A stretch of 64,000 nt of DNA from Alphaproteobacteria bacterium (GTDB taxonomy: Bacteria; Pseudomonadota; Alphaproteobacteria; RF32; CAG-239). Made by a program: the position numbers and the translations under genes. Below are positions 1 through 64,000 of the stretch, one piece after another. The notes under the pieces are model-generated. The model was not told the origin of the DNA and did no database searches. It saw nothing but the letters and a program-made list of their open reading frames with translations. Where the stretch lies: NCBI GenBank assembly GCA_045611785.1, contig JAZKXV010000026.1:20382-84381 (forward strand). The letters are read 5' to 3'. The number at the start of each line of letters is the position of its first letter. Position 1 is the first letter of the stretch.

Positions 1-146
1 CTAACTGCATTTATGACTTTTTCATAATCATAATGAGAATAGTTATTAACGTTTTCATTATGAACTTCTTCATATGCAAATGAAGCTGTTCCTGTCAAAG
101 CAGCTAACCGCTCAAAATCTTTTTTAATATTTTCATCCATTTGCAT
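1..146 (-). CDS. Hypothetical protein, N-terminal part (runs off window start)
   Basis: ATG at 146 after AGGA; open frame MQMDENIKKDFERLAALTG... to the window edge; does not resemble TrpA. Confidence 0.55.
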   Translation of the reverse strand, partial: MQMDENIKKDFERLAALTGTASFAYEEVHNENVNNYSHYDYEKVINAV

Positions 147-219
147 CAGATTTTTTTCCTATGTTAATAAGGCATTTTAAAATTATACCCACCTACTTTA
201 ACATAATAACAAAAACAAA

Positions 220-261
220 ACAAAAAGTAAACAAATTTTCTGTTTTTTGTTTACTTTTTGT
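220..261. terminator. 16-bp perfect hairpin downstream of trpB, likely intrinsic terminator
   Basis: acaaaaagtaaacaaa / tttgtttactttttgt inverted repeat. Confidence 0.7.
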
Positions 262-280
262 TTTTTCTGACTACTAAAAC

Positions 281-1456
281 TTATATACCGTAAGTGTTAC
301 AAACAAAATCTATATCTTTATCTCCTCTACCGGATAAATTTACCAATATATTTTTATCCGGCCCTAATTGCTTTGCTAATTTTTTTGCATAAGCAACAGC
401 ATGTGCACTTTCAAGAGCCGGTATAATACCTTCTGTTCTGGATAGTTCATAAAACGCTTCCAGACACTCTTTATCATCAATTTGCACATATTTTACTCTT
501 TTCGTTTTGTATAAATGTGCGTGCTCCGGTCCAACCGAAGGATAATCTAACCCGCTGGCAATAGAATATACCGGCGCAGGATTATTGTTTTCATCAACAA
601 GCACAATAGATTTAAAACCATGTATAATGCCTTCTTTGCCATATGCAAGTGATGCTGCATGTTCTCCAAGCTTTGTTCCCTTACCTAAGGCTTCCACACC
701 ATATATTTTAACATCGTCATTTAAAAATGCCTGAAACATACCAATTGCATTACTTCCACCACCAATACATGCTATTACGGCATCAGGTAATCTATTAGTC
801 ATTTCCAGCATTTGTTGTTTAGCTTCAATACCGATTATACTCTGATAATCTCTAACAATGGTTGGAAATGGGTGCGGACCCACAACTGAACCTATGCAGT
901 AAAGAGAATTTTTTGTATCTGCCAAATATGATGCAAATGCACTATCGACAGCTTCTTTTAAGCTTTGTTGCCCTTCTGTAACCTCTACAATATCACAACC
1001 CAAAAGTTTCATACGCAATACATTTGGTCTTTCTTTTTCTATATCTCTTGCGCCCATATGTATTTCACATTCAAGCCCTAAATAGGCTGCAGCACTTGCC
1101 AAAGCAACGCCATGTTGTCCGGCACCTGTTTCGGCAACAACTTTTGTTTTACCTAAATATTTAGCTAATAACACTTCCCCTATACAATGATTTATCTTAT
1201 GTGCACCTGTATGATTTAAGTCTTCTCGTTTAAGATAAATTTGCGCTCCCCCAATCTTTTTGCTTAAGTTTTGAGCATAAGTAATAGGTGTAGGACGTCC
1301 CTGATATGTTTTTCTTATATATTGTATTTGTTCATTAAACTCTTTTGAATCTTTTAATTTTAAATATGCTTTTTCAACTTTATCCATTTCTGTTTGTAAT
1401 TCATCTGATATAAAAGCACCGCCAAAATCACCGAAAAAACCTCTATTTTTTCTCAT
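281..1456 (-). CDS. trpB: Tryptophan synthase beta subunit (stand-alone)
   Basis: [18 protein letters not shown]-lysine motif, [35 protein letters not shown]. Confidence 0.97.
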
Positions 1457-1542
1457 CTTTTTTTCCTTATTTTTTATTAGATTATAAACTATTATTTTAA
1501 AGCCGATTAAGGGTGGCTAAACCTACAATAAACACAGGTGCA

Positions 1543-1611
1543 TCAGCACCACCAAACAGATTTTGTTGGCAAGATAAAGAAACTAAAATTTTTAATACAA
1601 ACTTTCATCAT
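1543..1611 (-). promoter_or_regulatory. trpL: Trp attenuation leader peptide (22 aa, MMKVCIKNFSFFILPTKSVWWC)
   Basis: Short ORF ending TGG TGG TGC TGA just downstream of a TTGACT-16-TATAAT promoter and upstream of trpB; alternative stems ggtgc/gcacc, acct/aggt, agcc/ggct follow. Confidence 0.8.
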
Positions 1612-1656
1612 AAAATCATTATATAAAAAATTTTATACCAGTCAAGCAAAACAAAA

Positions 1657-1687
1657 AAGCGCTCTGTTATTAAAAAACAGAGCGCTT
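1657..1687. terminator. Terminator of the glgB-glgX-malQ operon
   Basis: aagcgctctgtt / aacagagcgctt 12-bp hairpin flanked by A/T runs right after the malQ stop. Confidence 0.8.
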
Positions 1688-1690
1688 ATT

Positions 1691-3817
1691 TTATCGAACA
1701 GTTTTAATTGCATCAATATTGCGTTTATACTCTGTCAGATTTTCCAAATCTTCCAAATCAACAGGTAAACGTAAACGCCAGTTAGGATATTGATCCCTAT
1801 CTGTTCCAGGAAGATTTTGCAATTTATCGACACTCATAATATCTTCTAATTGCAACATAACAACTTTACTTGGAGATTTTGCCACCAGCTTATGAACAGC
1901 TTCGATAATCCCCTCAGGATAACCCTCTCCATATAAATAGTTTGATTTTCTTAAATTATCTTCAGGCCATACTCTATTAAAATCAAGAGCATCAAGAAGC
2001 ATAAATCTATCACGTTCGCGACGCTTATACGCATTGATTTTATCTTCTTCGGTTGATAAGCCTAATTTTCTCATCAACTCAATATCATAACCAAACCACC
2101 ACATCTTTAATGGAGACATATCATGAGTTCCGATTGAAACAAACGCATTTTCAGGATAATCACTTGACATCTTAAAGTCGCCGTTTCCTTCGTTCCATCT
2201 TTCTGCCCAAATTACACTGATGGCATATAAGTTATATTCACGCAATTTATCTAAAAATCCATTTGGAACATTACCAATGCTTTCACCTACAATTGCACAT
2301 TTATGCAAATGACTTTCTAATGCCAAAAGACCTAACATATCATCAAAATTATAATGAATGTATGTTCCTTCATCTTTGCTATCAGGTATCATAAACAGCC
2401 TCATTAACCCCATAACATGATCGATTCTTAAAGCACCGGCATATGCCATATTAGCTCGTAAAATTTTCAAATATGGTTCATAAGCTCTATTTTTTAATTC
2501 AAACGGATTAAACGCACCTAAACACCATTTTTGACCTGTTGTGAAAAATGCATCAGGAGGAGCACCTGCTCCGGCTTTATCAACAAAGATATATTTATCT
2601 GCCCACAATTCAGCACTGTCTTTACATACACCAACCGGCAAATCTCTATACAATCCTACTTTCAAACCTAAAGTTTTTACCTCTTCATATACCTCTTTTA
2701 ATTGTCTGTCAGCTTCAAATTGCATAAATTTGAAAAATTCAATTTCTTTAACATGAGATTTTTTAAATTCATTAACTTTAACAGAATTTGGATTTTGCAA
2801 ATCTTTATCCCAAGCGCACCAACCTCCCCATATTGTTTTAGATTGTTCACTATATAATGCTTGAAATGTTGCTAAGGTATCTAAATTCCAACCTTTTTCT
2901 TCCTTAAACTTTTCAAATTCTTTAATATAGTTTTTATGTTTTCCTATTCTTTCAAAAAGTTCAGCTAGCACATTTGCTTTTAGTGTGTAAACTTTTGTAT
3001 AATCTATCGTTTCTCCGCTTTTTGCATCGGCGATTTGTTGCTCATATTTTGCTTTTATTTTATCATTAAAACCAACGACATTTTCAACGTCAATATAAAT
3101 AGGGTTCAAAAACAATCTGCTTATAGAAGAATATGGGCTCGCATTTTCCGGAAAATCATGAAACAGAACATTAAGCGGGTTTAAACCTATGACATCTGCT
3201 CCTGATTTTTTACATAAACCTGCAAAACATTTCAAATCTGTAAAATCGCCCACTCCCCAGTTTCTTTTGCTCTTAAGAGCATATAACTGTAAACTGTATC
3301 CCCAAAGCTTAGCACTTTCTATATCATCATTTGTATAACATTTTTCCGGAACAATTGCCATTACACTATGATGCACATTTTTTCCAACTTTAAGTTCTAA
3401 ATTATAATATCCGATTGCAGGCAAGTTTTTCAGCAAAAAGCAAACTTTGCGATATGTCTTGCGACCACTAACCACAGCATCTTGGGCAACATCCATATCA
3501 TATTCTAAATTAAAAACTTCACCATTGTTTTCAAGAGTTAGTGATACATTCTCAATGCTTGTCAAGTTAGCATAAAATTCAGGTTTATTGACACGAACAA
3601 CGACAATACTTTCTAATATGGTTTTATTTTGATAATCAGCTAACTTCTTCAATGACTTTTCAATTTTTTCATCATCTTTTGCATCAAATCCTAAATGTGT
3701 ACAAAAGAACCTTAATACATCATCACTTACGTTATAAGTTTTTTTGCTTAAACCGCCATCAGAAAAACTACGTGCAACACCTAATTTATCTGCTAATTCA
3801 TATAATTTATTTTCCAT
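1691..3817 (-). CDS. malQ: 4-alpha-glucanotransferase (amylomaltase, GH77)
   Basis: SPYSSISRLFLNPIYID, LYRDLPVG, GAPPDAF, LRIDHVMG, NLPGT...NWR; start set at MENK (SD aaggtg). Confidence 0.95.
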   Translation of the reverse strand: MENKLYELADKLGVARSFSDGGLSKKTYNVSDDVLRFFCTHLGFDAKDDEKIEKSLKKLADYQNKTILESIVVVRVNKPEFYANLTSIENVSLTLENNGEVFNLEYDMDVAQDAVVSGRKTYRKVCFLLKNLPAIGYYNLELKVGKNVHHSVMAIVPEKCYTNDDIESAKLWGYSLQLYALKSKRNWGVGDFTDLKCFAGLCKKSGADVIGLNPLNVLFHDFPENASPYSSISRLFLNPIYIDVENVVGFNDKIKAKYEQQIADAKSGETIDYTKVYTLKANVLAELFERIGKHKNYIKEFEKFKEEKGWNLDTLATFQALYSEQSKTIWGGWCAWDKDLQNPNSVKVNEFKKSHVKEIEFFKFMQFEADRQLKEVYEEVKTLGLKVGLYRDLPVGVCKDSAELWADKYIFVDKAGAGAPPDAFFTTGQKWCLGAFNPFELKNRAYEPYLKILRANMAYAGALRIDHVMGLMRLFMIPDSKDEGTYIHYNFDDMLGLLALESHLHKCAIVGESIGNVPNGFLDKLREYNLYAISVIWAERWNEGNGDFKMSSDYPENAFVSIGTHDMSPLKMWWFGYDIELMRKLGLSTEEDKINAYKRRERDRFMLLDALDFNRVWPEDNLRKSNYLYGEGYPEGIIEAVHKLVAKSPSKVVMLQLEDIMSVDKLQNLPGTDRDQYPNWRLRLPVDLEDLENLTEYKRNIDAIKTVR

Positions 3818-3830
3818 AATAAACACCTTA

Positions 3831-5900
3831 CTATATATCAATTTTTACAACCACTACAGACCATGCAGGTATCATAATCTGCTTAGAACTGCCTAATTTA
3901 ACATTTTCATCTAATGATGATGAACTGTCTAAAATAAGTTTCCATTTTTTTGTTTTTTTAATGCTCGGAAGCTTCCATTTTTTTGCCACATTTTCTGCAT
4001 TAAAAATAGTAAGCAACAAAGAGCTTTCTGAACAAGCTAAATATGAAATAGATTTAGTTTTTGCATTATTCCAATCAGGAGCTGTAAATTCTAATCCATT
4101 TTCATTATACCAAGCTAAATCCTTATAATCTGCTTTTTCACATTTTACACCTGTGAAAAAGTGTTTACGATTAAATATTGCCAATTGTTTACGTAGCTTA
4201 ATTAACTTATGTACGTATCTTGCAAAGTTACGCTCTTGTAATGTTATGGCTTCCCAAACAATCCAAGTAATAACATTATCTTGACAATATGGATTATTAT
4301 TTCCAAATTGTGTCTTTAAAAACTCATCTCCAGCTAATATCATCGGAGTGCCAAAAGAAAATATTAAAGTTGTAATTAAAGCTTTTGCTCTTAATATTCT
4401 GGTTTGGTTGATGTTTTCATCGAAACTAATTCCTTCTTCACCGGAGTTCCAACTCCAATTATTGTCGTTTCCGTCATGATTATTTTCACCATTGGCATAA
4501 TTGTGTTTAACATTGTAGCTTACTAAATCGTTTAAGTTAAAACCATCATGTGCCGTTACAAAGTTTACACTACTCCATAAGTTACGATTGTTATATCCGA
4601 AGACATCACTGGAACCTGCAATCCTACTTGCAAACTCTCCAATCTGCCTTTCATCACCTCTCCAAAAACGTCTGATAACATCTCTGAACCTGTCGTTCCA
4701 CTCTGCCCATCCTGATGGGAACGCACCTATTTGATATCCGCCAATACTGGCATCCCATGGCTCAGCAATCATCTTTACATCACGCAAGATATCATCTTGA
4801 CTAACAGCTGCTAAAAAACGACTATCATATTTAAAAATTGTTTTTTCTCTGCTTAGCGATGAAGCCAAATCGAGTCTAAAACCATCTACATGCATTTGCT
4901 TTGCCCAATAACGCATAGAATCTGTAACAAGCATCAAAACATACGGATTTTGCACATTAAATGAAGCACCGCAACCTGTACTGTCATAATAAAAACGTTT
5001 TTGATTTTTATCTAAAGTGTAATAACTTTCGTTATCAATTCCTCTATAACACAACGTTGGTCCCAGTTGGTTTCCTTCGCATGTATGATTATAAACCACA
5101 TCTAATATCACTTCCAAATTATTTGCATGAAGTGATTTAACCATATCTTTAAAATCATCAATTCGGCCACCTAACAAATAATCATTATCAGGAGCAAAAA
5201 AACTCAATGTTTCATACCCCCAATAATTAATTCTGTCATTTCCTGTTTTATGAGCGAAATAAGAATGTATAGGTTGCAGTTCTACAGATGTAACACCTAG
5301 CCACTTTAAATAATTAATAATTTTTTGAGATGATAATCCCTTAAACTTACCACGGTATGCATCTTCAATTTTAGGAAATAATTTTGTGTATCCTTTTACA
5401 TGCATTTCATAAATAATTGTCTTACTGAAATCATGTTTAGGCTTTACATCTTTTTCCCAATTATATTGTTCATCTACCACAACAGATTTCGGTACATAAG
5501 GAGCACTATCCAACGTTGAAAATGATAAATCTTGATCCGGACTGTCAATGTCATATCCAAAGATAGCTTTATGCCATATGAGCTTACCAATTATCTTTTT
5601 TGCATATGGATCTATAAGCAGTTTATTATGGTTAAAACGCTTTCCTTCTAATGGCTTATATTCTCCATAAACCCTATAACCGTAAACTTGACCGGGCTTA
5701 ATTCCTTCTAAGTACACATGCCATATATTATGGTCATTTGACTTAATTTCAACTTGAGAAATTTCTTCTGTACCAGTTTCATCAAACAAACACAAAACAA
5801 CTTTTTGTGCATTTGCGGAAAAGAGAGAAAAATTTACTCCTTTGCCATCATAATTTGCACCTAACGGATATGGTTTACTTTGATTTAACCTTACTCTCAT
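3831..5900 (-). CDS. glgX: Glycogen debranching enzyme (GH13)
   Basis: PYPLGA, NYWGY, DVVYNHT, DGFRLDLA, AEPWD, NFVTAHDGF motifs. Confidence 0.95.
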   Translation of the reverse strand: MRVRLNQSKPYPLGANYDGKGVNFSLFSANAQKVVLCLFDETGTEEISQVEIKSNDHNIWHVYLEGIKPGQVYGYRVYGEYKPLEGKRFNHNKLLIDPYAKKIIGKLIWHKAIFGYDIDSPDQDLSFSTLDSAPYVPKSVVVDEQYNWEKDVKPKHDFSKTIIYEMHVKGYTKLFPKIEDAYRGKFKGLSSQKIINYLKWLGVTSVELQPIHSYFAHKTGNDRINYWGYETLSFFAPDNDYLLGGRIDDFKDMVKSLHANNLEVILDVVYNHTCEGNQLGPTLCYRGIDNESYYTLDKNQKRFYYDSTGCGASFNVQNPYVLMLVTDSMRYWAKQMHVDGFRLDLASSLSREKTIFKYDSRFLAAVSQDDILRDVKMIAEPWDASIGGYQIGAFPSGWAEWNDRFRDVIRRFWRGDERQIGEFASRIAGSSDVFGYNNRNLWSSVNFVTAHDGFNLNDLVSYNVKHNYANGENNHDGNDNNWSWNSGEEGISFDENINQTRILRAKALITTLIFSFGTPMILAGDEFLKTQFGNNNPYCQDNVITWIVWEAITLQERNFARYVHKLIKLRKQLAIFNRKHFFTGVKCEKADYKDLAWYNENGLEFTAPDWNNAKTKSISYLACSESSLLLTIFNAENVAKKWKLPSIKKTKKWKLILDSSSSLDENVKLGSSKQIMIPAWSVVVVKIDI

Positions 5901-5910
5901 GCATCACCTT

Positions 5911-8109
5911 TTATCTTATAGGTTTAATAACGATTGTTGAAAGCGGGGGAACTTTAACTTGAATAGAAAAAGGTTTCATATTCCATACCTGATATTCTGC
6001 ATTTATATAACCTTCATTTTTAACACCGCTTCCCCAATAATTTACGTCATCGCTATTAAAAATTTCTTGATATGCACAAGCTTCGTTTACACCGATACGA
6101 TAATTGTCACGAACAACAGGTGTAAAGTTACAGATAACAATCAAATAATCGTCCGGATTGTGTCCTTTTCTGATAAACGAAATTACACTGTCATCACAAT
6201 TAGAATGTTCAATCCATTCAAAGCCTTTATAATCAAAATCTTCTTCATATAAAGGAGCATTTCCTTTATACATCAAGTTCAAATCTCTTACGCAATTTTG
6301 CATACCTTTGAACATAGGATAATCTAACAAATGCCAACGCAAACTTTCTGCTTCGGTCCATTCACGGTCCTGAGCAAATTCACTTCCCATAAACAAAAGT
6401 TTCTTACCGGGGTGTGTCCACATAAAACCATAATATGCTCTCAAGTTTGCAAACCTTTGCCACTCGTCTCCCGGCATTTTACCGAGCATTGACCCTTTAC
6501 CATGCACAACTTCATCATGAGAAAGCGGCAATATAAAGTTTTCATTAAACGCATACAACAAACCGAAAGTTAAAAGACCATGATGATATTTTCTATGTAT
6601 CGGTTCATGTGCAATATAACGAAGAGTATCATTCATCCAACCCATATTCCACTTATAACCGAAGCCTAAACCTCCCATAGACGTCGGGCGAGAAACTAAA
6701 GGCCACGCTGTGGATTCTTCAGCACAAGTAACTGCGCCTTTATTTTCCCCATAAACAAGTTCATTCATTTTACGTATAAATGAAATTGCTTCTAAGTTTT
6801 CATTACCGCCATACTGATTAGGTACCCACTCTCCATCTTTTCTTGAATAGTCCAAATATAACATCGATGCTACAGCATCAACACGTAAACCATCAATATG
6901 ATATTCTTTAAGCCAATATAAAGCACTTGCACACAAAACATTGCATACTTCAGTTCTGCCATAATTGTATATTTTTGTGCCCCAATCTTTATGCTCACCT
7001 TTTCTCGGATCTGCATGTTCATATAAGTGTGTTCCATCAAATTCAACAAGACCATGCCCGTCTTTAGGGAAGTGTGCAGGAACCCAGTCCATAATCACAG
7101 CAATACCTGCTTGATGGAATTTATCAACCATATATCTAAAATCATCAGGGGTACCAAAACGAGATGTAGGAGCAAATAAACCTGTTACTTGATATCCCCA
7201 AGATGCATCAAGAGGATGCTCACAAAGAGGTAAAAATTCGACATGTGTAAATCCCATATTTGAAACATATGGTACAAGCCTGTCTGCAAATTCACGATAT
7301 GTTAAATACTCTTCTCCGTGCTCGCCTTTTCTGCGCCAAGAACCCAAATGCACCTCATAAATACTCATTGGCTTATCAAAACTATTATATGCTTCACGAT
7401 AATTCATCCATTCTGAATCATGCCAATTATATTTATTGATATCATAAACTATAGACGCTGTATTAGGACGTTTTTCAGCATAAAATCCCATCGGGTCAGA
7501 TTTACATAAAATGTAATCTTGCTGAGTTTTAACTTCAAATTTATAAACTTCACCTTCACCGATTCCAGGAACAAATATATCCCAAATTCCGCATGTAGGA
7601 TGCTTACGCATAACGTTAACTCTGCCATCCCAATTGTTAAAGTTTCCTACCACTGAAACACGTTTTGCATTAGGTGCCCAAACAGCAAATGCCACACCTT
7701 TAACGCCATCAATTTCAGTAACATGTGCACCCAATTTTTTATATATATCGTGATGATTTCCTTCTGAAAAAAGATAAACATCTATATCACCAATTGTTGC
7801 ACCAAAACGGTATACATCTTCAATGATATACACAGAGCCTAAATCATTTGTTATCTTAAATTTGTATTTTAAATCTTCGCCTTTTCCCAAATTAATTTGA
7901 TAAAAACCTCTATCATCTAATCTGGTCATTTCACCTAATGATCTTTCATCACTATCTACAACTTCAACCTTAACGGAATGCGGTTGAAAAGTTCTTATAA
8001 AAATGTTCTTTGATCCTTTATCTCTGTGGATTCCGAGCACTGCAAAAACATTAGAATGATTACCATCAATTATAGCATTCATTTCTTCTACTGATAACAA
8101 ATTTTCCAT
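5911..8109 (-). CDS. glgB: 1,4-alpha-glucan branching enzyme
   Basis: WAPNA, YEVHLGSW, SWGYQ, DGLRVDAVASMLY, AEEST, LSHDEVVHGK. Confidence 0.97.
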   Translation of the reverse strand: MENLLSVEEMNAIIDGNHSNVFAVLGIHRDKGSKNIFIRTFQPHSVKVEVVDSDERSLGEMTRLDDRGFYQINLGKGEDLKYKFKITNDLGSVYIIEDVYRFGATIGDIDVYLFSEGNHHDIYKKLGAHVTEIDGVKGVAFAVWAPNAKRVSVVGNFNNWDGRVNVMRKHPTCGIWDIFVPGIGEGEVYKFEVKTQQDYILCKSDPMGFYAEKRPNTASIVYDINKYNWHDSEWMNYREAYNSFDKPMSIYEVHLGSWRRKGEHGEEYLTYREFADRLVPYVSNMGFTHVEFLPLCEHPLDASWGYQVTGLFAPTSRFGTPDDFRYMVDKFHQAGIAVIMDWVPAHFPKDGHGLVEFDGTHLYEHADPRKGEHKDWGTKIYNYGRTEVCNVLCASALYWLKEYHIDGLRVDAVASMLYLDYSRKDGEWVPNQYGGNENLEAISFIRKMNELVYGENKGAVTCAEESTAWPLVSRPTSMGGLGFGYKWNMGWMNDTLRYIAHEPIHRKYHHGLLTFGLLYAFNENFILPLSHDEVVHGKGSMLGKMPGDEWQRFANLRAYYGFMWTHPGKKLLFMGSEFAQDREWTEAESLRWHLLDYPMFKGMQNCVRDLNLMYKGNAPLYEEDFDYKGFEWIEHSNCDDSVISFIRKGHNPDDYLIVICNFTPVVRDNYRIGVNEACAYQEIFNSDDVNYWGSGVKNEGYINAEYQVWNMKPFSIQVKVPPLSTIVIKPIR

Positions 8110-8303
8110 TAAACCTCCATGAAAATATCAAGTCAAAATAATAGCATTTTTTCTCATATTTAATATCTAGTTTATATCTATAAATGCATATCGTTTTAAA
8201 TGCAAGAAAATAACTTGAGATTTTAAAACAATTAAATGTTGACGTATAAAATTTTCATATATATATTGAGCTTGTTATTAATATTTTTATATGGAGTATA
8301 TAT

Positions 8304-8558
8304 ATGTCAAATTGTTATAATGAAAATTATATCAAAGAAGCAGCTTATTACTTATGGCAAAATGCCGGCTGCCCAAGCGGACAAGATGATAAATTCTGGT
8401 CTTTAGCTGTAGAACAGTATTATAATTATTCTTGTTCAAGTTCATCAAGTAAAAAATCTTGTTGCAAATCTACCTGCTCTACAAGTAGCTCTTCTTCAAA
8501 GAAAACAACTTCTTCAAGAAGCTCAAAAACAAGCAGTAAAACAAGCAGCAAAAAATAA
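8304..8558 (+). CDS. DUF2934-like small protein with Ser/Lys/Cys-rich tail
   Basis: IKEAAYYLWQNAGCPSGQDDKFW resembles the DUF2934 consensus; SD ggag; terminator follows. Confidence 0.7.
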   Translation: MSNCYNENYIKEAAYYLWQNAGCPSGQDDKFWSLAVEQYYNYSCSSSSSKKSCCKSTCSTSSSSSKKTTSSRSSKTSSKTSSKK

Positions 8559-8747
8559 TATATTGACTACTTGTCGACACCTCTTTGCACATCTTGTAAA
8601 GAGGTGTTTTTTTATGAAAATTCAAATACAAAAAAATGCATTTTTACATTTTATAAAACATGAAATTAAATACAAATAAAAATCTTAATGGTTTATTATC
8701 AAAATACGAATATAATTTCATCATATAAAATTAAATGGAGAAAAATT

Positions 8748-9812
8748 ATGTCACGTGCTGAAGATATTTTTCAAAAACTTATATATTTTGGTGAAGATGC
8801 CATTGATGAGTTTATCTTAACGCTTCAAACAGAAGAATTATTTTTAGATTTTAAACAAGCTGTATCAACCGGAAAAAACTTCAATACTTTACATCGAGAT
8901 GACCGTAAAAACTTAGCTAAAGCAATTTCCGGATTCGGCAATTCTGAAGGCGGAGTTATAGTATGGGGCGTAGAATGTTCTCGAGATCACGAAATCGGTG
9001 ATGTGGCAAAAGCAAAGGTAAAAGTAAAAAACGTACATCGCTTTTTAAGTTGGCTTGAAGGTGCCATTTCAGGCTGCACGATTCCCAGTCACAACAAAGT
9101 TAGAAACCACATAATAAGTTGCGATAAAAATGGTGATGGGTTTATTGCAACATATATTCCAAAATCTGAAATAACTCCTTTAATGAGCACCCTAGGCGGG
9201 TCAATATATATTCGTTCAGGATCAAATAATGTTCCCGCTCCTTACGCTGTAATTGCCGGCATGTTCGGCAAAAAACCACAACCAAATATTGAGTTATTAT
9301 TACAAGATAAACGCTTAGAAATTTTGCAAAACAGTGAAGAAGATTTACTCTATCCGCACACCATAGATAATCCGCCTGAAAAGTATGTAAAAATCAGTTT
9401 TTCTATTCAAGCGCACAACGAAAGTAATGCTATTGCAAAAGAAATATATTTTTCGTGCACTACAGAAAGTTTAGCCAGCGAATATAATAAAGTCAGATTC
9501 TTAAATTACAATCAAATGGATTCTCTTAGCACAATTGCCGGACACATTAATTTGATTACAAAACCTGACTTACGTTTACCACCAAGAGGCATGATAAAAT
9601 TTGCAAATGTTCAAATAATTTTATCACCATATACCAATGAAGATTTTTGCTTAAATGGTGTTATTGGTGCAGAAAATGCTGCACCAAAAGATTTTAGAAT
9701 ATATATACCGAAAAACCAACTTCGTTCGTTTGTTGCAAAAGCGTTAAAAGACGAAGACAACACCGAAATCTTAAGCGCAGAATTTTTCAATAACTTTTTA
9801 ATGAGGTCTTAA
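8748..9812 (+). CDS. AlbA_2 / Schlafen-like domain protein with beta-rich C-terminal domain
   Basis: EELFLDFK...[23 protein letters not shown]; start at MSRAED after ggag. Confidence 0.75.
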
Positions 9813-9816
9813 AAAT

Positions 9817-10266
9817 ATGGTTGCAAGAATTGAAATTTTTACCGATGGAGCTTGTTCCGGCAACCCTGGAATTGGTGGTTGGGGCGCATTATTGCGCTAT
9901 AAAGATATTGAAAAAGAATTAAGCGGAGGTGAAATCGAAACAACAAATAATCGTATGGAATTAACCGCTGTAATTGAAGCTCTTAAAGCTCTTAAAACTC
10001 GTTGCAACATTACCCTTTACACAGACAGCAAATATGTCATGTGCGGAATTACCGAATGGTTAGAAAATTGGAAAAACAACGGGTGGAAAACATCAAACAA
10101 AAAAAGCGAAGTTAAAAATATCGATTTATGGCAACAATTAGACGAACTTATTAAGCAACATGAAATAAGATGGGTTTGGGTAAAAGGTCATAACGGACAC
10201 CCCGAAAATGAACGTGTTGACACTCTCGCACGTAAAGAAGTTTCTAATCTGAAACAACCACAATAA
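9817..10266 (+). CDS. rnhA: Ribonuclease HI
   Basis: [41 protein letters not shown]. Confidence 0.97.
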
Positions 10267-10272
10267 TTTTAT

Positions 10273-10301
10273 TGACAAAATCGATTTAGCGATATATAAT
10301 T
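10273..10301 (+). promoter_or_regulatory. Consensus sigma70-type promoter for the aminopeptidase gene
   Basis: TTGACA-17-TATAAT. Confidence 0.75.
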
Positions 10302-10336
10302 TGTACAATTTCAAATTATTTTATAACCAATAATCC

Positions 10337-11467
10337 TTGTCAATTATGAACAAATTACAGCAACTTGCGGAAAATGTTTTGAAAAATTCCGTAAATCTCG
10401 TCCCTGGCGAAAAAGTCTTCATTGATCTCAAAGGTTTAAAAGGGATTCCATTGTTTGAAGCATTTATTGAAGCCACAGTCAAATTAGGAGGTACTCCTTT
10501 TTACTTCTTAAACGACATCAGTTTCACCAATGCAATGCTCAAGCATGCATCAAAAGAACAACTTGAAGAGCATTGCAAAATGCACCTTGAACTCATGAAA
10601 CATATGGATGTATACATTGGGTTCTCCAGCATGGCAAATCCATACGATGCATCAGATGTTTCAGACGAAAATCAAGCTTTGTATGGTGAGTGTTATTCAA
10701 AAGTTCTGCGCTACAGAGTAGATAATACTCGTTGGTGCGTCTTAAGATTTCCAAATGATGTGATGGCCTATGAGGCCGGCATGTCTACCAAGCAATTTAC
10801 AAACTTTTTGCTTGACGCCTGCTTGCTTGATTACTCAAAAATGGAACCAGCCATGAACAAGCTTGCCGAATTGATGAAAAAGACCGATAAAGTAAGAATT
10901 ATCGGACCTGAAACAGACCTTTCTTTTTCCATCAAAGATATCGGCGCAGTTGTGTGTTCAGGACACAGAAACATTCCGGACGGAGAAGTATATTCCGCAC
11001 CGGTAAAAGATTCCATAAATGGCGTTATCCGATTCAATACCTCAAGCCATATGGACGGAAAGAAATTTTCCAACATTAAGCTTTGGTTTGAAAACGGTAA
11101 AATCATCAACTGCGAACATTCAGGCAGCAAAGAAGACCTCGAAAACATTTTTAACAAAGACGCCGGCGCCCGATATGTGGGAGAATTTGCATTGGGGGTA
11201 AACCCTTTCATTACTAAAGATATTTGTAATATCTTGTTTGATGAAAAGATTGCAGGTTCATTGCACATGGCTGTCGGAAATTGTTATAAGACAGCACCAA
11301 ACGGAAACTCTTCAGAAATTCATTGGGATCTGGTTCTGATCCAAACCCCTGAATACGGAGGTGGTCAAATTTACTTTGACGACGTGCTGATTCGAGATAA
11401 CGGCTTATTTGTTGTTGATGAACTAAAATGCCTCAACCCTGCAGAACTAAAAGCATCTGTTAATTAA
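10337..11467 (+). CDS. Aminopeptidase, M29 (AmpS/aminopeptidase T) family
   Basis: NIPDGEVYSAP, ARYVGEFALG, ILFDEKIAGSLHMAVG, IHWDLV; exact start (TTG 10337 or ATG 10346) uncertain. Confidence 0.9.
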   Translation: MSIMNKLQQLAENVLKNSVNLVPGEKVFIDLKGLKGIPLFEAFIEATVKLGGTPFYFLNDISFTNAMLKHASKEQLEEHCKMHLELMKHMDVYIGFSSMANPYDASDVSDENQALYGECYSKVLRYRVDNTRWCVLRFPNDVMAYEAGMSTKQFTNFLLDACLLDYSKMEPAMNKLAELMKKTDKVRIIGPETDLSFSIKDIGAVVCSGHRNIPDGEVYSAPVKDSINGVIRFNTSSHMDGKKFSNIKLWFENGKIINCEHSGSKEDLENIFNKDAGARYVGEFALGVNPFITKDICNILFDEKIAGSLHMAVGNCYKTAPNGNSSEIHWDLVLIQTPEYGGGQIYFDDVLIRDNGLFVVDELKCLNPAELKASVN

Positions 11468-11490
11468 CTAACAAATCAAACATTGAGAAG

Positions 11491-11766
11491 ATGAAAAAAA
11501 TTTTTTGTATTGTAATCGCTGCAGTGGCACTTGTTTGCCTTACCTCATCATGTACTGAAAACCAAAGAGTACGCGAATTTGGAGGTACCATGACTGTAAA
11601 GCTTGAGCCAGGACAAAAGCTTATGATGGCAACATGGAAAGAGAACTCACTCTTCTATCTAACAGAACCGATGGAAGAAAGTTATCAGCCCAAAACAAAA
11701 ACATTCCAAGAAAACTCTTCTTATGGAATGTTGGAAACTAAGGTTATCTTCATAGAAAGTAAGTAA
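11491..11766 (+). CDS. Small lipoprotein, phage/Bacteroidota-like hypothetical family
   Basis: Signal peptide with LTSSC lipobox; CTENQRVREFGGTMTVKLEPGQKL..ATWK pattern recalled from phage/gut-bacterial hypotheticals (not database-verified). Confidence 0.65.
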   Translation: MKKIFCIVIAAVALVCLTSSCTENQRVREFGGTMTVKLEPGQKLMMATWKENSLFYLTEPMEESYQPKTKTFQENSSYGMLETKVIFIESK

Positions 11767-11915
11767 TTTTTTACCCTTTGAATGCAAATTCAAAGGGTTT
11801 TATTTTTGATAAACTAAAAAGTTGTATATGACAATATATGTATTGACGCCCCTAAAAAAATTTTATACGATTACGCCCATATTGTAAAATCTAACAAAAA
11901 AAGAAAGGAAAACAT

Positions 11916-12467
11916 ATGTTACATCCGTGGCACGGTGTTAGTCGTGGTGAAAATCCACCAGAAATTATAACTGCTATAATTGAAGTTCCAAAAGGATCAC
12001 AAACAAAATATGAACTTGATAAATTAAGCGGTTTATTAAAAGTTGATCGTATCTTATATAGTGCCGTACATTATCCGGCAAACTACGGTTTCATCCCTCA
12101 AAGTTATTGCGAAGATAACGACCCTTTAGATATATTGGTACTGTGCCAAGAGTCTGTATTGCCTCTATCTATAATGAGAGTTCGTCCAATTGGGGTTATG
12201 AAAATGGTTGATCAAGGTGAAGCCGATGATAAGATTATTGCCGTTCACGTTGATGACCCTGAATTTGCACATTATCAATCAATTGATGAATTACCCCCGC
12301 ATAGCTTAAAAATCTTAAGACGCTTCTTTGAAGACTATAAACTTCTCGAAAACAAAGAAGTAAAAATTGAAAAATTTTTAGGAGTAAACGAAGCTAAACA
12401 AATTATCCAAAGCGCTTTTAATTTATATGATGAACATAAAGAAAATCTGGCAGGATATGAAAAATAA
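11916..12467 (+). CDS. ppa: Soluble inorganic pyrophosphatase, family I
   Basis: [38 protein letters not shown]. Confidence 0.96.
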
Positions 12468-12499
12468 ACCCCATAAAAAATCGCCTTAACGGCGATTTT

Positions 12500-14047
12500 T
12501 TAATTAGACTTACCTTTTCTTTCCGCCAAGACCTTAAAAACTCCAAAATTTTCAGGCACTACATTGTCTTTATATTTATTCCATTCAGATTTCAATATAC
12601 TATGATTCACCAGCGGATTTCTTTGCTCTATAGCCAACTTTCTTCCGTTGTCAATCATCCTCTTAACAAAAGGTTCTATACCTTTAGAACATTTATTTAC
12701 AAGGTCGATTACATCAGGAACATCATTAACATTTGAATACCAAAATCTACCTATATTTTTCATCAATTCTGCCTGTTTATATCCAACGCTTGTAAGCTTT
12801 TCTTTTAATGTTGTCCAAAATGCAGAATTATGTTCTCCACTACCAACAAGAACCTTATCAAAAATCATCAACGCTTCATTTTTCTTCAATGGCACAACAG
12901 CCGCTTTTGTCCCTTTTTTTGCTTTATATTTTTCATGAGATGCCAAAAAGACAGGATAACCTGCTGAATAACGTGTCTCATATTCCGGTTCAAATTGACC
13001 ATCTGTAACAGAATATCTGTGAATAGCTGTAAAACCGAGTTGATCATTAAATTCTCTTTGAGAGTTATTTGTAACACAAATTACTTGCTTAAGTGCTTTA
13101 TTTATTTCTTTTTCAGAATATTTTAATTTTGCCATTGTTTCTTTAAGCACATCAGAAATTATAGTTAAATCATTTGCTCCGTAGCAATGAGCCTGAATTA
13201 TAATATTTCTGAAATTTTGATACAACTGTTCTTTTGAATATCTTTCAAATTTACCATCTTTTACAGATGCCATAAAGGGCATAAATTTTTGTAAAATTTC
13301 CCTTTTATAATCTTTTTTCATTCTATCCTTAGTTGTTGTATCTTTTTTCACCAAGCTCATTATTCCTGCCATATAAGCACTTGGCCTGTAACAAGAGCAC
13401 AATTGCATATTATCCAGCTGCTCTTGAGATAACCCTAACACATTTGCAAATGCATTAATATTACCATTGGCTTCACGAGGCTCTCTGGTTTGGTCACCAC
13501 CTAAACATAAAAGTGTTTTTTTACTCGGATCAAGCGCACCCGTTTCAGTCCAATGATTTTCAGCTGTTTTAGATTTCATACCTATACGATAATAAGAGAA
13601 AAACTCGGGATTAATACTTAATATTCCATCCTTAAATTCATATTGCAATCGACCATCTTTAAACAAAGCAATTTCATAATCTTTTTCACGTTTATTGTAT
13701 AAATTGCCATTATCATAGTAACTTTCGTAAGTTTTATCAGGCCTTTCAATTGATGAAACAGCCCCATTATCATGGTATCTAACTATAGTTTTATCAGGCT
13801 TAATTTCTCTGTCAATTATATCAGATTGATATTTATAGACACGATAAGTGCCATCTGATGTTTCTTCTATTGTTTTATATCCTTGAGCACTATAAACCTC
13901 ATAACTGCCATCAGGATTTATATATTTACGTGTTGATACCATACCCTTTATATACATGGTTTCAAGCATTCTTCCATCTTCTAAAACCTGAATTTCCGGC
14001 CTACGTAAATCACTCTCTAAAGCATTTGATTCATCAGATTGATTCAT
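12500..14047 (-). CDS. Hypothetical protein: MORN/YwqK-like repeats plus possible alpha/beta-hydrolase-like domain
   Basis: N-terminal YHDNG/YYDNG/FKDG repeats; LLCLGGD and IIIQAHCYGA resembling a nucleophile elbow. Confidence 0.5.
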   Translation of the reverse strand: MNQSDESNALESDLRRPEIQVLEDGRMLETMYIKGMVSTRKYINPDGSYEVYSAQGYKTIEETSDGTYRVYKYQSDIIDREIKPDKTIVRYHDNGAVSSIERPDKTYESYYDNGNLYNKREKDYEIALFKDGRLQYEFKDGILSINPEFFSYYRIGMKSKTAENHWTETGALDPSKKTLLCLGGDQTREPREANGNINAFANVLGLSQEQLDNMQLCSCYRPSAYMAGIMSLVKKDTTTKDRMKKDYKREILQKFMPFMASVKDGKFERYSKEQLYQNFRNIIIQAHCYGANDLTIISDVLKETMAKLKYSEKEINKALKQVICVTNNSQREFNDQLGFTAIHRYSVTDGQFEPEYETRYSAGYPVFLASHEKYKAKKGTKAAVVPLKKNEALMIFDKVLVGSGEHNSAFWTTLKEKLTSVGYKQAELMKNIGRFWYSNVNDVPDVIDLVNKCSKGIEPFVKRMIDNGRKLAIEQRNPLVNHSILKSEWNKYKDNVVPENFGVFKVLAERKGKSN

Positions 14048-14184
14048 TTTATTCTCCTATTCACTCATATTACCAAACAAAGACGTTTTTGTCAATATAC
14101 AAGATGTTTAGTTATCTTAACCATATCTTTAGATATATAATGTATTATGGATAACTGGTTTAATATTATTTACAGGAGACACGA

Positions 14185-15513
14185 ATGGTTAAATTTGTAG
14201 TTTTCGGGCTAGGAATGGTCGGTAAATCATTTTTAAATATTGTTAAAAAAGAGAACATATTTGATGCTGATAATTGGTATGTAATTGATAAAAATCCTAG
14301 TGCTGAAAATGACTTTCTAAATATTGGTGGTAAAAAATCAAATTTTATAATAGCAGATATTGAATACAATAATTACGATGCTATTTTTTCTATATTAGAA
14401 AAAGGAGATTATCTGTTAGATTTAAGTTCTTCTCAAACTAACACTGATTTTTTAAGTATCTGCATGGATAAAGAGATACATTATTTATCTACAAGCTCAC
14501 TACCCTATGAAGAAAAAGCCGGTTCTGTTCCTGATTATCATGATTTTTGCGTTTACAAAAAATTAAAAGAAAAAAATAATCCTAACGGTCCTACTTCGGT
14601 TATTGAATTTGGCATGAATCCGGGAATGGTATCATGCTTTACAAAACAATGCATTAAAGAAATAGTAAAGCATGACAACCATGATTTTGTTGTAAAAAAT
14701 CGCGAAATTTTACAAAATTTAATTAATAATAACGAGTATGCAAAAGTTGCACAAATGCTCGAAATAGAAATTATACATGTATCAGATATTGATACTACCA
14801 AAACAAATTTTGCACCACAAAACAAATGCGTATATTCTACATGGAATATCGAAGCTTTTGCTGATGAAACACTCGGTAAAAGCGAGTTTTCATTAGGCAC
14901 CGGTATAAACCATAAAATTTTCGGAAATGAAGTTAATATTTTCAACGAACAAGACGGATATTTGCTTTTAAATACAATTCCGGTTGAATGTATCGATCAA
15001 TCATATTCTCCTTGGGGAAGTTTTAACGGCTGCATTGTACCACATGAAGAAATATATTCCATTGCAGACTTCTTAAGCGTGTATAAAGATAACAAGTTAG
15101 AATATAAGCCATCTGTATACTTTGTTTACAAGCCATCTGATATAGCCTTAAATTCGCTTATTGAAGCCCACAAATGCAATTTTGAAAACTTCACCGAACA
15201 TATGATACAACCTGAAGATATTGCTGAAGGAGGAGAAGCTGTTGGTATTGTTATTGATGGTAAAAACTTCACTACACGCTATTTCGGCAACAAACTCGTA
15301 GCACCTATTGAAAATGAAACCCCAACAATTTTACAAGTTTCTGCATCTGCATATAGCGCATTTAGATATATGTTAGATAATCCAAACAAAGGATTTTTAT
15401 TTCCTGAAGAAGTCGATGATGAAAAAGTTATCGAATATGCTAAAGTATGCTTAAATGAATACGATAGTTTTGAATGTCCTAAACTTGAAAGGCCATTATT
15501 CAATCGAAAATAA
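14185..15513 (+). CDS. hss: Homospermidine synthase family protein
   Basis: Rossmann GLGMVG, IEFGMNPGMVSCF, IHVSDIDT, STWNIEAF..E, VPHEE. Confidence 0.8.
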   Translation: MVKFVVFGLGMVGKSFLNIVKKENIFDADNWYVIDKNPSAENDFLNIGGKKSNFIIADIEYNNYDAIFSILEKGDYLLDLSSSQTNTDFLSICMDKEIHYLSTSSLPYEEKAGSVPDYHDFCVYKKLKEKNNPNGPTSVIEFGMNPGMVSCFTKQCIKEIVKHDNHDFVVKNREILQNLINNNEYAKVAQMLEIEIIHVSDIDTTKTNFAPQNKCVYSTWNIEAFADETLGKSEFSLGTGINHKIFGNEVNIFNEQDGYLLLNTIPVECIDQSYSPWGSFNGCIVPHEEIYSIADFLSVYKDNKLEYKPSVYFVYKPSDIALNSLIEAHKCNFENFTEHMIQPEDIAEGGEAVGIVIDGKNFTTRYFGNKLVAPIENETPTILQVSASAYSAFRYMLDNPNKGFLFPEEVDDEKVIEYAKVCLNEYDSFECPKLERPLFNRK

Positions 15514-15660
15514 TATAATTAATATTCTTGAAAATAATAAGCTCAGATACACATTGTCTGAGCTTATTATTTTATCAAAATATGCTTTACTTTTATTTTT
15601 TTATTTATATAATTTTGCTCATAAATTTATTATTCTCTAAATTCTTAATATTAAATAATT

Positions 15661-16068
15661 ATGAAAACTCAAAAATTAATTTGCAAAACGTTAATTACGT
15701 TTTTTGTTGCGATGTCCTTTCTGATGTTTATATCGGCTATTATTGCCTTTTTTATCAGTCCTGAACACACTAACCTACTCTTAATCGGATTCTGTATTTC
15801 TTCAGTTGTATATGCCTTCCTTGATGTTTGGCTAGACTACATTAAAGATGAAGAAAACCCTTTAAGCATTGCTAAACAAAAAGATGCTCTTGACTATATT
15901 TATTGCCACAAATCTGGCTCAAAGCAAGAATTTGTCTCAAAATATAGCGATAAATTGTACCAACATTTTTTGCTACAAGGGTACATTATGCAATTTAGGT
16001 TTAAATCTGCAGACACTTGGGAAATAAGTTTAAAAGGACAAAAAAAGAAAGAAAAACTACAAAACTAA
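15661..16068 (+). CDS. Hypothetical membrane protein (2 N-terminal TM helices)
   Basis: Two hydrophobic segments; followed by a bidirectional hairpin terminator. Confidence 0.6.
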   Translation: MKTQKLICKTLITFFVAMSFLMFISAIIAFFISPEHTNLLLIGFCISSVVYAFLDVWLDYIKDEENPLSIAKQKDALDYIYCHKSGSKQEFVSKYSDKLYQHFLLQGYIMQFRFKSADTWEISLKGQKKKEKLQN

Positions 16069-16133
16069 TCTAAAATAAAAAAACACCGAATAAATCGGTG
16101 TTTTTTTATTTTATCATTTAGTAAACACAGCAA

Positions 16134-16541
16134 CTACTTAACATAGGTTGTCATATGGCTTATAATTGCTGCTTCTTGTTGCTTGATTTTAACACTTCCA
16201 CGAATAATATTTTTTAACTCAGGAATATTATTTGATTTAAACATATAAAAATCGCGCTCTTGTCCAGCTGAGTTTAATTTTTCTTTACTCAAATAAATAT
16301 TTAAATCTTGCATAATTTTTTCAAAATCTTCTTTTTTATTTTCTTTTACTCTAAAAGCACAATATTCCTCTGTATCTTTACGACCGATATTAGGATTTCC
16401 AGCTTGTCCGTCTACAACTCTATCCACATAGCCATAATCAATTACAGAATCAAAAATTGCGTCCATATGCTTAGAATATTTTGCATAAGAAAAACTATCA
16501 TCAATAAAATTTTGTTTTCGTAATTTTTCTTTAGCTCCCAT
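16134..16541 (-). CDS. Hypothetical protein
   Basis: ORF track 16134-16586; start moved to MGAKEK because a TTTACA-17-TACATT promoter overlaps the longer start. Confidence 0.55.
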   Translation of the reverse strand: MGAKEKLRKQNFIDDSFSYAKYSKHMDAIFDSVIDYGYVDRVVDGQAGNPNIGRKDTEEYCAFRVKENKKEDFEKIMQDLNIYLSKEKLNSAGQERDFYMFKSNNIPELKNIIRGSVKIKQQEAAIISHMTTYVK

Positions 16542-16664
16542 TTTTTTACCTTTCATAATAAGCTTAAACTTAGACAAATGTAGCATATACCAATACTTTT
16601 GTAAAGCATTAATTTTTGACCTATAATATCTATTGCAAAAAATTAAAAAGAACTTACCATTAAA

Positions 16665-16772
16665 TCCGATGTTATTTGGGAAATAACATCTTTTGGTTGT
16701 AAGAAAAAAGAAGAGCTTGCACAGACTTATTAGAAAAACCGACCACCGCTTAATCCGGTGGTTGTTTTTTTC
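16665..16772 (+). ncRNA. Candidate ~105-nt small RNA
   Basis: TTGCAA-16-TACCAT promoter, 10-bp 5' hairpin gatgttattt/aaataacatc, GC-rich terminator accaccg/cggtggt plus T run, no ORF. Confidence 0.5.
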
Positions 16773-16949
16773 TAAAACATTACATTTTAAAAAATATATC
16801 TTGACAAACTAATACTTAATATGTACATTGAAATTGTTCGGGTACTCGAGGGCAATGGGTACGAACATTAACGACGTGGCCGGTCATCATATTAAAATTA
16901 TATATTTTAAATGTTTGATGAGTTGGCCTTTCTAATGAAAGGTTTTTTT

Positions 16950-17480
16950 ATGTTTAAATATCAACATGGATTTTGCATAATTCGCTGTCAACCATTTCAT
17001 ATCGGACATGACAGATTAATTAAAAAAATGATGGAAGAATGTGCTTTCGGCACAATTTTAATCGGTTCTGCACAAGAAAGCGGAACTGAAAAAAATCCGT
17101 TACCATATTTTACACGTAAAAAAATGATACAAAATGTATGGCGAAAACACCCCGCATATGAACGTTTAAGAATTGTTGCTCTTAAAGATATAAACCATGT
17201 CTTATGGAATGTTCATGTATTAGAAACAATTAAAAAAGAACAATCTGACAAACCTAAACCGGATATTATTTATGTAGGTGATGAAGGTGAATATTCTGTT
17301 TTTGCCAACGATGTGCCAAATGTCGGAATTTGTTCTCGAACAACACAAAGCTTTCCATTTTTATCAGGGAATATGGTTCGAGATATGATAAATTTGAAAG
17401 ATATCAGATATAAAAATTTTGTTCATCAGGAAAACTTAGATTTAATCCAAAAAAGTTTTTATGAAGAAGAAAAAATATAA
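16950..17480 (+). CDS. Nicotinamide-nucleotide adenylyltransferase-like (NadM/NadR NTase domain; HIGH superfamily)
   Basis: RCQPFHIGH, IGSAQESGTEKNPL..R, LSGNMVR; no kinase domain. Confidence 0.8.
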   Translation: MFKYQHGFCIIRCQPFHIGHDRLIKKMMEECAFGTILIGSAQESGTEKNPLPYFTRKKMIQNVWRKHPAYERLRIVALKDINHVLWNVHVLETIKKEQSDKPKPDIIYVGDEGEYSVFANDVPNVGICSRTTQSFPFLSGNMVRDMINLKDIRYKNFVHQENLDLIQKSFYEEEKI

Positions 17481-17481
17481 T

Positions 17482-17574
17482 AGAAACTGCGGTTAGTTTC
17501 TTGATTGATTTGGGTCTTGTAGGGACAGTCGAGACAAATCAATAATTAATAACCTACTGTCGAGGAGAAAAAAC
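17482..17574 (+). promoter_or_regulatory. Structured intercistronic RNA, possible pseudoknot sequestering the SD
   Basis: attgatttg..gtct/agacaaatcaat stem; loop gtagg and gacagt complementary to cctac and actgtc adjacent to SD gaggag. Confidence 0.45.
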
Positions 17575-18768
17575 ATGACTAAACATAGTCAAAACATTCG
17601 TTATGTCGGAACTTGTGCTTTTGGTATCAGAATGCCAATTATTACCCAAGGAGCTGACATTGAAAACATAATTTCTGATACAATCATTGACGCCACAAAA
17701 ACAAAATATCAACCATTAAGTATACATAATGGTGATATAATCGGCATTACGGAATCTTTTTTAGCCAGAGCACAAGGTAACTATATTACTCTTGATGATA
17801 TAGCTCAAGATGTTGCGAAAAAATTTCCATCAGGAGATATTGGCGTAGCTTTCCCTATTTTATCTCGCAACAGATTTGCTAAAATTTTAGAAGGAATTGC
17901 AAAAGGTACAAAAGGCAAAGTATATGTTTTCTTATCTTATCCTGCAGATGAAGTCGGAAATGCAATAATGTATGAAGATGACTTATTTAATTCTGATATA
18001 AACCCATATACAGACATTATTACCAAAGACGATTTCCGTAAAAAATTTGGAACTTTTCATCACCCCATTACAGGTTCTGATCACATACAAATGTATGAAA
18101 ACATTTCAGATAACATCGAAGTGATCCTGCTAAATAATCCTAAAGATATCTTAAAGTTTACCAATCAGGTTATTGTTGCCAGCATACATATACGCAACAG
18201 ACAAAAGCAAATTTTAACCAAACTAGGAGCAAATGTTTGTACATTAGATGAAATCTGCAACACTCCAAGCAAAACTAGAGGTTGGAGTGAATATGGCGTT
18301 TTAGGTTCTAATTATGCTGATAAAAACAGCTTAAAATTATTTCCGAGAGATTCTATGAGTTTTTGCGCTAATTTGCAAAAAATATTAAAAGAAAAAACAG
18401 GTAAACACATTGAAGTATTGATATACGGAGATGGCGGTTTTAAATGTCCGAAAACAAAAATTTGGGAATTTGCAGATCCTGTAGTTTCTCCAGGATATAC
18501 CAATGGTCTGGAAGGCATGCCAAATGAAATTAAAATTAAAGCTGTTGCCGATAATAATAAAGAAAATCCTGAAGAAGCCATAAAACAAGCTATTAATAAT
18601 AAAAAGAAAAACAACGGATTTTACTCAATCGGCACCACGCCTCGTCAAATAACCGATTTATTGGGTTCTTTATGCGACCTGATAACCGGTTCAGGAGACA
18701 AAGGAACACCTGTTGTCTACATAAAAGGATATTTCGATAACTACTTAACCTCAGCACCTACAGAATAA
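17575..18768 (+). CDS. Coenzyme F420-0:L-glutamate ligase-like (CofE family, bacterial long type)
   Basis: GIRMPII..G.D, DIIGITESFLARAQGN, GTTPRQITDLLGSLCDLITGSGDKGTPVVYI. Confidence 0.8.
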   Translation: MTKHSQNIRYVGTCAFGIRMPIITQGADIENIISDTIIDATKTKYQPLSIHNGDIIGITESFLARAQGNYITLDDIAQDVAKKFPSGDIGVAFPILSRNRFAKILEGIAKGTKGKVYVFLSYPADEVGNAIMYEDDLFNSDINPYTDIITKDDFRKKFGTFHHPITGSDHIQMYENISDNIEVILLNNPKDILKFTNQVIVASIHIRNRQKQILTKLGANVCTLDEICNTPSKTRGWSEYGVLGSNYADKNSLKLFPRDSMSFCANLQKILKEKTGKHIEVLIYGDGGFKCPKTKIWEFADPVVSPGYTNGLEGMPNEIKIKAVADNNKENPEEAIKQAINNKKKNNGFYSIGTTPRQITDLLGSLCDLITGSGDKGTPVVYIKGYFDNYLTSAPTE

Positions 18769-18778
18769 GGAACTTGTT

Positions 18779-19294
18779 ATGAGTTTAGAATTAAAAAAAA
18801 GATTTAATAAAATCTTATATACCTTAAAGCATAAAAAAGCATTTTTACAAGTTGAAAAACAGCTAAGAGGGAAAAACACCTGGAGAGGTTATTTACACGA
18901 CGCTGACAAGCCTTTTTTATACATGGCTCTATGGATAAAATTTGAAAACATTCAAAAAATTCATAGAAAAAACAACAGGCATCATGTCAGAAACAATCTA
19001 TCAAAAACAAAGGAAGATTTGTTAGATACAATCATAGATTGGGAATGCGCAAAAATAACCAAACCGGATAAGCCACTTAATGCATATGAAACGCTTATGA
19101 AATATTATCCTGATAAACAAGAAGACTTCTTACCTCTTATCAGAGAATATTTACCGCAACAAATAAAAGATGCCTGCAGAAAACATCAGTTTGAATACAA
19201 AACCAGACACCTTAGATTTGAAAACCATAAAACAAGTTGCAGAATAAACTTATCTGCATTGAATGTTTTTAATCAAAAAAATTTGGGGAGATAA
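18779..19294 (+). CDS. Histidine-rich HD-like hypothetical (DUF5662-like, phage-associated)
   Basis: HKKAF, LHDADKP, HRKNNRHH, IIDWECA. Confidence 0.55.
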   Translation: MSLELKKRFNKILYTLKHKKAFLQVEKQLRGKNTWRGYLHDADKPFLYMALWIKFENIQKIHRKNNRHHVRNNLSKTKEDLLDTIIDWECAKITKPDKPLNAYETLMKYYPDKQEDFLPLIREYLPQQIKDACRKHQFEYKTRHLRFENHKTSCRINLSALNVFNQKNLGR

Positions 19295-19298
19295 AGTT

Positions 19299-19886
19299 GT
19301 GCTGACATTTGAAATTTGGGCAACAATTTTCGGATTGTTGCAAGGTATTCTTGTGCTCTTAAATAACAAATACAATTGGCTGTTTTACATAGCGCAAATC
19401 GGATGTTTAATTGTATTTTCATATTTCAACAAACTATATGCAGACACATTGTGTAACATCATTTACTTAATGTTCGGCATACGAGGATGGATATTATGGA
19501 ACAAAAATAATGCCGTTAAAATCAGCAATTGTTCATTAAAAGAAAAAATTATGTATTCATCCATAATTTGTATCGGTGCATTTTTAATAAATATGGCCTT
19601 AAAAATTACTCCTGACCCATTACCCTTAATTGATGCTGTAACTACATCTTCATCTTTAGTTGCAACATATTATATGGTTAAGAAAAAGTTAGATACATGG
19701 ATAATTTGGTTCATTAATGACATTTGCTACATAATTGAATATTCAATACTGCAAGAACCGGCTTATTATTTGATATCACTGAATACAATCTGGAGCATAA
19801 TGTCTATTATTTCATACTTTAACTGGCGTCGTATTATGAAAGGAGAAAAATATGAAAAAAATATATTTTGCCGGAAAATTCAATAA
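19299..19886 (+). CDS. PnuC-family nucleoside/vitamin transporter
   Basis: Multi-TM; NWLFY, YAD...YL.FGIRGW..W, DAVTTSSSLVATY.M.KK...WIIWFIND; GTG start 8 nt after SD ggggag. Confidence 0.88.
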   Translation: MLTFEIWATIFGLLQGILVLLNNKYNWLFYIAQIGCLIVFSYFNKLYADTLCNIIYLMFGIRGWILWNKNNAVKISNCSLKEKIMYSSIICIGAFLINMALKITPDPLPLIDAVTTSSSLVATYYMVKKKLDTWIIWFINDICYIIEYSILQEPAYYLISLNTIWSIMSIISYFNWRRIMKGEKYEKNIFCRKIQ

Positions 19887-20364
19887 ATCTGAAACACGCC
19901 TAAACTCATTAGAAGGAATGCTAAGAAACGATTATCGTTCACAACTTCTTGGAGATGCAAATTTACTGACGTATTATCAAAAAAACTTAATTATAAACAA
20001 TAAGTTTGAATATATCGGGCCTTTTTATTGCGAACAAGCCTCCAACGGCGATTATACATCAACAGACTGCAAAACCGTACTAAACGCAGAATACAATTTA
20101 ATAAAAAACAGCGATATTTTTGTCGTCGTACTTGGTGAAAGTTTCTCTGTCGGTTCAATAGTCGAGCTTGGATGGGCTTTGCAAGAAAACAAACAAATCA
20201 TAATCTTATATCAAGAAGAAAAATCAGTATATACTATTGCATCAGAATATTGGTTTGCAATTGCCGATGCAATAAATAGATCAAATAACTTATCTGTATT
20301 AAAATATAACAATACAAAAGAAATTGTAAAATTAATTAATCAAGCACTTGAGAAGGAATTATAA
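19852..20364 (+). CDS. Nucleoside 2-deoxyribosyltransferase / N-glycosidase-like protein
   Basis: KIYFAGKF, IKNSDIFVVV, SVGSIVELGWA...K.III (NDT/RCL-type signature). Confidence 0.75.
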   Translation: MKKIYFAGKFNKSETRLNSLEGMLRNDYRSQLLGDANLLTYYQKNLIINNKFEYIGPFYCEQASNGDYTSTDCKTVLNAEYNLIKNSDIFVVVLGESFSVGSIVELGWALQENKQIIILYQEEKSVYTIASEYWFAIADAINRSNNLSVLKYNNTKEIVKLINQALEKEL

Positions 20365-20365
20365 A

Positions 20366-21187
20366 ATGATATACAAAGAATTTGAACTCATACTATCGTC
20401 TTTCAAATGCAACAAAAACTGTCCTTACTGTACAGCAAAAATCACAAAATGGCCGGTTGTAGATGATAAAATAGAAGCATTGGAAAACAAGCTTAAAGAA
20501 TTAAAAGAAAAGGAAATATATTTCAAATATTTCATATTTTGCGGCAACGGAGAACCCTCTTTACATAGTTTTGACACCATAAAAAGAGTGGTCGATGCAA
20601 CACGTAAAATAAACATTTTTGAAGAAAAAAGATTTCAATCATCAGGAAACATATTTTTTGAACCTGAAAAACTCAATTTAATAAAAAATGATTTTACCAT
20701 TGAAATAACCAGAGTAGATTTTGACAGTAAAAAAGATATGCAAATTTTGGGATATAATCAAGATTATATCAACTCTGAAGCCTTTAAAACAGCAAACATC
20801 AGGCTCAATTATGTTTTAATGAAAAACAAAAGTTTTGACACTTACTTAACCGAAATAAAAAAATATATTGATACATATCCAAGCATCAAAACAGTCAGCT
20901 TGAAAACATTAAATTTAAACACATTGAACGGAAAAATTGACAATCCGTATTCTCAATGGATTATAAATAATGCTTTAACAAAAAAAGATGCAAAAAGTAT
21001 AATTGAATTTATGAACAAACATGCAAACATAATTCATCAAGACAAAAAATTTTTTGATAGAATAGAATGGAATTATAAAGGCGTACCAATTACATTTTAC
21101 GTTAAAAAATTGTCTTACGGCGTTTCTAATGTTGTTTGCTATGGCGGTGAGCTTGTCGATTATCATTTAAACAAATTAAGCATATAA
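20366..21187 (+). CDS. Radical SAM protein of unknown function
   Basis: CNKNCPYC and GNGEPSLH; ATG 1 nt after the upstream stop with SD aagga. Confidence 0.85.
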   Translation: MIYKEFELILSSFKCNKNCPYCTAKITKWPVVDDKIEALENKLKELKEKEIYFKYFIFCGNGEPSLHSFDTIKRVVDATRKINIFEEKRFQSSGNIFFEPEKLNLIKNDFTIEITRVDFDSKKDMQILGYNQDYINSEAFKTANIRLNYVLMKNKSFDTYLTEIKKYIDTYPSIKTVSLKTLNLNTLNGKIDNPYSQWIINNALTKKDAKSIIEFMNKHANIIHQDKKFFDRIEWNYKGVPITFYVKKLSYGVSNVVCYGGELVDYHLNKLSI

Positions 21188-21252
21188 TATTAACCAAATA
21201 TTGTATTTTAAATTGTAACATAATTTTCAATTTAAATTATGAGAATATAAAA

Positions 21253-22077
21253 ATGAGATCAGATTTTTTAGAATTTAAAAAATATTATAAAGACACAATA
21301 ATTAAGATACCTGCTGTTTCATTTTTTAAACAATCTATTGATAATAAATTTAAGCATTCACTAAATGTTTTGCACACCGGAATACGTATTATGGCAGAAA
21401 CTCCTGAGCTTGAAAGTATATCTGAAAATTTTCAAATACTAGCTAAAAGAGCTCTCTTATTCCATGATGTCGGCCGTTTTGAAGAAGCTGTAAAAAGATA
21501 CCATACGCCTAATTTGACTGCAGATACAGAAAGCTTAAACCAATATGACCACGGACTTCTTGGTTATCAAACACTAAAAAGTAATCCGACTTATAATGAT
21601 ATAAGAATTTTGCTCGCTATCAAATATCATGGCAAAATGATGGAAGAAGTAAAAGCATCATCATTATGGGAAGAAGCTCAAAACGGAGAGCATAAAAAAG
21701 AAGCTGAACAAATTTTATATTTAGTTCGAGATGCCGATAAATTGGCTAACTTAGAAAAAATTAAAAAAAACGACAAACTGCGAAAAGACTTTTTTTTCAA
21801 GCTATTAACTAAAGAAGCGCTAATTTCTGGCTTATCTCAAACAGTGAAAAAACAATTTTTTGCAAAGCAAACCATTTTGTTTCCGACAGTACATTCTTTT
21901 GCTGATAGAATTTTAATGGTTTTATCATGGTTTTTTGATTTAAATTTCCAAAAATCAAAAGAAATGTTTAAGCAAAAAGAATATACCAAATATCTTTTAG
22001 ATTTACTAGCTCAATACCACACTTTGACAAAAGATATAGAAGAAATCAAGCTGTTTACAGAAGACTCATTTAAGTAA
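21253..22077 (+). CDS. HD-domain phosphohydrolase
   Basis: KFKHS, ALLFHDVGRF, DHG, IKYHG, VRDADKLAN. Confidence 0.85.
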   Translation: MRSDFLEFKKYYKDTIIKIPAVSFFKQSIDNKFKHSLNVLHTGIRIMAETPELESISENFQILAKRALLFHDVGRFEEAVKRYHTPNLTADTESLNQYDHGLLGYQTLKSNPTYNDIRILLAIKYHGKMMEEVKASSLWEEAQNGEHKKEAEQILYLVRDADKLANLEKIKKNDKLRKDFFFKLLTKEALISGLSQTVKKQFFAKQTILFPTVHSFADRILMVLSWFFDLNFQKSKEMFKQKEYTKYLLDLLAQYHTLTKDIEEIKLFTEDSFK

Positions 22078-22198
22078 AATGTAGCAAATCTTAAGCATTT
22101 TTTTGAAAAAAACATTTACTTTTTAATTTTTTTCTCTATAATGCATTCTACAAAAACATTATCAGGTCATATTATTTACTAACTTAATAACACTTCTT

Positions 22199-23101
22199 AT
22201 GAGCAGATTTGTATTAAAAAACACAACCGATGGTACATGTCATTTGTATTTTGATAATCCATCAATTGAAGGCTTTTTAAAGGTAAGTCAAGCAACAAAC
22301 GCTAAATTCTTAAGAGAAAACAACGAGAACTATGTGGTTATGTCTAATGCCGGAGAAACGACCAAAATTTTGTTTGGCATTATTGACGACAGAGTCTTTC
22401 AAGTAACACTGCCTGAACATTCAAAGTTTTTCTTTGTAGACAACCAGTGTATATATGAAAGATATGGAGTGTGGTACAGCATGGTACATGAGCAAGACTC
22501 TTTTGAAGAGAAAAAACTTGGAATTGCACATGAGGAATTCTTATCCTGTCCACAGAACATTCAGTATCGAAAACTTCGCTGGGTATACTTCTTAAAAGAA
22601 GATCAAAACCTTGTAAACATTTGCCATTTTATTGATGGTAAAATTGTCAATTTAGGAAGCTATGTATCGGTTAAAACTGATGGCAATGCAAAAATTTTGG
22701 CTTTGCATTCTGATGGTCATTATGACGTATTCACACCAAATTCAACCGAACCGTACCTAGGTTATCCTAACGAAGTTTTTGAAGCGATAAAAGGCGTGTT
22801 TATATGGTGCTCCGAACAAAAGAAATGGAGATTCGAAGAAAACTGTCGTCTGTACGCTGACAATGCTTTGTTCAGAATTGTGCCCTATGAAGACGGTGAC
22901 ATGTTAAAGCTATATCGCATCACAGAAAACTCAACTGAGTTATTTAAGGCAAGCGTTAACTATCAATTTAGAAACAACCCTTGCAGCCTGTGCATAGACG
23001 ATACAATATACATGCATGACGTTGACAAGTGTTTATTGGATTTCGATAATCCTCAACTAACCTTTAGAAGAAAGCTGAAAAATTTCTTCTGCAAGAAGTA
23101 A
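22199..23101 (+). CDS. Hypothetical beta-rich protein
   Basis: 300-aa ORF with own terminator (ggcttgatacttt/aaagtatcaagcc); SD-less start. Confidence 0.7.
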   Translation: MSRFVLKNTTDGTCHLYFDNPSIEGFLKVSQATNAKFLRENNENYVVMSNAGETTKILFGIIDDRVFQVTLPEHSKFFFVDNQCIYERYGVWYSMVHEQDSFEEKKLGIAHEEFLSCPQNIQYRKLRWVYFLKEDQNLVNICHFIDGKIVNLGSYVSVKTDGNAKILALHSDGHYDVFTPNSTEPYLGYPNEVFEAIKGVFIWCSEQKKWRFEENCRLYADNALFRIVPYEDGDMLKLYRITENSTELFKASVNYQFRNNPCSLCIDDTIYMHDVDKCLLDFDNPQLTFRRKLKNFFCKK

Positions 23102-23258
23102 AGTCTTGGCTTGATACTTTGAAAGTATCAAGCCTTTTTTTATCCTTTTTACATTTCCTAGTGCTTCTACATAAGCCTAACTCACATAAATAAGGTGTAT
23201 AAAAAGCATTGACACAATCTTGATATTTTAGTATTTTAAAAGAAAAAAGAGGATATTA

Positions 23259-24839
23259 ATGGCAACACAAAAAGACATTAATTTAGCTTTTCAGATGATT
23301 GTTTCAACAGCATCTGACATGGATATGTGTTTGCCTCAAGCCGCTAAGCAACACAATGAAAAATTGTCTGTAGATGAACAGAAAAAAATGTTAGCAGCCT
23401 TTGCTCGTTACGTCAGCGAAGGACATCCCGGTTTTGCTACAGAAAATGCACCAAACATTACTTTTTCAGAAGAAACAAAAAATAAATTTAAAACGGAGCT
23501 TGTGAAACTATACTTAACAACCAAACAAGAACGAACAGAAGAAGAAATCGGCAAAGAAATTTTTAAGCTTGCTAAAAAATATATTCCTGATAATCATTTT
23601 AATGTTTACAGTTCCGAAGGGGCAAGCATTAACACATTAATGAGCAAAGAAGAACACCTTGCATTTAAGGAAGAATTGCAAACTTACATACAAACCGAAA
23701 ATCTTGATTCATCTCACCGTTGCGTATTAGATCATCTTTATACGGAGCGCCACCAAGTTGGAAAAAACTTATTTCTTGATGATGAGTTTGAGCTATTAAA
23801 ACAAAATGGTGCAGAAATTGTAAGCGAAAAAAAAGGACAAACTTGGCGCATGGCTGAAATTAATCATCAAGGTAAAAAACTAATGTTGTTTGGGATGAAG
23901 AGTTTTGCACCTATAAGCTCTGATGGCAAAATTGATATAGATAAAATTAATGACTTCACATCTTTAGCAAAAGAATTTTCTAAACAAGAATATGAAAATT
24001 GCGATGCTCTGATTTTAGACTTAAGAAGCAATGGTGGCGGATGGCCGCACATTGGCGATTATATAGCTCGTACATTATATGGAAATACGGTTTCAACAGA
24101 AGCTCAAGGACATCTTAAGATGGATACTTTAGCAGCGAAACTCAGCTATTTTTATATGGAAAAAGCAGATAAAAAAAACAGCACCATCGACAGACTAAAG
24201 CTAAAAGATGAACCGCAACGCACTCAATATGTTCAGCAAGATAAACTTTGGGGAGAAGAACATCCTTTTAATAGTGCATTAGGCTACACAAAGCCAATAT
24301 TGTTACTAACAGACCAAAACACCGGTTCTAATGCAGAGTTAACAATCGGACGCTTAAGAGAACACCCATATGTCAGAACAATTGGTGATCATAGTTGCGG
24401 TGTTATACAATATCACCCGGCGGCCACATCTAACAGCGCTATTCCCTTACCCTATGGCTTAAAAATATCACTTCCTCCTGAAGGCTTTACAAGCACGCAT
24501 GGTGAGCGCTTGGAAGGCACCGGATATGTTCCTGATTATAAAGTAGAAAAAGGACAAAGCGCCTTACTTACCTGTTTAGAAAAATTAGATGAAATAAAAC
24601 AAGAAATTTCACAAAATTTACCACCTGAAAGAACAGTAGAAACAGAAGCAAAAAGAGAAAGCCATATAGATAAAACCGATAACATTATCATTAAAAACAT
24701 TGGAGAAAATAATCCTCAATTAAAAAATGCATTCAATGAATTGCTCAACGCAACATCAACCATTCCGCAATTACAAGCACCTGAGAGGCAAAATGTATAT
24801 TCTCTCCATCAACAAAAATATGGTATACTCACTCATTGA
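23259..24839 (+). CDS. S41-family peptidase with N- and C-terminal extensions
   Basis: LILDLRSNGGG, KPILLLT...TGSNAE, RTIGDHSCG, EGTGYVPD. Confidence 0.85.
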   Translation: MATQKDINLAFQMIVSTASDMDMCLPQAAKQHNEKLSVDEQKKMLAAFARYVSEGHPGFATENAPNITFSEETKNKFKTELVKLYLTTKQERTEEEIGKEIFKLAKKYIPDNHFNVYSSEGASINTLMSKEEHLAFKEELQTYIQTENLDSSHRCVLDHLYTERHQVGKNLFLDDEFELLKQNGAEIVSEKKGQTWRMAEINHQGKKLMLFGMKSFAPISSDGKIDIDKINDFTSLAKEFSKQEYENCDALILDLRSNGGGWPHIGDYIARTLYGNTVSTEAQGHLKMDTLAAKLSYFYMEKADKKNSTIDRLKLKDEPQRTQYVQQDKLWGEEHPFNSALGYTKPILLLTDQNTGSNAELTIGRLREHPYVRTIGDHSCGVIQYHPAATSNSAIPLPYGLKISLPPEGFTSTHGERLEGTGYVPDYKVEKGQSALLTCLEKLDEIKQEISQNLPPERTVETEAKRESHIDKTDNIIIKNIGENNPQLKNAFNELLNATSTIPQLQAPERQNVYSLHQQKYGILTH

Positions 24840-25137
24840 TATCGATTAGTTTACTAATTATATTCTTTATTGCTTACTCTGGTCACAGAATTATCAATAT
24901 GGTTGTTTTTCATTATACCAATCATCTCTATCATAATTGACGAATCAATTCTTCTAACATTGTTTGGTTATATCGTTAAATTTGAAATTCATGATAAAAA
25001 GAATTTAACAAGCATACCATAAGCCTTCAGTTTTTTTATTTGTTTTAAGTAAGTTGGCACATAACAATAGCATTAGCAAATATTAAATGTTCAAAACATA
25101 TCCTCATAACAAGGTAAACTAATAAAGATAAAAAATA

Positions 25138-25254
25138 GAAAACAACAATTTTCCGAAAATTAGACATGAAAATATTTGATTTTTATAATAAAATAGACTA
25201 ACATCTGCCCACTATTAAAAATTATGATGTCTAACTATTTAAATATTATGAATT
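25138..25254 (+). repeat. Cassette leader/promoter module, copy A
   Basis: High identity to 26365-26479 and 27428-27543; TTGATT-17-TAACAT; ctgcccact after the -10 box. Confidence 0.9.
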
Positions 25255-25671
25255 ATGAAAAAGTTTGTTTTTATGCTAATTGCAATGTTTAGTGTTGTGT
25301 TGACAGCTTGTTCAGCATTTGACAGTGACCCGATTGAACCAAAAATCATTGGTACCGGTAATTTGCAATATGAAGCAAAAACTGGTACTTGGTTTGTGGT
25401 TATAGATTCAACTCAATACACTATCACCAGTGTGACTATTCCCGAACACAGTCCTCGTACATTAGGTCATACGCAAGACATTGATCCAGTTGAAGGAATG
25501 TTGGTGACAGTGTTTACTTCAGAGCATATGAGAGGCCTGCAAGCTGTTACTGGTGAGCAGTCAGTTAAGCAGATAGAAGAGTTTTATCATACCAATGATA
25601 CGGGAGTCTTTGTTGTATTTGGAATTTTGTTATTGTGTATTATCGGAATTGCTATTCCATGGAAAAAATAA
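25255..25671 (+). CDS. Lipoprotein with C-terminal TM helix (cassette A cargo)
   Basis: LTAC lipobox; hydrophobic C-terminus. Confidence 0.75.
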   Translation: MKKFVFMLIAMFSVVLTACSAFDSDPIEPKIIGTGNLQYEAKTGTWFVVIDSTQYTITSVTIPEHSPRTLGHTQDIDPVEGMLVTVFTSEHMRGLQAVTGEQSVKQIEEFYHTNDTGVFVVFGILLLCIIGIAIPWKK

Positions 25672-25733
25672 AACCCATATACACAGATAGTCTCAAATAC
25701 TGTAAAACAGATAAACATTAAAAACTTTATGTT

Positions 25734-26027
25734 ATGAAAACAGAGAAAATTAAAGGGCAAATTGTGAGCCAACCACAAGTATTGACAGATGAAACTTCTG
25801 CTCTCGTACTGCTTGTTATAAAAAACGATGAGGGTTATAAAGAATTGCATTATAACAGAGGGAAGTTTTCTTCAAGCGCGACTTTGGCACTTAATTTTGC
25901 AAATTCGAAATTTTCTAAAATCGCTACATCTTCTATCGGTGAAACTATCGAAGCATATATATGTAGCTCTACGGGTGAAATTTTTAGGTTTAAAAACGTA
26001 ACGCGTGGTGACGTGGAATGTTTATAA
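25734..26027 (+). CDS. Hypothetical 97-aa protein, paralog of 27802-28095
   Basis: 49/97 identical by manual ungapped alignment. Confidence 0.8.
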   Translation: MKTEKIKGQIVSQPQVLTDETSALVLLVIKNDEGYKELHYNRGKFSSSATLALNFANSKFSKIATSSIGETIEAYICSSTGEIFRFKNVTRGDVECL

Positions 26028-26038
26028 AACCAATCCCT

Positions 26039-26137
26039 ACCCCTCACAATTTTATTATTGTGAGGGGTTTCCATTATCTAAAATATTATACTTAAAAAAC
26101 CACCCGAAAGGGTGGTTTTATTTGGTCGGATTGACTA
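26039..26137. repeat. Cassette end module: two hairpins plus 15-bp copy of the tRNA-Pro 3' end
   Basis: acccctcacaa/ttgtgaggggt hairpin, aaaaccaccc-gaaa-gggtggtttt hairpin, tggtcggattgacta at 26123-26137; near-identical to 28109-28208. Confidence 0.92.
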
Positions 26138-26227
26138 CCCCTAAATTAGAAAAAAAATACCATATTTTAAACAATAGAAATTTTTTATTCTTTTTCAGAG
26201 TGTTATGAGAGAGTGGTCGAACCTTCT

Positions 26228-26479
26228 CATCCATACTGGTGAGGTTGACTTTTGTTCACCGCCCACTAGGTGTGGTAATAATTTTTTTATTGTTTTTCAA
26301 TGAAATACACTGACCACCAGGTTCTAACTTGACTTTTGTATTTTTTAAGAATGGTAACAAATCAGAAAACAATATTTTCCGAAAATTAGACATAAAAAAT
26401 ATTTGATTTTTATACTAAAATAGATTATCATCTACCCACTATTTGAAATTATGATGTCTAACTGTTAAATTTATGTATT
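26228..26479 (+). repeat. 252-bp extended leader module, copy B
   Basis: Colinear with 27292-27543; includes TTGATT-17-TATCAT promoter. Confidence 0.9.
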
Positions 26480-27106
26480 ATGAAAAAACTTATTATTATT
26501 GCCGTAACACTATTTATGGCAACAAATGTGTTCGCACAAGAGATTGTTGAAGTCACTAACGTAGAATGGAAACGTTTCTCAACCAGTAGGTACTATACTG
26601 GACGCTACTTGGATTTTCACACGAGCCGTGTATATTTTTCCGATGGAAGTTGTATTTATTACAACAATATCCGTAACGATGAAAAATGGCAAGGTTGGTG
26701 GAATGGAGATGCATATAATCCACAAAAAGTCAGCTTCCCAGTTACTTTAGGTAGTAACATTATAGGTCAAAAGTTTCAAAAGAGATACAACAGCTATACC
26801 CGTGTTAGCTTGCAAAAGGTCGGTACCTACACTATCAAAAAAGTATCAGTGCACGATGTAAATTCCGAGTTTACTGCATCAATGAAGGCTGATTTTAGTT
26901 ATAGAAGCTTTCTCTATCGCAGAGCAAGCGGTTCTGCATCAGGTTCTGCTAAGGGTGGTACAAGAACAATTGTCAACATTTTCTTTGAAAATGGCAAAAA
27001 GGCAACCATTGAAGCTTCAGAAGATCCTATTTGGCTAGATGCCGAACCTGGAATGCAAGTAGAACATTATCGAATTGGCGATAAAAACTTCTATAATCTT
27101 CTCTAA
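26480..27106 (+). CDS. Secreted hypothetical protein (cassette B cargo)
   Basis: Signal peptide ending VFA-Q; beta-rich. Confidence 0.75.
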   Translation: MKKLIIIAVTLFMATNVFAQEIVEVTNVEWKRFSTSRYYTGRYLDFHTSRVYFSDGSCIYYNNIRNDEKWQGWWNGDAYNPQKVSFPVTLGSNIIGQKFQKRYNSYTRVSLQKVGTYTIKKVSVHDVNSEFTASMKADFSYRSFLYRRASGSASGSAKGGTRTIVNIFFENGKKATIEASEDPIWLDAEPGMQVEHYRIGDKNFYNLL

Positions 27107-27110
27107 TAAA

Positions 27111-27167
27111 AACTAATTACCCCTCACAATTTTTATTGTTGTGAGGGGTTTTCTTTATCTAAAATAT
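27111..27167. repeat. Cassette terminator module, 57 bp identical to 28101-28157
   Basis: Direct sequence identity. Confidence 0.92.
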
Positions 27168-27291
27168 CACTTTCATTTTTTTAAATGCTTCACCCAAACA
27201 CCCGAGCATGTTAACAATGCAATTTGACAACTTGGTTGTCAAATCTTTGTAATTCAAAGTGTTACGCGTATTATTGTTTTATTGGAGTTCG

Positions 27292-27543
27292 CATCCACAC
27301 TGGTGAGGTTAACACTTGTTCACTGCCCACTTGTTTTGTAAATTTTTTTTGTTGTTTTTCAATGAAATACACTGACCACTAGGTTCTAACTTGACTTTTG
27401 TATTTTTCCAAGCATTGGCGTGACGTGGAAAACAATGATTTTCCAAAAATTAGACGTAAAACCATTTGATTTTTATAATCAAATAGATTATCATCTGCCC
27501 ACTAATAAAAATTATGATGTTAACTATTTAAATATTATGAATT
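27292..27543 (+). repeat. 252-bp extended leader module, copy C
   Basis: Colinear with 26228-26479. Confidence 0.9.
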
Positions 27544-27765
27544 ATGAAGAAAATTATCGGTTTTATTGAAGCTCCTTTTGAGGATTTTATTATTCCTTTA
27601 ACAATTGTTATTATAGGCGTTGTTCTTTTTATTGTTATTTATAATAAGGAAAATAAACGTGTTAATAAATACAGAAAAGACGTTCAACAAAAAATTGTTA
27701 ACGATGAATTTGCCAAAAAAATTGCTGACAAGTATAAAAGCAATGACAATGATGTAATAGAATAA
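27544..27765 (+). CDS. Small single-TM protein (cassette C cargo)
   Basis: Starts at the same position after the leader module as cargo A and B; one TM helix. Confidence 0.65.
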   Translation: MKKIIGFIEAPFEDFIIPLTIVIIGVVLFIVIYNKENKRVNKYRKDVQQKIVNDEFAKKIADKYKSNDNDVIE

Positions 27766-27801
27766 ACAAAAAAAGTAAATAACCGTTAAAAACTTTGTGT
27801 T

Positions 27802-28095
27802 ATGAAAGTAAAAGTAATTACAGGACAACTTGCGTGTCAACCAGTGGTATTATCAAATGAAAGTCAGGCTCTCGTGCTAATAGTTGTAAAAAATAATGAG
27901 GGATATAGAGAAGCGCATAGAAACTCACGTGCATCTTGTTTAAACAAGTCTTTGTCGTGGAATTATGCAAATACCATATTTTCTCATATCGCTACATCTT
28001 CTATAGGCGAAACTGTTGAGATAAAAATCTCTGACGATAATGGCGAAATCCTTGATTTTAAAAACATAACTCGTCAAAACGCTATGTGTAAGTAA
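27802..28095 (+). CDS. Hypothetical 97-aa protein, paralog of 25734-26027
   Basis: Same taaaaactttRtgttATG start context; shared IATSSIGET and FKN.TR. Confidence 0.8.
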   Translation: MKVKVITGQLACQPVVLSNESQALVLIVVKNNEGYREAHRNSRASCLNKSLSWNYANTIFSHIATSSIGETVEIKISDDNGEILDFKNITRQNAMCK

Positions 28096-28193
28096 AATTT
28101 AACTAATTACCCCTCACAATTTTTATTGTTGTGAGGGGTTTTCTTTATCTAAAATATTATACTTAAAAAACCACCCGAAAGGGTGGTTTTATT

Positions 28194-28325
28194 TGGTCGG
28201 ATTGACTAGATTATTCCGCTTTGCTACATGCTTTGCACTCATCGGCTTCGCCGACCGGCGTCTTAACATCCGCCTTTCGTTTGATGTACGAACTAGCTTT
28301 TTCGCTAGTTCGAACCTAGACCCGA
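28194..28325. repeat. 132-bp palindromic tRNA-Pro-derived element, copy 1
   Basis: Begins with 19 bp of the tRNA 3' end, internal hairpins, ends with an inverted tRNA-like arm. Confidence 0.85.
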
Positions 28326-28370
28326 AAATCAAATAACAAAAAAGCACCACAAGGGTGCTCTTTTGTTATT

Positions 28371-28502
28371 TGGTCGGATTGACTAGATTGGCTTCGCTAC
28401 ATGCTCGGCACTCATCGGCTTTCAGCCGACCGGCGTTCTTACGCCCGCCTTTCGCTTGAAGTGCAAACTAGCTTCTTCGCTAGTTCGAACCTAGACCGAC
28501 CA
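28371..28502. repeat. 132-bp palindromic tRNA-Pro-derived element, copy 2
   Basis: tggtcggattgactagatt ... ttcgaacctagaccgacca; colinear with copy 1. Confidence 0.85.
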
Positions 28503-28538
28503 TACAAAAAGGGGCGCTCTAAAGCACCCCTTTTTTGT

Positions 28539-28615
28539 TGGTCGGATTGACTAGATTCGAACTAGCGACCTCTTCGACCCGAACGAAGCGTTCTACCAGG
28601 CTGAACTACAATCCG
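28539..28615 (-). tRNA. tRNA-Pro (CGG)
   Basis: Cloverleaf cggattg...caatccg-acca, anticodon loop ttCGGgt, TTCGAAT T-loop, encoded CCA. Confidence 0.97.
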
Positions 28616-28750
28616 ATTAATTGCTTAAATACTAATACATCAATATTTTTTTAATACAAGCTTTTTTTTCAAAAACTTACAAAAAAATATAGCTTTTTTC
28701 TTTTATAATCATATAATTTATATATATTTTTTTATTTGAAAGGAACTCAA

Positions 28751-29572
28751 ATGCTTAATATCGGTTGTCATTTATCTTCTTCTAAAGGGTTTGTGGCCAT
28801 GGCTCAAAATGCCATTTCTATCAACGCAAGCACTTTTCAGTTTTTTACCAGAAATCCGCAAGGCTCAAAAGCAAAAGATATTGACATCGAAGATATAAAA
28901 AAGTTTCTTTCAATTTTTCCTGATAAAAAAATTGTAGCCCACGCTCCTTACACTCTAAATCCGTGCTCAGATAACCCAAGTACCGCTGAATTTGCTGAAC
29001 TGGTTTTTATTGATGATCTAAAACGCATGGAACTTATACCTCACAACTATTATAACTTTCATCCAGGAAGTCATGTAGGACAAGGCGCTGAAATAGGCAT
29101 TAAAAAAATTGCGGATCTACTTAATAAAATTATAACGCCGACACAAACCACAACCATCTTATTAGAAACAATGTCCGGTAAAGGAAGCGAAGTAGGATCA
29201 ACCTTTGAAGAAATCCAAAGCATTATTAACCTTACCGAACTAAAAGATAAAATCGGAGTTTGTTTAGACACTTGCCATGTATATTCTGCCGGATACGACA
29301 TTGTAAATGAGTTGGATTCAGTTTTAGAAAAATTTGATAATATCATCGGCTTAAACAAGCTAAAGGCCATACACTTAAACGATAGTAAAATGCCATTTAA
29401 CTCTCGTAAAGACAGACACGAGCAAATTGGTAAAGGCTCAATCGGTATTGACGCCACTGTAAATATAATTAATCACCCTAAATTAAAGCACCTACCCTTT
29501 ATTTTAGAAACTCCAAACGATATAAATGGTTGGAAACAAGAAATTGATTTATTAAGAAATTTGAGCTTATAA
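28751..29572 (+). CDS. nfo: Endonuclease IV (AP endonuclease)
   Basis: [51 protein letters not shown]. Confidence 0.95.
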
Positions 29573-29631
29573 AGCACAAAAAAAAAGGAAGTAATTTTAC
29601 AAAACCACTTCCTTTTTTAAGGCTGTTTTAT

Positions 29632-30609
29632 CTACAATATATTTATTTTTCCATCAACAGTAATTTCTGCCTCACCACCTAATGGAATGGTTGCAATAGG
29701 TGTTGTATGACCCATATCAATATTGGCAATTATAGGCATATCTTTAAGCTCAGGTTTGTTCTTTAATATAAACTCTAATTTTTCACGAGTAACCTTTGAG
29801 GCTTTTTGGAAACGTCCGATTACCAAACCTTTAACATTTTTAAAATCATCCTGATTGATTAAGGCCTGCAAATTTCGTTCAAATGTCAACAAATCTGACA
29901 TTTCATCATCTTCTAAAAACAATATTGTATCTTCATTAAAGCTAGGACGATATTGTGTTCCCATATGCAAAATAAAAGTGCATAAATTTCCACCAATTAT
30001 TGTACCTTTTGCTGCTCCTTTTTGAAGATGCCACCAACCTTCATTTTCAATAAAAGTTCTATTTTCTTGGTCCAAAAACCACATCTCATCACTCCATTCT
30101 TTTGATGCTTTAAGCTCTTGAGAGTGTCCTTCAAAAAGAGTTTTAACCATATTTTCTAATGTATACTCAATTCCTTTTAACATACCTAAGGAACTATAAT
30201 GAGGTCCATAATATGTAACCAAACCTGTTTTAGCATAAATAGCCGTATGCAAAGCGGTTATATCTGAAAAGCCCATAAATATTTTAGGATTATTTCTGAT
30301 TAAGTCATAATCTAAGTGTTTAATAAGTTGGTTAGAATTAAAACCACCAATTACTGTCAAAACAGCTTTTACAGATTTATCGGCAAAAGCACTATGAATG
30401 TCATCAACACGTTTTTTTATATCTGTAGAAATTGTTAAATCGCAATTTTCATCTATTGTATTAGGCGCAAAGACAACTTTTAAGCCTAAGTTTTTAAGTC
30501 TTTCCTCAGCAATTTGTCTGCAGTCTGCACCAATAAGTTTCAAACTTCTTGATGGCGCAATAATCATCACTTTATCGCCTTTTTTTAGCCTTTGAGGTAT
30601 AATCGCCAT
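29632..30609 (-). CDS. S66 peptidase (LD-carboxypeptidase/MccF-like)
   Basis: IAPS, GGFNSN, GFSDITAL, GGNL, FLED, DMGHTTP. Confidence 0.9.
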   Translation of the reverse strand: MAIIPQRLKKGDKVMIIAPSRSLKLIGADCRQIAEERLKNLGLKVVFAPNTIDENCDLTISTDIKKRVDDIHSAFADKSVKAVLTVIGGFNSNQLIKHLDYDLIRNNPKIFMGFSDITALHTAIYAKTGLVTYYGPHYSSLGMLKGIEYTLENMVKTLFEGHSQELKASKEWSDEMWFLDQENRTFIENEGWWHLQKGAAKGTIIGGNLCTFILHMGTQYRPSFNEDTILFLEDDEMSDLLTFERNLQALINQDDFKNVKGLVIGRFQKASKVTREKLEFILKNKPELKDMPIIANIDMGHTTPIATIPLGGEAEITVDGKINIL

Positions 30610-30628
30610 TTTAATATTCTCCTTAATT

Positions 30629-32287
30629 TTATTGTTCTTGATATATGTGTAAAAACGTTACAGGTTTTATATCTGTTGCTTTTAAAACTCTTTTTCTGAT
30701 ATGCCCTTTAATAAAATCTGTCACTTGAGAATTTATACATTTACATTCTTTAAGTTTTGTATTTATTAAAGGAATAACGATTTCTTTAATTTCTTCAACC
30801 AAATTGTTCCAATCTGCTTCTTCCAAAATATCAATAGAAGAAACCTGCAAATCTTTTAACTCTAAACTCTGTGAAACAACAGCGCTGATAAACATTGAAC
30901 AATTATATGCTATACGGCGTCTGTTTTGAACCAGCTCAGAATTAAGTGAAACACTGCGACCTCTGTCCACTCCGATAACATCTGAAATTGTTTCTTCAAT
31001 TTTAGCAATTTTGCCATCAGAAAGTAAAAATATATCGCCATTTTTACCGGAACAAACATCTTGAACACCGCATGATAAAGCAAATCGTTTATGTTCTCTG
31101 ATAAAACGTTTATCACCATGAACCGGAAAAACAATTTTTGGTTTCAAAATTTCATACATTTGTCTTAGTTCTTCTTTTGAAGCATGACCTGAAGTATGTA
31201 CCAAGTCTGTTTCTTCAGTAATAATTTTAACACCTTTAATTGCCATTTGCTCTTGCATTCTTTCAATTTTATCTTCATTTCCCGGAATAATTTTTGAAGA
31301 AAAAATTATAGTATCATCTTTACTTAAACTAACATACTTGCTTTCACCCTTAGCAATTTGGCTTAAAGCACTGCGATAATTCGCTTGTGAACCAGTACAA
31401 ATATACATTGCTTTATCTGATGTAATATCTTTTGCTTCATCTGCACTGTAAGTATTCGGCATATCCTTAAAATATCCGCATTCTTTTGCTATCTTCATAT
31501 TTGTAAGCAATGTTTTGCCCATTAAAATCGGTGTTCTTTGTGCAAGGTCTGCCGCAATAATCAAACTCTCCAAACGCATTAAGTTAGAGGCAAAACAAGT
31601 TACTATCAAACCTCCCTTAATTTGCGGAATAAGGGTACATAAACTTTGACGCACATCATATTCAGAACATTGATTTTCATCAATTGATACGTTTGTTGAA
31701 TCGCAAACAAATAAATCTATACCCTCTTTGGCAATTTGCTTTAACTTATCTATCGGACTTTTTAGCATTTCGGTTTTTGCATCATCAAAACGCCAATCTG
31801 TAGCATGAAAAATATTTTGATATTCTGTTTTAATAAACAATCCGCAAGTTTGAGGCACCGAATGCACTAATGATACAAACTCAACCTCAAATTCTTTGAG
31901 CTTAACGTTCATAGTTTCATTAACGCATATAAGTTCGACCTCATTTTCCATTTTATATTCTTTAAGTCTTTCTGTAATTAAGGCTAAAGCAAAATCCGTA
32001 CCATAAACCGGACACCTTAAACATGGCCATATATGAGCAATTGCTCCCATATGATCTTCATGAGCATGAGTAATAAAAATGCCCTCAATATCTTGAGCAT
32101 AATCTTTCAAAAATTCAGGAGAAGCATAGCACATATCCATTCCCGGATAGTCATCATTTAAAAAGCCATAACCTACATCAACTATAATCCATTTTCCGTT
32201 TGATGAATATGCAAACATATTCATGCCAATATCATCAGCACCACCAATCGGAATAAAATAAACTCCTGTTTTTTTAAAGCTTTCCAT
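30629..32287 (-). CDS. rnj: Ribonuclease J
   Basis: GGADDIGMN, THAHEDHMG, HSVP, FASNLMR, HTSGHA, PVHG. Confidence 0.93.
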   Translation of the reverse strand: MESFKKTGVYFIPIGGADDIGMNMFAYSSNGKWIIVDVGYGFLNDDYPGMDMCYASPEFLKDYAQDIEGIFITHAHEDHMGAIAHIWPCLRCPVYGTDFALALITERLKEYKMENEVELICVNETMNVKLKEFEVEFVSLVHSVPQTCGLFIKTEYQNIFHATDWRFDDAKTEMLKSPIDKLKQIAKEGIDLFVCDSTNVSIDENQCSEYDVRQSLCTLIPQIKGGLIVTCFASNLMRLESLIIAADLAQRTPILMGKTLLTNMKIAKECGYFKDMPNTYSADEAKDITSDKAMYICTGSQANYRSALSQIAKGESKYVSLSKDDTIIFSSKIIPGNEDKIERMQEQMAIKGVKIITEETDLVHTSGHASKEELRQMYEILKPKIVFPVHGDKRFIREHKRFALSCGVQDVCSGKNGDIFLLSDGKIAKIEETISDVIGVDRGRSVSLNSELVQNRRRIAYNCSMFISAVVSQSLELKDLQVSSIDILEEADWNNLVEEIKEIVIPLINTKLKECKCINSQVTDFIKGHIRKRVLKATDIKPVTFLHIYQEQ

Positions 32288-32290
32288 CCT

Positions 32291-33013
32291 TTAACTTTCT
32301 TTTACAAATAAATCGCCGACTAAAATTTTTTTTATTTCTTCATTTGTTTTTAAAACCATGGCACCATTATCATCAATAGTTAAAAAAATTCCATCTATTG
32401 TTTGTTTTTCTTGTTTTATTAAAACAGCATTACCCAGATTATACGCATTGTCAAGCCATGTTTGCTTAATCTGACTAAATCCGCTTGTTTGATAGTGTTC
32501 TAAAAGTTTATCTAAAACATTAGTTAGATGCTCTAACACGCTCAACCTGTCGATATAAATTCCTAAATTGTGTAAACTTGTCGCGTTGTATTTTATATCA
32601 ACAAGTTCAGGATTTGAAACAATATTTATACCAACACCCATAACCCAAAAATTATCATCTGCTTTTTCAAACAATATTCCGGAAATTTTTTCACCATTAA
32701 CCAAAACATCATTTGGCCACTTAACTTCTATCTTAGCATCTTTAATAAAATGGCTGATTGTTTTTAACACCGCAACAGCACTTAATATAACCATGTGGCA
32801 CAACTCATTTGCTTTAATTTCAAAAGCAAATGATGCAAACAAATTTCCCTTTTGGCTCACCCAAGAATTACCTCTTCTGCCTCGTCCGCCGGTTTGTTCT
32901 AGAGCCGATACAATACATGGTTGCTTTAATTTAGCAACTAATGATTTGGCATCATCATTAGTGCTTACAACATTTAAATTATCTTGCCATATCCAATTTT
33001 TTATTTGTTTCAT
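32291..33013 (-). CDS. birA: Biotin--protein ligase (group I, no HTH)
   Basis: STNDDA, QTGGRGRRGNSWVS, KWPNDVLVNGEKISGIL, GVGIN. Confidence 0.95.
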   Translation of the reverse strand: MKQIKNWIWQDNLNVVSTNDDAKSLVAKLKQPCIVSALEQTGGRGRRGNSWVSQKGNLFASFAFEIKANELCHMVILSAVAVLKTISHFIKDAKIEVKWPNDVLVNGEKISGILFEKADDNFWVMGVGINIVSNPELVDIKYNATSLHNLGIYIDRLSVLEHLTNVLDKLLEHYQTSGFSQIKQTWLDNAYNLGNAVLIKQEKQTIDGIFLTIDDNGAMVLKTNEEIKKILVGDLFVKES

Positions 33014-34422
33014 TATTTTAACACCAAATTTAATATTACCGGAGCATCATATAACAAAAACTCAGGCTTAAACATTAACATTACCATTAAAATCATATTT
33101 ATGAGCAAATAAACATATACACCATAATCAGGCCTATTAAAATCTACCTCACGATTATTAAAATACATTGACCGGATAATTTGCAAATATGCAGCCATTA
33201 CAATTATCAAGCAAACTAAAGAAATAAACATAATGATGTAAGCCTGATTTTCCACAAAAGTTTCTAGAGCTGATAATTGACCGATAAATCCGGAAAAAGG
33301 AGAAATTCCCATCAAAGATATCATAAAAAACAGCATCGCAGCCGAAACAAAAGGTCTTACTTTTGCAATTCCGTTAATCATGTTTAAGTTTGCTAAATAA
33401 ACACCATTACTCTTAAAGCTATAAAATGAAGTATAAACACCAAAAAGTGATAAAATATAAACTTGTAAATAGATAAATCCTCCTAATAATTTGGAAGCTG
33501 TAAACGGAGAAATAAGCAACAATAACATACCTAAATTATAAATTCCGCTATATGCAAATATTTTTCTTAAATTTCTACTTGCGTTGGCTCCTATAGCTCC
33601 AACAATTAAAGAAAACACTCCAAAAAACAAATACACTAAGTTTAATTCTGAAGCTAAGGGAATAAACACAATTGTATTTAATTTCATAAATGCAGCAAAT
33701 AAGGCAAATACAGGAACTAAATTAAAATATGCTGCAACCGGCAATATAGATGGTGAAACAATATCCGCAAAACAAAAATGCAAAGGAGCAACTCCCAATA
33801 AGAACAACATAAAGAACAATATTGCACCGACAATAAACATTGCAATATTGATATTTTCACTACCTAAAAATTCGGCAGTTGCTTTATAGTGCCAGTTTTC
33901 TATTGATAAACACACAAGTGAGAGAATTAACAACACACTAAAAATCAGAGCCATTACTAAATATCTTTTGCTTACATTATGAAGTTCTTCACTTTGTTGG
34001 CTAAATTTCAGCAAACTGTAATTTACAAATGATAACAAAATTAAACCACCGCATAAAACTCCAAGGTTTATTGTTTTTATGATTAAACTAAAGCTAAACA
34101 TCGCTAATAATGATAATATGCAAAAATACAATGGATCTACATCTTCTGAAACAAACCATTTAACAGATAACGAAAGCCAAGCAAACATAACCAATGCACT
34201 CAATATATAAAACAGTACGGTATAAGAATTTGCTTCAAAAACATCGGTAAAAACAGCTTTATTATAAAACAACACTGAAAAAAGTGCACTTATAATCACT
34301 ACAATTTTTGTAATTTTAAAATAACTTCTGACTGATGTTGTAAAAAATTTATACAACATCAAAGCCAAAACACCTAACAGTAAAGAAACTTCTGAAAATA
34401 AATATAAAACATTTTCTATCAT
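33013..34422 (-). CDS. nuoN: Divergent NADH-quinone oxidoreductase subunit N-like antiporter-fold protein
   Basis: ~14 TM, APLHF, RKIFAYSGI, SLMGISPFSGF; position before birA-rnj as in alphaproteobacterial nuo operons. Confidence 0.8.
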   Translation of the reverse strand: MIENVLYLFSEVSLLLGVLALMLYKFFTTSVRSYFKITKIVVIISALFSVLFYNKAVFTDVFEANSYTVLFYILSALVMFAWLSLSVKWFVSEDVDPLYFCILSLLAMFSFSLIIKTINLGVLCGGLILLSFVNYSLLKFSQQSEELHNVSKRYLVMALIFSVLLILSLVCLSIENWHYKATAEFLGSENINIAMFIVGAILFFMLFLLGVAPLHFCFADIVSPSILPVAAYFNLVPVFALFAAFMKLNTIVFIPLASELNLVYLFFGVFSLIVGAIGANASRNLRKIFAYSGIYNLGMLLLLISPFTASKLLGGFIYLQVYILSLFGVYTSFYSFKSNGVYLANLNMINGIAKVRPFVSAAMLFFMISLMGISPFSGFIGQLSALETFVENQAYIIMFISLVCLIIVMAAYLQIIRSMYFNNREVDFNRPDYGVYVYLLINMILMVMLMFKPEFLLYDAPVILNLVLK

Positions 34423-34434
34423 ATCATTTTCCTA

Positions 34435-35850
34435 TCAATATGCAAACCATAGAGGTTTGAACAAGGATAAAAACAAAATACACATTACAACAAGACATAT
34501 CACAAACTCAGTTGTATCAATGTCATAAAGTTTATCTTTGCTGTTTATCGGACAACTGTCATCTTTTAATGAATATAAAGTTTGCAACAAGGTAACAGAT
34601 GCCAATACTAGCGTAATTATTATGGCTGTTCCCATGTACAAGCTCACATTAAAAATTTCTGATATTATAATAAAATTATTCCAAAAAAGCGCCGATACCG
34701 GCAAACCAATTATAGCTAAAACCAACATAGAATATGAAAGAGATGCTTTAGGTAATAAGCACAAAATTCCTGTAACGCTGCCATATAGCTTATCACTCTC
34801 TGTTTCAATATGCGTAACAAGCATTGTTAATGCTGAAACTACCAAAATAAATGCAAATAAAGAATATGAAATATTATCAACTAAAATATCTGTAGGTAAA
34901 AACACTCCTATTAAATATAGCAAATAATATACCAAAGTATATGCAAAAAACTTTTCTTTTGCCGAACTGTTAGAATATCCGCTGAAAGCAATAAACAACA
35001 TTGTAATTATACAGAAAACTTCAAAAATTGGAGCTAAAGATGAAATTTCATCAGGAATATTAGCTGGCCAAAACCGCATAAATCCATATAAACCAACGAC
35101 CGGTATCAAATTAACTTCTATATATGAGAGTGAATTTTTCATTGAATTTATAATAGAGGTTATCCAATAATGAAACGGCCATACAGGTATACGAGATATA
35201 AAAGCTAAAAATATAGCACTCCAAATCCAAATACCATACCGGCTGTCTAATTCCACAGTTGAAATCTGATTAATTTCCACACTATTACCGACCAATGCAT
35301 ATAAAGTAACCACAGCACTTAAAAATAAAAAAGCACCTATAAAATTATATAAAAAGAATCGGGAAATAATTTTATATTTCTTTCCATCGCTAATGATTCC
35401 TGTTTGCATATATAAAGGAATTATCATCAACACAAAGAACGTATAAAATGAAAAAATATCTACTGATGAAAAATAAGCATTAATTGAAAACAAAAAACAC
35501 ATAGCAAAAAACAACACAGGCTTCTGAGATGTTCTCTGATGCTTTACCTCAAAAACACCTATAAGCATTGCAAGATGTACAGCCAAAATTAACATCAGCG
35601 ATGTAACATCAACTCCGAACACCAAACTTACTCTGGGCAAAATAGGCCAAACAAACGAACTGACTGCTTGTATTTCATTACTATGAACATCAATATCTGC
35701 AAACAACCTTAAAATAAGGAAAATATTGCTCAAAATAGTAAAAATTGCAACATTTACTGAGTTTGTATAATTCCCATTATGAGAAGATATAACAAACAAT
35801 CCGCCGATTAATGGTAAACATATAATAACCAACAACAAAATTTCAGCCAT
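34435..35850 (-). CDS. nuoM: Divergent NuoM-like protein
   Basis: GVDVTS, IPVWPFHYW, LYGFMRF, IGLP. Confidence 0.8.
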   Translation of the reverse strand: MAEILLLVIICLPLIGGLFVISSHNGNYTNSVNVAIFTILSNIFLILRLFADIDVHSNEIQAVSSFVWPILPRVSLVFGVDVTSLMLILAVHLAMLIGVFEVKHQRTSQKPVLFFAMCFLFSINAYFSSVDIFSFYTFFVLMIIPLYMQTGIISDGKKYKIISRFFLYNFIGAFLFLSAVVTLYALVGNSVEINQISTVELDSRYGIWIWSAIFLAFISRIPVWPFHYWITSIINSMKNSLSYIEVNLIPVVGLYGFMRFWPANIPDEISSLAPIFEVFCIITMLFIAFSGYSNSSAKEKFFAYTLVYYLLYLIGVFLPTDILVDNISYSLFAFILVVSALTMLVTHIETESDKLYGSVTGILCLLPKASLSYSMLVLAIIGLPVSALFWNNFIIISEIFNVSLYMGTAIIITLVLASVTLLQTLYSLKDDSCPINSKDKLYDIDTTEFVICLVVMCILFLSLFKPLWFAY

Positions 35851-37520
35851 TACTTATTTTCCTTTATAAAACACCATATCAACACTGCTACAGCCAAAAT
35901 AAAATTAAAGAAATAATATGTTTTCCAGTGTCTTACAGATTTTCTAAAAACACGAATAGTAAAAGCATTTATTGATGACAACATTGCCGTTAGCGTTTTT
36001 TCAATAAATATGAAATCGAACAAAACCGTAAGCAACCTGCCCATAATTTTCACCGGCCTCACTATTATTATATCATAAACATGTGCAGAAAAATCTATCT
36101 TTTGCAATTTTGTATTCAAATAAGAATTTTGATATATAAATCTAAGCGGATATAATTTAATAAGTATTAAATATATAGCACAAAATACTAAAGAACTTAT
36201 CCAAAATGTTTTACACTTGCCTATCTCAAAAGATGCTATTGTTATACAAAGTAGCAAAACGACAAACGGCGAATAACTTAATACGGGCATCTTGGTCTGA
36301 TGTCGTGTAATGACAAATAATTGTGAATAAAGATGCGATGATGCCACTACAAACAATACCGTAAAAAGATAAATCCAATATTGATCATTATTATTAATTT
36401 TTGCAATTTGCGATAAAAATGCCAAGCTTACCAAGACATATGCAAAAACATCAAAATTAAGCAATGATCTGTTTACATATTTATTAGAATCGATTAAGTG
36501 CAAATTATTTTCCCGGTTCACACTATAGTGTGCATAATATAAACACAGATTGATGCAAAAACCAAAAATAAGCATTAAAGAAAAATGTGCACCCCATATA
36601 AAGTCTGCATTTTGGACACTTTTAACCAATAATGCTATAATCAACATATTAAGATAAACAGTTTTTTCCTTTAAGTTATTAATTACGATTGTACCAATAG
36701 CACCCCATACCATAGTTAAAACAACCGCAATGTTTAAGCACATATCAAATGATGGTGAAACCACTAATAACGGATAAAACTTCATAAATAAGATAAGAGC
36801 CACCATAGGAGTCGATAAATACGGAATTAAAATAAGCCTATGAAATTTAGTGTTTTTCAAATCTAATAAATAACTTTGAAAAAGGAAAAAACCAAATTTT
36901 ATGAACAAGCTTATTATTATCACAAACATTATAAAATCACGATGTCGTCCGGTTTCATAATAATGCACCATATTTGTTACTTCCAGTGTTTCTAACTTAC
37001 CTTTCAGCATTGCCATAACCAGAAACAACCCCATATCGGCAATCAAATTATATATACTATAACGCCGGCTTGCATAAATATCTTTAATAAGCAACTGGCT
37101 TAAAATATCTGTTACAAACACAAATGTGATAATCTGAAGCAAATTATTTCCGGTTATTAACATAATAAGGCTTAACAAGTTTAACACCAAAATAGCGGAA
37201 AAACTTTTTTTGTTTTGTTCGTATCTAAAAAACAAGTTATTCACAAGCGCCAATATCGTAATAACAAAAAACGGAAATATAAGACGATAGTTATTAACAG
37301 ATGAAACTATATCAATTTTTATATCGCCACTACGAGAACTATCCCATACCAATGTAGTAATTGCTTCTGCTCCGATTCGCATATCTAAGCAAAAAAAGTA
37401 AAAAACAGCCACGGTTGCAGCGGTAATTAAGGGAGCCGCAATTCTATCTAATCTATGCTTAAACCTTATAAGAGATAAAATTCCTATAAAAAGCAAATAA
37501 GAAACCGTATTAACCAGCAT
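35850..37520 (-). CDS. nuoL: Divergent NuoL-like protein
   Basis: NNLLQI, NLIADMG, YLSTPMVAL, C-terminal YD..IVRP..FDFIFIE amphipathic segment. Confidence 0.75.
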   Translation of the reverse strand: MLVNTVSYLLFIGILSLIRFKHRLDRIAAPLITAATVAVFYFFCLDMRIGAEAITTLVWDSSRSGDIKIDIVSSVNNYRLIFPFFVITILALVNNLFFRYEQNKKSFSAILVLNLLSLIMLITGNNLLQIITFVFVTDILSQLLIKDIYASRRYSIYNLIADMGLFLVMAMLKGKLETLEVTNMVHYYETGRHRDFIMFVIIISLFIKFGFFLFQSYLLDLKNTKFHRLILIPYLSTPMVALILFMKFYPLLVVSPSFDMCLNIAVVLTMVWGAIGTIVINNLKEKTVYLNMLIIALLVKSVQNADFIWGAHFSLMLIFGFCINLCLYYAHYSVNRENNLHLIDSNKYVNRSLLNFDVFAYVLVSLAFLSQIAKINNNDQYWIYLFTVLFVVASSHLYSQLFVITRHQTKMPVLSYSPFVVLLLCITIASFEIGKCKTFWISSLVFCAIYLILIKLYPLRFIYQNSYLNTKLQKIDFSAHVYDIIIVRPVKIMGRLLTVLFDFIFIEKTLTAMLSSINAFTIRVFRKSVRHWKTYYFFNFILAVAVLIWCFIKENK

Positions 37521-37580
37521 ATTTATCCACCAAAAAATTTAAGGGCTCGATAGCCCTTAAAACAACGTATAAACTAAATT

Positions 37581-37898
37581 TTACATAAATGCTTTAACAT
37601 CTTTAACGATTCGCACGGGAACTTTATATTCTCTAACAACATCATCGTCATTAATTTCCACCACCCAAACTTCTGATACAGATTTCAATGGGTTACGTGC
37701 ACCTTCTGCGATATCATCAAAATATACAGCATTTTCTTTGCAACGATATAACAAAGCATATTCTGTTCCATCATAAACAAACAAAGGATTCTCAGGGCCG
37801 CCATTGCGTTGTTGAATAATCATCATTATTTGACCTTTGTCATTTTGTAAAATATCATACCTGCTCTTTTTACCGGTTGATTGAGTATTTTCAGCCAT
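37581..37898 (-). CDS. Hypothetical protein (105 aa)
   Basis: SD gagg, host-like composition. Confidence 0.7.
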   Translation of the reverse strand: MAENTQSTGKKSRYDILQNDKGQIMMIIQQRNGGPENPLFVYDGTEYALLYRCKENAVYFDDIAEGARNPLKSVSEVWVVEINDDDVVREYKVPVRIVKDVKAFM

Positions 37899-38053
37899 AT
37901 TATACCTCTACATAAGATAATTTTATTAATTCATTGAGGAACAATAACACATAATTATTAATAAATAAACACTATTTTCATTTTTTTTAACTTTTTTTAT
38001 TTTTTTAGTTGACATGTAATTTTTTATACTCTATATATCACGTCATTGAGTGA

Positions 38054-38129
38054 GGGCTCGTAGCTCAGTCGGTAGAGCATTTGACTTTTAATCAAAGGGT
38101 CATGGGTTCGAATCCCGTCGGGCTCACCA
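38054..38129 (+). tRNA. tRNA-Lys (TTT)
   Basis: Cloverleaf, anticodon arm tttga-cTTTtaa-tcaaa, GGTTCGAATCC, CCA; promoter and terminator flank it. Confidence 0.97.
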
Positions 38130-38436
38130 ATAAAGTAAGAGGAAGTTTATACTTCCTCTTTTTTTGATTTATACCATTTCTCTAAAGCCTATAAAATATA
38201 TACTTTAGAGAATATCTTGTATTTTAATAATGGTGATTAAACATTTTAAGATTTTATGTATTTTTCTCTTTTTTTTGCTCAAATCTATACTTTTTACCAT
38301 AATTATTTACTATAAAGGTCTCTTTAAAGTATCAAAAAAATAATAACTTATTATTTATTTTTAAATAAAAAAGAGTTGTAAAATAAAATACAAAGAATAT
38401 TATTGAATAATACAAAATATACAAAATGAGAATAGC

Positions 38437-38997
38437 ATGAAAGTACTTTATATTGATTCCTGCATACGAGAACACTCACGAACAAAAACATTAGCTGATT
38501 ATTTAGTTAACAAAATCGGTGGTGATGTTAAAGAGATAGTATTGAGTAAAGAAAAAATATCACCGGTTGACAATGCTTTTTTGCAAAAAAGAGATAAGTT
38601 AATATCGGAGAGCAATTTTAATGATGAAATGTTTTCATACGCCAAAGATTTTGCAGAAGCTGATGTTATTGTTGTTGCTGCGCCTTACTGGGATTTATCT
38701 TTTCCATCAATATTAAAAGTATTTTTTGAGCAAATTAATGTATTAAAATTGGTGTTTGATTATTCTGATAAAGGTGAAATAGTTTCATTATGCAAAGCTA
38801 AAAAGCTTTATTATGTAACAACCAAAGGTGGATATTCTACAGATGATTTTGGGTTTAAGTATATTGAAGCTTTGAGTAAAACATTTTATGCCATAAAAGA
38901 TGTTGTTTTAATTAATGCTGAAGGTTTAGATGTTTATGGTAATAATGTTGAAGATATTTTAAAAAAAGCAAAAGAAAACATAGATAATTTGCTATAA
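38437..38997 (+). CDS. FMN-dependent NADH-azoreductase / flavodoxin-like fold
   Basis: SCIRE.SRT..LA, ADVIVVAAPYWDLSFPSILKVFFE, VTTKGG. Confidence 0.88.
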   Translation: MKVLYIDSCIREHSRTKTLADYLVNKIGGDVKEIVLSKEKISPVDNAFLQKRDKLISESNFNDEMFSYAKDFAEADVIVVAAPYWDLSFPSILKVFFEQINVLKLVFDYSDKGEIVSLCKAKKLYYVTTKGGYSTDDFGFKYIEALSKTFYAIKDVVLINAEGLDVYGNNVEDILKKAKENIDNLL

Positions 38998-39011
38998 TTA
39001 AAAACAAGTAA

Positions 39012-39863
39012 TTATTTAATAAAATCAAAAATAGCTTGATATAACTCGTTTTGATTTTTCTTTGTTGTAAAATTATGTGTGCTTTGCGCAATTTTTACAA
39101 TTCTTGCATTCATTATATCAGCAACTCTTTGAATATCTTTTTCTTCAATCACCCTATCTTTTTCTGCAATAACAAACAATGTAGGCGCTTTAATATTGTG
39201 CGCTAGTTCCAATGCATTGTACGATTTTGCCTCATCTACAATCGTATAAAAAATATTTACGGATTTTTCATCTTGTTTATATTCATAATAGCCCTTTTCT
39301 TTCCATTGTTTACAAAAATCAGGCATTTTTTTCATACACGTATTTTCCCATTGTTTTCCACCAACAACCGGTGCAATAGGAATTAGTAAACTTATATTAT
39401 CATTACTATATGAATACAAAATAGTTGTAGCTGCACCCAGTGAATGTCCAGCAATAGCGAACGGTTCTTGATAAAAAGCTTGCTTTTTTGCCCAGTTCAC
39501 AACAGTTTCTAAATCTTCTAAAAATGTATTTAAGGAAACATTAGACACGTTGCCATAGCTTTTTCCTAAAGAATATCTGGCATCAAAAGTAACAACAGTG
39601 TATCCATTGTCCAAAAAAGCTTTTTTAGCCGATTGTACAACTTGATGATTCATATCAGAAGCTAAGCCATGTAAAATAAAAGCTAATTTGTTACCAGATT
39701 CATTGTATATTTTTACATGTATAGACTGTCCTAGATTGTTTTTTAATATAATATTATGCTCATTGCTTAAGAATGAACAACTAACAAGCACAAATATTAA
39801 AACAAGTAAAAGAATTTTTTTCATATTATACTGTTGCTGGATAAGTATTTTAATAGTAAACAC
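39012..39863 (-). CDS. Alpha/beta hydrolase, probable lipoprotein
   Basis: LVSC lipobox, LHGL, GHSLGA, D...H triad candidates. Confidence 0.85.
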   Translation of the reverse strand: MFTIKILIQQQYNMKKILLLVLIFVLVSCSFLSNEHNIILKNNLGQSIHVKIYNESGNKLAFILHGLASDMNHQVVQSAKKAFLDNGYTVVTFDARYSLGKSYGNVSNVSLNTFLEDLETVVNWAKKQAFYQEPFAIAGHSLGAATTILYSYSNDNISLLIPIAPVVGGKQWENTCMKKMPDFCKQWKEKGYYEYKQDEKSVNIFYTIVDEAKSYNALELAHNIKAPTLFVIAEKDRVIEEKDIQRVADIMNARIVKIAQSTHNFTTKKNQNELYQAIFDFIK

Positions 39864-40001
39864 TTATCGGAAATATCATAAAAATTGGAAAGTATCAAGT
39901 TATTTATTGACTTTAGCTATTATCTGATACGAATATAGATACCAAAAGTATTTTAGGAGCACTCTAATATTTATTATTTCTTATCAACAAAAGGATTATT
40001 T

Positions 40002-40793
40002 ATGAAAAAAATTATTTATTTGTTAGGTGGTATCATTTGCTTATTTGTTTTATATTTAGCAACATTGTTTCTAATGCAAGATAAGTTGCTATTCAAGCCA
40101 GATAATAACTATATTTCGCCACAAAAAGCCAATTTAAGTGATGTTAGCGAAAATGTGTTAACTATGTCTGATGGAACAAAAATTATGACATGGATAAAAG
40201 ATGGCAATAAGAATTTACCTGCCATATTGTTTTTTCACGGAAATCGCGGACAAATTGCAGAATTTGCTCCTCAAATAATGCGTTTTAATAAAGACGGATA
40301 TGGAATTTTTTTAGCTGAATACAGGGGATATGGCAATTCAGGAGGAAAAATAAATCAAGATAAAATGTTTTCTGATGGGGCTGAAGTATATGATTGGATA
40401 AAACAGAGAGGTTATTCTAAAATCATTGTTATAGGATATTCACTTGGTTGTGCAGCATCAATCGGTTTGGCAAGCAAAAAAAATGTTGATGGATTGGCGC
40501 TAATTTCACCTTTCGCTTCGTTATCCCGATTGGTCGCAGAAAAATATCCATTTTCTAATTGGATATTAAAAGATGACTATCCATCCGAGAAAACTATCCA
40601 AAAGTTAACCGCTCCAATTATAATCATTCATGGAACAGCAGATACTTTAGTTCCAGTTCATCATGCAAAAATATTATATGAACAAAGAAAAAATAATGCA
40701 GAGTTACATTTATTGGATGAAAAAGAACATCGAGAAGTATTTTGGGCTGAAGAAACTCCAGTCTTAATCTTTAATTGGTTAAAACGCTTGTAA
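40002..40793 (+). CDS. Membrane-anchored alpha/beta hydrolase
   Basis: FFHGN.G, EYRGYG.S.G, GYSLG, IHGTADTLVP. Confidence 0.88.
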   Translation: MKKIIYLLGGIICLFVLYLATLFLMQDKLLFKPDNNYISPQKANLSDVSENVLTMSDGTKIMTWIKDGNKNLPAILFFHGNRGQIAEFAPQIMRFNKDGYGIFLAEYRGYGNSGGKINQDKMFSDGAEVYDWIKQRGYSKIIVIGYSLGCAASIGLASKKNVDGLALISPFASLSRLVAEKYPFSNWILKDDYPSEKTIQKLTAPIIIIHGTADTLVPVHHAKILYEQRKNNAELHLLDEKEHREVFWAEETPVLIFNWLKRL

Positions 40794-40989
40794 TTAAAAA
40801 AGAAACAATAAAACGGGATTCAAGCATTGCTTATTTAAACAAATATAAAATTCGTACAATAATATTCAAAACGAGTATGACAAGAAAGAGTGCAACATGC
40901 CTGAATAGCTTCAAGGAATGAGACTTTTAGAGTAAACCTAAATCTATGAGAGAAACTACAAAGTTTCTCTCTTTTTATTTTATCTTATA

Positions 40990-41444
40990 AAAGTATATGT
41001 TTCAGCATAGATGACCAACTTGCCTCATCACAAAAAAACACAATTTGTGGTGTTTTTTTGTTGTTAGACTAACTAGGAGAAACGCCATCAGGTTCGGAGT
41101 GGATAGTTGGTGAAAACAAATTATAATAATACACATAAACAAGTTATTATCGGTATAAGTGACGATTTTTTATGGAAAAGCTATATAGTTAAACGTTTGC
41201 AAACACAAAGGGTTGCGGGTTATAGTACTTATGCTGAAACAACAGCAAAAATTCGAGCTCTGTTATATGAAACTAATAGAATAGTTTTACCTCCGATACG
41301 AATTTTAGCAGCTAGCGAACATTGCTGCTATCTCACAGACCGTTTCTTGTGTTAAAGAAATGAATAAAGTATGGTGTAAGCACCTCTTTTCATATAATTT
41401 TCAGTTATAAAAAAAGAGCTATCATTGAGATAGCTCCTTTTTTT
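40990..41444 (+). ncRNA. Candidate large structured non-coding RNA
   Basis: 12-bp long-range stem 40998-41009/41230-41241 enclosing nested stems, further hairpins to a terminator at 41416-41444. Confidence 0.4.
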
Positions 41445-42321
41445 AGAATAAAGGTTCTTTAGATACCCGTGGGAGTATATAGTCCGGGGTAACTCCTTCT
41501 TTTAGTATATATTCTGACAAAGAAAGATTATCTCTATTCATTTCATACTCTGTAACACCGCCTTCTATTACCAAACATCCCTTGATACCGGCTAGTTGTG
41601 CACCTTTGATGTCAGTACGAAGTGTATCACCAATCATTAAGATTTTATCCCTTGGTACATCAGGACAGTATCTTGCAATTAATGCATTGAACACTCTCGG
41701 ATCCGGTTTTCCGTACATGATAACATGACCATTACGCTCAGCCCAAAGCTTAGCGATAGTTCCCTGACGGACAACAAATCTTCCACCTTCATTTGCTACC
41801 ATATCCGGATTAGCGCAGATTAGAGATAAACCGGTCCTAACAAGTTCTTCGACCTGAGCAGTAAAATCACTTATCTCTGTGCTGTCATACAGACAACCTT
41901 CATTGTCTAACAACTGGGGAATGCCACAGTAAATAAAATCTGCCTCATTTACATTGCTTACCAACGCATACAGCGAATTAGCAAACATTGGAGGTATCGG
42001 ATCAGGTTGCTTGAAGTTTGCCGTACCATAGACATAATAATTACGTCCTTTAAGCGGCAAATTTCCTGACAGGATATCTTCATTAGCAAATTGGCCTGAT
42101 GTCAAAAGATCGGTGTAATGAACACCTTTTATAACTCCTTTAGCACCATAACTTTTGATAGTTCCCTCATTACTATCCGTGGTATTGCTCAGAATATAAA
42201 CCTGTTTATTCTGATTAATCCAGCTTTTAAATGTTTCAATCACTGCTTTAGAAACACCTTGTCCAAAGTTGAAAACGCCATAGGCGTCAACAACAATAAC
42301 ATCATAATTGTTTATCATCAA
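41443..42321 (-). CDS. HAD-superfamily subclass IIA hydrolase (TIGR01459-like)
   Basis: VVDAYGV, LSNT, CANPD, YGKPDP, MIGDTLRTDIKGA. Confidence 0.9.
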   Translation of the reverse strand: MMINNYDVIVVDAYGVFNFGQGVSKAVIETFKSWINQNKQVYILSNTTDSNEGTIKSYGAKGVIKGVHYTDLLTSGQFANEDILSGNLPLKGRNYYVYGTANFKQPDPIPPMFANSLYALVSNVNEADFIYCGIPQLLDNEGCLYDSTEISDFTAQVEELVRTGLSLICANPDMVANEGGRFVVRQGTIAKLWAERNGHVIMYGKPDPRVFNALIARYCPDVPRDKILMIGDTLRTDIKGAQLAGIKGCLVIEGGVTEYEMNRDNLSLSEYILKEGVTPDYILPRVSKEPLF

Positions 42322-42711
42322 TTGAACCGTTCCTTACCTCCTTTCGGATCTCGAAACGATTTGTTTTAGACAACAACAAATCCCTAGGAGTTTTTACTCT
42401 TACATACTTGTTGTTTTGGTTAATATAATTATAGGAATAATGTTCATAGATTTTTGCAAATATACTATTTTTTAAATAACCAGTCAATATTTTTTATATT
42501 ATACAATATATTCATATTTTGATTTTCAAGCTGACTATCAGAATAAGTTTTACAAAATCTCTAGCTTATACATTGCATTGACAATAGTATTTTTATTGGT
42601 TATAAAAAAAGAAAACATAGAACAAAATCCAATTTTGTAACCAAAGCCTTATATCAAAGCATATAACATCGAAAGCCGAGGACTGATTACAATAAATAAA
42701 GGAATAAAATT

Positions 42712-44475
42712 GTGAATATTAAACCATTTCCGAAAACAGCTTTCAAATATTTACTTCATGAATGCATTCTGCCTTATAAATGGGTTTTTATTATCTGTAT
42801 GTTGCTGGTATTTGCTGAAACAAGCGTATCGAACTTTATAAACTGGTTGTTGGCTCAATTTGTAGAAAACATTAAATCAGGCGCAAATCTTGAAACATTA
42901 AATCAAGCATTATTTATTATAGGAACCATTGTTGTATGTAACATCATCAACATCTTTTTACCCAAACAAGTTTTAATGTATCGGCAAAAACACCTATATT
43001 TTCCCATAGAGGAAAGAATATATTCTCGTGCCCTGGAGTATATTTTCGGACACTCGATAAATTATATTATCAATAAACAAACCGGAAACCTACTTGCAAA
43101 AACCTGTCAAATTAACTCATTACAACCTACATTTTCAGTTATAATCACACAATTTTGGTGGTTAATCAGTGATATTGGCATAAAAATTTTTTTACTATCT
43201 GTTATCAATATTTGGCTTGGTATTTTATTTGTTATCTGCGCTGCAATAGTTGCTTTGGTAAATTACTATGCCAATAAGCAAAGTGATAGACTTAATCAAA
43301 TGCAAAGCAAAGCTGAAGCTTTATATTCTGGTTGGTTAGTTGATGCAATTTCAAATATTCGTTTGGTTAAACAGTTTAATCGCATAGAATATGAGAAAAA
43401 ACGCTTATCTACCCTTTTACAACAATATATAAAAATCAAAGCAAAAAACATGCTGATTTGGTTTGCTTCTTACACAAAAGTTGGATGTTTTATACATTTA
43501 TGTTCTGTTATAATGCTAACATTTTCTGTTTATTTATGGAGCAAATCCTTAATAAAAATCGGAGATATTGTCTTTGTTCTCTTAACCTTAAACAGTGGCT
43601 TTATGTGGATGATGGAATTATGTATACACTATCGCAGACTTCAAAATAGTTTGGCATATATACAATCAGGTTTAGAACCGTTTATAGAAAAGCACGAAAT
43701 TGAGGACTTACCTGATGCTAAAACACTAAAAATAAAAAAAGGCACAATAGAATTTAAAAATATCAGTTTTGCTTATTCAGAACAAAGCAGAATTTTTGAT
43801 GGTTTCAATTTAAGTATCAAAGCCAAAGAAAAAGTCGGAATTGTAGGTTTATCAGGCAACGGCAAAACAACGCTGATAAATCTTTTGCAACGAGCTTATG
43901 ATATACAAGAAGGACAAATTTTAATTGACGGACAAGATATTAAAACCGTTACTCAAACAAGTTTACATCAAAACTTGGCAATAATACCGCAAGAAACTAT
44001 ATTATTTCATCGCAGCTTAAAAGAAAACATTGGATACGGAATTAAAACAACAGATAAAAAAATAAAACAAGCGGCCAAAATTGCTTGTGCAGATGACTTT
44101 ATCAAAGCCCTGCCCGATGGTTATAATTCGATAGTTGGCGACAGAGGTTGCAAACTATCCGGTGGCGAACGCCAACGAATTGCAATTGCAAGAGCCGTCC
44201 TTAGAAACTCTCCGATATTGATTTTAGATGAAGCAACATCATCTCTTGACAGCCAATCTGAAAGTATTGTTGCCGAAGCCATCAACAACTTGCTTAGAAA
44301 CCAAACAGTTATAGCAATTGCACACCGACTTTCAACATTAAAAAAAATGGATAGAATAGTATATTTAGAACAAGGCAAAATAACAGAAGCAGGCACATTT
44401 GATGAACTGGCAAAAAAGAAAAACGGTAAATTTGCCAAGCTATGGAAAATGCAACAGTTAGAACAAGAGGATTAA
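42712..44475 (+). CDS. ABC exporter, fused TMD-NBD (half 1)
   Basis: 6 TM; GLSGNGKTT, LSGGERQR, ILDE. Confidence 0.93.
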   Translation: MNIKPFPKTAFKYLLHECILPYKWVFIICMLLVFAETSVSNFINWLLAQFVENIKSGANLETLNQALFIIGTIVVCNIINIFLPKQVLMYRQKHLYFPIEERIYSRALEYIFGHSINYIINKQTGNLLAKTCQINSLQPTFSVIITQFWWLISDIGIKIFLLSVINIWLGILFVICAAIVALVNYYANKQSDRLNQMQSKAEALYSGWLVDAISNIRLVKQFNRIEYEKKRLSTLLQQYIKIKAKNMLIWFASYTKVGCFIHLCSVIMLTFSVYLWSKSLIKIGDIVFVLLTLNSGFMWMMELCIHYRRLQNSLAYIQSGLEPFIEKHEIEDLPDAKTLKIKKGTIEFKNISFAYSEQSRIFDGFNLSIKAKEKVGIVGLSGNGKTTLINLLQRAYDIQEGQILIDGQDIKTVTQTSLHQNLAIIPQETILFHRSLKENIGYGIKTTDKKIKQAAKIACADDFIKALPDGYNSIVGDRGCKLSGGERQRIAIARAVLRNSPILILDEATSSLDSQSESIVAEAINNLLRNQTVIAIAHRLSTLKKMDRIVYLEQGKITEAGTFDELAKKKNGKFAKLWKMQQLEQED

Positions 44476-44478
44476 GCC

Positions 44479-46251
44479 ATGAAGTTATTTAAAAATATGC
44501 TTAATATACGCAAAGTTGAAGCTCATCCTCTGTTGTTTATTTGGGAAACTTTGTATGGTGTGAGAAAGTGGCTTATTATCTGTATGACTTTAGCTTTTTG
44601 CTTACAGTTAATGAAAATTTACGTTCCTGTATTTTTTTCAGATATGATTAATTATTTTGCTAAAATAACACCGCAAGAGTTTGCTTGGAGTAAAATGTGG
44701 TATTTTCTGGCTCTGATTTTTGCTTCTTATGTTGGACAGTCGGTATTTAGAATGATACGAGAATTACTTGAGGAAAATGCTGTACGTAATGTTATGGATG
44801 CAAAAATAAAATTGTTTGCAGTAGATTATTTAGCTAAACATTCGGAAAATTATTTTTCATCGCAAAAAGCCGGTCAACTGGCACAAAAAGTAACAACCTG
44901 TGCAGAGAAAGCCATTCGTGTACAAGGAATCCTTTCAAGACTCTACAGCAACTTTTTTCTTGTTATAATAAATTTCTATTTTATTGGCTGTGTCAGTTTA
45001 TGGTTTTTGTTCTTAGTGGTTATTCTCGGCTCAATTTCAGCGTTTACTTCTTATAAATCAAGTTTTAAATTGCGTGATTTAAACAAAAAAACTGACGATA
45101 TGCTTGATAATTTTAAAGGTGTTTTAGCAGATAGCATTGGTAATGCATTAAACATAAAGGCAGGAGGCTGTGAAAATTTTGAAATTTCTTTTGTGAAAAA
45201 TATTTTTAATAAATATAAACTTGCTCGTTTTGCAGCTATGAATAAATTTCAAAACAACATTCGTCTTCAGCAAACAATGGTATGCTTATTTGAAATTTGC
45301 GCAATGCTATTATTAATCAAACAATGGTATTATAGCGAAATCAGTATTGGCGAAGTAACATTAGTTTTAGTATTAATGAATTCTGTTTTATCTGCATTTT
45401 CAGCCGTTTTTAATAATTTAAGCGAATTAAACACCTGCTTGGGAGCTTTGCAGTCAGCAATGTCTCCATTCATCATTAAACACGAAATTACCGACACTCC
45501 AAATGCTAAACCGCTCAAAATTAATGGTGGTGAAATAGAATTTAAAGACGTAAAATTTAGTTATGAGAATAAAAAAGTTTTCAGTAAGCTGTCATTTAAA
45601 ATTAAGGCAGGAGAAAAAGTCGGTATTGTTGGAGCTTCCGGCAGCGGTAAATCGACACTTATCAATCTGTTACAACGCTCATATGAATTGAAAAAAGGTA
45701 ACATTTTAATAGATGGGCAAAATATTGCCGATGTTAAACAAAGCAGCCTTCATGAAGCAATTGCACTCATTCCGCAAGATACATCTTTATTCCATCGAAC
45801 GGTAAGCCAAAACATTTCCTATGGAAATCTTAAAGCTAAACAAAGTGAAATTGAGTATGCCGCAAAACAAGCTTATGCTAACGATTTTATTAAAAAATTA
45901 CCCAAGGGTTATCAAACCCAAGTAGGCGAAAAAGGTGTTAAACTTTCGGGCGGACAACGTCAACGCATAGCCATTGCTCGTGCTATTTTGAAAAACTCTC
46001 CTATATTATTGCTTGATGAAGCTACATCGGCATTAGATAGCAAATCTGAAAAATACATTCAAAAAGCCATGAACCAATTAATGAAAAACAAAACGGTAAT
46101 TGCAATTGCACATCGATTATCAACATTAAAAGAGATGGATAGAATTATTGTTTTAGATAACGGTAAAATAGTTGAGCAAGGTAAAATAGAAGAACTGCTT
46201 AAATCTGGCGGTCATTTTCAACATTTATGGGAAATACAAAATAAAAATTAA
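44479..46251 (+). CDS. ABC exporter, fused TMD-NBD (half 2; likely heterodimer with half 1)
   Basis: GASGSGKST, LSGGQRQR, LLDEATSALD. Confidence 0.93.
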   Translation: MKLFKNMLNIRKVEAHPLLFIWETLYGVRKWLIICMTLAFCLQLMKIYVPVFFSDMINYFAKITPQEFAWSKMWYFLALIFASYVGQSVFRMIRELLEENAVRNVMDAKIKLFAVDYLAKHSENYFSSQKAGQLAQKVTTCAEKAIRVQGILSRLYSNFFLVIINFYFIGCVSLWFLFLVVILGSISAFTSYKSSFKLRDLNKKTDDMLDNFKGVLADSIGNALNIKAGGCENFEISFVKNIFNKYKLARFAAMNKFQNNIRLQQTMVCLFEICAMLLLIKQWYYSEISIGEVTLVLVLMNSVLSAFSAVFNNLSELNTCLGALQSAMSPFIIKHEITDTPNAKPLKINGGEIEFKDVKFSYENKKVFSKLSFKIKAGEKVGIVGASGSGKSTLINLLQRSYELKKGNILIDGQNIADVKQSSLHEAIALIPQDTSLFHRTVSQNISYGNLKAKQSEIEYAAKQAYANDFIKKLPKGYQTQVGEKGVKLSGGQRQRIAIARAILKNSPILLLDEATSALDSKSEKYIQKAMNQLMKNKTVIAIAHRLSTLKEMDRIIVLDNGKIVEQGKIEELLKSGGHFQHLWEIQNKN

Positions 46252-46490
46252 AATTATGCAATTTAAGCAGATGCTTTGGAATAAAACAATTTGATTGCTT
46301 TAGACTAATCTGACAAACTTTTATATTGAAAATATCCGATTTTATGATATAATTTAACCCTCAAATGAATTATTATTTAGGGTTTATGTATATCTATCAT
46401 TATTTAACAGTCTAAACCAGACTTTTCACATATCGTACCTGATTAATGATTCGCCAGTGTGATTTTTATTAACTATTAATACATATCTAA

Positions 46491-47345
46491 ATGGAAAAAT
46501 TTATGGCAGCGGCTGAGGTAATAAACCAAGCCTACAATGTGGAGTCAACATTTGACGAAACAAAACATTACGATTACATGGTTGTATACGATGACGACAT
46601 CACAGCCATTCTGAAATCTATCGGTGCGTACAAGAAAGTCAAAGCTAACAACCCTGCCGCTAAATTAGTGGTAGTTGGTGGTGAAGGTCTTCTTGCTACT
46701 GCGTTTGCAGTTATGAGATTTTCACTTAAAGTTAGAGGTAAAAAATCTTATGACTTGAAAAAGGAGAGTGAAGCAGGACGTCTTAAGCGAGTTGCTATGT
46801 CACTTGGTGTCCCTGAAGATGAAATCATTGTTCTCGACAAGGGGCGTAACACAACAGAGAACTTGCAAGCAATTTCCGAGTTATGCCAGAACAAAATGGC
46901 TTTGGTTGTTTCAACTCAGAGACTAGCTATGGTCTTCCGTCAAAGTGCTGATTTTCAGTGCAATGAAGAACCGTACAAACATGGTTGCTTCCACCTTGAT
47001 TATGACATGTTCGTAATTAAGGAAACAGTTGCAGAAACTCTGCACTGGTACAATTTTCAAGCCGCCGGCAACGGTCGTGTAGCCTTGCATTTGTATGCTT
47101 CATTGGTTCGTCGTTTTGACGTTTACGACGGTAAATTCTTACGCAAACCGTTTGAAGCTGATGAAGCAACTAAGAAAGCTGATGCAATCTTGCGTAATCG
47201 CTTCTTGATTAAGCAAAGAGTTACCGGTTTTAAAAAGATTCGTGCAATGCTACAGTACTTGCCAATTGTTTGGGATATCTTCTGGCATGCAGAAGACTAC
47301 TTAAATGATGAGTTCTGTGCAATACTCGATGCCGAACACGTTTAG
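46491..47345 (+). CDS. YdcF/ElyC (DUF218)-like protein
   Basis: VVVGGEG, SEAGRLKRVAMSLGVPEDEI..LDKGRNTTENL, VVST. Confidence 0.7.
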   Translation: MEKFMAAAEVINQAYNVESTFDETKHYDYMVVYDDDITAILKSIGAYKKVKANNPAAKLVVVGGEGLLATAFAVMRFSLKVRGKKSYDLKKESEAGRLKRVAMSLGVPEDEIIVLDKGRNTTENLQAISELCQNKMALVVSTQRLAMVFRQSADFQCNEEPYKHGCFHLDYDMFVIKETVAETLHWYNFQAAGNGRVALHLYASLVRRFDVYDGKFLRKPFEADEATKKADAILRNRFLIKQRVTGFKKIRAMLQYLPIVWDIFWHAEDYLNDEFCAILDAEHV

Positions 47346-47627
47346 ACAACAAAATGCCGTGATTAATTCATGACATTAAAGATGCTGATTTTGCTCACAA
47401 TTGCAAAATAAGCATCTACCTTTCAAGCGACAGATTTCAAATCTGTCGTTTTTTTTATTTTGTATTCTAATTTAATATTGTATTTTCTTCAATTTCGTAT
47501 TATAATTAAAGGGCTTAATAATTATTAAGATATATTGTGTAGTTTTCATTGATGTGTGGTTTTACCATATATTGAAAACATTACACTTAGTAACGATACT
47601 ATGGTTAAACTTTAATATATCACTACA

Positions 47628-48881
47628 ATGAGAAAAACTATTGAGAAGGTCCTCATGGACAATGGCTATGGTTGCAATGCTACAATCAGAGAGACAGTAG
47701 CAATGGAAGTTTTAAATCAGTTCGGTTCTCTTCCTCAGCCTCACAAACTAAATTTGAAGGAATGGTCTAAAGTTATAAGCTATGCAATCGAAGTAGGCGG
47801 TTGTCAGCACGGTACAGAATTTTCGTATCAAAATGCTCAAGGAACGCTCTCTGTTGCAAAGGTTTTTGATTTGTATCAAATCCCTAAGGGCTTAGTTAAT
47901 CCTTTCCTTGTTTGCTTTTCCGGTTACATGCCGGCAGCAATCTACACTATGGAAGCTTTAAGAGCTTATCACACAAAGTTCAACGAAAAGCTTCCGGTAT
48001 TTGCCACAGGCAAAGGAGGTAATAAAGGGCTTTTTGCTAACGTATTCAACAGAGAAGCCGGTGTTATGATTAAAACAGAAGCAGAAGCATACATGCGCAT
48101 TATGTCGCAGATTGAACCTGCAGATGAAATTTGTAAATACCAACGACAGGTTGAAGATACTGATACACAAGGTAATTTTGCCGAGATGTATCAGTTAGCA
48201 AAAGCACAGAACCTTAGTGAAGTAACTTTCATTATGTGTACAGGTCAGCCTTGGTATACCAAGCGTCTCTTGGCTGAAGGAATGCTAGAGTTCGGCAAAC
48301 CGGAATACTCTGACATTAAGGTCAATTTGGTAGTTCTCGATTGCCCTTTGACACTAGACAGCTTGACACCTGAAGGTCATTTAAGCGAGTTGATGCTCGG
48401 CTACATTGCCGCATCTTTGGGTCCATTATTAAAAGACACATGTCCGCTTGATGAACCAGACTTCACAAAAGAAAGATACTTACTTCCAGGCGTAGCTGAG
48501 GCCGATTGGAGTATTTTTGAAAAGCTTATCACATTCTACTCAAACATGGGTTGGAATAACTATCAGGAGTTGCTTTATGGCGTTGACCATGAGACAGCCG
48601 TGTACAATGTCATAATGGCAGATTTACGTGCACGCGCATCGTTTACACCTGAGATGTATGAAGAGTCTATCAAACACGACATCGACAAGTATTTACGCTT
48701 CCCAAGAGCAAATCGGCAGAAGTTATTTTGCAGAAGGGTCTACCTAAAGATGAGATGTATTGAAAACCATCGTAGCCACACAAAGTACGGTGACGTTTCG
48801 TACCTGATATACAAATCCTTTCCGGAGGAGTATTGTGGTTGGGAGACAAGTGGTTGGAATGACACAGAAAATCATTTTTAG
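47628..48881 (+). CDS. Divergent DUF218-like protein
   Basis: FATGKGG, TEAEAY, EDTDTQGNF, CTGQPWYTKR match the DUF218 motif order. Confidence 0.5.
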   Translation: MRKTIEKVLMDNGYGCNATIRETVAMEVLNQFGSLPQPHKLNLKEWSKVISYAIEVGGCQHGTEFSYQNAQGTLSVAKVFDLYQIPKGLVNPFLVCFSGYMPAAIYTMEALRAYHTKFNEKLPVFATGKGGNKGLFANVFNREAGVMIKTEAEAYMRIMSQIEPADEICKYQRQVEDTDTQGNFAEMYQLAKAQNLSEVTFIMCTGQPWYTKRLLAEGMLEFGKPEYSDIKVNLVVLDCPLTLDSLTPEGHLSELMLGYIAASLGPLLKDTCPLDEPDFTKERYLLPGVAEADWSIFEKLITFYSNMGWNNYQELLYGVDHETAVYNVIMADLRARASFTPEMYEESIKHDIDKYLRFPRANRQKLFCRRVYLKMRCIENHRSHTKYGDVSYLIYKSFPEEYCGWETSGWNDTENHF

Positions 48882-48968
48882 TTGCAAACACAGTCAATAA
48901 AAAAAACAGTGCTCCGCAAGGGCACTGTTTTTTTGTTACATAAAAAGCTACCAAGTGATTGGTAGCTT

Positions 48969-49208
48969 TTAAAAATCAAACTCTTCAAGGTTAGCCAAAT
49001 CAGTAAGATTTGGGTCATCCACATTGAAGACATCTCCAGAGTACTTATCGGCCAAATAAGTCTCATTTATCACAAAACCAGCAAGAGGTAAAATATTCTT
49101 TCCGGAAATGATATAGAGAGCAGTGGCAGGATAAATACTTTCAAGCTTAACCTGTTTAGAAGTTAATACTATCTGTATTAGTTCTTCCTTTGTGTAAATC
49201 TTTTTCAT
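48969..49208 (-). CDS. Hypothetical protein (79 aa)
   Basis: SD aagg; downstream terminator. Confidence 0.6.
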   Translation of the reverse strand: MKKIYTKEELIQIVLTSKQVKLESIYPATALYIISGKNILPLAGFVINETYLADKYSGDVFNVDDPNLTDLANLEEFDF

Positions 49209-49236
49209 CGTAGTACCTTAATAATTAGTTTGTACC

Positions 49237-50526
49237 TTAAATGCTATTTGATTTTCCCCTCATTGTCAAGCGATTTTGTTCTAAAAGAGCTACTTGGACT
49301 TTTTCAGGTTCTGTATAAGATGTTCCTCTGGCATCTTGAACTTTTTTCATCATATTTTGTATGCTTATTAATAACAATGCATGATCTTTTACAGCTCTTG
49401 CTTTTCTTTTTGAAGTTTTAAGTATGCCACCACGCAAAGATACTTCATGTATAGTTCCGTCAGGAAGAGATACCGAATATCCATCTACTCCACGTTCTTC
49501 AAGCTTACTCACACAATGAGATGCCAACATATCTTTTTCGTTAACTGTAAAATAGTATCGACCATTGATGGTATGACTTTCATTTGTCATATTTGCCCCG
49601 ATACTTTCTTGCAATTTACGAGATCCTTCGTTTAATTGGTTGCACTTAACTACAACATGTTTTCCTTTATCTCCTTCAGAGAGTAAGAAATTATATAATG
49701 CACTAAGTGTTACGGCATAAATTTCACTACCACGTCCCTTACCCTGACAAGATGTATCAATAAACAACCCCGGATCTCCAACGCAAACTTGAGTAATAGG
49801 TTGTCCCTTATCATCATAATCCACAACAAATTCTGTTGCTTTAGTTGAAATTCGAGATATTCCTACAACTTGTTGCGTCTCTTTGTCAGTAATTTTAAAA
49901 TATAAAGTACCACTATCCTCATCTTCATTAGCAGAAACACCGGTTTGTACATACCTTTGCACCGGATCAAACCATAACTGCTCTTCAGGCACCTGCCCGA
50001 TTTTTGACATATCAGGTTTTAAAAATTGAATATTATAATGCCAATCATCTATAGGTATCGGAGGTTTCAAATTTTCATTTTGAATTTGTGTTAAGTCTAT
50101 ATCTTTAAGTTTTTGCAAAGCATCTTTATCATTTTCAAAGTCAACACCTAATTTAGTTTTGCATTCTTGTATAATTTGCTGTCTGTATTTTTGTGCTCTA
50201 ATTTTGCTTGCTTCAAGAAAATGCTCAAGTATTTGTTCTTGAGTGGCATCTTTTAACTGTGTATCGATTTTTTGAGAACCTGAAGCATTTGCCTTTATTT
50301 GCTCTTGTTTTGCAAGAAAAAGCTCCATATCTTTTTTAGCAATATTTCTGATATAAACTTCTAGTTTCTTTTCATTTAATAAAAGCTCTACAGTATCTTT
50401 CCAAGTCATACGCCTACTAATCTGAGCGAAGCATTTTACATCATCCTCAGCTGTAATCTTTTCCATTATAAAACGACTTGTTTCAATTTTCATATAAATC
50501 CCTTCAATAAATCCATATTTGTACAA
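49237..50526 (-). CDS. GNAT-family acetyltransferase with coiled-coil insertion
   Basis: ETSRFIMEKI start, GLFIDTSCQGKGRGSE motif A, NEGSRKLQESIG. Confidence 0.7.
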   Translation of the reverse strand: MYKYGFIEGIYMKIETSRFIMEKITAEDDVKCFAQISRRMTWKDTVELLLNEKKLEVYIRNIAKKDMELFLAKQEQIKANASGSQKIDTQLKDATQEQILEHFLEASKIRAQKYRQQIIQECKTKLGVDFENDKDALQKLKDIDLTQIQNENLKPPIPIDDWHYNIQFLKPDMSKIGQVPEEQLWFDPVQRYVQTGVSANEDEDSGTLYFKITDKETQQVVGISRISTKATEFVVDYDDKGQPITQVCVGDPGLFIDTSCQGKGRGSEIYAVTLSALYNFLLSEGDKGKHVVVKCNQLNEGSRKLQESIGANMTNESHTINGRYYFTVNEKDMLASHCVSKLEERGVDGYSVSLPDGTIHEVSLRGGILKTSKRKARAVKDHALLLISIQNMMKKVQDARGTSYTEPEKVQVALLEQNRLTMRGKSNSI

Positions 50527-50579
50527 TTATAGCACAAAAAGATATTTTGTCAACATTTATCAAAAGAAATAGAGGGGTT

Positions 50580-51062
50580 TTATATCCCCTCTAAATCTTC
50601 ATCGCACTCATCGTCATATTCATCCTCATTAGCATCCGCTATAATTACCGGATCATAAGCATTTTCTTTTACACGGTTATGAGTAGCCCAAGCATATAAA
50701 ATAATTACTAAAATAAAGATAATTGTAAAATTTATTGAAGCACTGCCATTGTCACCCTTAAAATATGTTTTTTTAATTTCTGAGGAAGATGCATTTCCTC
50801 TATAAAAAAAGACCTTATCGGCAGCATCAAATGAAAAAACAGTAACTGTTTCACCTTCAAGCGGTTTTTCAAATTGTTTTACGCCATCTTTTAAGGTAAG
50901 CACACTATCAACAACATATGTTACTTTAGAATCAACCGAGCAAATATATTGCCCTTGAGTATCAACTTCAATCTCTGATTGACCGAGAACAACCGGATCA
51001 GCATACCAATCACATGATGTTAGTGAAAACACCACAACCAACAATAATAACATTTTTTTCAT
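50580..51062 (-). CDS. Lipoprotein with C-terminal TM helix and acidic tail
   Basis: LTSC lipobox from MKKMLL start; TM near C-terminus; resembles 25255-25671. Confidence 0.7.
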   Translation of the reverse strand: MKKMLLLLVVVFSLTSCDWYADPVVLGQSEIEVDTQGQYICSVDSKVTYVVDSVLTLKDGVKQFEKPLEGETVTVFSFDAADKVFFYRGNASSSEIKKTYFKGDNGSASINFTIIFILVIILYAWATHNRVKENAYDPVIIADANEDEYDDECDEDLEGI

Positions 51063-51355
51063 AATTTTTAGATATTTTAATGATACAATAATTTTTAATT
51101 GTATCAAGTATATATATTCTCGTTCAAAAATGCAATATGTAATTTTGCTTGAAATTTACTTGAATTTATTTATTCTCTAATTACAAAAGAAAACGGTCTA
51201 GAAAACACTAATATATTTTTATGTACGATGATGATGTTGAAGAAGTAAAATTAAGGGTTTACAATATAAACTACCTTGCTTATCATTTTACAAAAATACG
51301 GTTTACTCCGTTAGAACAAAATAACAGTTAAAACAAAAAATAACATGAGGCTAAA

Positions 51356-52417
51356 ATGACTTTTGATATTTCTAAATTTATAAAAATAAACAGAGCATAC
51401 TTTATTTGGGCAACATTTATGGGGTTGCTATATCTGTTTAGAGATATGTTTGGTCTGGTTTTTATAACTTTTATTATGTGTTTTATTGTTTCAGGCATTA
51501 CACATTACATTCGTCAAAAATTTCGTATCAATCGTAGAGCTGTTGTAATTGTAATTTATATTGTATTTTTAATTGGTGTAATCACTTTTCTTAGTATAAT
51601 CCCGTCTCGTTTGCTTGCCGAAGCTATGTCATTTACCGAACAACTTCCAAACAGCATCAAATCGACCAAAGAGTGGTTAAACACTAATTTTGCCGACAAT
51701 GAAATGATAGCTCCTTTATTGCCTCAAATTAAAGAAGCCTTATTCCCTGACAATACGGTTGTAAGCGTTTGGAACATAGTCAGAGGTATTTTAGAGAAAG
51801 GATTACATTATTTCGGTTGGTTTTTCTTGGCTATGTTATTCAGTTTTTTAATCATGTTCGATTTGCCTCGCTTATCAAAAGGTGTTCGCAATTTAAGGTT
51901 TACAAAATTAGCAGAATCTTACCGAGAAACAGCCGGAAGTATCATGCTTTTTGCTAAAGTTGTAGGAGAAAATTTCAGAGCACAACTGCTTATATCTGCC
52001 ATTAATACATTTCTGACAGCCATTTGCCTTTATGCTTTAAACATTAAAGCCATCGCTCTTTTATGCACCATAGTGTTTATGTGTGGCTTAATACCTGTTT
52101 TAGGCATGATTATATCTTCTGTTCCTATTGTTTTAATGGCTGTAAATACAGGCGGTATGGAACTCGGATTTTGGGCCATTCTCATAATTATAGCCATTCA
52201 TATGCTGGAAACATACGTGCTAAATCCTCGTATTGTCTCTTCAATAATGAGAATCAACCCTGTAATGACACTTATCATTTTATACATTGCTCATAGCGTT
52301 ATCGGAATGTGGGGTATGCTTTTAGGTGTACCGATTGCAGTATACATATATCGAAAAATCAGTTTACCTAAAAACAAAAAGACATTTCGCAAATTTTTAC
52401 AAAAGCAGGATATCTAA
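51356..52417 (+). CDS. AI-2E (PerM/TqsA) family transporter
   Basis: Multi-TM; LIPVLG, E.YVLNPRI, NPVMTLI, GMWGMLLGVP. Confidence 0.9.
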   Translation: MTFDISKFIKINRAYFIWATFMGLLYLFRDMFGLVFITFIMCFIVSGITHYIRQKFRINRRAVVIVIYIVFLIGVITFLSIIPSRLLAEAMSFTEQLPNSIKSTKEWLNTNFADNEMIAPLLPQIKEALFPDNTVVSVWNIVRGILEKGLHYFGWFFLAMLFSFLIMFDLPRLSKGVRNLRFTKLAESYRETAGSIMLFAKVVGENFRAQLLISAINTFLTAICLYALNIKAIALLCTIVFMCGLIPVLGMIISSVPIVLMAVNTGGMELGFWAILIIIAIHMLETYVLNPRIVSSIMRINPVMTLIILYIAHSVIGMWGMLLGVPIAVYIYRKISLPKNKKTFRKFLQKQDI

Positions 52418-52518
52418 AATTAATGATCCCGAAAATGTAAAAGTAATTACCCTAATCTTTATGTGTTGACACAAACGACAAAAACGTTTATACTGACAGA
52501 ATAAGGGTGGTAAAGCGA

Positions 52519-55041
52519 ATGCAAATAACAACAGATAAAAAAAAGTGGAATGAATTAACCTATACTGAAAAGCACAGTCGTTGCAATCGGATCAGAGCCA
52601 TATGCGCAATGGGAGATATTGAGGCTCTAAAAAAACTCATTCCGACCACTGAAGAACTACTTGCTTACGTTGATATGAACAACGGAGGCTCATTTTTACA
52701 TACATTAATGTACTCTGGCGAATCTAAAACCAATACTCCAGATCAAGTAGAATTTCTAAAACAAGTATTTAAAGAATATGGGCTTGATGAAAATGAGGAA
52801 GCGAGAAGAAAACTTTTATTAAGAAAGAATGCCAGAGGAAAGTATGCAGCAGATTTTACCTATGCTTTGAATTTTACCAGTCATAGCATTAAAGCTACTT
52901 TTGATGAACTTGTCGGCAAAACTGTGCCAACGCAACTTGAACCTGATACAAGAACTGATTTTGAAAAAAATAAAGTTACCTTGTATACCATATTAAAAGC
53001 CGAAATAATCAAAGTCAGACCTCCTGCTCAAAAATCTGATATTCATAAAATTGGGCATGACTATACCCCTCACGAACAGCACAGTACAGAAAAATCAGGA
53101 ACACCTACAACGGGTGGAATGTATATACCTGATAAAGATGGCAACCCTGCATTATACATACTTGGTTCAATAAGAGAAACCTACCCGGTAATAAAATTAC
53201 GAAACATTGATGAATATGGCGACGATGTTGCAATCATTGAAAATTTAGATCCCAATAGCCCGAAAGGCTTAAGAGAACAAGCGCTTGCAAAAATAGATTT
53301 TCCTGAAGACTTTATACATCATTTTAAAGCATTAGAAGAGTTTGAACAAACTTACCAAAACATGCGCGACGACCCTGACCAATTTGCATATATGAGAAAC
53401 TTTGTTCAACAACGAGGATCTTTAATTTTTGAAGACCAAAGAGATCCTGATGTTAATGGAAACACTAAATCAGGATACGATTACGGTGGATATGCCTGCG
53501 AGAAAATTGTTAACGGAGAAAAGTTTCCTTGCATTGTTGTTAGAAGCGATTATGCAAGCACCGCAAAATCAGATTGGAAAAGTAAAACATCAACATTATT
53601 ACATGAATTATATCATAGGGTTGATTTAAGTAAAGACATCAAACTATCTCAATTGCCTATAACACAATATGTCTTGATGTTAAGTGAGCAAAACCCTAAC
53701 ACCCCTATAAAGGACGCTCATAAAATTGTTAATGAGGCATATCCACCAACTGAATATGAAAAAGAAGTAATTGCTCAATTAATGAGTATTACAGATAAAG
53801 ACACGCTTGGTTCAAGCCCTTTATTGAGAAATTTTTATGCACTTGGAAAATATTTTGCAACTGCCAAAGCTGATAAATGCCCTGCTCTAATGCATAGAAT
53901 TGCTCATGCGCACGAAATATTACCTGAAGAAACTTTAATACAGCTTCACTCAGAATATTTAGATTTTAAAAAAGCAAAAGAAAGACAATATACTGATGAA
54001 GAAAATATAAGCAAATTGTTTCCTGAAGATGAACACGAATGCAACAGACAAATAAAGGCTTCACGAAATAGATTTACCATTGAATTTCAACAAAAAAACC
54101 AAGAAAAAGATGCACAAAGAAAACTTCAGGAAACGAGGTTGCTTAATTGTATTATAAGCATTGCTAGATATGCACAAATTTTACAAGAAAACCCTAAATT
54201 GGGGGAAATCATTATGCCTCCAATTGCATATAAACTAACGGCATCAAGCCCGAGACCTATTGAAGAAGCAATTGCTCCATATTACAAGTCTAAAATTCAT
54301 CCTCAAATGATTGAACATCGCATAAAAACAATTTCAGTATATGGCAAACTGCAAAAAGGTGAAGAAATAAACTCAATATACGCAACAGAATTGATAAAAA
54401 CCGCATATATGTGTGAACAATTATTTAAACAAAAGTTTCCAAAATCAACTCTACCCGAGCAATTACCATCTTTTAGTTGCATGACAAAGAAAACTTTTGA
54501 GCATTCTCCAGAACAATATGCAAAATCAATGCAACTATTCACTGAAGCTATTAAAAATAATGCTAGCGAATTTCAACTCAGGGCATCATTATATTGCAAC
54601 AAGCCTATCAATCATCTTACAAACGAAGATTATTTAATGTTCAATATAGAAGATGCTAACAATAGATGTAGATATCAAAATAAATCAAGCATGTTTAGAT
54701 ACCCGGAGCAAATAAAAGACGATATCCAACAATGTTTAAACATTGAATTTGAAAAAGCTGGTTACAAAAAAGAAGATATACCAGACTTTTTTGCCATATC
54801 TGAAGAAAATGGTAAAAACCCGCCATATTATAAAAATATTGCAGCTGTTGTCCCTTATATTAAACAGGGATACACCCCTGAATTATTAAAAGAAATATTC
54901 ACAATTGCAGCAACATCACCTAAAAATGTTGAACAAACAATTCAAAAATACACAAATAATGTACCTATGCAAGACAGATTTAAAGAAGGTACAACCCCCT
55001 ATCGGCGTATTCCGCAATTATTAGCCAGACAAGAAATCTGA
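52519..55041 (+). CDS. Large hypothetical protein with HExxH zinc-metallopeptidase-like motif
   Basis: TLLHELYHRVD followed by YPPTEYEKE; N-terminal ankyrin-like GGSFLHTL; own TTGACA-17-TATACT promoter. Confidence 0.55.
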   Translation: MQITTDKKKWNELTYTEKHSRCNRIRAICAMGDIEALKKLIPTTEELLAYVDMNNGGSFLHTLMYSGESKTNTPDQVEFLKQVFKEYGLDENEEARRKLLLRKNARGKYAADFTYALNFTSHSIKATFDELVGKTVPTQLEPDTRTDFEKNKVTLYTILKAEIIKVRPPAQKSDIHKIGHDYTPHEQHSTEKSGTPTTGGMYIPDKDGNPALYILGSIRETYPVIKLRNIDEYGDDVAIIENLDPNSPKGLREQALAKIDFPEDFIHHFKALEEFEQTYQNMRDDPDQFAYMRNFVQQRGSLIFEDQRDPDVNGNTKSGYDYGGYACEKIVNGEKFPCIVVRSDYASTAKSDWKSKTSTLLHELYHRVDLSKDIKLSQLPITQYVLMLSEQNPNTPIKDAHKIVNEAYPPTEYEKEVIAQLMSITDKDTLGSSPLLRNFYALGKYFATAKADKCPALMHRIAHAHEILPEETLIQLHSEYLDFKKAKERQYTDEENISKLFPEDEHECNRQIKASRNRFTIEFQQKNQEKDAQRKLQETRLLNCIISIARYAQILQENPKLGEIIMPPIAYKLTASSPRPIEEAIAPYYKSKIHPQMIEHRIKTISVYGKLQKGEEINSIYATELIKTAYMCEQLFKQKFPKSTLPEQLPSFSCMTKKTFEHSPEQYAKSMQLFTEAIKNNASEFQLRASLYCNKPINHLTNEDYLMFNIEDANNRCRYQNKSSMFRYPEQIKDDIQQCLNIEFEKAGYKKEDIPDFFAISEENGKNPPYYKNIAAVVPYIKQGYTPELLKEIFTIAATSPKNVEQTIQKYTNNVPMQDRFKEGTTPYRRIPQLLARQEI

Positions 55042-55329
55042 TGCACAATTTAAATAATTTTCTTATTGACAACTCAATTTTTTTACATATATACTTAAAA
55101 AGTTGAATGAAAAATAGGAATAAAATGTTTAATGTAAGTCAAAATATATCTACTTTATATACTGCTGCAAACAGCAGCATATTGGCTTGCCTTATTTTAT
55201 TCTCTCTTATTTTAAACATTCTCTTAATTATCAGCCTCTGAGCATTTTTACCAACGTGCTAATAAAGTGTGGGTGCTCAGGGGGAACAAAGCAACACACT
55301 TTAATTTTTTGTGGTAATTTTAATGATAA

Positions 55330-57057
55330 TTGAGGGAAAACATGACTAATATAGAAAATACAATACAAGAAACTAAAAATGCTTTTGCTGACTATTTTGA
55401 CATGGTCGGAAAGAAAAACTTCAAACAATTTTATTACGATTGGCACGTTGATAACATGTTGGCCCCTTTTGCCAATATGGTATATTATTTCGATGTTAAC
55501 TATGGAGATCAAGCTAAAGATAAATTTCATGCTTTTGTAGAAGATGTTACTTTATGTGTATCTCACTTTGATGTAGATAAACCTCAAATCAGTCCATTAA
55601 CTACACAAAAACACTCTAATACAACAGATGGCAAACTTACAGAAATGATAAACGGAATGAGAACTTTCGGTTTTGAATTTCGTCAGTTTATATATAGCTT
55701 TGCATCTAAACAAGACCATATGGATGAGTTTGGTTATTGGCCGATAAAAACCAATATGCCTTATGCTTGCAAACACGGATTAATGGTTGCAAACGATATC
55801 TTACGTTATTTAGATGCAAATTTTGAAAAAATACGCTCGGAAGACAATGTATATAACAGAGCTTTATACGCTGCAGATACTTATTTACGCAAAAACATTG
55901 TTAAAGAATATCAATATAAACCAGGTTATACATTTGCCGACAGAAAAGAACATATACGCAGACTTCACAGCTTACGCAATCAATTAAGTAAAGAGTTTGA
56001 AGCAATGCCTAAAACAAATGCCAAATTAAATGATATGTTCCAAGTTGAAAATAATTTAGCAAGACCTGTACAAAGTCATTCATATTGGCCATCAGGATTT
56101 GAATTAGAATTTTATGTACCTGAAGAATATGGCGATTATGGTGTTCTCATAGACTACTTAAAACAAAAAAACGGATGGGAAAAATTATACTCAACAAATA
56201 AAGATGCTTCCGTATATCATGATCCTAAATCTGCCGGCGTAATAATGCGTGATGAAAGTCTGGCTCCATATAACAGCTTAGCTCCTGTTGAATTTGCAAG
56301 CCGTATCATGCGTAGCAAAGAAGATGAAGATTATTGTTTAAAAATATTAGATTCTTTTGATCAAGGACATGTAAATAAGCATTGCTCATTACACCAACAT
56401 TTATCAACTCAGGATTTTACAATGGAAACATATAGACGTTTGGTAAAAAGAATGATGCAACACGAAGATGAAATAGTTGGAGCTTTTGCTGCACCTGAGC
56501 GTGGAAACAACAATTTGTTGTATGCAACATATATCAGCCGCAATTTAAGCGAAAATAACAAAAGAGATTATCCGTTTTTAAGCATAATGGTAGATTTATG
56601 TGAAACAAAACAAGAGTTAGAAGAAATGTCTGCGTTTGGAAACAAATATAAAACATTAAACGTTCTTCCTTCTCATACTGTTGAAATGCGTGCGATGAAT
56701 GCAAATTTCAATAAACGTTTTGTAGAAGCATATTTACAGTTTAATCGTGAGTTTGTTGCCGCAGCAGTAGAAAATAATCCTCATCATGTAAATAGATTCT
56801 TGCTTAATAAATATACATGGCATAACAATCAATCAACAGATACAAAAACTGTTATGCACGATTTGGCATACGGATATGACTTTGTTCCTCACGACTCATA
56901 TCGTCCTATGAAAAAAACAGTTTCATCAAAAACTGTACAAGATGAACAAGTATATGCTAGAATGGTGATGCAAGCCTTAACCACAACCGGTAAATTAGGA
57001 TATTTAAATCCTAGTCATCAAAAAAGATTAAAGGAAACAATATATCATGGAAAATAA
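55330..57057 (+). CDS. Putative COOH-NH2 amidoligase (Amidoligase_2-like) with N-terminal extension
   Basis: GFELEF, RDESL, VEFASRI, VNKHCSLHQH, KYKTLN, TVEMR. Confidence 0.75.
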   Translation: MRENMTNIENTIQETKNAFADYFDMVGKKNFKQFYYDWHVDNMLAPFANMVYYFDVNYGDQAKDKFHAFVEDVTLCVSHFDVDKPQISPLTTQKHSNTTDGKLTEMINGMRTFGFEFRQFIYSFASKQDHMDEFGYWPIKTNMPYACKHGLMVANDILRYLDANFEKIRSEDNVYNRALYAADTYLRKNIVKEYQYKPGYTFADRKEHIRRLHSLRNQLSKEFEAMPKTNAKLNDMFQVENNLARPVQSHSYWPSGFELEFYVPEEYGDYGVLIDYLKQKNGWEKLYSTNKDASVYHDPKSAGVIMRDESLAPYNSLAPVEFASRIMRSKEDEDYCLKILDSFDQGHVNKHCSLHQHLSTQDFTMETYRRLVKRMMQHEDEIVGAFAAPERGNNNLLYATYISRNLSENNKRDYPFLSIMVDLCETKQELEEMSAFGNKYKTLNVLPSHTVEMRAMNANFNKRFVEAYLQFNREFVAAAVENNPHHVNRFLLNKYTWHNNQSTDTKTVMHDLAYGYDFVPHDSYRPMKKTVSSKTVQDEQVYARMVMQALTTTGKLGYLNPSHQKRLKETIYHGK

Positions 57058-57802
57058 TGTTTTTACAGTTCTAAACCCAGATTCTGAATTTGAACTAATT
57101 TTAACTGCTGAGCATGCCAACGCTCAAATTCCGGAAGAATATAACAATCTTGGCTTAGATAAAGCAAAATTAGATACTCATATTGCAAGAGATAAAGGAG
57201 CTAAACGCATAACAGAAATGTTAGCACAAAAACTAAACTGCTTTGCAATAATGGGAAACTATTCTCGTTTACTGATTGACCTAAACCGCAAAGAAAATGA
57301 AGCAGAATTAATAGTAAGCACAAGTGATAAAGTTGTTGTTCCTCAAAATCAAAACATATCTGAAGAAGAAAAAAAATTCAGAGTGAAAAAATATTATCAG
57401 CCATATTATCAAGCATTAGAAGAAAAAATTATGCAATTACAAAAAAATGGGAAAACACCTATTATTTTTTCAGTTCATAGTTACACTCCTCAATTGCAAG
57501 ATGGAGCATATCGTCCTTGGCATGCCGGAATATTGTATAATCAAAAAACCAATTTGGCCGATTTCTTATTCAAAGAGTTGAGCCAAACAGATAAAACCAT
57601 TGGAGAAAATGTTCCTTACGATTTAAGAAAATATAACACCGGAACCGTTATTATTTGCGGACAAGATAAAGGCCTCGATTATGCTCTTATTGAAATCAGA
57701 GATGACGAATTTGATAATTTGGAACAAGGCGCACAATTTTGGACCGATGCATTGGAAAAAGCCTTATTAAAATATTTCAATAAAAAAACTCTTAAAGAAT
57801 AA
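57047..57802 (+). CDS. N-formylglutamate amidohydrolase family
   Basis: LTAEHA, HIARDKG, SRLLIDLNR, YYQPYY, SVHSYTP, RPWHAGIL, LIEIR.D. Confidence 0.9.
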   Translation: MENNVFTVLNPDSEFELILTAEHANAQIPEEYNNLGLDKAKLDTHIARDKGAKRITEMLAQKLNCFAIMGNYSRLLIDLNRKENEAELIVSTSDKVVVPQNQNISEEEKKFRVKKYYQPYYQALEEKIMQLQKNGKTPIIFSVHSYTPQLQDGAYRPWHAGILYNQKTNLADFLFKELSQTDKTIGENVPYDLRKYNTGTVIICGQDKGLDYALIEIRDDEFDNLEQGAQFWTDALEKALLKYFNKKTLKE

Positions 57803-57831
57803 TCTTTAAGAGTTTTTTACAAACATACAAA

Positions 57832-57939
57832 TTAAGAATTATCCTTGCGTAGAGCAAGAATACTAACCCAAAACGGTAAACTCACAAACAGCAACACATT
57901 AGTTGCAAACTCAAACATTTTAATTAAAGTTCTCTTCAT
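57832..57939 (-). CDS. Small membrane peptide (35 aa)
   Basis: MKRTLIKMFEFATNVLLFVSLPFWVSILAL...; ATG 4 nt after the upstream stop. Confidence 0.4.
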   Translation of the reverse strand: MKRTLIKMFEFATNVLLFVSLPFWVSILALRKDNS

Positions 57940-57943
57940 AGTT

Positions 57944-58588
57944 TTACTTGTTTTTTTTAAAAAGCCACCAAAAAAATGGAGTAAACCAGTTTCTCCAACA
58001 ATAAATCTTTTTGTATTTCTTACCGTCCATTTCAAACGTAACGCAAGCACGATTATTTTCATAATGGAAACTCAAGTTCTCAATATCACAGTAAGTATCA
58101 AGCCCCAAACCTAGCAATGAAAGCTGTTTAGTTTCAGAGTTGTAAAAAGCATTATCCACTAGCTGTGTTCCAAGATTTTCAACCTTAGCACAATCTAACA
58201 GATACCATGTATTGTCTTTAGATAACAACAGACTCTTTTCAACAAAACCACTTTCCGGTTGTATATAATTGAAATATAAAATCTGATAGCTATCAAAAAC
58301 CTCATCAACCAAATATATATCGTCATCCGATAAATAATAAACCATCATTTGATTTGCTCCATTTATCATAACGATATAATTCTGAGATGTAATCATATTA
58401 AAGACACATTCTTTTGTATATTCATACACACAAATGCTCTTTGTTATAACTCCATCAACAATTTGGTGATCAGATTCGGACGGTTCTCTAATTTTCAACT
58501 TAAAAAAAGACTTTGTCTTTTCAGACACTTCCTTAATTCCACCTTGCAAAACCAAAGAAGATAAACTTAATTTAATTACCTTTATCAT
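57944..58588 (-). CDS. Hypothetical protein
   Basis: 214-aa ORF, SD-less start. Confidence 0.6.
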   Translation of the reverse strand: MIKVIKLSLSSLVLQGGIKEVSEKTKSFFKLKIREPSESDHQIVDGVITKSICVYEYTKECVFNMITSQNYIVMINGANQMMVYYLSDDDIYLVDEVFDSYQILYFNYIQPESGFVEKSLLLSKDNTWYLLDCAKVENLGTQLVDNAFYNSETKQLSLLGLGLDTYCDIENLSFHYENNRACVTFEMDGKKYKKIYCWRNWFTPFFWWLFKKNK

Positions 58589-58696
58589 AATTTTCTAATT
58601 ATTAGTTTCTGGACCAAAAGTAACATATTAAGCTATATTTGTCAAATAAAAAAGCACCTCTATTGAGGTGCTTTAAGCAAGATATTTTAATTTACC

Positions 58697-59965
58697 TTAA
58701 TCTTCATATTTTTTCAAAACGATTGAAGAGTTTGTTCCACCAAAGCCAAATGAGTTTGACATTGCTGCCTTAATTTCTTTTTTCTTTGGTTTTAATGGAA
58801 CTAAGTCAATATCAGCCACTTCATCTTCAACATCTTCTAAGTTAAGTGTTGGAGGACAAATTTGATCACGAATAGCAAGTGTTGTATAAACAGCTTCAAC
58901 CGCACCTGCAGCACCAAGTAAGTGACCGATAGCAGATTTTGTAGATGACATAGAAACTGTTTGCATATTTTCACCAAACAAACGTTTAACAGCTTTAGCT
59001 TCTCCAACGTCACCTGCAGGAGTAGATGTTCCGTGAGCATTGATATAATGAATATCTTTTAATTCAATACCATGTTCTTTAGCATGATCTGTAGCCATCT
59101 TCATTGCGCGATATGCACCATCACCTGAAGGAGCTGTAATGTGATAAGCATCACCACTCATACCATAGCCTACAACTTCAGCATAGATTTTTGCACCACG
59201 TGCTTTTGCATGTTCTAATTCTTCCAAAACAACAGCACCGGCACCCTCACCCATAACGAAACCGCTTCTGTTTTTATCCCATGGACGAGAAGCTTTTTCC
59301 GGATTGTCATTAAATTCTGCGGTAATAGCCTTCATACGAGCAAAACCTGCCAAACCTAACACATTAACAGCAGCTTCTGCACCACCTGCAACCATAGCAT
59401 CGGCATCACCCATCGCAATCATTTTTGCGGCATCACCAATTGCATGAGTACCTGTTGAACAAGCTGTAACACATGCATGGTTTGGTCCTTTAAGACCAAA
59501 CATAATAGACAGGTTACCTGAAATAAGGTTAATTAAACAAGATGGAATAAAAAATGGAGAAATGCGCTTTATACCAGATTCATTAAAAGATATAGCATTT
59601 TCATAAATTGCATTCAAACCACCGATACCAGCGCCCATCATCACACCAAAACGATATTGTTCTTCTTCAGTTTGAGGAATATAGCCACTATCTCTAATTG
59701 CATCTGCACCAGCAGCCAAACCAAACAATATGAACTTATCATTTTTCTTTTGATCCTTTGGCGGTAAAACATCATCAGGATTAAATTCACCTTCACCATC
59801 ACCGTAAGGAACACGACCTGCAATTTGAACCGGAATATCTTTTAAATCGATATCAGTAATTTTTACCACCCCCGATTCTGAATTTAACAAACGTTTCCAA
59901 TTGTGCTCTGCACCACGTCCTAAAGGAGAAACAACGCCCAAACCGGTAATTACAACTCTTCTCAT
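58697..59965 (-). CDS. fabF: Beta-ketoacyl-ACP synthase II
   Basis: VTACSTG, DAYHIT, INAHGTST, STKSAIGHLLGAAG, SNSFGFGGTN. Confidence 0.97.
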   Translation of the reverse strand: MRRVVITGLGVVSPLGRGAEHNWKRLLNSESGVVKITDIDLKDIPVQIAGRVPYGDGEGEFNPDDVLPPKDQKKNDKFILFGLAAGADAIRDSGYIPQTEEEQYRFGVMMGAGIGGLNAIYENAISFNESGIKRISPFFIPSCLINLISGNLSIMFGLKGPNHACVTACSTGTHAIGDAAKMIAMGDADAMVAGGAEAAVNVLGLAGFARMKAITAEFNDNPEKASRPWDKNRSGFVMGEGAGAVVLEELEHAKARGAKIYAEVVGYGMSGDAYHITAPSGDGAYRAMKMATDHAKEHGIELKDIHYINAHGTSTPAGDVGEAKAVKRLFGENMQTVSMSSTKSAIGHLLGAAGAVEAVYTTLAIRDQICPPTLNLEDVEDEVADIDLVPLKPKKKEIKAAMSNSFGFGGTNSSIVLKKYED

Positions 59966-60059
59966 AAAACAAACCTCTTTTTTAATTCATTATATTCTAC
60001 GATACGAAAAAACTCGCCTGATAGCAGCGAGTTCTTACACTTATTTTAAGCCACAAGAC

Positions 60060-60293
60060 TTACGCATTCTTTGAAAGATAGTCAATAGCATCTTTAACTG
60101 TGAGAATTTTTTCAGCAGCGTCATCTGGAATTTCGCAACCAAATTCTTCTTCGAATGCCATAACTAATTCAACAGTATCTAAGCTGTCTGCACCTAAATC
60201 GTCAATGAAGCTAGCGCTTTCAGTAACTTTAGATTCTTCAACACCTAAGTGTTCAGCAACGATCTTTTTAACGCGATTAGCGGTATCAGTCAT
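60060..60293 (-). CDS. acpP: Acyl carrier protein
   Basis: [14 protein letters not shown]; start at MTDTAN with SD gagg. Confidence 0.97.
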
Positions 60294-60549
60294 GTATTTA
60301 AACCTCAAAAAATATTAAAACAAATTTCAGACTAACAATTAGTCTTGATTGAGTAGTTAGCATACATTTATACCTTTTGACAAGCTTTTTTTTCACTTTA
60401 CCTGCAAAAAAAATAACTCACACAGCATAACCATTTGATTATACATATTTTTAGATTGAAATAATTTGTCACAAATAGTGCATAATCACCTTGATTTTTT
60501 ATTTTTTGCTCATACATCATAGGTAAAATTAACAAGATAAGGATTAAAT

Positions 60550-61473
60550 ATGAAAATAGGTATAATTGGGGCCGGAAATGTCGGAAGCTCAACTGCTTTT
60601 TCTCTTATAATACAAGGAATAGCCAAAGAAATTATTTTAATTGACAGCAATGAAAACAAAGCAAATGCAGAAGCTTTGGATATATCGCATGCAATACCTT
60701 TTGCATATGCAGCTAAAATAAAAAGCGGAAACTACTCAAATTTAACCGGCTCTGATATTGTAATTATTTGCGCAGGAGCAAATCAAAAAAACGGAGAAAC
60801 CAGACTTGCTCTGATGCAAAAAAATGTAGAGATTCTAAAATCTATTATATATCAAATTATACTTTTTGCACCGGAAACCATAATTTTAGTTGCATCTAAT
60901 CCGGTAGATATCATGACTTATTATACCTTAAAAATTTCAGGCTTACCTAAAAACAGAGTTTTGGGCAGCGGCACCATCTTAGATACATCTCGATTCAGAA
61001 CTTTGTTAGGCCGACATTTAGAAATTTCACCTAAATCGATTCATGCAAATGTGTTAGGAGAACATGGTGATAGCGAAGTATTGATATGGTCAAACGCAAG
61101 TGCCGGCACTATTCCATTGGAAACACTTGGAAAAAAGCTCAATAGTAAACTTGATTTAGAAATAAAAGCATCAATTGATAACAATGTCAGAAACGCAGCT
61201 TATAAAATTATTGAAGGCAAAGGAGCAACATATTATGGGATAGCAGCCGGATTAAGCAGAATATGCCAAGCCATTTCCAATAACGAGAATGCCATATTAA
61301 CTGTATCATCTTTTCATAAAGATATTGAAGGCATCAGCGATGTTTGCCTTTCATTGCCAACAGTTATTAATAAAAACGGCATTGAAAAAGTATTATATCC
61401 GAAAATTTCGCCTGAAGAACATATCTTGTTAAAAGCCAGTGCCGAAAAATTAAAATCTTATATGCAACTATAA
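60550..61473 (+). CDS. ldh: L-lactate dehydrogenase
   Basis: GAGNVG, ETRLAL, ASNPVD, GSGTILDTSRFR, GEHGDS, KGATYYG. Confidence 0.93.
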   Translation: MKIGIIGAGNVGSSTAFSLIIQGIAKEIILIDSNENKANAEALDISHAIPFAYAAKIKSGNYSNLTGSDIVIICAGANQKNGETRLALMQKNVEILKSIIYQIILFAPETIILVASNPVDIMTYYTLKISGLPKNRVLGSGTILDTSRFRTLLGRHLEISPKSIHANVLGEHGDSEVLIWSNASAGTIPLETLGKKLNSKLDLEIKASIDNNVRNAAYKIIEGKGATYYGIAAGLSRICQAISNNENAILTVSSFHKDIEGISDVCLSLPTVINKNGIEKVLYPKISPEEHILLKASAEKLKSYMQL

Positions 61474-61520
61474 TTATTGTGTTATCGTAATTGTATTCCT
61501 TTATAACAAAAGAGCGGAAG

Positions 61521-62264
61521 CTATTCCCGCTCTTTTGTTGTTTCTGGAATATAACAATTTTCTTTTTCATTAAATACCGAATCTGCAATATCTGGAAATT
61601 GCTGTTGAACGAATGATTTCATTTTTTCCATATCTTCGCCTTGATTAGCAAATGATTTTACTAATTTACTCAAAATAATCTTATGTTTATCATGATTCTC
61701 AAAATGATAATACGATCCACCGTTAAACAAAGTTACTGCAGATTCACAAAAAGCATATTCACGCCTATTATTTGATTTGCTCTTTCCTATATCTATAAAA
61801 GAAATACATTCTGGAGTATAAAAAAAGTTAGAAGATTTTGATGGGTCAATTTGTAAACCACTTTCACAAATTTTTATCCAATCAGAAACAAACTTATCGA
61901 AAAACTCTTGTGGTCTTGTTGAAAGTTCATCAATTCTACTATAATATTCTTCTTCAGATTGTCTAAAATATGGTTCTTTATAAAGCTCTTCACCTTTTGC
62001 TCTTCTTTGTAAAACATAGCCCAAAAACATATTTTGATAATCTGTTAAATCTTTAGTTTTGCTATATTCAATAGTTGGTACTACAGCTACACCTTCAGCA
62101 CTTAATTGCTTGGTTTTAGCAATTATAAAATCTAATTCAGAAGAATTAAAAGCTCCTTTAAGTAAAGCATATTGTCCAAATAAGTAACAACTATGGTTTC
62201 CTCCTCGCCTGTCCTCTTTTGTATCTGGTTGAATTTGAGATATAAAACTATCAATTAGTGACAT
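61521..62264 (-). CDS. Protein kinase-like (ELK/APH fold) hypothetical
   Basis: ALLK, VLQRRAKGEEL hinge, IDPSKSSNFFY catalytic loop, FIDIG. Confidence 0.55.
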   Translation of the reverse strand: MSLIDSFISQIQPDTKEDRRGGNHSCYLFGQYALLKGAFNSSELDFIIAKTKQLSAEGVAVVPTIEYSKTKDLTDYQNMFLGYVLQRRAKGEELYKEPYFRQSEEEYYSRIDELSTRPQEFFDKFVSDWIKICESGLQIDPSKSSNFFYTPECISFIDIGKSKSNNRREYAFCESAVTLFNGGSYYHFENHDKHKIILSKLVKSFANQGEDMEKMKSFVQQQFPDIADSVFNEKENCYIPETTKERE

Positions 62265-62349
62265 ATATATTCCCTCCTATTTAAAAATTAATCCGACATT
62301 TAAAAAATGTCAAATAAAAAAGCGAGAGCTAAAACTCTCGCTTTTTTAA

Positions 62350-62691
62350 TTAATGTGTAAAGAGCATCGATACAACAAATGCCACCAAAGCTAGTAAGAC
62401 GATTACAACAAAAGTTATTACTCCATCATAATCTGATCTAAACTCAAACACATCTTGATTAGATTTTTGCAAGTAAAGACCTAACTTCTTATATTTATGC
62501 ATAGTTTTTAGCATATCTTCATACACCACTATGTTAGAAAGAAGTCCATCAAGTTTTTCCAAAAATCTTAATAGCTCATATCCTTCATAGCAACATACAA
62601 TTTCGCTTAAACAAGCACGCATTTCATCTTGATCTTCAGGCTTAAAATACTGACAAATTTTAACCTGAAGATTTTTAATCTCCTTATCCAT
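62350..62691 (-). CDS. Hypothetical protein with C-terminal TM
   Basis: 113-aa ORF, terminator downstream. Confidence 0.6.
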   Translation of the reverse strand: MDKEIKNLQVKICQYFKPEDQDEMRACLSEIVCCYEGYELLRFLEKLDGLLSNIVVYEDMLKTMHKYKKLGLYLQKSNQDVFEFRSDYDGVITFVVIVLLALVAFVVSMLFTH

Positions 62692-62697
62692 ACTTTT

Positions 62698-63117
62698 TTA
62701 ATCTGTTAGTTTAAGTAGCTTAAAATCATCATCATAGAGAACAGTTCCACCATCATCTAGATATGGTTGATAGTTACCCATCACTGTCTGAACAATGTAC
62801 TTATAACCATTAGCTTCCATATTAAACAGAAGGGTTGGTTCATCCATCTTAGCAATATCATCGTGCGTAAAAACTTTTTTAGCAATCAAATGATATACAA
62901 TTGGTTTTGACTTACATTTTTCTGGCCTGTAACGTTTACCTTTATAAATTATGTACTCATGCTCAGTAAAGTAAAAACCATAAAAGCGATGCTTTTGAAA
63001 CTTTTCTTTTGCTGTTTCAATGCCTTCTGCTATACTTTTTACTACAAAAGCCTCTTCTTCAGGAAAAAAAGCTCCTAGATAAAGCAGGTTCAATCTAATT
63101 TCTTTAAATACTTTCAT
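62698..63117 (-). CDS. Phage-like hypothetical protein
   Basis: YGFYF..., LLFNMEANG...VQT.MGNYQP pattern recalled from phage hypotheticals (not database-verified). Confidence 0.6.
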   Translation of the reverse strand: MKVFKEIRLNLLYLGAFFPEEEAFVVKSIAEGIETAKEKFQKHRFYGFYFTEHEYIIYKGKRYRPEKCKSKPIVYHLIAKKVFTHDDIAKMDEPTLLFNMEANGYKYIVQTVMGNYQPYLDDGGTVLYDDDFKLLKLTD

Positions 63118-63159
63118 AATTAATAATTTTAAAGTTTTTGCATTGCTATTAAAAACACT

Positions 63160-63999
63160 TTACTCCCAATGATTTATAATAAAATCAAGTATTTCATCCC
63201 ATACTTCTTGCTTGCCGATTTCATTTAGAACCTCGTGTCGCATATTTGGATATATTGAGGACCATACTTTTTCATAACCAATTTTATTCATAAACTTGGT
63301 TGTCTCTCGAAATTTTATTTTAGAAATCATACAAGGATCATTAGCTCCTGAAATAAACAATATAGGCATTGTTGGATGAGTAACATTCCAACCTTTGAGG
63401 CTGTAAGTTTCTTCCATCATCTTCATCAGATTATATGCACCATTTATTGTAAATCTAAAATTGCACCGAGGATTTTCTCTTACTCTTTTTCGACTTTCAG
63501 GATCGGAACAAGTCCATGCTAGAGGTCCCTCTGAGGCAAATTTTTTATTATAGGATACAGATGTAAGCTTATGAAAAAACTTAGGACGTTTACGCTCAAA
63601 ACCAAGTTTACAAAGCATTCCCATCAAAATTTTTCCACCAATAGACAATAGATTCCAACTAGGACTTCCACACAGTATCACCCCAGATAAATCCATGTCA
63701 TCTTGCTTAATATACATTCTTGCCGCCAACGAACCCATACTGTGACCAAGAAGATAGTACGGAAGATTAGGAAATTCTTTTCGTCCCCACTTAGTTACAA
63801 TCCTTAAATCATCAATTAGGGCTTTATACCCTCCTGAATAGAAATAACCAAGATCGTTAATATCCTTAACACTTTCTCCATGCCCTCTAAGATCTGAGGC
63901 AATACAGACAATACCATAATTTGAAAAAAACTCCATCAATGGTATAAAGCGTTCTTTACATCCACACATACCATGTACAAGTTGAATAACAGCTTTGGG
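63160..63999 (-). CDS. Alpha/beta hydrolase (lysophospholipase/monoacylglycerol lipase-like), N-terminus beyond window
   Basis: Frame open to the window edge (PKAVIQLVHGM), DLRGHG, LGHSMG, MRHEVLNE. Confidence 0.9.
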   Translation of the reverse strand, partial: PKAVIQLVHGMCGCKERFIPLMEFFSNYGIVCIASDLRGHGESVKDINDLGYFYSGGYKALIDDLRIVTKWGRKEFPNLPYYLLGHSMGSLAARMYIKQDDMDLSGVILCGSPSWNLLSIGGKILMGMLCKLGFERKRPKFFHKLTSVSYNKKFASEGPLAWTCSDPESRKRVRENPRCNFRFTINGAYNLMKMMEETYSLKGWNVTHPTMPILFISGANDPCMISKIKFRETTKFMNKIGYEKVWSSIYPNMRHEVLNEIGKQEVWDEILDFIINHWE

Positions 64000-64000
64000 T

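Follow-up and report, generated by a model that had tools for sequence, protein, structure and literature searches.

A conserved trio of Pnu transporter, NDT-fold and radical SAM genes that probably forms a nucleoside-processing pathway in gut bacteria

We found that three adjacent genes, encoding a Pnu-family (PnuC-like) facilitator, an NDT-fold protein and a radical SAM enzyme, form a conserved module that probably constitutes a previously undescribed nucleoside-processing pathway. The reading that we favour, at a little less than an even chance, is that the trio is a functional cassette for the uptake of a riboside by facilitated diffusion, followed by its intracellular conversion at the nucleotide level. 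The genes lie on the plus strand of a 64,000-nucleotide stretch of DNA (the window), the assembly of which was confirmed by DNA contigs from four gut metagenomes; no RNA run was found to contain it. The trio was adjacent in 43 of the 44 informative loci, defined by a radical SAM protein at least 55% identical and an upstream flank of at least 1.3 kb, far more often than chance would allow. Where identity drops to about 40%, NDT and radical SAM occur as fused parts, in both orders, behind PnuC (NDT::rSAM and rSAM::NDT fusions P0122, P0130 and P0132; L029, L068, L073, L065 and L072), also on phage-like contigs, and the order PnuC-rSAM-NDT was seen on a 416-kb IMG/VR contig (L037). The trio also recurs in distant gut bacteria. 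The original prediction had proposed the import and remodelling of a nucleoside and had made this depend on the trio recurring elsewhere; the neighbourhood survey and the fusions show that it does recur, as a conserved and coupled module for which nucleoside import and remodelling is the most likely role. The HD hydrolase gene that follows the trio (21253–22077, plus strand; PF01966, 3.6e-7) was considered, and rejected, as a further member: none of 121 related loci has a homologue beside the radical SAM gene, and the orthologue (67% identical) in relatives is placed after a methionine aminopeptidase gene. Hence, the HD gene, which begins after a 65-nt spacer and whose product gave no sequence match in the PDB, is an incidental neighbour outside the conserved module, possibly co-transcribed here.

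Re-examination of the sequence left the open reading frames and junctions of the trio as earlier described, three coupled genes each with a Shine-Dalgarno (SD) sequence. The PnuC-like gene (19299–19886) starts at GTG 19299, with GGGGAG 8 nt before it and the stop of the upstream gene 4 nt before it; an in-frame ATG at 19263 is a possible alternative start. The NDT-fold gene (19852–20364) overlaps it by 35 nt and starts at ATG 19852, with AGGAG in front, and the radical SAM gene (20366–21187, 273 aa) follows after a 1-nt gap. The true start of the latter is ATG 20366, preceded by GAAGGA, and its homologues, of 271–287 aa, have a start matching this ATG in all 120 cases among the matches listed. 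The coordinates first given for the module nevertheless truncate the operon, the true start of which lies about 2.5 kb upstream; a leader, a NadM-like gene, a CofE-like gene and a gene for a 171-aa protein come first, and the trio comes last. A promoter-like site, TTGACA-17-TACATT, was recognised at 16801–16829 (plus strand), and TTGACA with a −10 box is found at the equivalent position in related loci. No terminator-like site was found on the plus strand from 17054 to 23108, where the first strong intrinsic terminator 3′ of the operon (23108–23134, plus strand) lies past an unrelated 300-aa open reading frame.

Between the promoter-like site and the first gene lies a conserved, structured, riboswitch-like leader RNA (16832–16952, plus strand). 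In an alignment of 20 loci, RNAalifold gave a structure of 24 pairs with 98% of cells paired and with compensatory change in 7 pairs, compared to 2.8 in shuffles. The P1 stem carries the invariant loop GAGGGCAAU and is accompanied by a small GAC/GUC hairpin with an invariant UGGCC, one variable hairpin and a terminator hairpin (16925–16944), with the SD sequence inside the 3′ arm, just 5′ of ATG 16950. A covariance model found exactly one copy per locus, each time 5′ of the NadM-like gene; the sole weak second match in the 64-kb window (58645–58751) is the terminator behind a fabF-like gene and was rejected. Rfam gave no relevant match to the leader, either at the gathering score in the window and 13 loci or at E ≤ 5 in 16500–19400. 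The first gene (16950–17480, plus strand; PF01467) encodes a NadM-type (archaeal-type) NMN adenylyltransferase-like nucleotidyltransferase with a PFHIGH motif, for which archaeal NMNATs were the best PDB matches and TIGR01527 matched at 2.6e-14, under the cut-off of that model; 25 loci have this gene 5′ of the trio. The CofE-like (F420-0:gamma-glutamyl ligase family) gene (17575–18768, plus strand; PF01996, 3.4e-48), present in 21 loci of the source lineage, encodes a protein with a large insertion and no sequence match in the PDB. The 171-aa protein (18779–19294, plus strand), with a faint DUF5662 match, was found in 24–25 loci; one sister locus encodes a homologous domain joined to a DHH phosphoesterase in a single protein. 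In other lineages, PLC-like proteins occupy the place before PnuC, and homology of the 171-aa protein to these was rejected (hhalign probability 0.1%).

Pnu transporters are the textbook case of uptake in which a kinase traps the substrate metabolically, and members of the family also carry thiamine, riboflavin and, by prediction, deoxynucleosides. Since the channels are bidirectional facilitators, export would be possible as well, which counts against an uptake reading. The protein encoded here matched PF04973 (4.4e-33, profile positions 3–175 of 175) and TIGR01528 (55.6 bits, cut-off 42.45) and scored just 29 bits against the single PnuC of solved structure (PDB 4QTN). Its WIIWFIND segment, aligned with WALWIVVN of 4QTN, has the WxxW(x)3D form of the Pnu ligand-binding motif WxxW(x)3D/N, which sits in TM6 (PMC5749112). 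The TIGR01528 match and the presence of NadM within the operon speak for plain nicotinamide riboside (NR) uptake, in which PnuC supplies NadM with NR, a kinase gene lies at another locus and the other two proteins have an unrelated job, as do NrtR control like that of Streptococcus nadR-pnuC-nrtR (PMC2330246) and the known two-gene PnuC-NadR pathway (bacterial salvage III, also in phage NARP3; PMC13464706). Like that pathway, the cassette would couple a Pnu-family facilitator to intracellular enzymes trapping the imported riboside; both occur on phage genomes (here phage-like contigs), an NMN adenylyltransferase-type gene is also in the operon, and NrtR-type regulators together with a P-loop kinase are found in the sister lineage. 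In contrast, the operon has neither NadR nor a ribosylnicotinamide kinase domain, only the NadM-type adenylyltransferase, and the sister-lineage kinase gave no NadR match. Moreover, the PnuC, NDT and radical SAM genes remain together where NadM is absent, the latter two are fused beside PnuC in distant lineages and the translational coupling is tight. To our knowledge, NMP N-glycosidase-like and radical SAM partners have no place in any known NAD salvage route. Plain NR uptake is hence very doubtful.

The NDT-fold protein is assigned, from its sequence and predicted structure, to the MilB/BcmB/DNPH1 subgroup of nucleoside-5′-monophosphate N-glycosidases. We take MilB, BcmB and BlsM to be CMP/hmCMP N-glycosidases and DNPH1/RCL to be a dNMP hydrolase (PDB 4JEM, 4JEN, 5VTO). 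The best PDB sequence matches were BcmB (7e-6), MilB (3e-5) and BlsM (8e-3), and with the AF2 model (pLDDT 89), Foldseek ranks 1–10 were taken by BcmB, MilB and DNPH1 (TMt 0.6–0.78). The earlier comparison to BlsM was therefore apt, these three being the best solved relatives. The homologues keep an S-x-G-[ST]-x-x-E-L motif, its Ser and Gly reaching 90% conservation or more; S-V-G-S aligns with S-P-G-T of MilB, giving the Ser-x-Gly phosphate-binding loop (MilB S97/G99), and the Glu of VGSIVELGWA, invariant in 15–19 homologues, aligns with that of THVEIGWA at the position of MilB E103, the catalytic Glu (PMC4081090). This retention of the catalytic Glu and the phosphate loop suggests nucleotide-level chemistry. 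Of the positions for base recognition in MilB (F22, R/K23 and D78), that of Asp78 is an invariant Glu in all homologues, and the N-terminal YFAGKF resembles F-L-G-G-P-F-(R/K) with the R/K (MilB R/K23) not kept, so the specificity probably differs from CMP/hmCMP. Other differences from MilB, BcmB, BlsM and DNPH1 are an identity of only 15–18%, an extra conserved insert (GPFYCEQASNGxxTS) and the partners, a Pnu channel and a radical SAM enzyme instead of the CMP hydroxymethylase or CGA synthase of MilB-type enzymes.

A true nucleoside 2-deoxyribosyltransferase was rejected: PF05014 fell just short of its gathering cut-off (1.7e-6, 28.6 against 28.8 bits), and the true NDTs in the PDB gave E values of only 0.05–1.5, compared to 7e-6 for BcmB. 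This bears on deoxynucleoside salvage, in which a PnuN-type transporter and an NDT would act together and the radical SAM enzyme would perform or activate a 2′-deoxygenation-type step. Such a pathway would agree with the matches to Pfam NDT models, a weak NCBIfam match to NrdG2 and the fact that 3′-H abstraction, as in MoaA, also opens ribonucleotide reduction. It is very improbable, as the NDT-fold protein has a Ser where true NDTs carry the sugar-hydroxyl-binding Asp and has NMP hydrolases as its closest matches, true NDT coming only at rank 33, and there is no NrdD or NrdR context.

The third protein is placed in the radical SAM superfamily by its sequence (PF04055, 30.6 bits, cut-off 29.5; invariant cluster motif C15-x3-C19-x2-C22 and a conserved SAM motif of the GGE type, GNGEP) and by its AF2 model (pLDDT 91), for which every top Foldseek match was a radical SAM enzyme, led by MoaA, viperin-like enzymes, anSME and BlsE. 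Its family is small (93 clusters among 1.8 billion representatives) and unnamed, with no characterised or solved member. The PnuC/NDT-linked members form a single clade (support 99/96); other clades associate with quite different genes, such as those for a SerRS-like ligase and a carrier protein, which makes any family-wide inference of the substrate weak. MoaA is the GTP 3′,8-cyclase, and viperin and pVip are NTP 3′-deoxy-3′,4′-didehydro synthases, so both act on NTPs. They are the nearest solved folds (TM 0.58–0.66) and of similar size, which would be in line with a nucleotide substrate here. The C-terminal domain is distinct from that of either, and neither viperin nor MoaA profiles matched beyond the cluster-binding region. 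MoaA has a second, C-terminal [4Fe-4S] cluster, whereas the present family has no such auxiliary cluster; assignment to MoaA was rejected, with only three invariant Cys in 27 family members and no MoaA match in NCBIfam or Pfam. Assignment to viperin/pVip was likewise rejected, as the PADLOC pVip model covers only residues 14–81 at 21 bits.

We also considered a viperin-like conflict system for making a modified nucleotide or nucleoside, antiviral in bacteria or for counter-defence or competition in phages, with the Pnu channel supplying the precursor or releasing the product. By fold, viperin-like enzymes rank among the nearest, and they were the best profile matches in the PDB (E 0.003, N-terminal 110 residues only), and there was a weak PADLOC match to 'viperins associated with kinases'. 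Family members, like viperins, are linked to nucleotide kinases, one clade having Cmk::rSAM fusions with adjoining CYTH proteins and with MBL and PHP partners, and members occur on phage-like contigs. Against this, the pVip match is limited to a 63-residue cluster-binding region, no further PADLOC defence model matched, the operons that contain the cassette are of a housekeeping type (with NadM, or with RdgB and NrtR), a chain terminator would be broken down by a glycosidase, and a tblastn search of 50,697 GenBank phages gave no match for the radical SAM enzyme. A conflict system is thus distinctly unlikely.

The prediction that the module has no kinase was right for this lineage and wrong for a sister lineage. 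None of the eight operon genes matched a kinase domain in Pfam or NCBIfam, and the sister-lineage kinase gave no tblastn match in the 64-kb window; this counts against our favoured reading of uptake and nucleotide-level conversion. In the sister lineage, a CYTH::P-loop kinase gene lies immediately 3′ of the radical SAM gene in 13 loci. There, the RdgB gene is within the operon in 12–14 loci, 3 nt from PnuC, and NrtR-type regulators occur, with GT-N7-AC palindromes preceding the operon. Elsewhere, the fused gene of L033 has a MazG-like gene nearby, and other lineages have metallophosphoesterase and DHH genes beside the cassette. Together with the Cmk::rSAM fusions, the kinase, RdgB, MazG-like and phosphoesterase neighbours point to nucleotide-level chemistry. 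They could also suit nucleotide-pool sanitation, in which a non-canonical or toxic compound is phosphorylated, or trimmed to a monophosphate by RdgB, MazG or CYTH enzymes, processed by the radical SAM enzyme and destroyed by a DNPH1-like glycosidase, with the Pnu channel as entry or exit for the nucleoside. The top fold matches include DNPH1, which is a known pool sanitiser. However, a dedicated importer under NrtR or leader control better suits nutrient acquisition, RdgB is a common housekeeping gene and a damage-related regulator is lacking, and we consider sanitation rather unlikely.

Two known systems resemble the cassette in their logic. The pairs BlsM-BlsE and MilB-MilG also combine an NDT-fold NMP hydrolase and a radical SAM enzyme in one cluster, and BlsE was the fold match at rank 18. 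The blasticidin and mildiomycin clusters have a cytosylglucuronic acid synthase and tailoring genes, neither of which accompanies the cassette, and BlsM-BlsE belongs to an actinomycete antibiotic cluster, whereas the cassette sits in a primary-metabolism operon of reduced gut genomes. In the blasticidin S pathway, a glycosyltransferase links BlsM to BlsE, and the analogy is weak because this enzyme is absent here. The QueT/QrtT-QueK-QueL system of the Clostridioides difficile type is built on the same plan, with a transporter, a nucleoside hydrolase and a small radical SAM enzyme for salvage in the gut (PMC11130926), which suggests a non-orthologous analogue for queuosine or another hypermodified RNA nucleoside, all the more as an identified transporter for Q precursors is missing in many gut organisms (PMC11130926). 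We regard this as highly improbable: all parts are non-homologous (Pnu versus ECF, NDT-fold versus IunH-fold, another radical SAM family), QueL was absent at E ≤ 10 from the radical SAM profile search, tgt, que genes and a preQ1 riboswitch were all missing from the 13 loci searched, and the neighbours indicate NAD and purine metabolism. QueL-type salvage itself was rejected, with no sequence link and a generic fold match (6P78, rank 43, 10% identity).

In our favoured reading of riboside uptake and conversion, the riboside would enter through the Pnu channel and be phosphorylated by a kinase, encoded in the cassette in the sister lineage and unlinked here. The MoaA/viperin-like radical SAM enzyme would then take a hydrogen from the nucleotide and rearrange or eliminate a group, and the MilB/DNPH1-like enzyme would cut the N-glycosidic bond of the 5′-phosphorylated intermediate, yielding a base and a pentose phosphate and thereby making uptake irreversible. 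As the leader-controlled operon has NadM-type and CofE-like genes, and NrtR-type operators are found elsewhere, the product would most likely feed NAD/adenylate-type cofactor or nucleotide pools. The NadM-like gene with its leader, the NrtR-like regulators with palindromes and the PnuC family argue for a link to NAD. On the other hand, if its substrate were NMN, a phosphate-dependent N-glycosidase would break down an NAD precursor and not make one, and NrtR-family regulators also govern pentose and PRPP genes (PMC2330246). The same NrtR-type operators precede purA-purB in one locus (L053), and bona fide PurA or PurZ-like genes adjoin family members in two others (L072 and L035), which indicates purine rather than pyridine metabolism. 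In a bolder version, possible though unlikely, the triad is a new radical route from an imported gut riboside to an essential precursor, for example an anaerobic entry to NAD-type cofactors bypassing NadR-type kinases or an RNR-like sugar modification, and the 16832–16952 leader is a new riboswitch class controlling it here.

In summary, Pnu is found here with invariant N-glycosidase-like and radical SAM partners, unlike its textbook pairing with a kinase. The cassette is common to several uncultured, genome-reduced groups of gut bacteria and to large phages, and so may point to an exchange of nutrients in the gut, involving a vitamin B3-type compound or a modified nucleoside, that is missed by current metabolic reconstructions. 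The conserved orphan leader RNA and the NrtR-type operators offer two regulatory handles. Finding the ligand of the leader or the substrate of the radical SAM enzyme would give a function to the whole enzyme family and maybe reveal a new radical nucleotide chemistry.

The ORF listing and a direct reading of the junctions bore out the gene anatomy of the original prediction, and Pfam and NCBIfam backed the family names given there. The window derives from an uncultured gut alphaproteobacterium of low GC content (about 32%). Its Pnu-family gene (19299-19886, + strand) most likely starts at a GTG, with GGGGAG 8 nt before it. The NDT-like gene (19852-20364, + strand) has an ATG start with AGGAG ahead and overlaps the Pnu-family gene by 35 nt, and the radical SAM gene (+ strand) begins after a 1-nt gap at ATG 20366, preceded by GAAGGA. 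An upstream TTG was ruled out as the start of the radical SAM gene, since all homologues are 271-287 aa long and start at the Met encoded at 20366.

We then examined whether the trio is a module, using related loci from a scan in which each species was represented by one genome (32 loci), a metagenome scan (80 loci) and IMG/VR (six loci). Among the 44 that were informative, with a radical SAM protein at least 55% identical and at least 1.3 kb of upstream sequence, PnuC and NDT genes were adjacent and in the same order in 43. The sole exception (L028, 8001-8363) is without PnuC and NDT and contains no more of the radical SAM gene than 121 C-terminal codons (85% identical), so this locus may be a remnant or reflect a break in the assembly. 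In homologues about 40% identical, a single polypeptide behind PnuC combines the NDT part with the radical SAM part (L029, L068, L073, L065/L066 and L072); the L029 record is labelled Erysipelotrichaceae, and L065/L066 and L072 are phage-like contigs. Both fusion orders occur in the protein library, NDT::rSAM in P0122 and rSAM::NDT in P0132 and P0130, and a 416-kb IMG/VR contig (L037) carries the genes as PnuC-rSAM-NDT. A maximum-likelihood tree of this radical SAM family groups the PnuC/NDT-linked members in one clade (99/96 support). In summary, this adjacency, the fusions in both orders and the single clade show that the trio is a module.

The same did not hold for the HD hydrolase that the prediction had placed behind the trio. 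Its position was confirmed, as the HD-domain gene (21253-22077, + strand) comes after the radical SAM gene with no terminator in between. It is not a member of the module, since no HD homologue lies beside the radical SAM gene in 121 other loci and an orthologue (67% identical) in a relative is found elsewhere, with a methionine aminopeptidase gene ahead of it and glycosyltransferase genes following. The HD family is restricted to MAGs of the same group, and in the window species the gene is an incidental neighbour.

The Pnu protein matched PF04973 end to end and passed the TIGR01528 cut-off, and its TM6 retains the WxxW(x)3D/N motif as WIIWFIND. Plain NR uptake is a rival explanation for a transporter of this family, to be weighed against its linkage to the two enzyme genes. 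For the NDT-fold protein, the best matches among PDB sequences were BcmB (7e-6), MilB (3e-5) and BlsM (8e-3), with true NDTs at 0.05 or worse; the closest folds to its AlphaFold model (pLDDT 89) were BcmB, MilB and DNPH1, with a true NDT at rank 33. A classical deoxyribosyltransferase was rejected on these sequence and fold ranks, which place the protein nearer BcmB/MilB and bear on deoxynucleoside salvage, a rival suggested by the NDT fold itself. In MilB, the catalytic Glu is E103 and a Ser-x-Gly loop (S97/G99) binds the 5'-phosphate (PMC4081090). The counterparts of both are kept across all homologues of the NDT-fold protein, whereas the Asp78 position of MilB is an invariant Glu in this family and the base-recognising Arg/Lys is not retained. 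Hence, the substrate is likely to be a nucleoside 5'-monophosphate different from CMP and hmCMP.

The radical SAM protein carries CxxxCxxC and GNGEP motifs, with only three invariant cysteines. Its family comprises 93 clusters at 50% identity (E <= 0.001; 1.84 billion representatives searched), and no NCBIfam model matched the protein at cut-off. The nearest folds to its model (pLDDT 91) were MoaA and viperin-like proteins (TM 0.58-0.66), followed by anSME and BlsE. The family profile matched viperin-like enzymes (E 0.003), on which a rival reading as a viperin-like conflict system would draw, and QueE (0.007), both confined to the cluster-binding third of the protein, and PADLOC gave no more than a 21-bit match of the N-terminal part to a pVip model. 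QueL, the enzyme expected for queuosine-type salvage, a further rival, was not found by the profile and came no higher than rank 43 among the fold matches. The radical SAM protein represents a new family inside the superfamily.

Elsewhere in this family, Cmk::rSAM fusions of other clades co-occur with CYTH, MBL and PHP proteins, and in L035 tandem radical SAM genes are accompanied by NADAR and by genes of PurC-like and PurZ-like type. The L035 block (1178-6570 of a phage-like contig) encodes a PurZ-like adenylosuccinate synthetase homologue (NF038379, 195 bits, under cut-off), NADAR, a radical SAM member, a PurC-like 345-aa protein, a Ham1-like protein and a P-loop kinase, and is a nucleotide-remodelling gene block. 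A sister radical SAM clade (L038-L041 and L074-L101; about 35 phage-like loci), which lacks NDT and PnuC genes, always lies between an 80-aa ORF and a gene for a 223-aa protein resembling the SerRS catalytic core (TIGR00414 at 2e-25), a set that resembles amino acid:carrier-protein ligase systems. Tandem radical SAM paralogues without NDT/PnuC, 35-40% identical to the window protein, were also seen (L063/L064, L069 and L070); their amino-acid composition departs from that of the remaining alignment.

In a second lineage, whose records carry the labels Clostridia or Bacilli (GC 24-35%), operons encode an NrtR-like protein, RdgB, PnuC, NDT, rSAM, a CYTH::P-loop kinase, a PLC-like protein and a metallophosphoesterase. 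The presence of RdgB brings in pool sanitation as a rival, to be set beside the transporter gene of the same operon. The CYTH::kinase (about 300 aa, thymidylate-kinase-like in its P-loop part) shows the CYTH motif ExExK and the Walker A sequence EGTDGVGKT, reached no Pfam or NCBIfam family threshold, and is encoded immediately after the radical SAM gene in 13 loci (including L015 8838-9734 and L048 3341-4252). It has no counterpart in the 64-kb window, and the statement that no kinase is present agrees with the absence of a kinase domain from Pfam and NCBIfam matches to the operon genes. Upstream of PnuC operons (L015, L017, L018, L051, L053, L056 and L067), paired palindromes of the type TACTTATTGTAAAAAATACAAGAAGTA, with an NrtR-like GT-N7-AC core, bracket the -35/-10 boxes. 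Because palindromes are arranged likewise ahead of purA-purB in L053, the predicted regulon includes AMP synthesis. In L072, PnuC and the fused gene are separated by a bona fide PurA gene; in a third lineage, a PLC-like gene, PnuC, rSAM::NDT and a metallophosphoesterase gene occur together.

In the window, the trio is the distal end of a longer same-strand gene run. A promoter-like site (16801-16829, + strand) is followed by a riboswitch-like leader of 120 nt (16832-16952, + strand), a NadM-type adenylyltransferase-like gene (16950-17480, + strand; best PDB matches archaeal NMNATs), a CofE-like ligase gene (17575-18768, + strand) and a gene for a 171-aa protein with no assigned function (18779-19294, + strand). 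The terminator scan gave a hairpin in the leader (16925-16944, + strand) and short 6-pair hairpins in the NadM-like gene (17040-17054, + strand; 17155-17141, - strand); after 17040-17054, the next + strand terminator-like site is at 23108. The leader was kept in 26/26 loci having the NadM-like gene; the covariance model gave a single copy in each of them (106-140 bits), none ahead of PnuC in other lineages and no second copy within the 64-kb window. Its structure is supported by covariation, seen in P1, with 98% of cells paired and seven compensatory pairs, compared with 2.8 for shuffled and 0-2 for slid controls. The terminator hairpin includes, and occludes, the SD and stops at the start codon, and its 5' arm could pair with an invariant upstream UGGCC. 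No Rfam match was found for the leader.

Weak matches to the leader model were seen in two NadM-CofE spacers (L019 5672-5773 and L021 2031-2129; 24 and 20 bits, E 0.03-0.17), and this spacer may hold a degenerate second leader-type element; that of the window (17481-17574) had no match at E <= 1. Just upstream of the operon promoter, 16599-16772 (+ strand) contains no ORF, and a promoter-like site there is followed by a strong GC-rich hairpin with a T-run (16740-16764), which may mark a small transcript or a terminator acting in both directions. Further along the window (55330-57802, + strand), the gene for an amidoligase_2-domain protein (575 aa) precedes that for an N-formylglutamate amidohydrolase-like protein, the stop of the first overlapping the start of the second.

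The recurrent partners, namely kinases, triphosphate-handling enzymes and a phosphate-dependent glycosidase, and the use of NTPs by the nearest folds suggest that a phosphorylated nucleoside undergoes radical chemistry: the nucleoside would enter the cell via the Pnu channel, and its phosphorylated form would be the one acted upon. A link with NAD-type metabolism is suggested by NadM, NrtR-type control and membership of the Pnu family, and one with adenylate or inosinate pools by purA/purB and RdgB. We favour this general import-and-convert model tentatively, at a little under an even chance, and any specific substrate with less confidence. In the literature searched, no paper connected PnuC to either a radical SAM enzyme or an NDT-fold glycosidase. 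The parts of the cassette belong to known superfamilies, and its logic resembles that of known salvage cassettes; it includes an uncharacterised radical SAM family and an orphan riboswitch-like leader.

Follow-up and report, generated by a model that had tools for sequence, protein, structure and literature searches.

How small genes come to be exchanged at a chromosomal site with no recombinase gene nearby is the question raised by the 3' end of the tRNA-Pro(CGG) gene in an uncultured low-GC gut alphaproteobacterium. In the 64,000-nucleotide stretch of DNA that was analysed, hereafter the window, three small gene units were located next to this tRNA gene, at 25138-26137 (A), 26365-27167 (B) and 27428-28212 (C), and a promoter/leader of about 116 bp and a terminator hairpin, H1, were common to all of them. 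Pfam scans showed the surrounding genes to be chromosomal housekeeping genes, including glgB, RNase H, pyrophosphatase, nfo, RNase J and fabF. From sequence comparisons, the locus appears to be a gene-shuffling hotspot that varies among strains in unit number and cargo and has no recombinase gene nearby. We put a probability of about 0.6 on the reading that it is a strain-variable islet, whose cassettes are swapped by homologous recombination at standard flanks and stacked on old integration scars in the tRNA T-loop. Every feature described in the original prediction was found in place, among them the leaders, the cargo starts at the same offset, the 97-aa ORFs and the H1 copies that make up the architecture shared by the three units:

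25138-25254, + strand: leader A (repeat alignment, motif search)
25255-25671, + strand: cargo A, a 138-aa predicted lipoprotein with lipobox LTAC and a C-terminal transmembrane segment, ORFan
25734-26027, + strand: A97, a 97-aa protein of a rare family, predicted OB fold (AF2 model made on its paralogue C97)
26039-26068, + strand: H1 copy a, stem CCCCTCACAA..TTGTGAGGGG
26096-26119: H2 copy a, AAAACCACCCGAAAGGGTGGTTTT, bidirectional, terminator-like
26365-26479, + strand: leader B, candidate promoter TTGATT-17-TATCAT
26480-27106, + strand: cargo B, a 208-aa predicted secreted all-beta ORFan, signal peptide end VFA|Q
27119-27149, + strand: H1 copy b, stem CCCCTCACAA..TTGTGAGGGG
27428-27543, + strand: leader C, candidate promoter TTGATT-17-TATCAT
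27544-27765, + strand: cargo C, a 73-aa predicted single-pass membrane protein
27802-28095, + strand: C97, 97 aa, predicted OB fold (AF2 pLDDT 88)
28109-28139, + strand: H1 copy c, stem CCCCTCACAA..TTGTGAGGGG
28167-28190: H2 copy c (inverted-repeat and direct-repeat search)

The three leaders were 78-88% identical across 93 nt, and the cargo ORFs of A, B and C started at an identical offset relative to them. In the 64-kb window, the sequence TTTTCCGAAAATTAGAC was present only at the three leaders, as was the 29-mer CATCTGCCCAC...GATGT, for which the chance expectation is 0. Leader A contained a candidate sigma-70-type promoter (TTGATT at 25176-25181, a 17-nt spacer and TAACAT at 25199-25204) and a second candidate (TAGACA-17-TATAAT, 25161-25189), followed by a predicted 5' UTR of about 50 nt, and the pattern TTGNNT-17-TANNNT was present in all eight aligned leaders (8/8). 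Each cassette carries its own predicted sigma-70-type promoter and 5' leader. At the other end, H1 is a near-perfect GC-rich hairpin followed by a T-run, a predicted intrinsic terminator, and the motif search placed its three copies at 26040-26067, 27120-27148 and 28110-28138 and nowhere else in the window (chance expectation 0). The second hairpin that was expected with a tRNA 3' end after units A and C was also found: H2 and the tRNA end (26096-26137 and 28167-28212) lie within an 88-nt repeat, its two copies 97% identical and spaced 2071 nt apart. H2 with a tRNA 3'-end copy was often located downstream of a cassette.

The cargo genes were ORFans throughout. Cargo A had no match in Pfam, PHROGs, PADLOC or NCBIfam; its protein is 98.6% identical over 138 aa in L001 and L002, and its DNA is 100% identical in L242. 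Cargo B combines a hypervariable N-terminal half with a conserved C-terminal half, and a homologue of cargo C in L006 is 69% identical. PHROGs gave no significant match for any cargo protein of the window, the only weak one being the 73-aa protein against phrog_26666 (E = 0.0024). A97 and C97 share 51% amino-acid identity (E = 4e-35) and about 70% nucleotide identity. In the AF2 model of C97 the secondary-structure elements follow the OB-fold order, and Foldseek gave weak SSB/PriB-like matches (best 1ue6_B, E = 1.2e-3, TM 0.5-0.6); C97 had no sequence match in the PDB and no Pfam match above threshold, with T4_baseplate below it (E = 4e-4). The view that the cargo consists of envelope proteins therefore holds for the membrane or secreted partners and fails for the recurrent 97-aa family, a predicted cytoplasmic OB-fold protein. 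Typically, as far as these models indicate, the cargo would be a small predicted cytoplasmic OB-fold protein that has a membrane or secreted protein as its partner, and our guess is that it forms a two-gene conflict or defence-type module.

The absence of a recombinase from the window, as originally predicted, was borne out by Pfam scans of nearly all ORFs of at least 120 aa, which revealed no integrase, resolvase or transposase domain; a few window ORFs were identified solely through their L242 counterparts, and some had no Pfam match. Among the genes called in L242 and L253-L256, none had a Phage_integrase or other recombinase domain, no recombinase gene was located within 8-10 kb at the compared loci, and no integrase, conjugation or phage gene fragment survived at any of more than 10 loci.

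Comparisons among strains and species showed where the variation lies. Three same-species contigs (L242, L244 and L246) carry unit A alone, against three units in the window, which refutes the alternative of an invariant locus explained by one old tandem duplication. Positions 1-7330 of L242 correspond to window positions 18808-26137 (98.65%) and positions 7311-11944 to 28366-33000, so that the window has an excess of 2248 bp, flanked by a 20-24-nt tRNA-end repeat, TTATTTGGTCGGATTGACTA. The order of the three units rests on a single assembly, since none of the comparator contigs, mostly short metagenome assemblies, spans the A-to-B or the B-to-C joint. Strain differences started and stopped at shared non-coding modules. 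Between the window and L242, identity was 100% over 25130-25729, fell to 40-90% over 25730-25999 (the body of the 97-aa ORF), returned to 100% over 26000-26119 and was 86% at the tRNA-end junction (26120-26137). In L242, L244 and L246 the A97 ORF body is replaced, between 100% identical flanks, by a C97-like allele, which in L242 is 90-97% like C97. In L257 and L258, an OB-like gene of unrelated length (89 aa) takes the place of the 73-aa cargo C, and around it the leader is 93-97% and C97 97-100% identical (leader C as a whole, 90-97%). L001 and L002 depart from the window immediately past H1, at 26070. Within the window, identity reaches 88% between leaders A and C and 97% between the H1-H2-core blocks, exceeding the roughly 70% nucleotide identity of the A97 and C97 coding sequences.

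The same modules recur in other species. In L253 and L254 a block of X segment, leader, cargo B, H1 and H2 directly adjoins tRNA-Pro; identity to the window is 94.6% for H1-H2 and 90-97% for the C-terminal half of cargo B, against 72.6% for the syntenic housekeeping flank. The leader and H1 were found in related species around other cargo beside tRNA-Pro, tRNA-Thr and tRNA-Met (the last in L256), and in L006 beside trpB. At one tRNA-Thr locus the same leader and H1 enclose cargo of 52 and 97 aa in L004 and of 100 and 171 aa in L255. Variable neighbours in the relatives included restriction-modification genes (L006), T5orf172 (L254), AAA_14/DUF4143 (L255) and an APH-type kinase (L007). The predicted recombination between modules is directly visible in these comparisons, because the exchanges of cargo and ORF bodies (L242, L257) fall exactly at leader and terminator modules, the modules flank unrelated cargo, and a recombinase is absent nearby.

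Between and beyond the units lie tRNA-end copies and intervening segments:

26123-26137, - strand: partial 15-nt copy of the tRNA-Pro 3' end at the X-segment junction, decayed
26138-26364, + strand: X segment, whose right ~120 nt (26224-26345) form two hairpins and a T-run (folding)
27150-27427, + strand: Y segment, unique except for the X-like repeat at 27288-27407
28194-28212, - strand: displaced tRNA-Pro nt 58-76 (15-mer search and alignment)
28213-28370: u1 with terminator hairpin at 28330-28372 (direct/inverted repeats)
28371-28389, - strand: displaced tRNA-Pro nt 58-76 (15-mer search and alignment)
28390-28538: u2 with terminator hairpin at 28496-28545 (direct/inverted repeats)
28539-28615, - strand: intact tRNA-Pro(CGG) (tRNA search)

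The 15-mer TGGTCGGATTGACTA was present at 26123, 28194, 28371 and 28539, four copies against 0.06 expected, and all three of the predicted extra tRNA-Pro 3'-end copies were thereby located. Two repeats were absent from the original prediction. One, of about 120 nt, precedes leaders B and C (26224-26345 and 27288-27407); the X segment is conserved in L007 (8460-8704, 84%) and in L253 and L254. The other is u, an element of about 100 nt in which the local tRNA 3' end is copied in both direct and inverted orientation; it makes up the two stretches of about 170 bp between the last three tRNA-end copies (28213-28365 and 28390-28535). The direct and inverted copies are about 95 nt apart, and in u2 the tRNA-Pro T-arm and CCGACCA are repeated in inverted orientation. 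The full-length displaced copies abut u, with their inner boundary in the T-loop at nt 57|58, and this boundary recurs with a conserved u-side flank, ..GAAGCC|, beside tRNA-Pro, tRNA-Met and tRNA-Leu in relatives.

The copy at 26123 has a length of only 15 nt, beginning at nt 62, and its junction recurs in L007 (~8476-8495) and L253 (~7651-7668). From this comparison, the leftmost att-like junction (26123-26137) is decayed and inherited across species, which argues against current att-specific excision there. The L253 version of this X-side junction appears to descend from a foreign tRNA-Pro acceptor sequence; given the decay and this foreign-like copy, the X-side block was probably moved by homologous recombination together with the old junction.

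The sequence comparisons show homologous recombination or gene conversion between conserved non-coding modules, by which cargo, ORF bodies and whole cassettes are swapped among strains and species. Exchange involves the leader, a short segment preceding the 97-aa gene, and the block that begins at the 3' end of this gene and runs across H1 and H2 as far as the tRNA end. Each cassette would be self-contained, with a predicted promoter and leader, one or two small ORFs and the H1 terminator, and the standard flanks may serve as portable homology arms while keeping every insert insulated between predicted transcription signals. The blocks would be stacked between direct tRNA 3'-end copies of 15-24 nt, putative scars of site-specific integration by a recombinase encoded elsewhere. 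This site-specific step is inferred from the scars alone, because neither a recombinase nor an excised circle nor an empty site with an identical junction was seen at the compared loci.

Direct tRNA-end repeats with tandem blocks are also the classic signature of genomic islands (PMC4383910, PMC5704250), and the locus might instead hold successive ordinary integrase-bearing islands that entered at tRNA-Pro and decayed, the shared flanks being paralogues of one small, duplicating and gene-converting operon. The 97-aa-family gene or a distant paralogue in most cassettes fits this explanation, as do the variable neighbours in L006, L254, L255 and L007, which are typical of island cargo. We nevertheless consider it unlikely: more than 10 loci lack any fragment of integrase, conjugation or phage genes, cassette B and the L255 cassette lack a canonical 97-aa gene yet have the leader and H1, the replacements are precise and module-bounded in backgrounds that are otherwise 100% identical, and between species the modules are better conserved than the housekeeping flanks. 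Part of the similarity among the shared flanks could stem from the descent of a paralogous operon family from one ancestor, with gene conversion keeping its members alike, rather than from mobile signals. Even less probable is a remnant of a prophage or phage satellite, to which we give very little credence. Its cassettes would be moron-like, a moron being defined by the promoter-gene-terminator layout (PMC2839356), and the sub-threshold T4_baseplate match of C97 (E = 4e-4) and the match of the left part of L003 to phrog_3939 point that way; but the window and related loci lack phage genes, PHROGs gave no significant cargo match, L003 is probably chimeric, and nothing related was found by BLAST against 50,697 phage records or in five of six IMG/VR scans, the sixth returning loci that were screened only for similarity to the window.

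The structure of u suggests another possibility, namely dedicated, integron-like capture in which u is a folded, structure-specific recombination site and a host or distant recombinase inserts promoter-bearing cassettes at tRNA T-loops. Folded recombination sites to which u can be likened are attC and the forked-hairpin attP of the CTX phage. Consistent with capture, u is conserved next to tRNA-Pro, tRNA-Met and tRNA-Leu in several species with both ends matching the local tRNA, compensatory changes preserve pairing in its internal hairpins, the nt 57|58 junction is precise, no local integrase is present, and single-strand folding gave z-scores of -2.4 to -4.3 in 5/7 copies with a terminal stem in 4/7. 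We regard it as distinctly improbable, given that the terminal stem is missing in 3/7 copies, u does not follow A or B in the window and forms u-only units without cargo, the searched loci yielded no candidate recombinase, and the inverted copy can also be read as a palindrome grown across the tRNA terminator. An assembly artefact, in which building the metagenome-assembled genome collapsed repeats or joined them into chimeras, would account for a repeat-rich locus where L245 and L247 begin inside the 97-aa gene, L008 and L039 stop at u, and L003 looks chimeric. It is scarcely credible for repeats that are at most 117 nt long and mostly diverged (78-88%), with unique sequence at the joints (the left parts of X and Y), cassette A found independently in L001, L002, L242, L244 and L246, cargo B in the protein P0020, at 100% identity, as well as in L253, and C97 in L257 and L258.

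Module-bounded exchange on old tRNA scars shares properties with several known systems. To our knowledge, there is no integrase-bearing element cognate to these blocks, and no ICE or IME gene remnants were seen at the loci examined. Stacked between putative tRNA-end scars with no recombinase nearby, the blocks thus look like cis-mobilizable elements (CIMEs) that have accreted at a tRNA gene. Such elements, and their tandem accretion at tRNA genes, have been described (Pavlovic 2004; Bellanger 2011; reviewed in PMC5704250), and here too blocks without integrase or transfer genes lie in tandem at one tRNA between direct att-like 3'-end repeats, the block 26138-28212 containing only cargo genes between 15- and 19-nt copies. 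Unlike CIMEs, the blocks are tiny (0.17-2.1 kb), one junction is decayed, and homologous exchange inside the blocks generates much of the variation. Displaced tRNA-gene fragments mark island endpoints, and the Islander definition requires an integrase gene (PMC4383910); the intact tRNA, the displaced direct 3' fragments (28371, 28194 and 26123) and the crossover in the T-loop region resemble such islands, whereas the integrase gene is absent from every block, which places them outside that definition.

Like an integron, the locus is an ordered array of small swappable cassettes with strain-variable content, and the notion that it is integron-like in logic without intI or attC stands as far as swappable cassettes and the absence of intI (Pfam) are concerned. 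In contrast to integrons, there is no attI, attC-type sites were not recognised, and the cassettes have their own predicted promoter and terminator instead of a common Pc promoter; judged without an attC covariance model, the cassette ends are the near-perfect H1 hairpin and not an attC-like imperfect palindrome. A gene or gene pair with its own predicted promoter and terminator between other genes also recalls phage morons, but a prophage context is lacking, and the recombination breakpoints fall at flanking signals that are conserved. In the PeSL (promoter-early stem-loop) cassettes of T4-type phages, ORFans of the hypervariable regions lie between conserved promoter and stem-loop motifs of about 100 bp (Arbiol et al. 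2010, PMC2839356; Comeau et al. 2014, PMC4122927); where close relatives differ by an indel or a replacement, the difference falls at these motifs, homologous recombination between them has been proposed, and no dedicated recombinase is known (PMC2839356, PMC4122927). Here, likewise, promoter and stem-loop motifs flank ORFans, indels and replacements among close relatives map to them, and the inserts bring their own predicted expression and insulation signals, with no dedicated recombinase known. The differences are that the cassettes lie on a bacterial chromosome, outside T4-type hyperplastic regions, and are unrelated in sequence; that the promoter and the terminator form distinct modules, with X or Y, or H2 and a tRNA-end copy, as spacers; and that the cassettes are linked to tRNA 3' ends, with tRNA-end copies interspersed among them.

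Three co-oriented cassette units were found upstream of the 3' end of a tRNA-Pro gene, each consisting of a leader of ~116 bp, its own cargo gene and a common terminator hairpin (H1).

Cassette units, u elements and tRNA gene in the window
25138-26137: unit A, leader 25138-25254, cargo of 138 aa, lipoprotein-like
26365-27167: unit B, leader 26365-26479, cargo B208 (26480-27106; 208 aa, signal peptide)
27428-28212: unit C, leader 27428-27543, cargo C73 (73 aa, single-pass membrane protein)
28213-28365 and 28390-28535: two copies of u, an element between tRNA-end copies
28539-28615, minus strand: tRNA-Pro(CGG)

The leaders are 78-88% identical, two leader motifs were confined to the three leader sites within the 64-kb window, and the cargo ORF starts at a constant offset from the leader in all three units. 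Units A and C additionally contain a 97-aa ORF, the two copies of which (A97 and C97) share 51% identity. All three units are closed by the H1 hairpin CCCCTCACAA..TTGTGAGGGG, of which 0 copies were expected by chance; in units A and C, a second hairpin (H2) and then a tRNA 3'-end copy come after it. The repeat made up of H2 and the tRNA-end copy measures 88 nt and is 97% identical between the two units at a spacing of 2071 nt, and the 15-mer of the tRNA end was found four times in the window, compared with 0.06 copies expected. The leaders, the cargo offset, H1 and the repeat of H2 with the tRNA end thus bear out the shared architecture of the original prediction. Its claim that the window lacks a recombinase also held for nearly all ORFs of at least 120 aa, with no recombinase domain in the ORFs scanned; none was found among the called genes within 8-10 kb of the comparator cassette loci. 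Searches for recombinases and cassettes covered the window and the loci fetched around specific genes.

GC content is level throughout the region (about 0.31-0.34), and the array is surrounded by common chromosomal genes, namely those for glycogen enzymes, RNase H, pyrophosphatase and RNase J together with nfo and fabF. A 50-aa hydrophobic ORF (24870-25022) lies between leader A and an S41 peptidase gene and has 100% conservation in two contigs of the same species, L001 and L002. A Schlafen/AlbA_2-domain protein is encoded at 8688-9812, where gene orientation and GC skew switch (about 8.1-8.7 kb); domains of this type are frequent in defence-related genes. The conserved cluster at 16911-22077, which encodes cytidylyltransferase-like, CofE/F420-ligase-like, PnuC, nucleoside 2-deoxyribosyltransferase-like, radical SAM and HD hydrolase proteins, may have a role in nucleoside or cofactor salvage or modification. 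In L253 (792-3897), a contig from another species, the cytidylyltransferase-like, PnuC, deoxyribosyltransferase-like and radical SAM genes are kept and the CofE-like and HD genes are missing.

The best match of a promoter scan inside each leader was TAGACA-17-TATAAT (10-11 of 12 positions). An overlapping TTGATT-17-TATCAT was returned in leaders B and C, and TTGATT-17-TAACAT was recognized by inspection in leader A. Because TTGNNT-17-TANNNT is the sole motif kept in all eight leaders, which come from at least five genomes, it is the likely promoter, and the predicted 5' UTR would then be ~50 nt. H1 scored as an intrinsic terminator in sequence-based prediction, and H2, a symmetric hairpin abutting the tRNA-end copy, is predicted to be able to terminate the oppositely oriented tRNA as well. 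Leaders B and C are both preceded by a conserved stretch of ~90 nt with two hairpins and a T-run (26215-26300 and 27279-27362), which is also present in L253 (7740-7825) and in the contig L007 (8568-8655), where it precedes an APH-type kinase gene. The stretch, which ahead of leader B is part of the X segment (X, 26138-26364), may act as an insulating terminator or encode a small RNA; before leader C it has lost the good fold (z = +1.25). Rfam searches at gathering thresholds and at permissive E-values returned tRNAs only and left u, X, the leader and the hairpins unmatched. ORFs on the minus strand of u and of the leader/X region were rejected as genes, their similarity being DNA identity and the L007 copy containing stops.

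To compare strains, contigs of the same species were found via the exact protein of nfo, the gene beside the tRNA, and their shared flanks are 96-99.8% identical. The closest relatives of nfo came from human and ruminant gut MAGs with the label Alphaproteobacteria, and the best species representative was 83% identical. Three same-species contigs (L242, L244 and L246) show the order S41 peptidase, unit A, H1, H2, tRNA-end copy, one u, tRNA-Pro and nfo, and units B and C are missing from them. Relative to this arrangement, the window carries an extra 2248 bp (26138-28365), bounded by TTATTTGGTCGGATTGACTA. In a 30-nt identity profile against L242, the window is 100% identical over 25130-25729, 40-90% over the body of the 97-aa ORF (25730-25999), 100% over 26000-26119 and 86% at the tRNA-end junction (26120-26137). 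The ORF body of L242 is instead 90-97% identical to C97 of the window, and such a C97-like body inside identical flanks shows that it was exchanged between cassettes. L257 and L258 retain H1, leader C (93-97% identical) and C97 (97-100% identical), and the slot between leader and C97 contains an 89-aa gene in place of the 73-aa gene; its product is distantly paralogous to the 97-aa family (hhalign probability 96%). L001 and L002 match the window at 99% to 26070, just past H1, and beyond this point run into an unrelated 260-aa gene on the opposite strand. Kinship of this gene with a 263-aa gene in L007 was considered and rejected, the two being unrelated.

Cassette number, order and content are variable within one species, and the breakpoints are located at shared modules. 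The locus is therefore neither invariant nor a single old duplication, the two situations that would have spoken against the proposed cassette swapping, since unit number and content differ among same-species contigs. An old duplication is further disfavoured because the non-coding modules are 88-97% identical, compared with about 70% nucleotide identity for the coding sequence between them. Short metagenome contigs make up most of the comparators, and the A-to-B and B-to-C joints are known from the window assembly alone. The left part of one contig, L003, was set aside: its positions 1-743 are Firmicutes-phage-like DNA with Shine-Dalgarno sites and a phrog_3939 match, joined in frame within the 97-aa gene at window position 25819, and L003 is probably an assembly chimera, or otherwise a real recombinant.

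Related cassettes were also observed in other species and at other tRNA genes. In L253 and L254, whose left flank is syntenic with 16.8-21.2 kb of the window, a u element precedes a block of partial tRNA end, X, leader, B208 homologue, H1 and H2 that lies directly against tRNA-Pro. Between the window and L253, identity is 94.6% for H1-H2, 90-97% for the C-terminal half of the B protein gene and up to 100% for parts of the leader, compared with 72.6% for the syntenic housekeeping flank. Since the cassette is better conserved than the flank, it would be younger than the split of the two species or under unusually strong constraint. Four other loci carry the same leader and H1.

Further loci with the same leader and H1
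L004, 2874-3630: downstream of tRNA-Thr, 52-aa membrane protein and 97-aa protein
L255, 5203-6581: tRNA-Thr locus as in L004, 100-aa OB-like protein and 171-aa multi-pass membrane protein
L256: beside tRNA-Met, small membrane protein and 105-aa relative of the 97-aa family
L006: after trpB, 72 aa and 97 aa

In L255, a partial tRNA-Thr 3'-end copy is located at about 5512, immediately before the leader. Beyond the L006 cassette lie a tRNA-end-like sequence and, after it, a restriction-modification system. The tRNA-Pro islet of L007 has cargo unlike that of the window (263 aa, 312 aa and the APH-type kinase), the junction of tRNA end and X as in the window, and u elements at both ends. Variable genes adjacent to cassettes include the restriction-modification system with HTH controller in L006 (1960-3708), a T5orf172/MUG113 protein in L254 (440-1156) and an AAA_14/DUF4143 ATPase in L255 (9343-10596), all of them typical hotspot cargo.

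The full displaced tRNA-end copies all begin at T-loop nt 58 (tRNA orientation), and their u-side flank is conserved, with ..GAAGCC at the boundary; both features were seen at tRNA-Pro (window and L253), tRNA-Met (L256) and tRNA-Leu (L039). Site-specific integration into a tRNA gene is typically marked by a displaced 3' fragment whose boundary lies in the T-loop (PMC4383910), and stacked integrase-less blocks are described as cis-mobilizable elements, CIMEs (PMC5704250). The u element itself is conserved, ~100 nt long and located beside tRNA-Pro, tRNA-Met or tRNA-Leu in several gut alphaproteobacterial species.

Copies of u outside the window
L256: 14038-14134
L253: 7502-7594 and 9717-9795
L039: 184-275
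L007: 6353-6454 and 9660-9758

A profile built from the known copies found about 24 in the related loci and the window. On the plus strand of the window, u begins with the displaced tRNA end (direct copy, nt 58-76), followed by a central region of two small hairpins whose pairing is kept through compensatory changes, such as GGCG/CGCC to GGCACAC/GTGTGCC and TCGGC/GCCGA to TGCC/GGCA. In the next hairpin, the 3' strand and the following bases are a sense copy of nt ~46-59 of the local tRNA, and the distal parts are a degenerate copy of nt 60-76 and then a terminator hairpin; the inverted copy spans nt ~46-76 overall. Both the direct and the inverted pieces vary with the adjoining tRNA (Pro, Met or Leu). 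Folded as single-stranded DNA, u gave z-scores of -2.4 to -4.3 in five of seven copies, and the terminal stem between its tRNA-derived ends formed in only four of the seven. The options for u are an attP arm, a folded attachment site, a palindrome grown across the tRNA terminator, or a small RNA, for which G-U pairs favour the tRNA strand. A serine-recombinase signature (2-nt overlap of direct nt 58-76 and inverted nt 46-59) was dropped because the inverted copy is a degenerate full nt 46-76, a palindrome across the terminator. The 'tRNA-Glu' and permuted tmRNAs called inside u by ARAGORN (relaxed) were rejected, being absent from the sister copy.

The junctions bear on how the variation arises. 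The junction at 26123-26137 retains just 15 nt of the tRNA end, and this type is common to L007 and L253 in progressively decayed form. The L253 junction is like the window-type acceptor sequence and unlike the tRNA-Pro of L253 itself, and thus the block appears to have been transferred with its old junction attached. Homologous recombination, which could for example have followed transformation or transduction, accounts for this pattern better than att-specific excision does. The stack would first have been built by integration, of which the scars would be the record, and homologous exchange at conserved modules is the best explanation of the present-day variation. A cassette system in a clade of gut alphaproteobacteria, operated at tRNA T-loops by a recombinase in trans with u as a folded, structure-specific att site, appears improbable to us. 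Promoter-bearing cassettes may in that case be inserted and excised at u by a host-encoded or distant recombinase, u may be an analogue of integron attC or of the CTX phage attP with its forked hairpin, and the conserved OB-fold protein might be a single-strand-binding accessory factor. Searches of mobile elements returned the following. IMG/VR pattern scans for the u T-arm, H1, X, the leader and the 97-aa gene gave mostly nothing, or chance and tRNA matches, and none of the 32 loci with the H1 pattern was window-like beyond the hairpin. In metagenome DNA, the H1 pattern matched unrelated hairpins among the matches listed, and BLAST against phage and plasmid records matched the tRNA only. A match to MT836925 was rejected as an unrelated bacterial fragment.

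Pfam, PHROGs, PADLOC and NCBIfam returned nothing significant for any of the cargo proteins. The 97-aa family has 19 members among 5.8 billion proteins, all metagenomic. The AF2 model of C97 (pLDDT 88) has the strand and helix order expected for an OB fold and matched SSB and PriB structures weakly (best E = 1.2e-3, TM 0.5-0.6), and C97 had no match among PDB sequences. B208 is a secreted, all-beta ORFan with no sequence or fold match in PDB, a hypervariable N-terminal half and a conserved C-terminal half. The C-terminal half is near-invariant across the family, which in L256 has two members (7418-8041 and 8549-9187), the second a tandem mosaic; the pattern would fit diversifying selection on a surface or secreted protein. 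A small cytoplasmic predicted-OB-fold protein is recurrently paired with a membrane or secreted protein in the variable tRNA-linked region. This pairing and the nearby restriction-modification, T5orf172 and AAA_14/DUF4143 genes lead us to guess at a two-gene module of conflict or defence type.

If this account is true, promoter- and terminator-guided gene shuffling extends beyond T4-type phages to a bacterial chromosome and is coupled there to tRNA-linked integration scars, providing a testable model for the trial and exchange of small ORFans in uncultured, poorly known gut bacteria. Among the genes exchanged are those for membrane proteins, secreted proteins and a new predicted-OB-fold family, and u, previously undescribed, could represent either a novel small RNA or a novel type of attachment site. 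Each cassette combines a predicted strong promoter with a slot and a double terminator, which makes the cassettes naturally suited to use as portable expression units in the clade. Compared with integrons, the array is without intI, has a promoter for each cassette and contains no recognized attC; with no integrase found, it does not qualify as an island in the Islander sense either. The closest system in logic is the promoter-early stem-loop (PeSL) cassettes of T4-type phages, in which conserved promoter and stem-loop motifs flank ORFans, near-identical genomes differ at the motifs and no recombinase is known (PMC2839356, PMC4122927), whereas the array described here lies outside any phage. 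In its tRNA-side layout, the closest is CIME accretion (PMC5704250). The array is a variation on these known kinds of system and forms no separate category.

Follow-up and report, generated by a model that had tools for sequence, protein, structure and literature searches.

Within the window, by which we mean the whole 64-kb stretch of DNA that was analysed, an intact tRNA-Pro(CGG) gene is followed on its own strand by two short units, W2 and W1, which are accompanied by three terminator hairpins (Table 1). [quoted passage not shown] Exactly three copies of this block occur in the window (28194-28212, 28371-28389, and 28539-28557), where shuffled sequences let none be expected by chance, and the additional copies lie downstream of the tRNA, i.e., leftward on the plus strand. 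The copies are spaced by 177 and 168 bp. An earlier reading of the locus from the sequence only had described two 132-bp elements built from copies of the tRNA-Pro 3' arm with these same periods, and both statements were borne out. As for an element integrated at a tRNA 3' end, the units lie between direct repeats of the tRNA end, and the tRNA at the edge of the array is intact. A unit measures ~130 bp, or 168-177 bp together with its own terminator. W1 and W2 share 82% identity and have a GC content of 49 and 55%, respectively, compared to 33% for the window, and both are more stably folded than their shuffled counterparts (z -2.7 to -4.0). There are no ORFs inside W1 or W2, and no Pfam-detectable recombinase is encoded in the 64-kb window.

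Table 1. Features of the tRNA-Pro locus (window coordinates) and family members at other loci.
Feature	Position	Strand	Description
tRNA-Pro(CGG), target gene	28539..28615	-	Intact, CCA encoded; ARAGORN; Rfam tRNA model 62.3 bits
Direct-repeat copy 3	28539..28557	-	tRNA positions 58-76 (AATCTAGTCAATCCGACCA), within the working tRNA
Terminator 3	28506..28536	-	Brought in with W2; from sequence; inverted repeats I2, I22
Unit W2, newest, nearest the tRNA	28371..28502	-	132 bp; model R1 match 28408-28487, 88.5 bits
Parts of W2	28371..28502	-	Direct repeat 28371-28389; core ~28390-28463; Hp 28464-28487; inverted tRNA-like arm 28477-28502
Core hairpin H1 of W2 and W1	28415..28429; 28242..28254	-	tcggctttcagccga in W2, tcggcttcgccga in W1; family-wide compensatory changes
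Core hairpin H2 of W2 and W1	28432..28449; 28257..28274	-	GGCG-N10-CGCC
Terminator 2, of W1	28338..28367	-	Same as the tRNA-adjacent terminator in one-unit strains and L088
Unit W1, older	28194..28325	-	132 bp; model R1 match 28235-28312, 82.8 bits
Parts of W1	28194..28325	-	Direct repeat 28194-28212; core ~28213-28288; Hp 28289-28312; decayed inverted arm 28302-28325
Terminator 1	28167..28190	-	Probably the native tRNA-Pro terminator; abuts the tRNA at the empty site of L086/L089; inverted repeat I20
Partial fourth copy of tRNA 3' end	26123..26137	-	15 nt; far edge of the 2.07-kb strain-specific segment
L011			Rumen 'Alphaproteobacteria' MAG; adjoins tRNA-Pro(CGG); R1 87 bits despite decayed arms
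L051			Two tandem copies; adjoin tRNA-Phe(GAA)
L067			One element; adjoins tRNA-Arg(ACG)
L072			Human faecal scaffold filed 'Bacteriophage sp.'; adjoins tRNA-Met(CAT)
L028			Family element; contig stops 57 nt beyond
L078			Two tandem copies; found by covariance model R1
L077			Weak R1 match, 18.3 bits, E 0.022; same species as L078
L095			Decayed family remnant; found by R1

Read along the tRNA strand, the tRNA is followed by terminator 3 and then by an antisense copy of its own 3' third (TGGTCGG-T-CTAGGTTCGAACTAGC), in which 4-5 nt are deleted relative to the tRNA (CAAT is missing). W2 continues with a loop of 5-6 nt, GAAGAA, with GCTAGTT(C/T)G, which equals tRNA positions 49-57, and with a core of ~75 nt. 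After the core, AATCTAGTCAATCCGACCA (tRNA positions 58-76) leads over to terminator 2, W1 follows in identical order, and terminator 1 ends the array. The core is hence located exactly where the T-loop splits, between tRNA positions 57 and 58. The 49-57 segment is paired with its own antisense copy in a 9-bp hairpin, Hp, which appears on the plus strand as (c/a)aactagc-N6-gctagtt, whereas the core contains the hairpins H1 (UCGGC-loop-GCCGA) and H2 (GGCG-N9-10-CGCC), surrounded by the near-invariant single-stranded motifs CAAGCGAAAGG, GGU, and AUGAG(C/U)GC. The hairpins that had been noted inside the units as REP-like are real and correspond to H1 and Hp of both units; the analogy to REP/RAYT systems found no support, and no RAYT or IS200-like gene was seen. 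An inverted tRNA end had been assigned to both elements. This holds for W2, which carries the complete sequence TCGCTAGTTCGAACCTAGACCGACCA, but not for W1, which ends with ...CCTAGACCCGA and is devoid of the terminal CCGACCA. As likewise had been noted, neighbouring units are separated by different terminator-like hairpins: the three terminators are mutually different, and each unit has its own on its tRNA side. The stem of terminator 3 contains a G.T wobble on the minus strand, which is a C.A mismatch on the plus strand, and the T-runs of the terminators are longer on the minus strand. Thus, the terminators serve the tRNA strand.

Related genomes differ in how this site is occupied. Contigs L001-L006, which stem from other strains of the species and whose nfo protein is identical to that of the window, contain one unit compared to the two of the window, whereby the extra DNA of the window consists of exactly one repeat, W2, and terminator 3, located beside the tRNA. 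The flanks are identical between the window and the one-unit strains (43/43 bp for terminator 2 and 212/212 bp from the tRNA to the nfo start). The element of the one-unit strains occupies the position of W1 and is ~70% identical to it, with the divergence concentrated in the core, designated here as "type B" (e.g., H1 with TGCC/GGCA instead of CGGC/GCCG). Such a diverged core between identical flanks argues for a replacement by a different family member and against drift in place. That the type B core is an inverted type A core was ruled out, since both cores align without inversion. In L086 and L089, which belong to a sister species with 81% nfo identity, the homologue of terminator 1 lies directly against the tRNA, which represents an empty site. 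A further contig with the same nfo protein, L088, carries a 274-bp insert at this otherwise empty site, which has a 24-nt repeat of the tRNA end as its boundary and closes with a decayed tRNA copy plus terminator 2. Overall, the units are polymorphic for presence and absence with precise boundaries (one or two units; L086 and L089 empty; L088 occupied). Neither an excised form nor a recent transposition was observed. The L088 insert (L088:100-397) has W1-like ends and a different, AT-richer interior with an internal terminator-like hairpin, in which the family motifs ATGAGCGC and ACAAGCGAAG lie adjacent to each other in a loop.

Related elements were found behind tRNA-Pro, tRNA-Phe, tRNA-Arg, and tRNA-Met genes in metagenome contigs from gut and rumen (Table 1). 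Five of these loci (L011, L051, L067, L072, and L028) were recovered by pattern scans and one BLAST match, and the covariance model R1 was built from the recovered elements. With R1, the elements of the window, of these five loci, and of L078 score 40-88 bits. All family members have the same orientation relative to their tRNA with a terminator in between, and the ~75-nt core with its two hairpins is conserved across them. There are no cargo genes between core and arm in any family locus found, i.e., all are miniature; a core-bearing, gene-carrying relative, from which they could have originated by deletion, did not appear in these pattern-limited scans. The two copies of L051 are near-identical including the terminator and could therefore stem from unequal crossing-over rather than from a second insertion.

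The collection scans were carried out with restrictive patterns. For the genome collection, the pattern included a tRNA-Pro-specific hairpin loop, so that only Pro-type members could be recovered, and it yielded one real and six chance matches. In the metagenome scan, 49 of the 52 loci were chance matches in high-GC genes, and scans of viral contigs with the 19-mer and with the core pattern gave chance matches in GC-rich coding DNA only. BLAST against phage sequences led to a single match on a bacterial-looking scaffold (L072), and two further phage BLAST searches made no additions. This scaffold (MT837473.1, 6.8 kb, filed as 'UNVERIFIED: Bacteriophage sp.') carries tRNA-Met next to a family element, and its appearance is that of a piece of bacterial chromosome, not of a phage. 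An S41 peptidase gene was also used as a synteny anchor. In most relatives, neither a tRNA nor an element is located nearby; L078 was later found with two elements. In the P0103 species, the family element is absent and the gene order is different. When the same species was compared between two samples (L077:5840-6038 and L078:3940-4237), the left part of the element was common to both, followed by complete divergence, with L077 continuing into another element-like sequence; an N-run is also present there. Polymorphism and assembly breaks are features of these element loci, and a number of nfo contigs (L007-L010, L092) likewise stop at or near the tRNA.

The arms of the elements follow the tRNA beside which they lie. 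When the right arm was compared with all five tRNAs, the local tRNA was the best match in 7/7 elements from 5 tRNA loci. The distal 19-nt arm is identical to the local tRNA at 19/19 positions in the window and in L072 and at 14/19 in L011, and it is cut to 6 nt in L051. At each locus, Hp consists of the 5' half of the local tRNA's T-stem plus the start of the T-loop, and the opposite hairpin strand compensates (GCTAGTTCG in the window, GCTGGTTTG in L011, GTGAGTTC in L067, and GTTGGTTCGAGT in L072). The remaining arm is a variably decayed local tRNA 3' end, usually with CCA directly before the terminator. That the arms change with the neighbouring tRNA requires mobility. At the same time, the core is better conserved than the arms, as is seen for L011. 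A typical MITE shows the opposite, and this suggests that the core does more than serve mobility. Three of the five element-adjacent tRNAs have a non-Watson-Crick pair in the T-stem (U51.C63 in L011:163-239, A52.C62 in L067:2093-2169, and U50.U64 in L072:424-500). Such mismatches would fit a 3' half supplied by the element, but the displaced copies pair no better.

We consider it probable that W1 and W2 belong to an uncatalogued family of non-autonomous miniature integrative elements, which insert at the tRNA 3' end and are moved in trans. Insertion would take place at the junction between the mid-T-loop and the 3' end, keep the tRNA intact, and leave a direct repeat of 19-24 nt. Hereby, the unit would supply a replacement 3' end (tRNA positions 58-76) and a terminator, and the original positions 58-76 would be displaced beyond the unit. 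Since the replacement 3' end and the terminator are brought along, the tRNA would survive and the site would be regenerated for the next insertion; since the target is regenerated with the direct repeat, repeated insertions would stack, with the newest one beside the tRNA. A site-specific recombinase would move the elements in trans, and the core might act as a cis-acting scaffold or represent cargo, single-stranded on the tRNA-sense strand. A non-autonomous, tRNA-targeting miniature element that regenerates its site had also been proposed by the sequence-only reading, and the proposal gains support from the family, the insertion polymorphism, the lack of ORFs in the units, and the lack of a recombinase in the window. 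That reading had named two findings that would speak against it, namely elements unique to this locus or an already described repeat family. Instead, the core occurs beside four tRNA species with locally matching arms. Rfam 15 covariance models returned, at or above the gathering thresholds, only tRNA matches in the window and seven related loci, the core was found neither in IMG/VR viral contigs nor in PLSDB plasmids and among phage records only on the one mislabelled bacterial scaffold, and no description of the element family was found in the full-text literature.

The structure of the core was examined in a model-based alignment of 14 elements with a hand-specified structure, from which covariation was counted. 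In this alignment, 86% of the cells pair, and both-sided changes occur in 10 of the 21 pairs, covering 22 cells, a level that was reached by 0/500 shuffles; slid controls gave 1-5 such cells. L078, for instance, swaps H1 to AAGCC/GGCTT and H2 to GGTACAC/GTGTACC or GGCA/TGCC. The compensation in Hp could also be explained by inverted duplication of the local tRNA, but not that in H1 and H2. RNAalifold on a plain MAFFT alignment recovered H2 only. Several further structures were considered for the core and rejected. A closing helix is not conserved, as the pairing register differs per member. GAUGAG, GAAA, and GUC are present as in a hammerhead ribozyme, but helix III does not close and there is no Rfam match. 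T-box, tmRNA, Y-RNA-like, and retron RNAs gave no Rfam match either, and no RT or Ro gene is present. An anticodon-arm mimic was suggested by the Phe-like loop UUGAAAA of L051; the other loci do not follow, so that this is a coincidence.

The wobble positions distinguish the two strands. In total, the tRNA-sense strand shows 12 G.T cells against 6 A.C cells, and within Hp the ratio is 8 on the tRNA-sense strand to 0 on the other, which goes back to roughly five to seven separate changes. In all elements, folding of the tRNA-sense strand is also more favourable by 2-13 kcal/mol; according to shuffles, base composition accounts for much of this asymmetry, and the strand assignment is thus based on the wobble positions and not on the MFE. 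We regard this as moderate evidence for a role of the tRNA-sense strand in single-stranded form, either as RNA or as ssDNA of the lagging-strand template. By GC skew, the minus strand is G-rich at the locus and would therefore be the lagging-strand template.

If the single-stranded form is RNA, it might be that the units are host RNA genes, i.e., that transcription from the tRNA promoter reads through into them and yields a small structured RNA of the tRNA strand, with a tRNA-like CCA end, whereby the copy number would change by duplication and the arms would serve processing or stability. The sequence-only reading had further proposed that read-through RNA could pair with the tRNA or be cut by tRNA-processing enzymes. 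The covarying helices, the wobble pairs favouring the tRNA-sense strand, the core that outlasts its arms in L011, the high GC content of the units in a 33% GC genome, and the constant orientation to the tRNA in all loci would agree with such an RNA. However, no promoter for the units is apparent, and same-strand terminators lie before and after each unit, which together argues against an independent RNA gene. Moreover, unit number and type vary among strains with identical flanks, the site lacks an insertion in a sister species, the arms differ with the tRNA beside them, and no Rfam family matches. We therefore regard host RNA genes as quite improbable.

If the single-stranded form is DNA, the mobile form of the element could be a small circle or hairpin of ssDNA, with the arms folded into a mimic of the tRNA 3' third or with the antisense arm acting as a guide, and with the core branching off at the cleavage point. 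Such mechanisms have precedents: the folded attP of the CTX phage mimics dif, and IS200/IS605 elements pair a guide with their target. The inverted target-like arms, which are joined via the terminator palindrome (I2), would be in line with this, as would the position of the core exactly at 57/58 of the split T-arm, the wobble asymmetry towards one strand, which is G-rich and would be the lagging-strand template, and the match of the arms to the local tRNA. The T-loop also holds GTTC, the target tetranucleotide of the IS91 family (PMC13181058). On the other hand, HUH, Y1, or Xer-type genes were not seen in the surroundings of any locus, H1 and H2 are unlike each other, in contrast to the two end hairpins of IS200/IS605, the folding asymmetry is partly explained by base composition, and a circle junction was not observed. 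A single-stranded DNA route is thus an unlikely explanation. The same holds for a more specific idea, which we put forward tentatively: the conserved ~75-nt core would be a single-stranded scaffold (DNA or RNA) that is bound by the enzyme, and the arms would be a rewritable guide to, or mimic of, the local tRNA target. A core that is better conserved than the arms and one inverted target copy per unit fit this model. With as little confidence, its logic could be regarded as analogous, not homologous, to IS200/IS605 guides, the folded attP of CTX, and IS110 bridge RNAs.

tRNA 3' ends are classic landing sites for genomic islands, and to our knowledge their occupants described so far are gene-carrying islands or the decayed remains of such islands. 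Within this clade, the 3' end of tRNA-Pro serves as a general hot spot of integration. A second sister species, with an nfo identity of 83%, encodes a large serine recombinase of 506 aa with Resolvase and Recombinase domains (L080:781-2301). Its gene ends within the tRNA-Pro 3' end, the stop codon being the TGA of ...TGGTCGGATTGA. It is part of an island of ~18 kb (L095:445-18610), which sits at the T-loop-to-CCA junction used by the units and carries genes for an SNF2 helicase, an N6/N4 methyltransferase, RhuM, DUF3768, HTH proteins, and a 199-aa tyrosine-integrase fragment. The far end of the island shows a native-type terminator and a decayed 19-nt repeat (13/19), whose inner boundary is the same, and an old family remnant lies just beyond. 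The serine-recombinase island and the small units have no common sequence beyond the tRNA repeat, and there is no core at either end of the island. The 3' end of the recombinase gene contains the terminator of the tRNA. The C-terminal coding region (L080:2200-2225) contains TTCGAAC-TTTTT-GCTAG, which resembles Hp (CGAACTAGC-TTTTTC-GCTAG) and could be due to chance or be a relic of an earlier unit.

A different type of insertion at this hot spot is found in the window itself. The region 26138-28193 constitutes a 2.07-kb strain-specific segment, which is absent from L001, L002, and L006 and contains three unannotatable ORFs of 208, 73, and 97 aa. Its border is formed by a duplication of ~400 bp (73% identity), which comprises the 97-aa ORF and two terminators and whose end is the 15-nt partial copy of the tRNA 3' end. 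The segment looks like a further, different insertion at the tRNA-Pro hot spot.

Given such a hot spot, it could also be that the units are decay remnants (cis-mobilizable elements, CIMEs), i.e., that large integrative islands (prophages, ICEs, or IMEs) have lost their interior, that the core is the former att-arm region, and that the remnants were stacked by accretion. The tRNA-Pro site does hold the 18-kb recombinase island, the 2.07-kb segment with its 15-nt repeat, and the 274-bp insert of L088, and that decayed elements accrete at tRNA genes has been well documented (PMC5704250; PMC3146451). However, an identical, compact, cargo-free layout is found at five tRNA loci in several hosts, on which independent decay would not converge. 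In addition, the one large island examined is without the core at either end, the core hairpins covary, and the core is absent from the IMG/VR, phage, and plasmid collections save for the one mislabelled scaffold. Decay is thus an unlikely origin of the units.

For miniature elements moved in trans, the best candidate enzyme would be a large serine recombinase of the CcrB/DsiB type, since one of these occupies exactly this junction in the sister species. A RAYT/IS200-like gene or a tyrosine recombinase had been named earlier as the partner to look for. No RAYT or IS200-like gene was seen; at the site in relatives, only the large serine recombinase and the short tyrosine-integrase fragment are present. 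The event kind, site-specific insertion at the tRNA T-loop/3' end with tandem accretion, is already known. The DsiB islands at ssrA in Dehalococcoides show mid-T-loop insertion, a 20-bp repeat, and a recombinase gene overlapping attL (PMC3146451), and for ICEs and IMEs it is known that non-autonomous elements accrete beside tRNA genes (PMC5704250). In the Dehalococcoides islands (DsiB, CcrB-like) and in SCCmec-type islands, the recombinase gene runs into attL (PMC3146451), as it does in L080 and L095 at tRNA-Pro. The units differ from these islands in being 168-177 bp in size and gene-free and in having a conserved structured core and an inverted target copy. With CIMEs and accreted ICEs and IMEs, they share that they are non-autonomous, bounded by att repeats, located at a tRNA 3' end, and stacked in tandem (PMC5704250), but CIMEs are decayed islands of heterogeneous content, whereas the units are uniform, tiny, structured, and distributed over several tRNAs and hosts.

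The element itself appears to be new, being minimal and structured with a conserved interior and target-matched ends. Like bacterial MITEs, REP/BIME sequences, and IS200/IS605-derived palindromes, the units are small, non-coding, hairpin-rich, and multi-copy with inverted ends. Yet, MITEs have constant ends and a varying interior, whereas the units have a constant interior and ends that copy the local target: no terminal inverted repeats are common to all copies, and in place of a short target-site duplication of fixed length there is a repeat of 19-24 nt of the tRNA. In contrast to all three groups, the units are specific for tRNA 3' ends and have no known partner transposase. With respect to REP/RAYT and IS200/IS605, there is no Y1 HUH gene in the window or neighbouring loci, and H1 differs from H2. 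The folded attP of the CTX phage, an Xer-dependent IMEX, resembles the units in its two inverted target-like sequences and in the regeneration of the target, which makes arrays possible; the target of the units, however, is a tRNA gene and not dif, they comprise 170 nt and not a phage genome, and an ssDNA or Xer step would be hypothetical. Members of the IS91 family need no inverted terminal repeats, have subterminal palindromes and minimal ends of ~170 bp, which suffice for transposition, and target the tetranucleotide GTTC (PMC13181058). A mini-element of this family would be recognized by oriIS and terIS ends, a flanking GTTC/CTTG, and the lack of a target duplication. GTTC is present in the T-loop, and GTTCG abuts the core, but the units have a long repeat; compared by description, IS91 elements leave no such repeat and make no copy of their target. 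An HUH transposase was not seen near the units. An integron attC site consists of R''/R' boxes (RYYYAAC and GTTRRRY) at the ends of an imperfect palindrome of 57-141 nt and belongs to a cassette array adjoining intI. On visual comparison, GTCGAAC and GTTCGAC agree with these boxes at 6/7 positions each, but the Hp palindrome has 24 nt only, and there is no intI or attI. An inverted arm and a hairpin such as Hp are unneeded in the standard models of tyrosine or serine integrases.

What makes the element distinctive is its uniformity at ~170 bp, with only a structured core and a terminator, and with ends that follow the tRNA across at least four tRNA species in several uncultured gut and rumen bacteria. 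If mobilised in trans, it would be a minimal substrate for learning how recombinases recognize T-loop-specific sites, and should its arms in fact determine the target, it would amount to an insertion system that is compact and programmable by sequence. In metagenomes, the units cause assembly breaks at tRNA genes as well as strain-level variation, and they add tRNA-like fragments that are able to mislead annotation.

PHROGs and Pfam searches with the small ORFs neighbouring the units were uninformative. In the variable region, 26224-26480, 27288-27544, and 25120-25255 are mutually 83-86% identical and lie upstream of small unknown ORFs that start at 26480, 27544, and 25255, respectively; judged by their sequence, they would represent a repeated leader or promoter module. 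The GC skew is near zero across ~8-28 kb of the window, compared to ~-0.2 in the flanks, and an ORF with a Schlafen/AlbA_2 domain (8688-9812) is located at the edge of this change. The segment upstream of tRNA-Pro may be a larger acquired or rearranged block.

Follow-up and report, generated by a model that had tools for sequence, protein, structure and literature searches.

Within the 64-kb window (the whole stretch of DNA that was analyzed), three intact, translationally coupled genes derived from NuoL, NuoM, and NuoN occupy positions 33013-37520 of the minus strand (Table 1). The L-like and M-like genes overlap by 1 base (TAATG), as do the N-like gene and birA; the M-like and N-like genes are spaced 12 nt apart, and birA and rnj 3 nt apart. 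In S. meliloti, the order is nuoK-L-M-N-birA-rnj, with the biotin ligase gene overlapping nuoN and the same coupling as in the window. This alphaproteobacterial synteny (L-M-N-birA-rnj) is present in the window and in ~70 of the 81 loci examined. The original prediction had described nuoL, nuoM, and nuoN as intact, tightly coupled frames in their canonical position before birA-rnj, and the gene spacing and the likewise placed nuoN of S. meliloti bear this out. It had also described nuoA-K as missing upstream of L, with a 105-aa ORF and a tRNA-Lys there instead, which is correct at the locus.

Table 1. Features of the NuoL-NuoM-NuoN-derived locus, in window positions.
Feature	Positions	Strand	Basis or context
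NuoL-derived gene, 556 aa	35850..37520	-	ORF call, AlphaFold model
NuoM-derived gene, 471 aa	34435..35850	-	ORF call, PF00361
NuoN-derived gene, 469 aa	33013..34422	-	ORF call, PF00361
birA (biotin-protein ligase)	32291..33013	-	directly 3' of N-like gene
rnj (RNase J)	30629..32287	-	in ancestral nuoN-birA-rnj block
Peptidase_S66 gene (LD-carboxypeptidase-like)	29632..30609	-	after rnj in 36 related loci
w105, 105-aa ORF	37581..37898	-	occupies place of nuoA-K
Terminator-like hairpin, TTTAAGGGC-loop-GCCCTTAAA, then T-run	37538..37561	-	between w105 and L
tRNA-Lys(UUU)	38054..38129	+	upstream end of conserved block

The w105 product is a soluble, beta-rich protein with a domain of unknown function. 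It is very conserved (dN/dS 0.00-0.04), and its gene is syntenic with the L-like gene in 75 of the 81 loci, lying directly upstream on the same strand in 73. Outside the clade, the domain is fused to TIR or STAND domains and is found in TIR, STAND, Patatin, and AAA contexts. The hairpin ends ~10 nt before the L start, with no promoter room between the two in the window; its motif is conserved in 45 of 73 loci, and it is also present in a lineage where birA follows directly. Upstream of w105, synteny between loci is absent. A role for w105 as an obligate partner of L-M-N was ruled out, as each occurs without the other in some lineage.

Homologues of NuoA-K were found neither in the 64-kb window nor within ±10 kb of 80 related loci, and the ancestral site is without nuoA-K in all 81 loci. 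Within ±10 kb, there were no Nuo, Mrp-small-subunit, or hydrogenase genes beyond three distant NuoI-like ferredoxin-type matches located 1.1-4.4 kb past rnj. Genes in the window include ones for glycogen metabolism and an Ldh/Mdh-type enzyme; no gene for respiration was found in its 64 kb. Members of the group have been described as strict anaerobes lacking terminal oxidases (PMC6431628, PMC4967309); related "Azospirillum/Acetobacter sp. CAG" genomes are described as encoding FeFe-hydrogenases and PFO (PMC4967309, PMC6431628), and the lineage has NuoE/F-like HymAB together with FeFe-hydrogenases (PMC4967309). Rumen RF32 MAGs have a mean size of 1.59 Mb (PMC8199421).

The M-like and N-like proteins match PF00361 (E = 1e-16, 61 bits and E = 3e-19, 70 bits, respectively), and among NCBIfam models they score best with NDH_I_M and NDH_I_N. 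Both nevertheless score far below the curated cut-offs: 163 bits against 263.8 for the M-like protein (TIGR01972), and 154 bits against 332.6 for the N-like protein (TIGR01770). The L-like protein of the window had no match among Pfam and NCBIfam profiles; some L-family members do carry PF00361. Using Foldseek, we aligned the AlphaFold (AF2) model of L (pLDDT 82) to NuoL/ND5 chains over its full length, including the lateral helix (E = 2e-13, TM 0.66-0.70), and the top 37 matches were NuoL/ND5/NdhF-type chains only. The model places the lateral helix at residues 477-530, followed by a terminal transmembrane anchor at residues 532-555; D502 and E507 are invariant. When the L-family profile was compared with Paracoccus NuoL, the best stretch was the C-terminus, comprising the lateral helix and TM16. 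The best sequence matches in the PDB were Paracoccus NuoN, plant Nad4, and Paracoccus NuoM. Identity of the window L, M, and N proteins to those of S. meliloti is 24%, 23%, and 24%, respectively (the L alignment spans 189 aa only); the corresponding values between S. meliloti and E. coli are 40%, 38%, and 35%, and for the neighboring BirA and RNase J, identity to the S. meliloti counterparts is 34% and 32%. By these identities, L, M, and N have moved away from the canonical sequences at a higher rate than BirA and RNase J next to them, probably after a functional shift. In the trio, the distal membrane arm (NuoL-NuoM-NuoN) of the ancestral alphaproteobacterial complex I survives at its original site, where nuoA-K have been deleted.

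Individual residues were checked against PDB chains (HMMER alignments) and against the E. coli and S. meliloti proteins (MAFFT alignments); S. meliloti served as a control and has all the canonical residues. In E. coli numbering, the M-like protein of the window carries E144V, K234R, K265V, and E407N. Across the family, K234 is replaced by Arg in 117 of 120 sequences, E407 by Asn in 120 of 120, K265 by Leu, Val, or Ile, and E144 by Ala or Val, with Glu retained in 24 of 120; H322 (to Tyr) and H348 (to Phe or Tyr) are also replaced. Of the three proteins, M is under the tightest constraint, with 77 positions conserved at ≥90%, and conservation in M peaks in the canonical translocation core (TM7-TM8 and TM12). 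This core has a newly fixed polar set consisting of R220 (117/120), S232, N239, Y308/Y309, N326, S330, and N391/N392 (120/120); D443 and K300 are further invariant new polar residues. In the broken TM7, the Pro/His framework persists (H227, equivalent to E. coli H241).

In the N-like protein of the window, the corresponding replacements are E133I, K217L, K247V, and K395Q. Family-wide, the first three positions hold hydrophobic residues or Pro, the K395 position is mixed (Lys in 27, Gln in 21, Arg in 11), and K158 and K295 have also become Arg. The Pro/His framework of TM7 is again kept (H215, equivalent to E. coli H224), and the membrane core has almost no conserved polar residue.

The L-like protein has lost the TM5 Glu (E144 to Phe) and the TM11 His/His/Lys residues (H334, H338, and K342), and the GFFSKD motif containing K399 (the TM12 "KD") is deleted. 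It keeps D162 (E. coli D178) and K208 (E. coli K229), the latter in 79 of 79 sequences. The proton-transfer set at TM5/TM7/TM8/TM12 reads F/K/-/deleted. Residues 340-470, in its second half, include no conserved polar residue, and the TM12 motif is absent. A conserved Asp, D138, lies 3 residues past the old TM5 Glu site in 60 of 79 sequences; it had been overlooked in the original prediction. The Asp/Asp/Lys set kept in the first half of L was counted against the view of the trio as a static scaffold.

Across the trio, hydrophobic residues or Asn/Gln now stand in for the Glu of TM5 and the Lys/Glu of TM8 and TM12, Arg has taken the place of Lys at several key positions, and the Asp/Lys pair survives only in the first half of L; all three proteins are full length, with Pro/Gly/His still framing the broken helices TM7 and TM12. 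The lost residues are the proton carriers of complex I and Mrp. Arg keeps the charge, yet it would not be expected to shuttle protons because of its high pKa. The replacements predicted from the window alone thus agree with the alignments in all three subunits: E133, K217, K247, and K395 of NuoN to hydrophobic residues or Gln; E144, K265, and E407 of NuoM, with K234 as Arg; and loss of E144 and, as probable, K399 with retention of D178 and K229 in NuoL. We also looked for charges at shifted positions. In the family alignments, conserved charges are missing around the lost sites of M and N, and L alone has a displaced one, its TM5 Asp; the original prediction is not refuted on this count.

Relatives of the trio are encoded by 249 GTDB species genomes, all gut or rumen MAGs, which probably belong to order RF32. 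The L, M, and N frames are intact in 81 of 81 loci. Unsaturated close pairs gave dN/dS values of 0.05-0.17 (L), 0.02-0.13 (M), and 0.04-0.11 (N, with a low-dS outlier of 0.28), compared with 0.06-0.30 for BirA and 0.01-0.05 for RNase J. Because these values are similar to those of the housekeeping neighbors, and at 0.02-0.17 are not near 1, the trio is under purifying selection and not in simple decay. This selection signal supports the original suggestion of retention for a new role, the role itself being putative.

Individual lineages differ in how far the change has gone. In a deeper lineage (L098), the TM5 Glu of M and the TM5 Asp and TM12 Lys of N remain, and the other substitutions are already present. 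In a more divergent lineage (L093), even the L lysine has become Arg. In a nested lineage (L091), L-M-N has been cleanly deleted between the w105 hairpin and birA, leaving w105-hairpin-birA-rnj; the role is therefore dispensable in at least that lineage, and it appears useful rather than indispensable. Both the L091-type deletion and the Lys-to-Arg change in L093 fit a slow road to loss. Deletion of the trio is mutationally easy, as L091 illustrates, yet rare among the sampled loci.

The best explanation, to which we give about an even chance, is that this relic of the distal membrane arm has ceased to pump protons and is retained for a different role. On this account, the three subunits left before birA-rnj would putatively still assemble as a membrane complex held by the L helix. 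Lacking a continuous protonatable path, the trio would not be expected to pump protons, whether driven by redox chemistry or by a gradient. Its charged core may have been neutralized or locked, which would also stabilize the complex without its former partners. The likeliest role would be that of a static "pseudo-antiporter" complex, structural or for docking, in the membrane of a fermentative anaerobe. For the clade, apparently of order rank, it is an evenly balanced proposition that this non-pumping L-M-N "pseudo-antiporter" has a new selected function, either structural/docking or centered on a new substrate site in M. Arguing against a passive scaffold, the strongly conserved, remodeled Arg, Asn, Ser, and Tyr residues in the broken-helix region of M have more the look of a site for binding or transport.

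A re-purposed transporter or channel is unlikely; here the remodeled polar residues (the Arg and Asn/Ser/Tyr of M and the first-half Asp/Asp/Lys of L) would bind or conduct a different substrate, for instance an anion or small solute, or L by itself would handle a cation. The replacements in TM7-TM8 and TM12 of M (R220, N391/N392, S232, N239, and Y308/Y309) are specific and fixed, not random; L retains its invariant K208 along with D162 and D138; and such a role would be akin to that of NuoL-like proteins outside complex I (DabB/MpsA). Isolated NuoL and the NuoL-like MpsA/DabB have been reported to move cations. However, there is no continuous hydrophilic path, the second half of L is without conserved polar residues and the TM12 motif, the membrane core of N is almost without conserved polar residues, and no DabA- or CupA-like partner gene lies nearby. 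Translational coupling to birA-rnj and the absence of promoter space between hairpin and L start in the window would also suit a functionless relic in an essential operon (promoter-w105-...-birA-rnj), expressed by read-through, selected only against misfolding toxicity, and slowly lost. Such selection would also favor hydrophobic replacement of buried charges, and the clean deletion in the nested lineage and the faster divergence of L, M, and N than of their neighbors are consistent with it. We nevertheless consider this quite unlikely: a lineage with reduced genomes (PMC8199421) keeps these 4.5 kb, frames intact, across 249 species genomes, dN/dS of the trio is as low as that of BirA, an easy deletion is seldom seen, and hydrophobic stabilization leaves the invariant N391/N392, R220, D443, and K300 of M unexplained.

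The two remaining alternatives give the trio a partner. It is very unlikely to be the non-pumping membrane extension of a larger energy-converting complex with partners (nuoA-K, or a module of hydrogenase or formate dehydrogenase) encoded elsewhere: nuoA-K are missing at 81 of 81 ancestral sites, with no Nuo, Mrp-small-subunit, or hydrogenase gene within ±10 kb other than the three NuoI-like matches; the coupling residues for transmitting energy along the arm are gone; terminal oxidases are reportedly absent from the group (PMC6431628); and relocation of 11 genes with 3 left behind is an unlikely history. What speaks for it are the NuoE/F-like HymAB and FeFe-hydrogenases of the lineage (PMC4967309) and the preserved clamp helix of L and overall architecture. 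It is extremely doubtful that w105 is a new peripheral subunit with L-M-N as its membrane anchor, in a two-module system replacing the peripheral arm. Its extreme conservation, its position directly upstream of L, and the apparent co-transcription through an attenuator-like hairpin would fit, but w105 is missing from the L-M-N-birA-rnj locus of a deep lineage, L-M-N is missing from the w105-birA-rnj locus of another, and the domain elsewhere keeps company unrelated to antiporter-like proteins.

If the reading of a non-pumping arm kept for another role is correct, the clade offers a natural experiment separating the architecture of the antiporter module from its proton chemistry. The antiporter-like subunits of complex I have been debated as providing proton paths, electrostatic coupling, or mechanical support. 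In ~250 natural variants, the proton chemistry has been removed while the fold, clamp helix, and broken-helix framework are still selected, and these variants would show which features are needed for stability and assembly alone. The loci also form a dismantling series, from the full operon of S. meliloti through the partial residues of L098 and the neutralized trio of the window and most loci to the deletion in L091, documenting stepwise loss of a respiratory complex in an anaerobic relative of the mitochondrial lineage. The genes are currently annotated as "hypothetical protein" or "NADH-quinone oxidoreductase subunit M," and the latter label would wrongly imply respiration in reconstructions of abundant gut bacteria.

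Among known systems, the trio shares with the distal arm of complex I (NuoL/M/N = Nqo12/13/14 = ND5/ND4/ND2) the L-M-N order, the site before birA-rnj, PF00361 in M and N, and the NuoL fold with lateral helix and TM16. It differs in lacking nuoA-K at the locus, in having V/R/V/N in M and I/L/V/Q in N at TM5/TM7/TM8/TM12, in scoring below the curated cut-offs, and in being only 23-24% identical to a canonical homologue of the same class. The antiporter-like fold is also shared with Mrp (MrpA/MrpD), and M and N match MrpD NCBIfam models weakly (~50-56 bits, compared with 154-163 bits for the Nuo models); however, small membrane genes resembling mrpB, C, E, F, or G were not found in the surroundings of the trio loci, and the trio is without the catalytic Lys/Glu set required for antiport. 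For group-4 [NiFe]-hydrogenases and FHL (Hyf, Mbh, and Ech), Hyf/hydrogenase models are weak secondary matches, and no hydrogenase large or small subunits or NuoH-like subunit were found within ±10 kb.

NuoL-like proteins outside complex I include DabB/DabA (DAB), MpsA/MpsB, and the cyanobacterial NDH-1MS NdhF3/NdhD3-CupA, a precedent for antiporter-like subunits apart from NADH:quinone oxidoreduction. Those systems keep their ion-translocating residues and have a defined soluble partner (DabA/DUF2309 or CupA), whereas the window has three distinct subunits instead of a single NuoL-like one, with the translocating residues gone. The neighbors of the trio are w105, birA, rnj, and Peptidase_S66, and no DabA-, CupA-like, or DUF2309 genes were found among Pfam-annotated neighbors. 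In anaerobic mitochondrion-related organelles, the soluble NADH-oxidizing module of complex I is kept and is catalytically active. Retention of NuoE/F in hydrogenosomes is mentioned in PMC4967309. In both cases, individual parts of complex I have outlasted respiration in an anaerobic descendant or relative of Alphaproteobacteria; in contrast to those organelles, the trio clade keeps the membrane pump module, with its catalytic residues removed.

Five tightly packed genes on the minus strand of the window encode L, M, and N (the proteins derived from complex I subunits NuoL, NuoM, and NuoN; together, the trio), a biotin ligase, and RNase J. One-base overlaps (TAATG) join L to M and N to birA, and the spacing is 12 nt between M and N and 3 nt between birA and rnj. 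In S. meliloti, a canonical control from the same class, the order is nuoK-L-M-N, a biotin ligase gene overlapping nuoN, and the gene for RNase J; because this order matches, the trio occupies the exact ancestral nuoLMN site, from which nuoA-K are gone. These features agree with the original prediction, which had described intact, tightly coupled frames in the canonical place before birA-rnj and had noted that nuoA-K were missing upstream. A Peptidase_S66 (LD-carboxypeptidase-like) gene follows rnj in the window and in 36 related loci, so the conserved block extends downstream. A flavodoxin-like FMN reductase gene (Flavodoxin_2/FMN_red) was rejected as a trio partner, as it is syntenic in the window only. 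The window has a G+C content of ~32%; outside this block it carries housekeeping and fermentative-type genes (glgB, glgX, malQ, trpB, a gene for an Ldh/Mdh-type enzyme, and ABC exporter genes), and no respiratory genes were found elsewhere in the 64 kb. Several large ORFs (353-844 aa) were without a match, three of them when scanned with Pfam alone and four with NCBIfam alone.

Positions of features in the window
Feature	Position	Strand	Description
rnj	30629-32287	-	RNase J, after birA
birA	32291-33013	-	biotin ligase, after N
N-like gene	33013-34422	-	469 aa
M-like gene	34435-35850	-	471 aa
L-like gene	35850-37520	-	556 aa
Hairpin	37538-37561	-	10-bp, GC-cored, with T-run; after w105, ends ~10 nt before L start
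w105 ORF	37581-37898	-	105 aa, upstream of L
tRNA-Lys		opposite to trio	beyond w105
Peptidase_S66 gene	29632-30609	-	3' of rnj
FMN reductase gene	38437-38997	+	just past tRNA-Lys
Large ORF	47628-48881	+	no Pfam match
Large ORF	49237-50526	-	no Pfam match
Large ORF	52507-55041	+	no Pfam match
Large ORF	8688-9812	+	no NCBIfam match
Large ORF	10337-11467	+	no NCBIfam match
Large ORF	12500-14047	-	no NCBIfam match
Large ORF	14185-15513	+	no NCBIfam match

The trio descends from NuoLMN and has kept its fold along with the clamp helix and broken-helix framework. Both M and N matched PF00361, and their top NCBIfam models were NDH_I_M (163 bits; curated cut-off 264) and NDH_I_N (154 bits; curated cut-off 333), respectively; by sequence, the nearest solved structures were Paracoccus NuoN, plant mitochondrial Nad4, and Paracoccus NuoM. 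L had no match in Pfam or NCBIfam, and hhalign aligned the L family to the single E. coli NuoL sequence collinearly but non-significantly (E 0.037), so its identity was settled by structure prediction. Based on an alignment of 44 family members (database homologues), AlphaFold (AF2) predicted ~15 transmembrane (TM) helices, a 54-residue helix (residues 477-530), and the last TM helix (pLDDT 82). Using this model, Foldseek identified complex I NuoL/ND5/NdhF chains as all of the best 37 matches, each full-length (E 2e-13, TM 0.66-0.70). The L-family profile searched against PDB sequences had Paracoccus NuoL as its sole match, with the best stretch in the lateral helix and TM16.

The protonatable residues of the trio have been lost. 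We checked them in three ways, with HMMER alignments to PDB chains, MAFFT alignments of each family with E. coli, and alignments with E. coli and S. meliloti; in the S. meliloti control, all expected canonical residues were present. The original prediction had listed four replaced residues in N (E133, K217, K247, and K395), three in M (E144, K265, and E407) together with a change of M K234 to Arg, and in L the loss of E144 and probably K399 with D178 and K229 kept; the alignments show this reading to be accurate. They also add a recurrent Lys-to-Arg pattern and a shifted Asp in L (D138), which is conserved in 60/79 sequences and lies three residues past the old Glu position.

Canonical residues (E. 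coli numbering) and their state in the window and in the family
Residue	Window	Family
M E144	V	A/V; Glu kept in 24/120
M K173	R	R
M K234	R	R in 117/120
M K265	V	L/V/I
M H322	Y	Y
M H348	F	F/Y
M E407	N	N in 120/120
N E133	I	never Glu among main residues listed
N K158, K295	R	mostly R
N K217	L	M/S/A/L/F
N K247	V	P/V/L
N K395	Q	K 27, Q 21, R 11
L E144	F	F/C/G
L D178	D	D/E in 79/79
L K229	K	K in 79/79
L H254, H334, H338, K342	lost	lost
L K305	K	mostly K
L GFFSKD motif (K399, D400)	deleted	deleted

The protein database search turned up hundreds of M relatives, with identities as low as ~40%, along with 70 for L, and a scan of one genome per GTDB species identified 249 genomes that encode a relative. 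Every one of the 80 loci that we fetched came from a gut, faecal, or rumen alphaproteobacterial MAG, including "Proteobacteria bacterium CAG:495", "Ca. Scatocola", "Azospirillum sp." UMGS/MGYG, and RGIG rumen MAGs. The rumen RGIG set is largely of order RF32, with a mean genome size of 1.59 Mb (PMC8199421), and the relatives presumably belong to this order. Contigs of the cluster also occur in bins named Lachnospiraceae, Bacteroidaceae, and Elusimicrobiaceae (loci L015 and L053, proteins P0185 and P0265), where they are probably mis-binned. L and M are present in 81/81 loci and N in 77, ~70 loci have the full order w105-L-M-N-birA-rnj, and no NuoA-K homologue was found within ±10 kb in any of the 81.

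All three trio genes are under purifying selection about as strong as that on their housekeeping neighbours. Based on Nei-Gojobori estimates for 14 close, unsaturated pairs, dN/dS was 0.05-0.17 for L, 0.02-0.13 for M, and 0.04-0.11 for N (with one low-dS outlier at 0.28), compared with 0.06-0.30 for BirA, 0.01-0.05 for RNase J, and 0.00-0.04 for w105. These values and the intact frames reject pseudogenisation; simple decay with dN/dS near 1, which the original prediction had named as one refuting outcome, was not seen. M is the most constrained member, with 77 positions conserved at ≥90%, followed by N (24) and L (19), and its conservation is centred on the TM7-TM8 block and TM12, which form the old translocation core and now carry fixed new residues. 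The trio aligned to S. meliloti with 23-24% identity, whereas the flanking BirA and RNase J did so with 32-34%, and the S. meliloti subunits aligned to those of E. coli with 35-40%. This unusual divergence from the canonical forms fits a burst of change after the original function was lost, followed by renewed constraint.

The related loci can be arranged in a series that begins with the full operon of S. meliloti. An intermediate stage of residue loss is L098 (ERZ16268266 scaffold_3129, 7190-14268), from a deep lineage with 40% G+C, which has an orphan L-M-N-birA-rnj block lacking w105; M still has its TM5 Glu, and N has its TM12 Lys and an Asp at the TM5 position, but M K234R/K265L/E407N and N K217M/K247P are already in place. 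The main clade, to which the window belongs, carries w105 and the hairpin, and its trio is neutralised more fully. Finally, the metagenome contigs L091 and L092 (SRR16945623_42687 and SRR16945622_211840; 32% G+C) carry w105-hairpin-birA-rnj and have lost the trio in a clean deletion. In a midpoint-rooted neighbor-joining tree of RNase J, these two fall inside the clade on a long branch, a placement that is suggestive only. In L093, another divergent member, the L lysine itself is Arg. The S. meliloti strain Ak57 record retrieved from PLSDB as "plasmid pSymB" (CP090106.1) spans 3.7 Mb and includes nuoG-N, birA, rnj, proS, and dnaE; apparently it is the chromosome under a wrong label.

AF2 predicted w105 as a soluble, mostly beta protein (pLDDT 87). 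It had no match in Pfam or NCBIfam, its fold had no significant match in PDB or BFVD, and PADLOC left w105 itself unmatched, with matches confined to the TIR parts of fusion proteins. A profile search placed its domain in 575 representative clusters, and in many of the matches listed it is C-terminal in a longer protein. Among ten such proteins scanned, six carried a TIR domain as the partner part, one a STAND NTPase with TPR repeats, and one a weak Sel1 repeat, and the remaining two had no recognisable partner part; elsewhere, genes for the domain adjoin Patatin, RyR, DUF4062, and AAA genes. The domain, present in w105 and its relatives P0191-P0428, resembles a component of conflict or defence systems. 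Descent of w105 as a Nuo subunit remnant was rejected because the protein is soluble and beta-rich, no complex I chain matched it, and its domain occurs widely in unrelated contexts; an obligate trio partner was rejected because L098 has the trio without w105 and L091 the reverse. Immediately downstream of w105, a hairpin motif (RGGGC-loop-GCCCYT plus a T-run) is kept in 45/73 related loci, and also at 505-591 in L091; the genes 3' of it are L-M-N-birA-rnj or birA-rnj alone. It looks like an intrinsic terminator or attenuator, and as it leaves no room for a separate promoter in the window, L-M-N-birA-rnj are probably transcribed by read-through.

In the most likely reading, the trio is a static pseudo-antiporter complex that serves a structural or docking role. 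L, M, and N would still come together in an L-M-N complex; a protonatable chain would be missing from M, from N, and from the second half of L, and with no E-channel or Q-module adjoining, redox-driven or antiport-type proton pumping would be impossible. Such a complex would be locked, and also stabilised, once buried Lys and Glu had given way to Arg, Asn, or hydrophobic residues.

Ranked next is a re-purposed binding or transport site, to which M would contribute its fixed Arg/Asn/Ser/Tyr core and L its Asp/Asp/Lys set, and after it a partner module whose genes lie elsewhere. Last comes a functionless relic, which operon constraints and selection against misfolding would preserve. The deletion of the trio in L091 keeps this reading alive; however, it is weakened because 249 species genomes of a reduced-genome clade have kept the 4.5 kb, and by the invariance of the new polar residues.

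Literature searches on RF32/CAG-type Alphaproteobacteria with complex I, orphan NuoLMN, and nuoN-birA synteny returned lifestyle information only, with no description of the trio found, and public annotations name its relatives "hypothetical protein" or "NADH-quinone oxidoreductase subunit M". The trio should be of real interest to specialists in complex I and genome reduction. Gene context rejects membership in Mrp, DAB, and hydrogenase membrane modules: unlike Mrp, the trio has no small-subunit genes nearby, and Mrp models matched it more weakly; unlike DAB/MpsAB or CupA types, it has no partner gene beside it and does not retain the residues. Although derived from complex I subunits, the trio falls below curated family thresholds and lacks the catalytic residues, and the description that fits it best is that of a degenerate, exapted variant, not of a working member.
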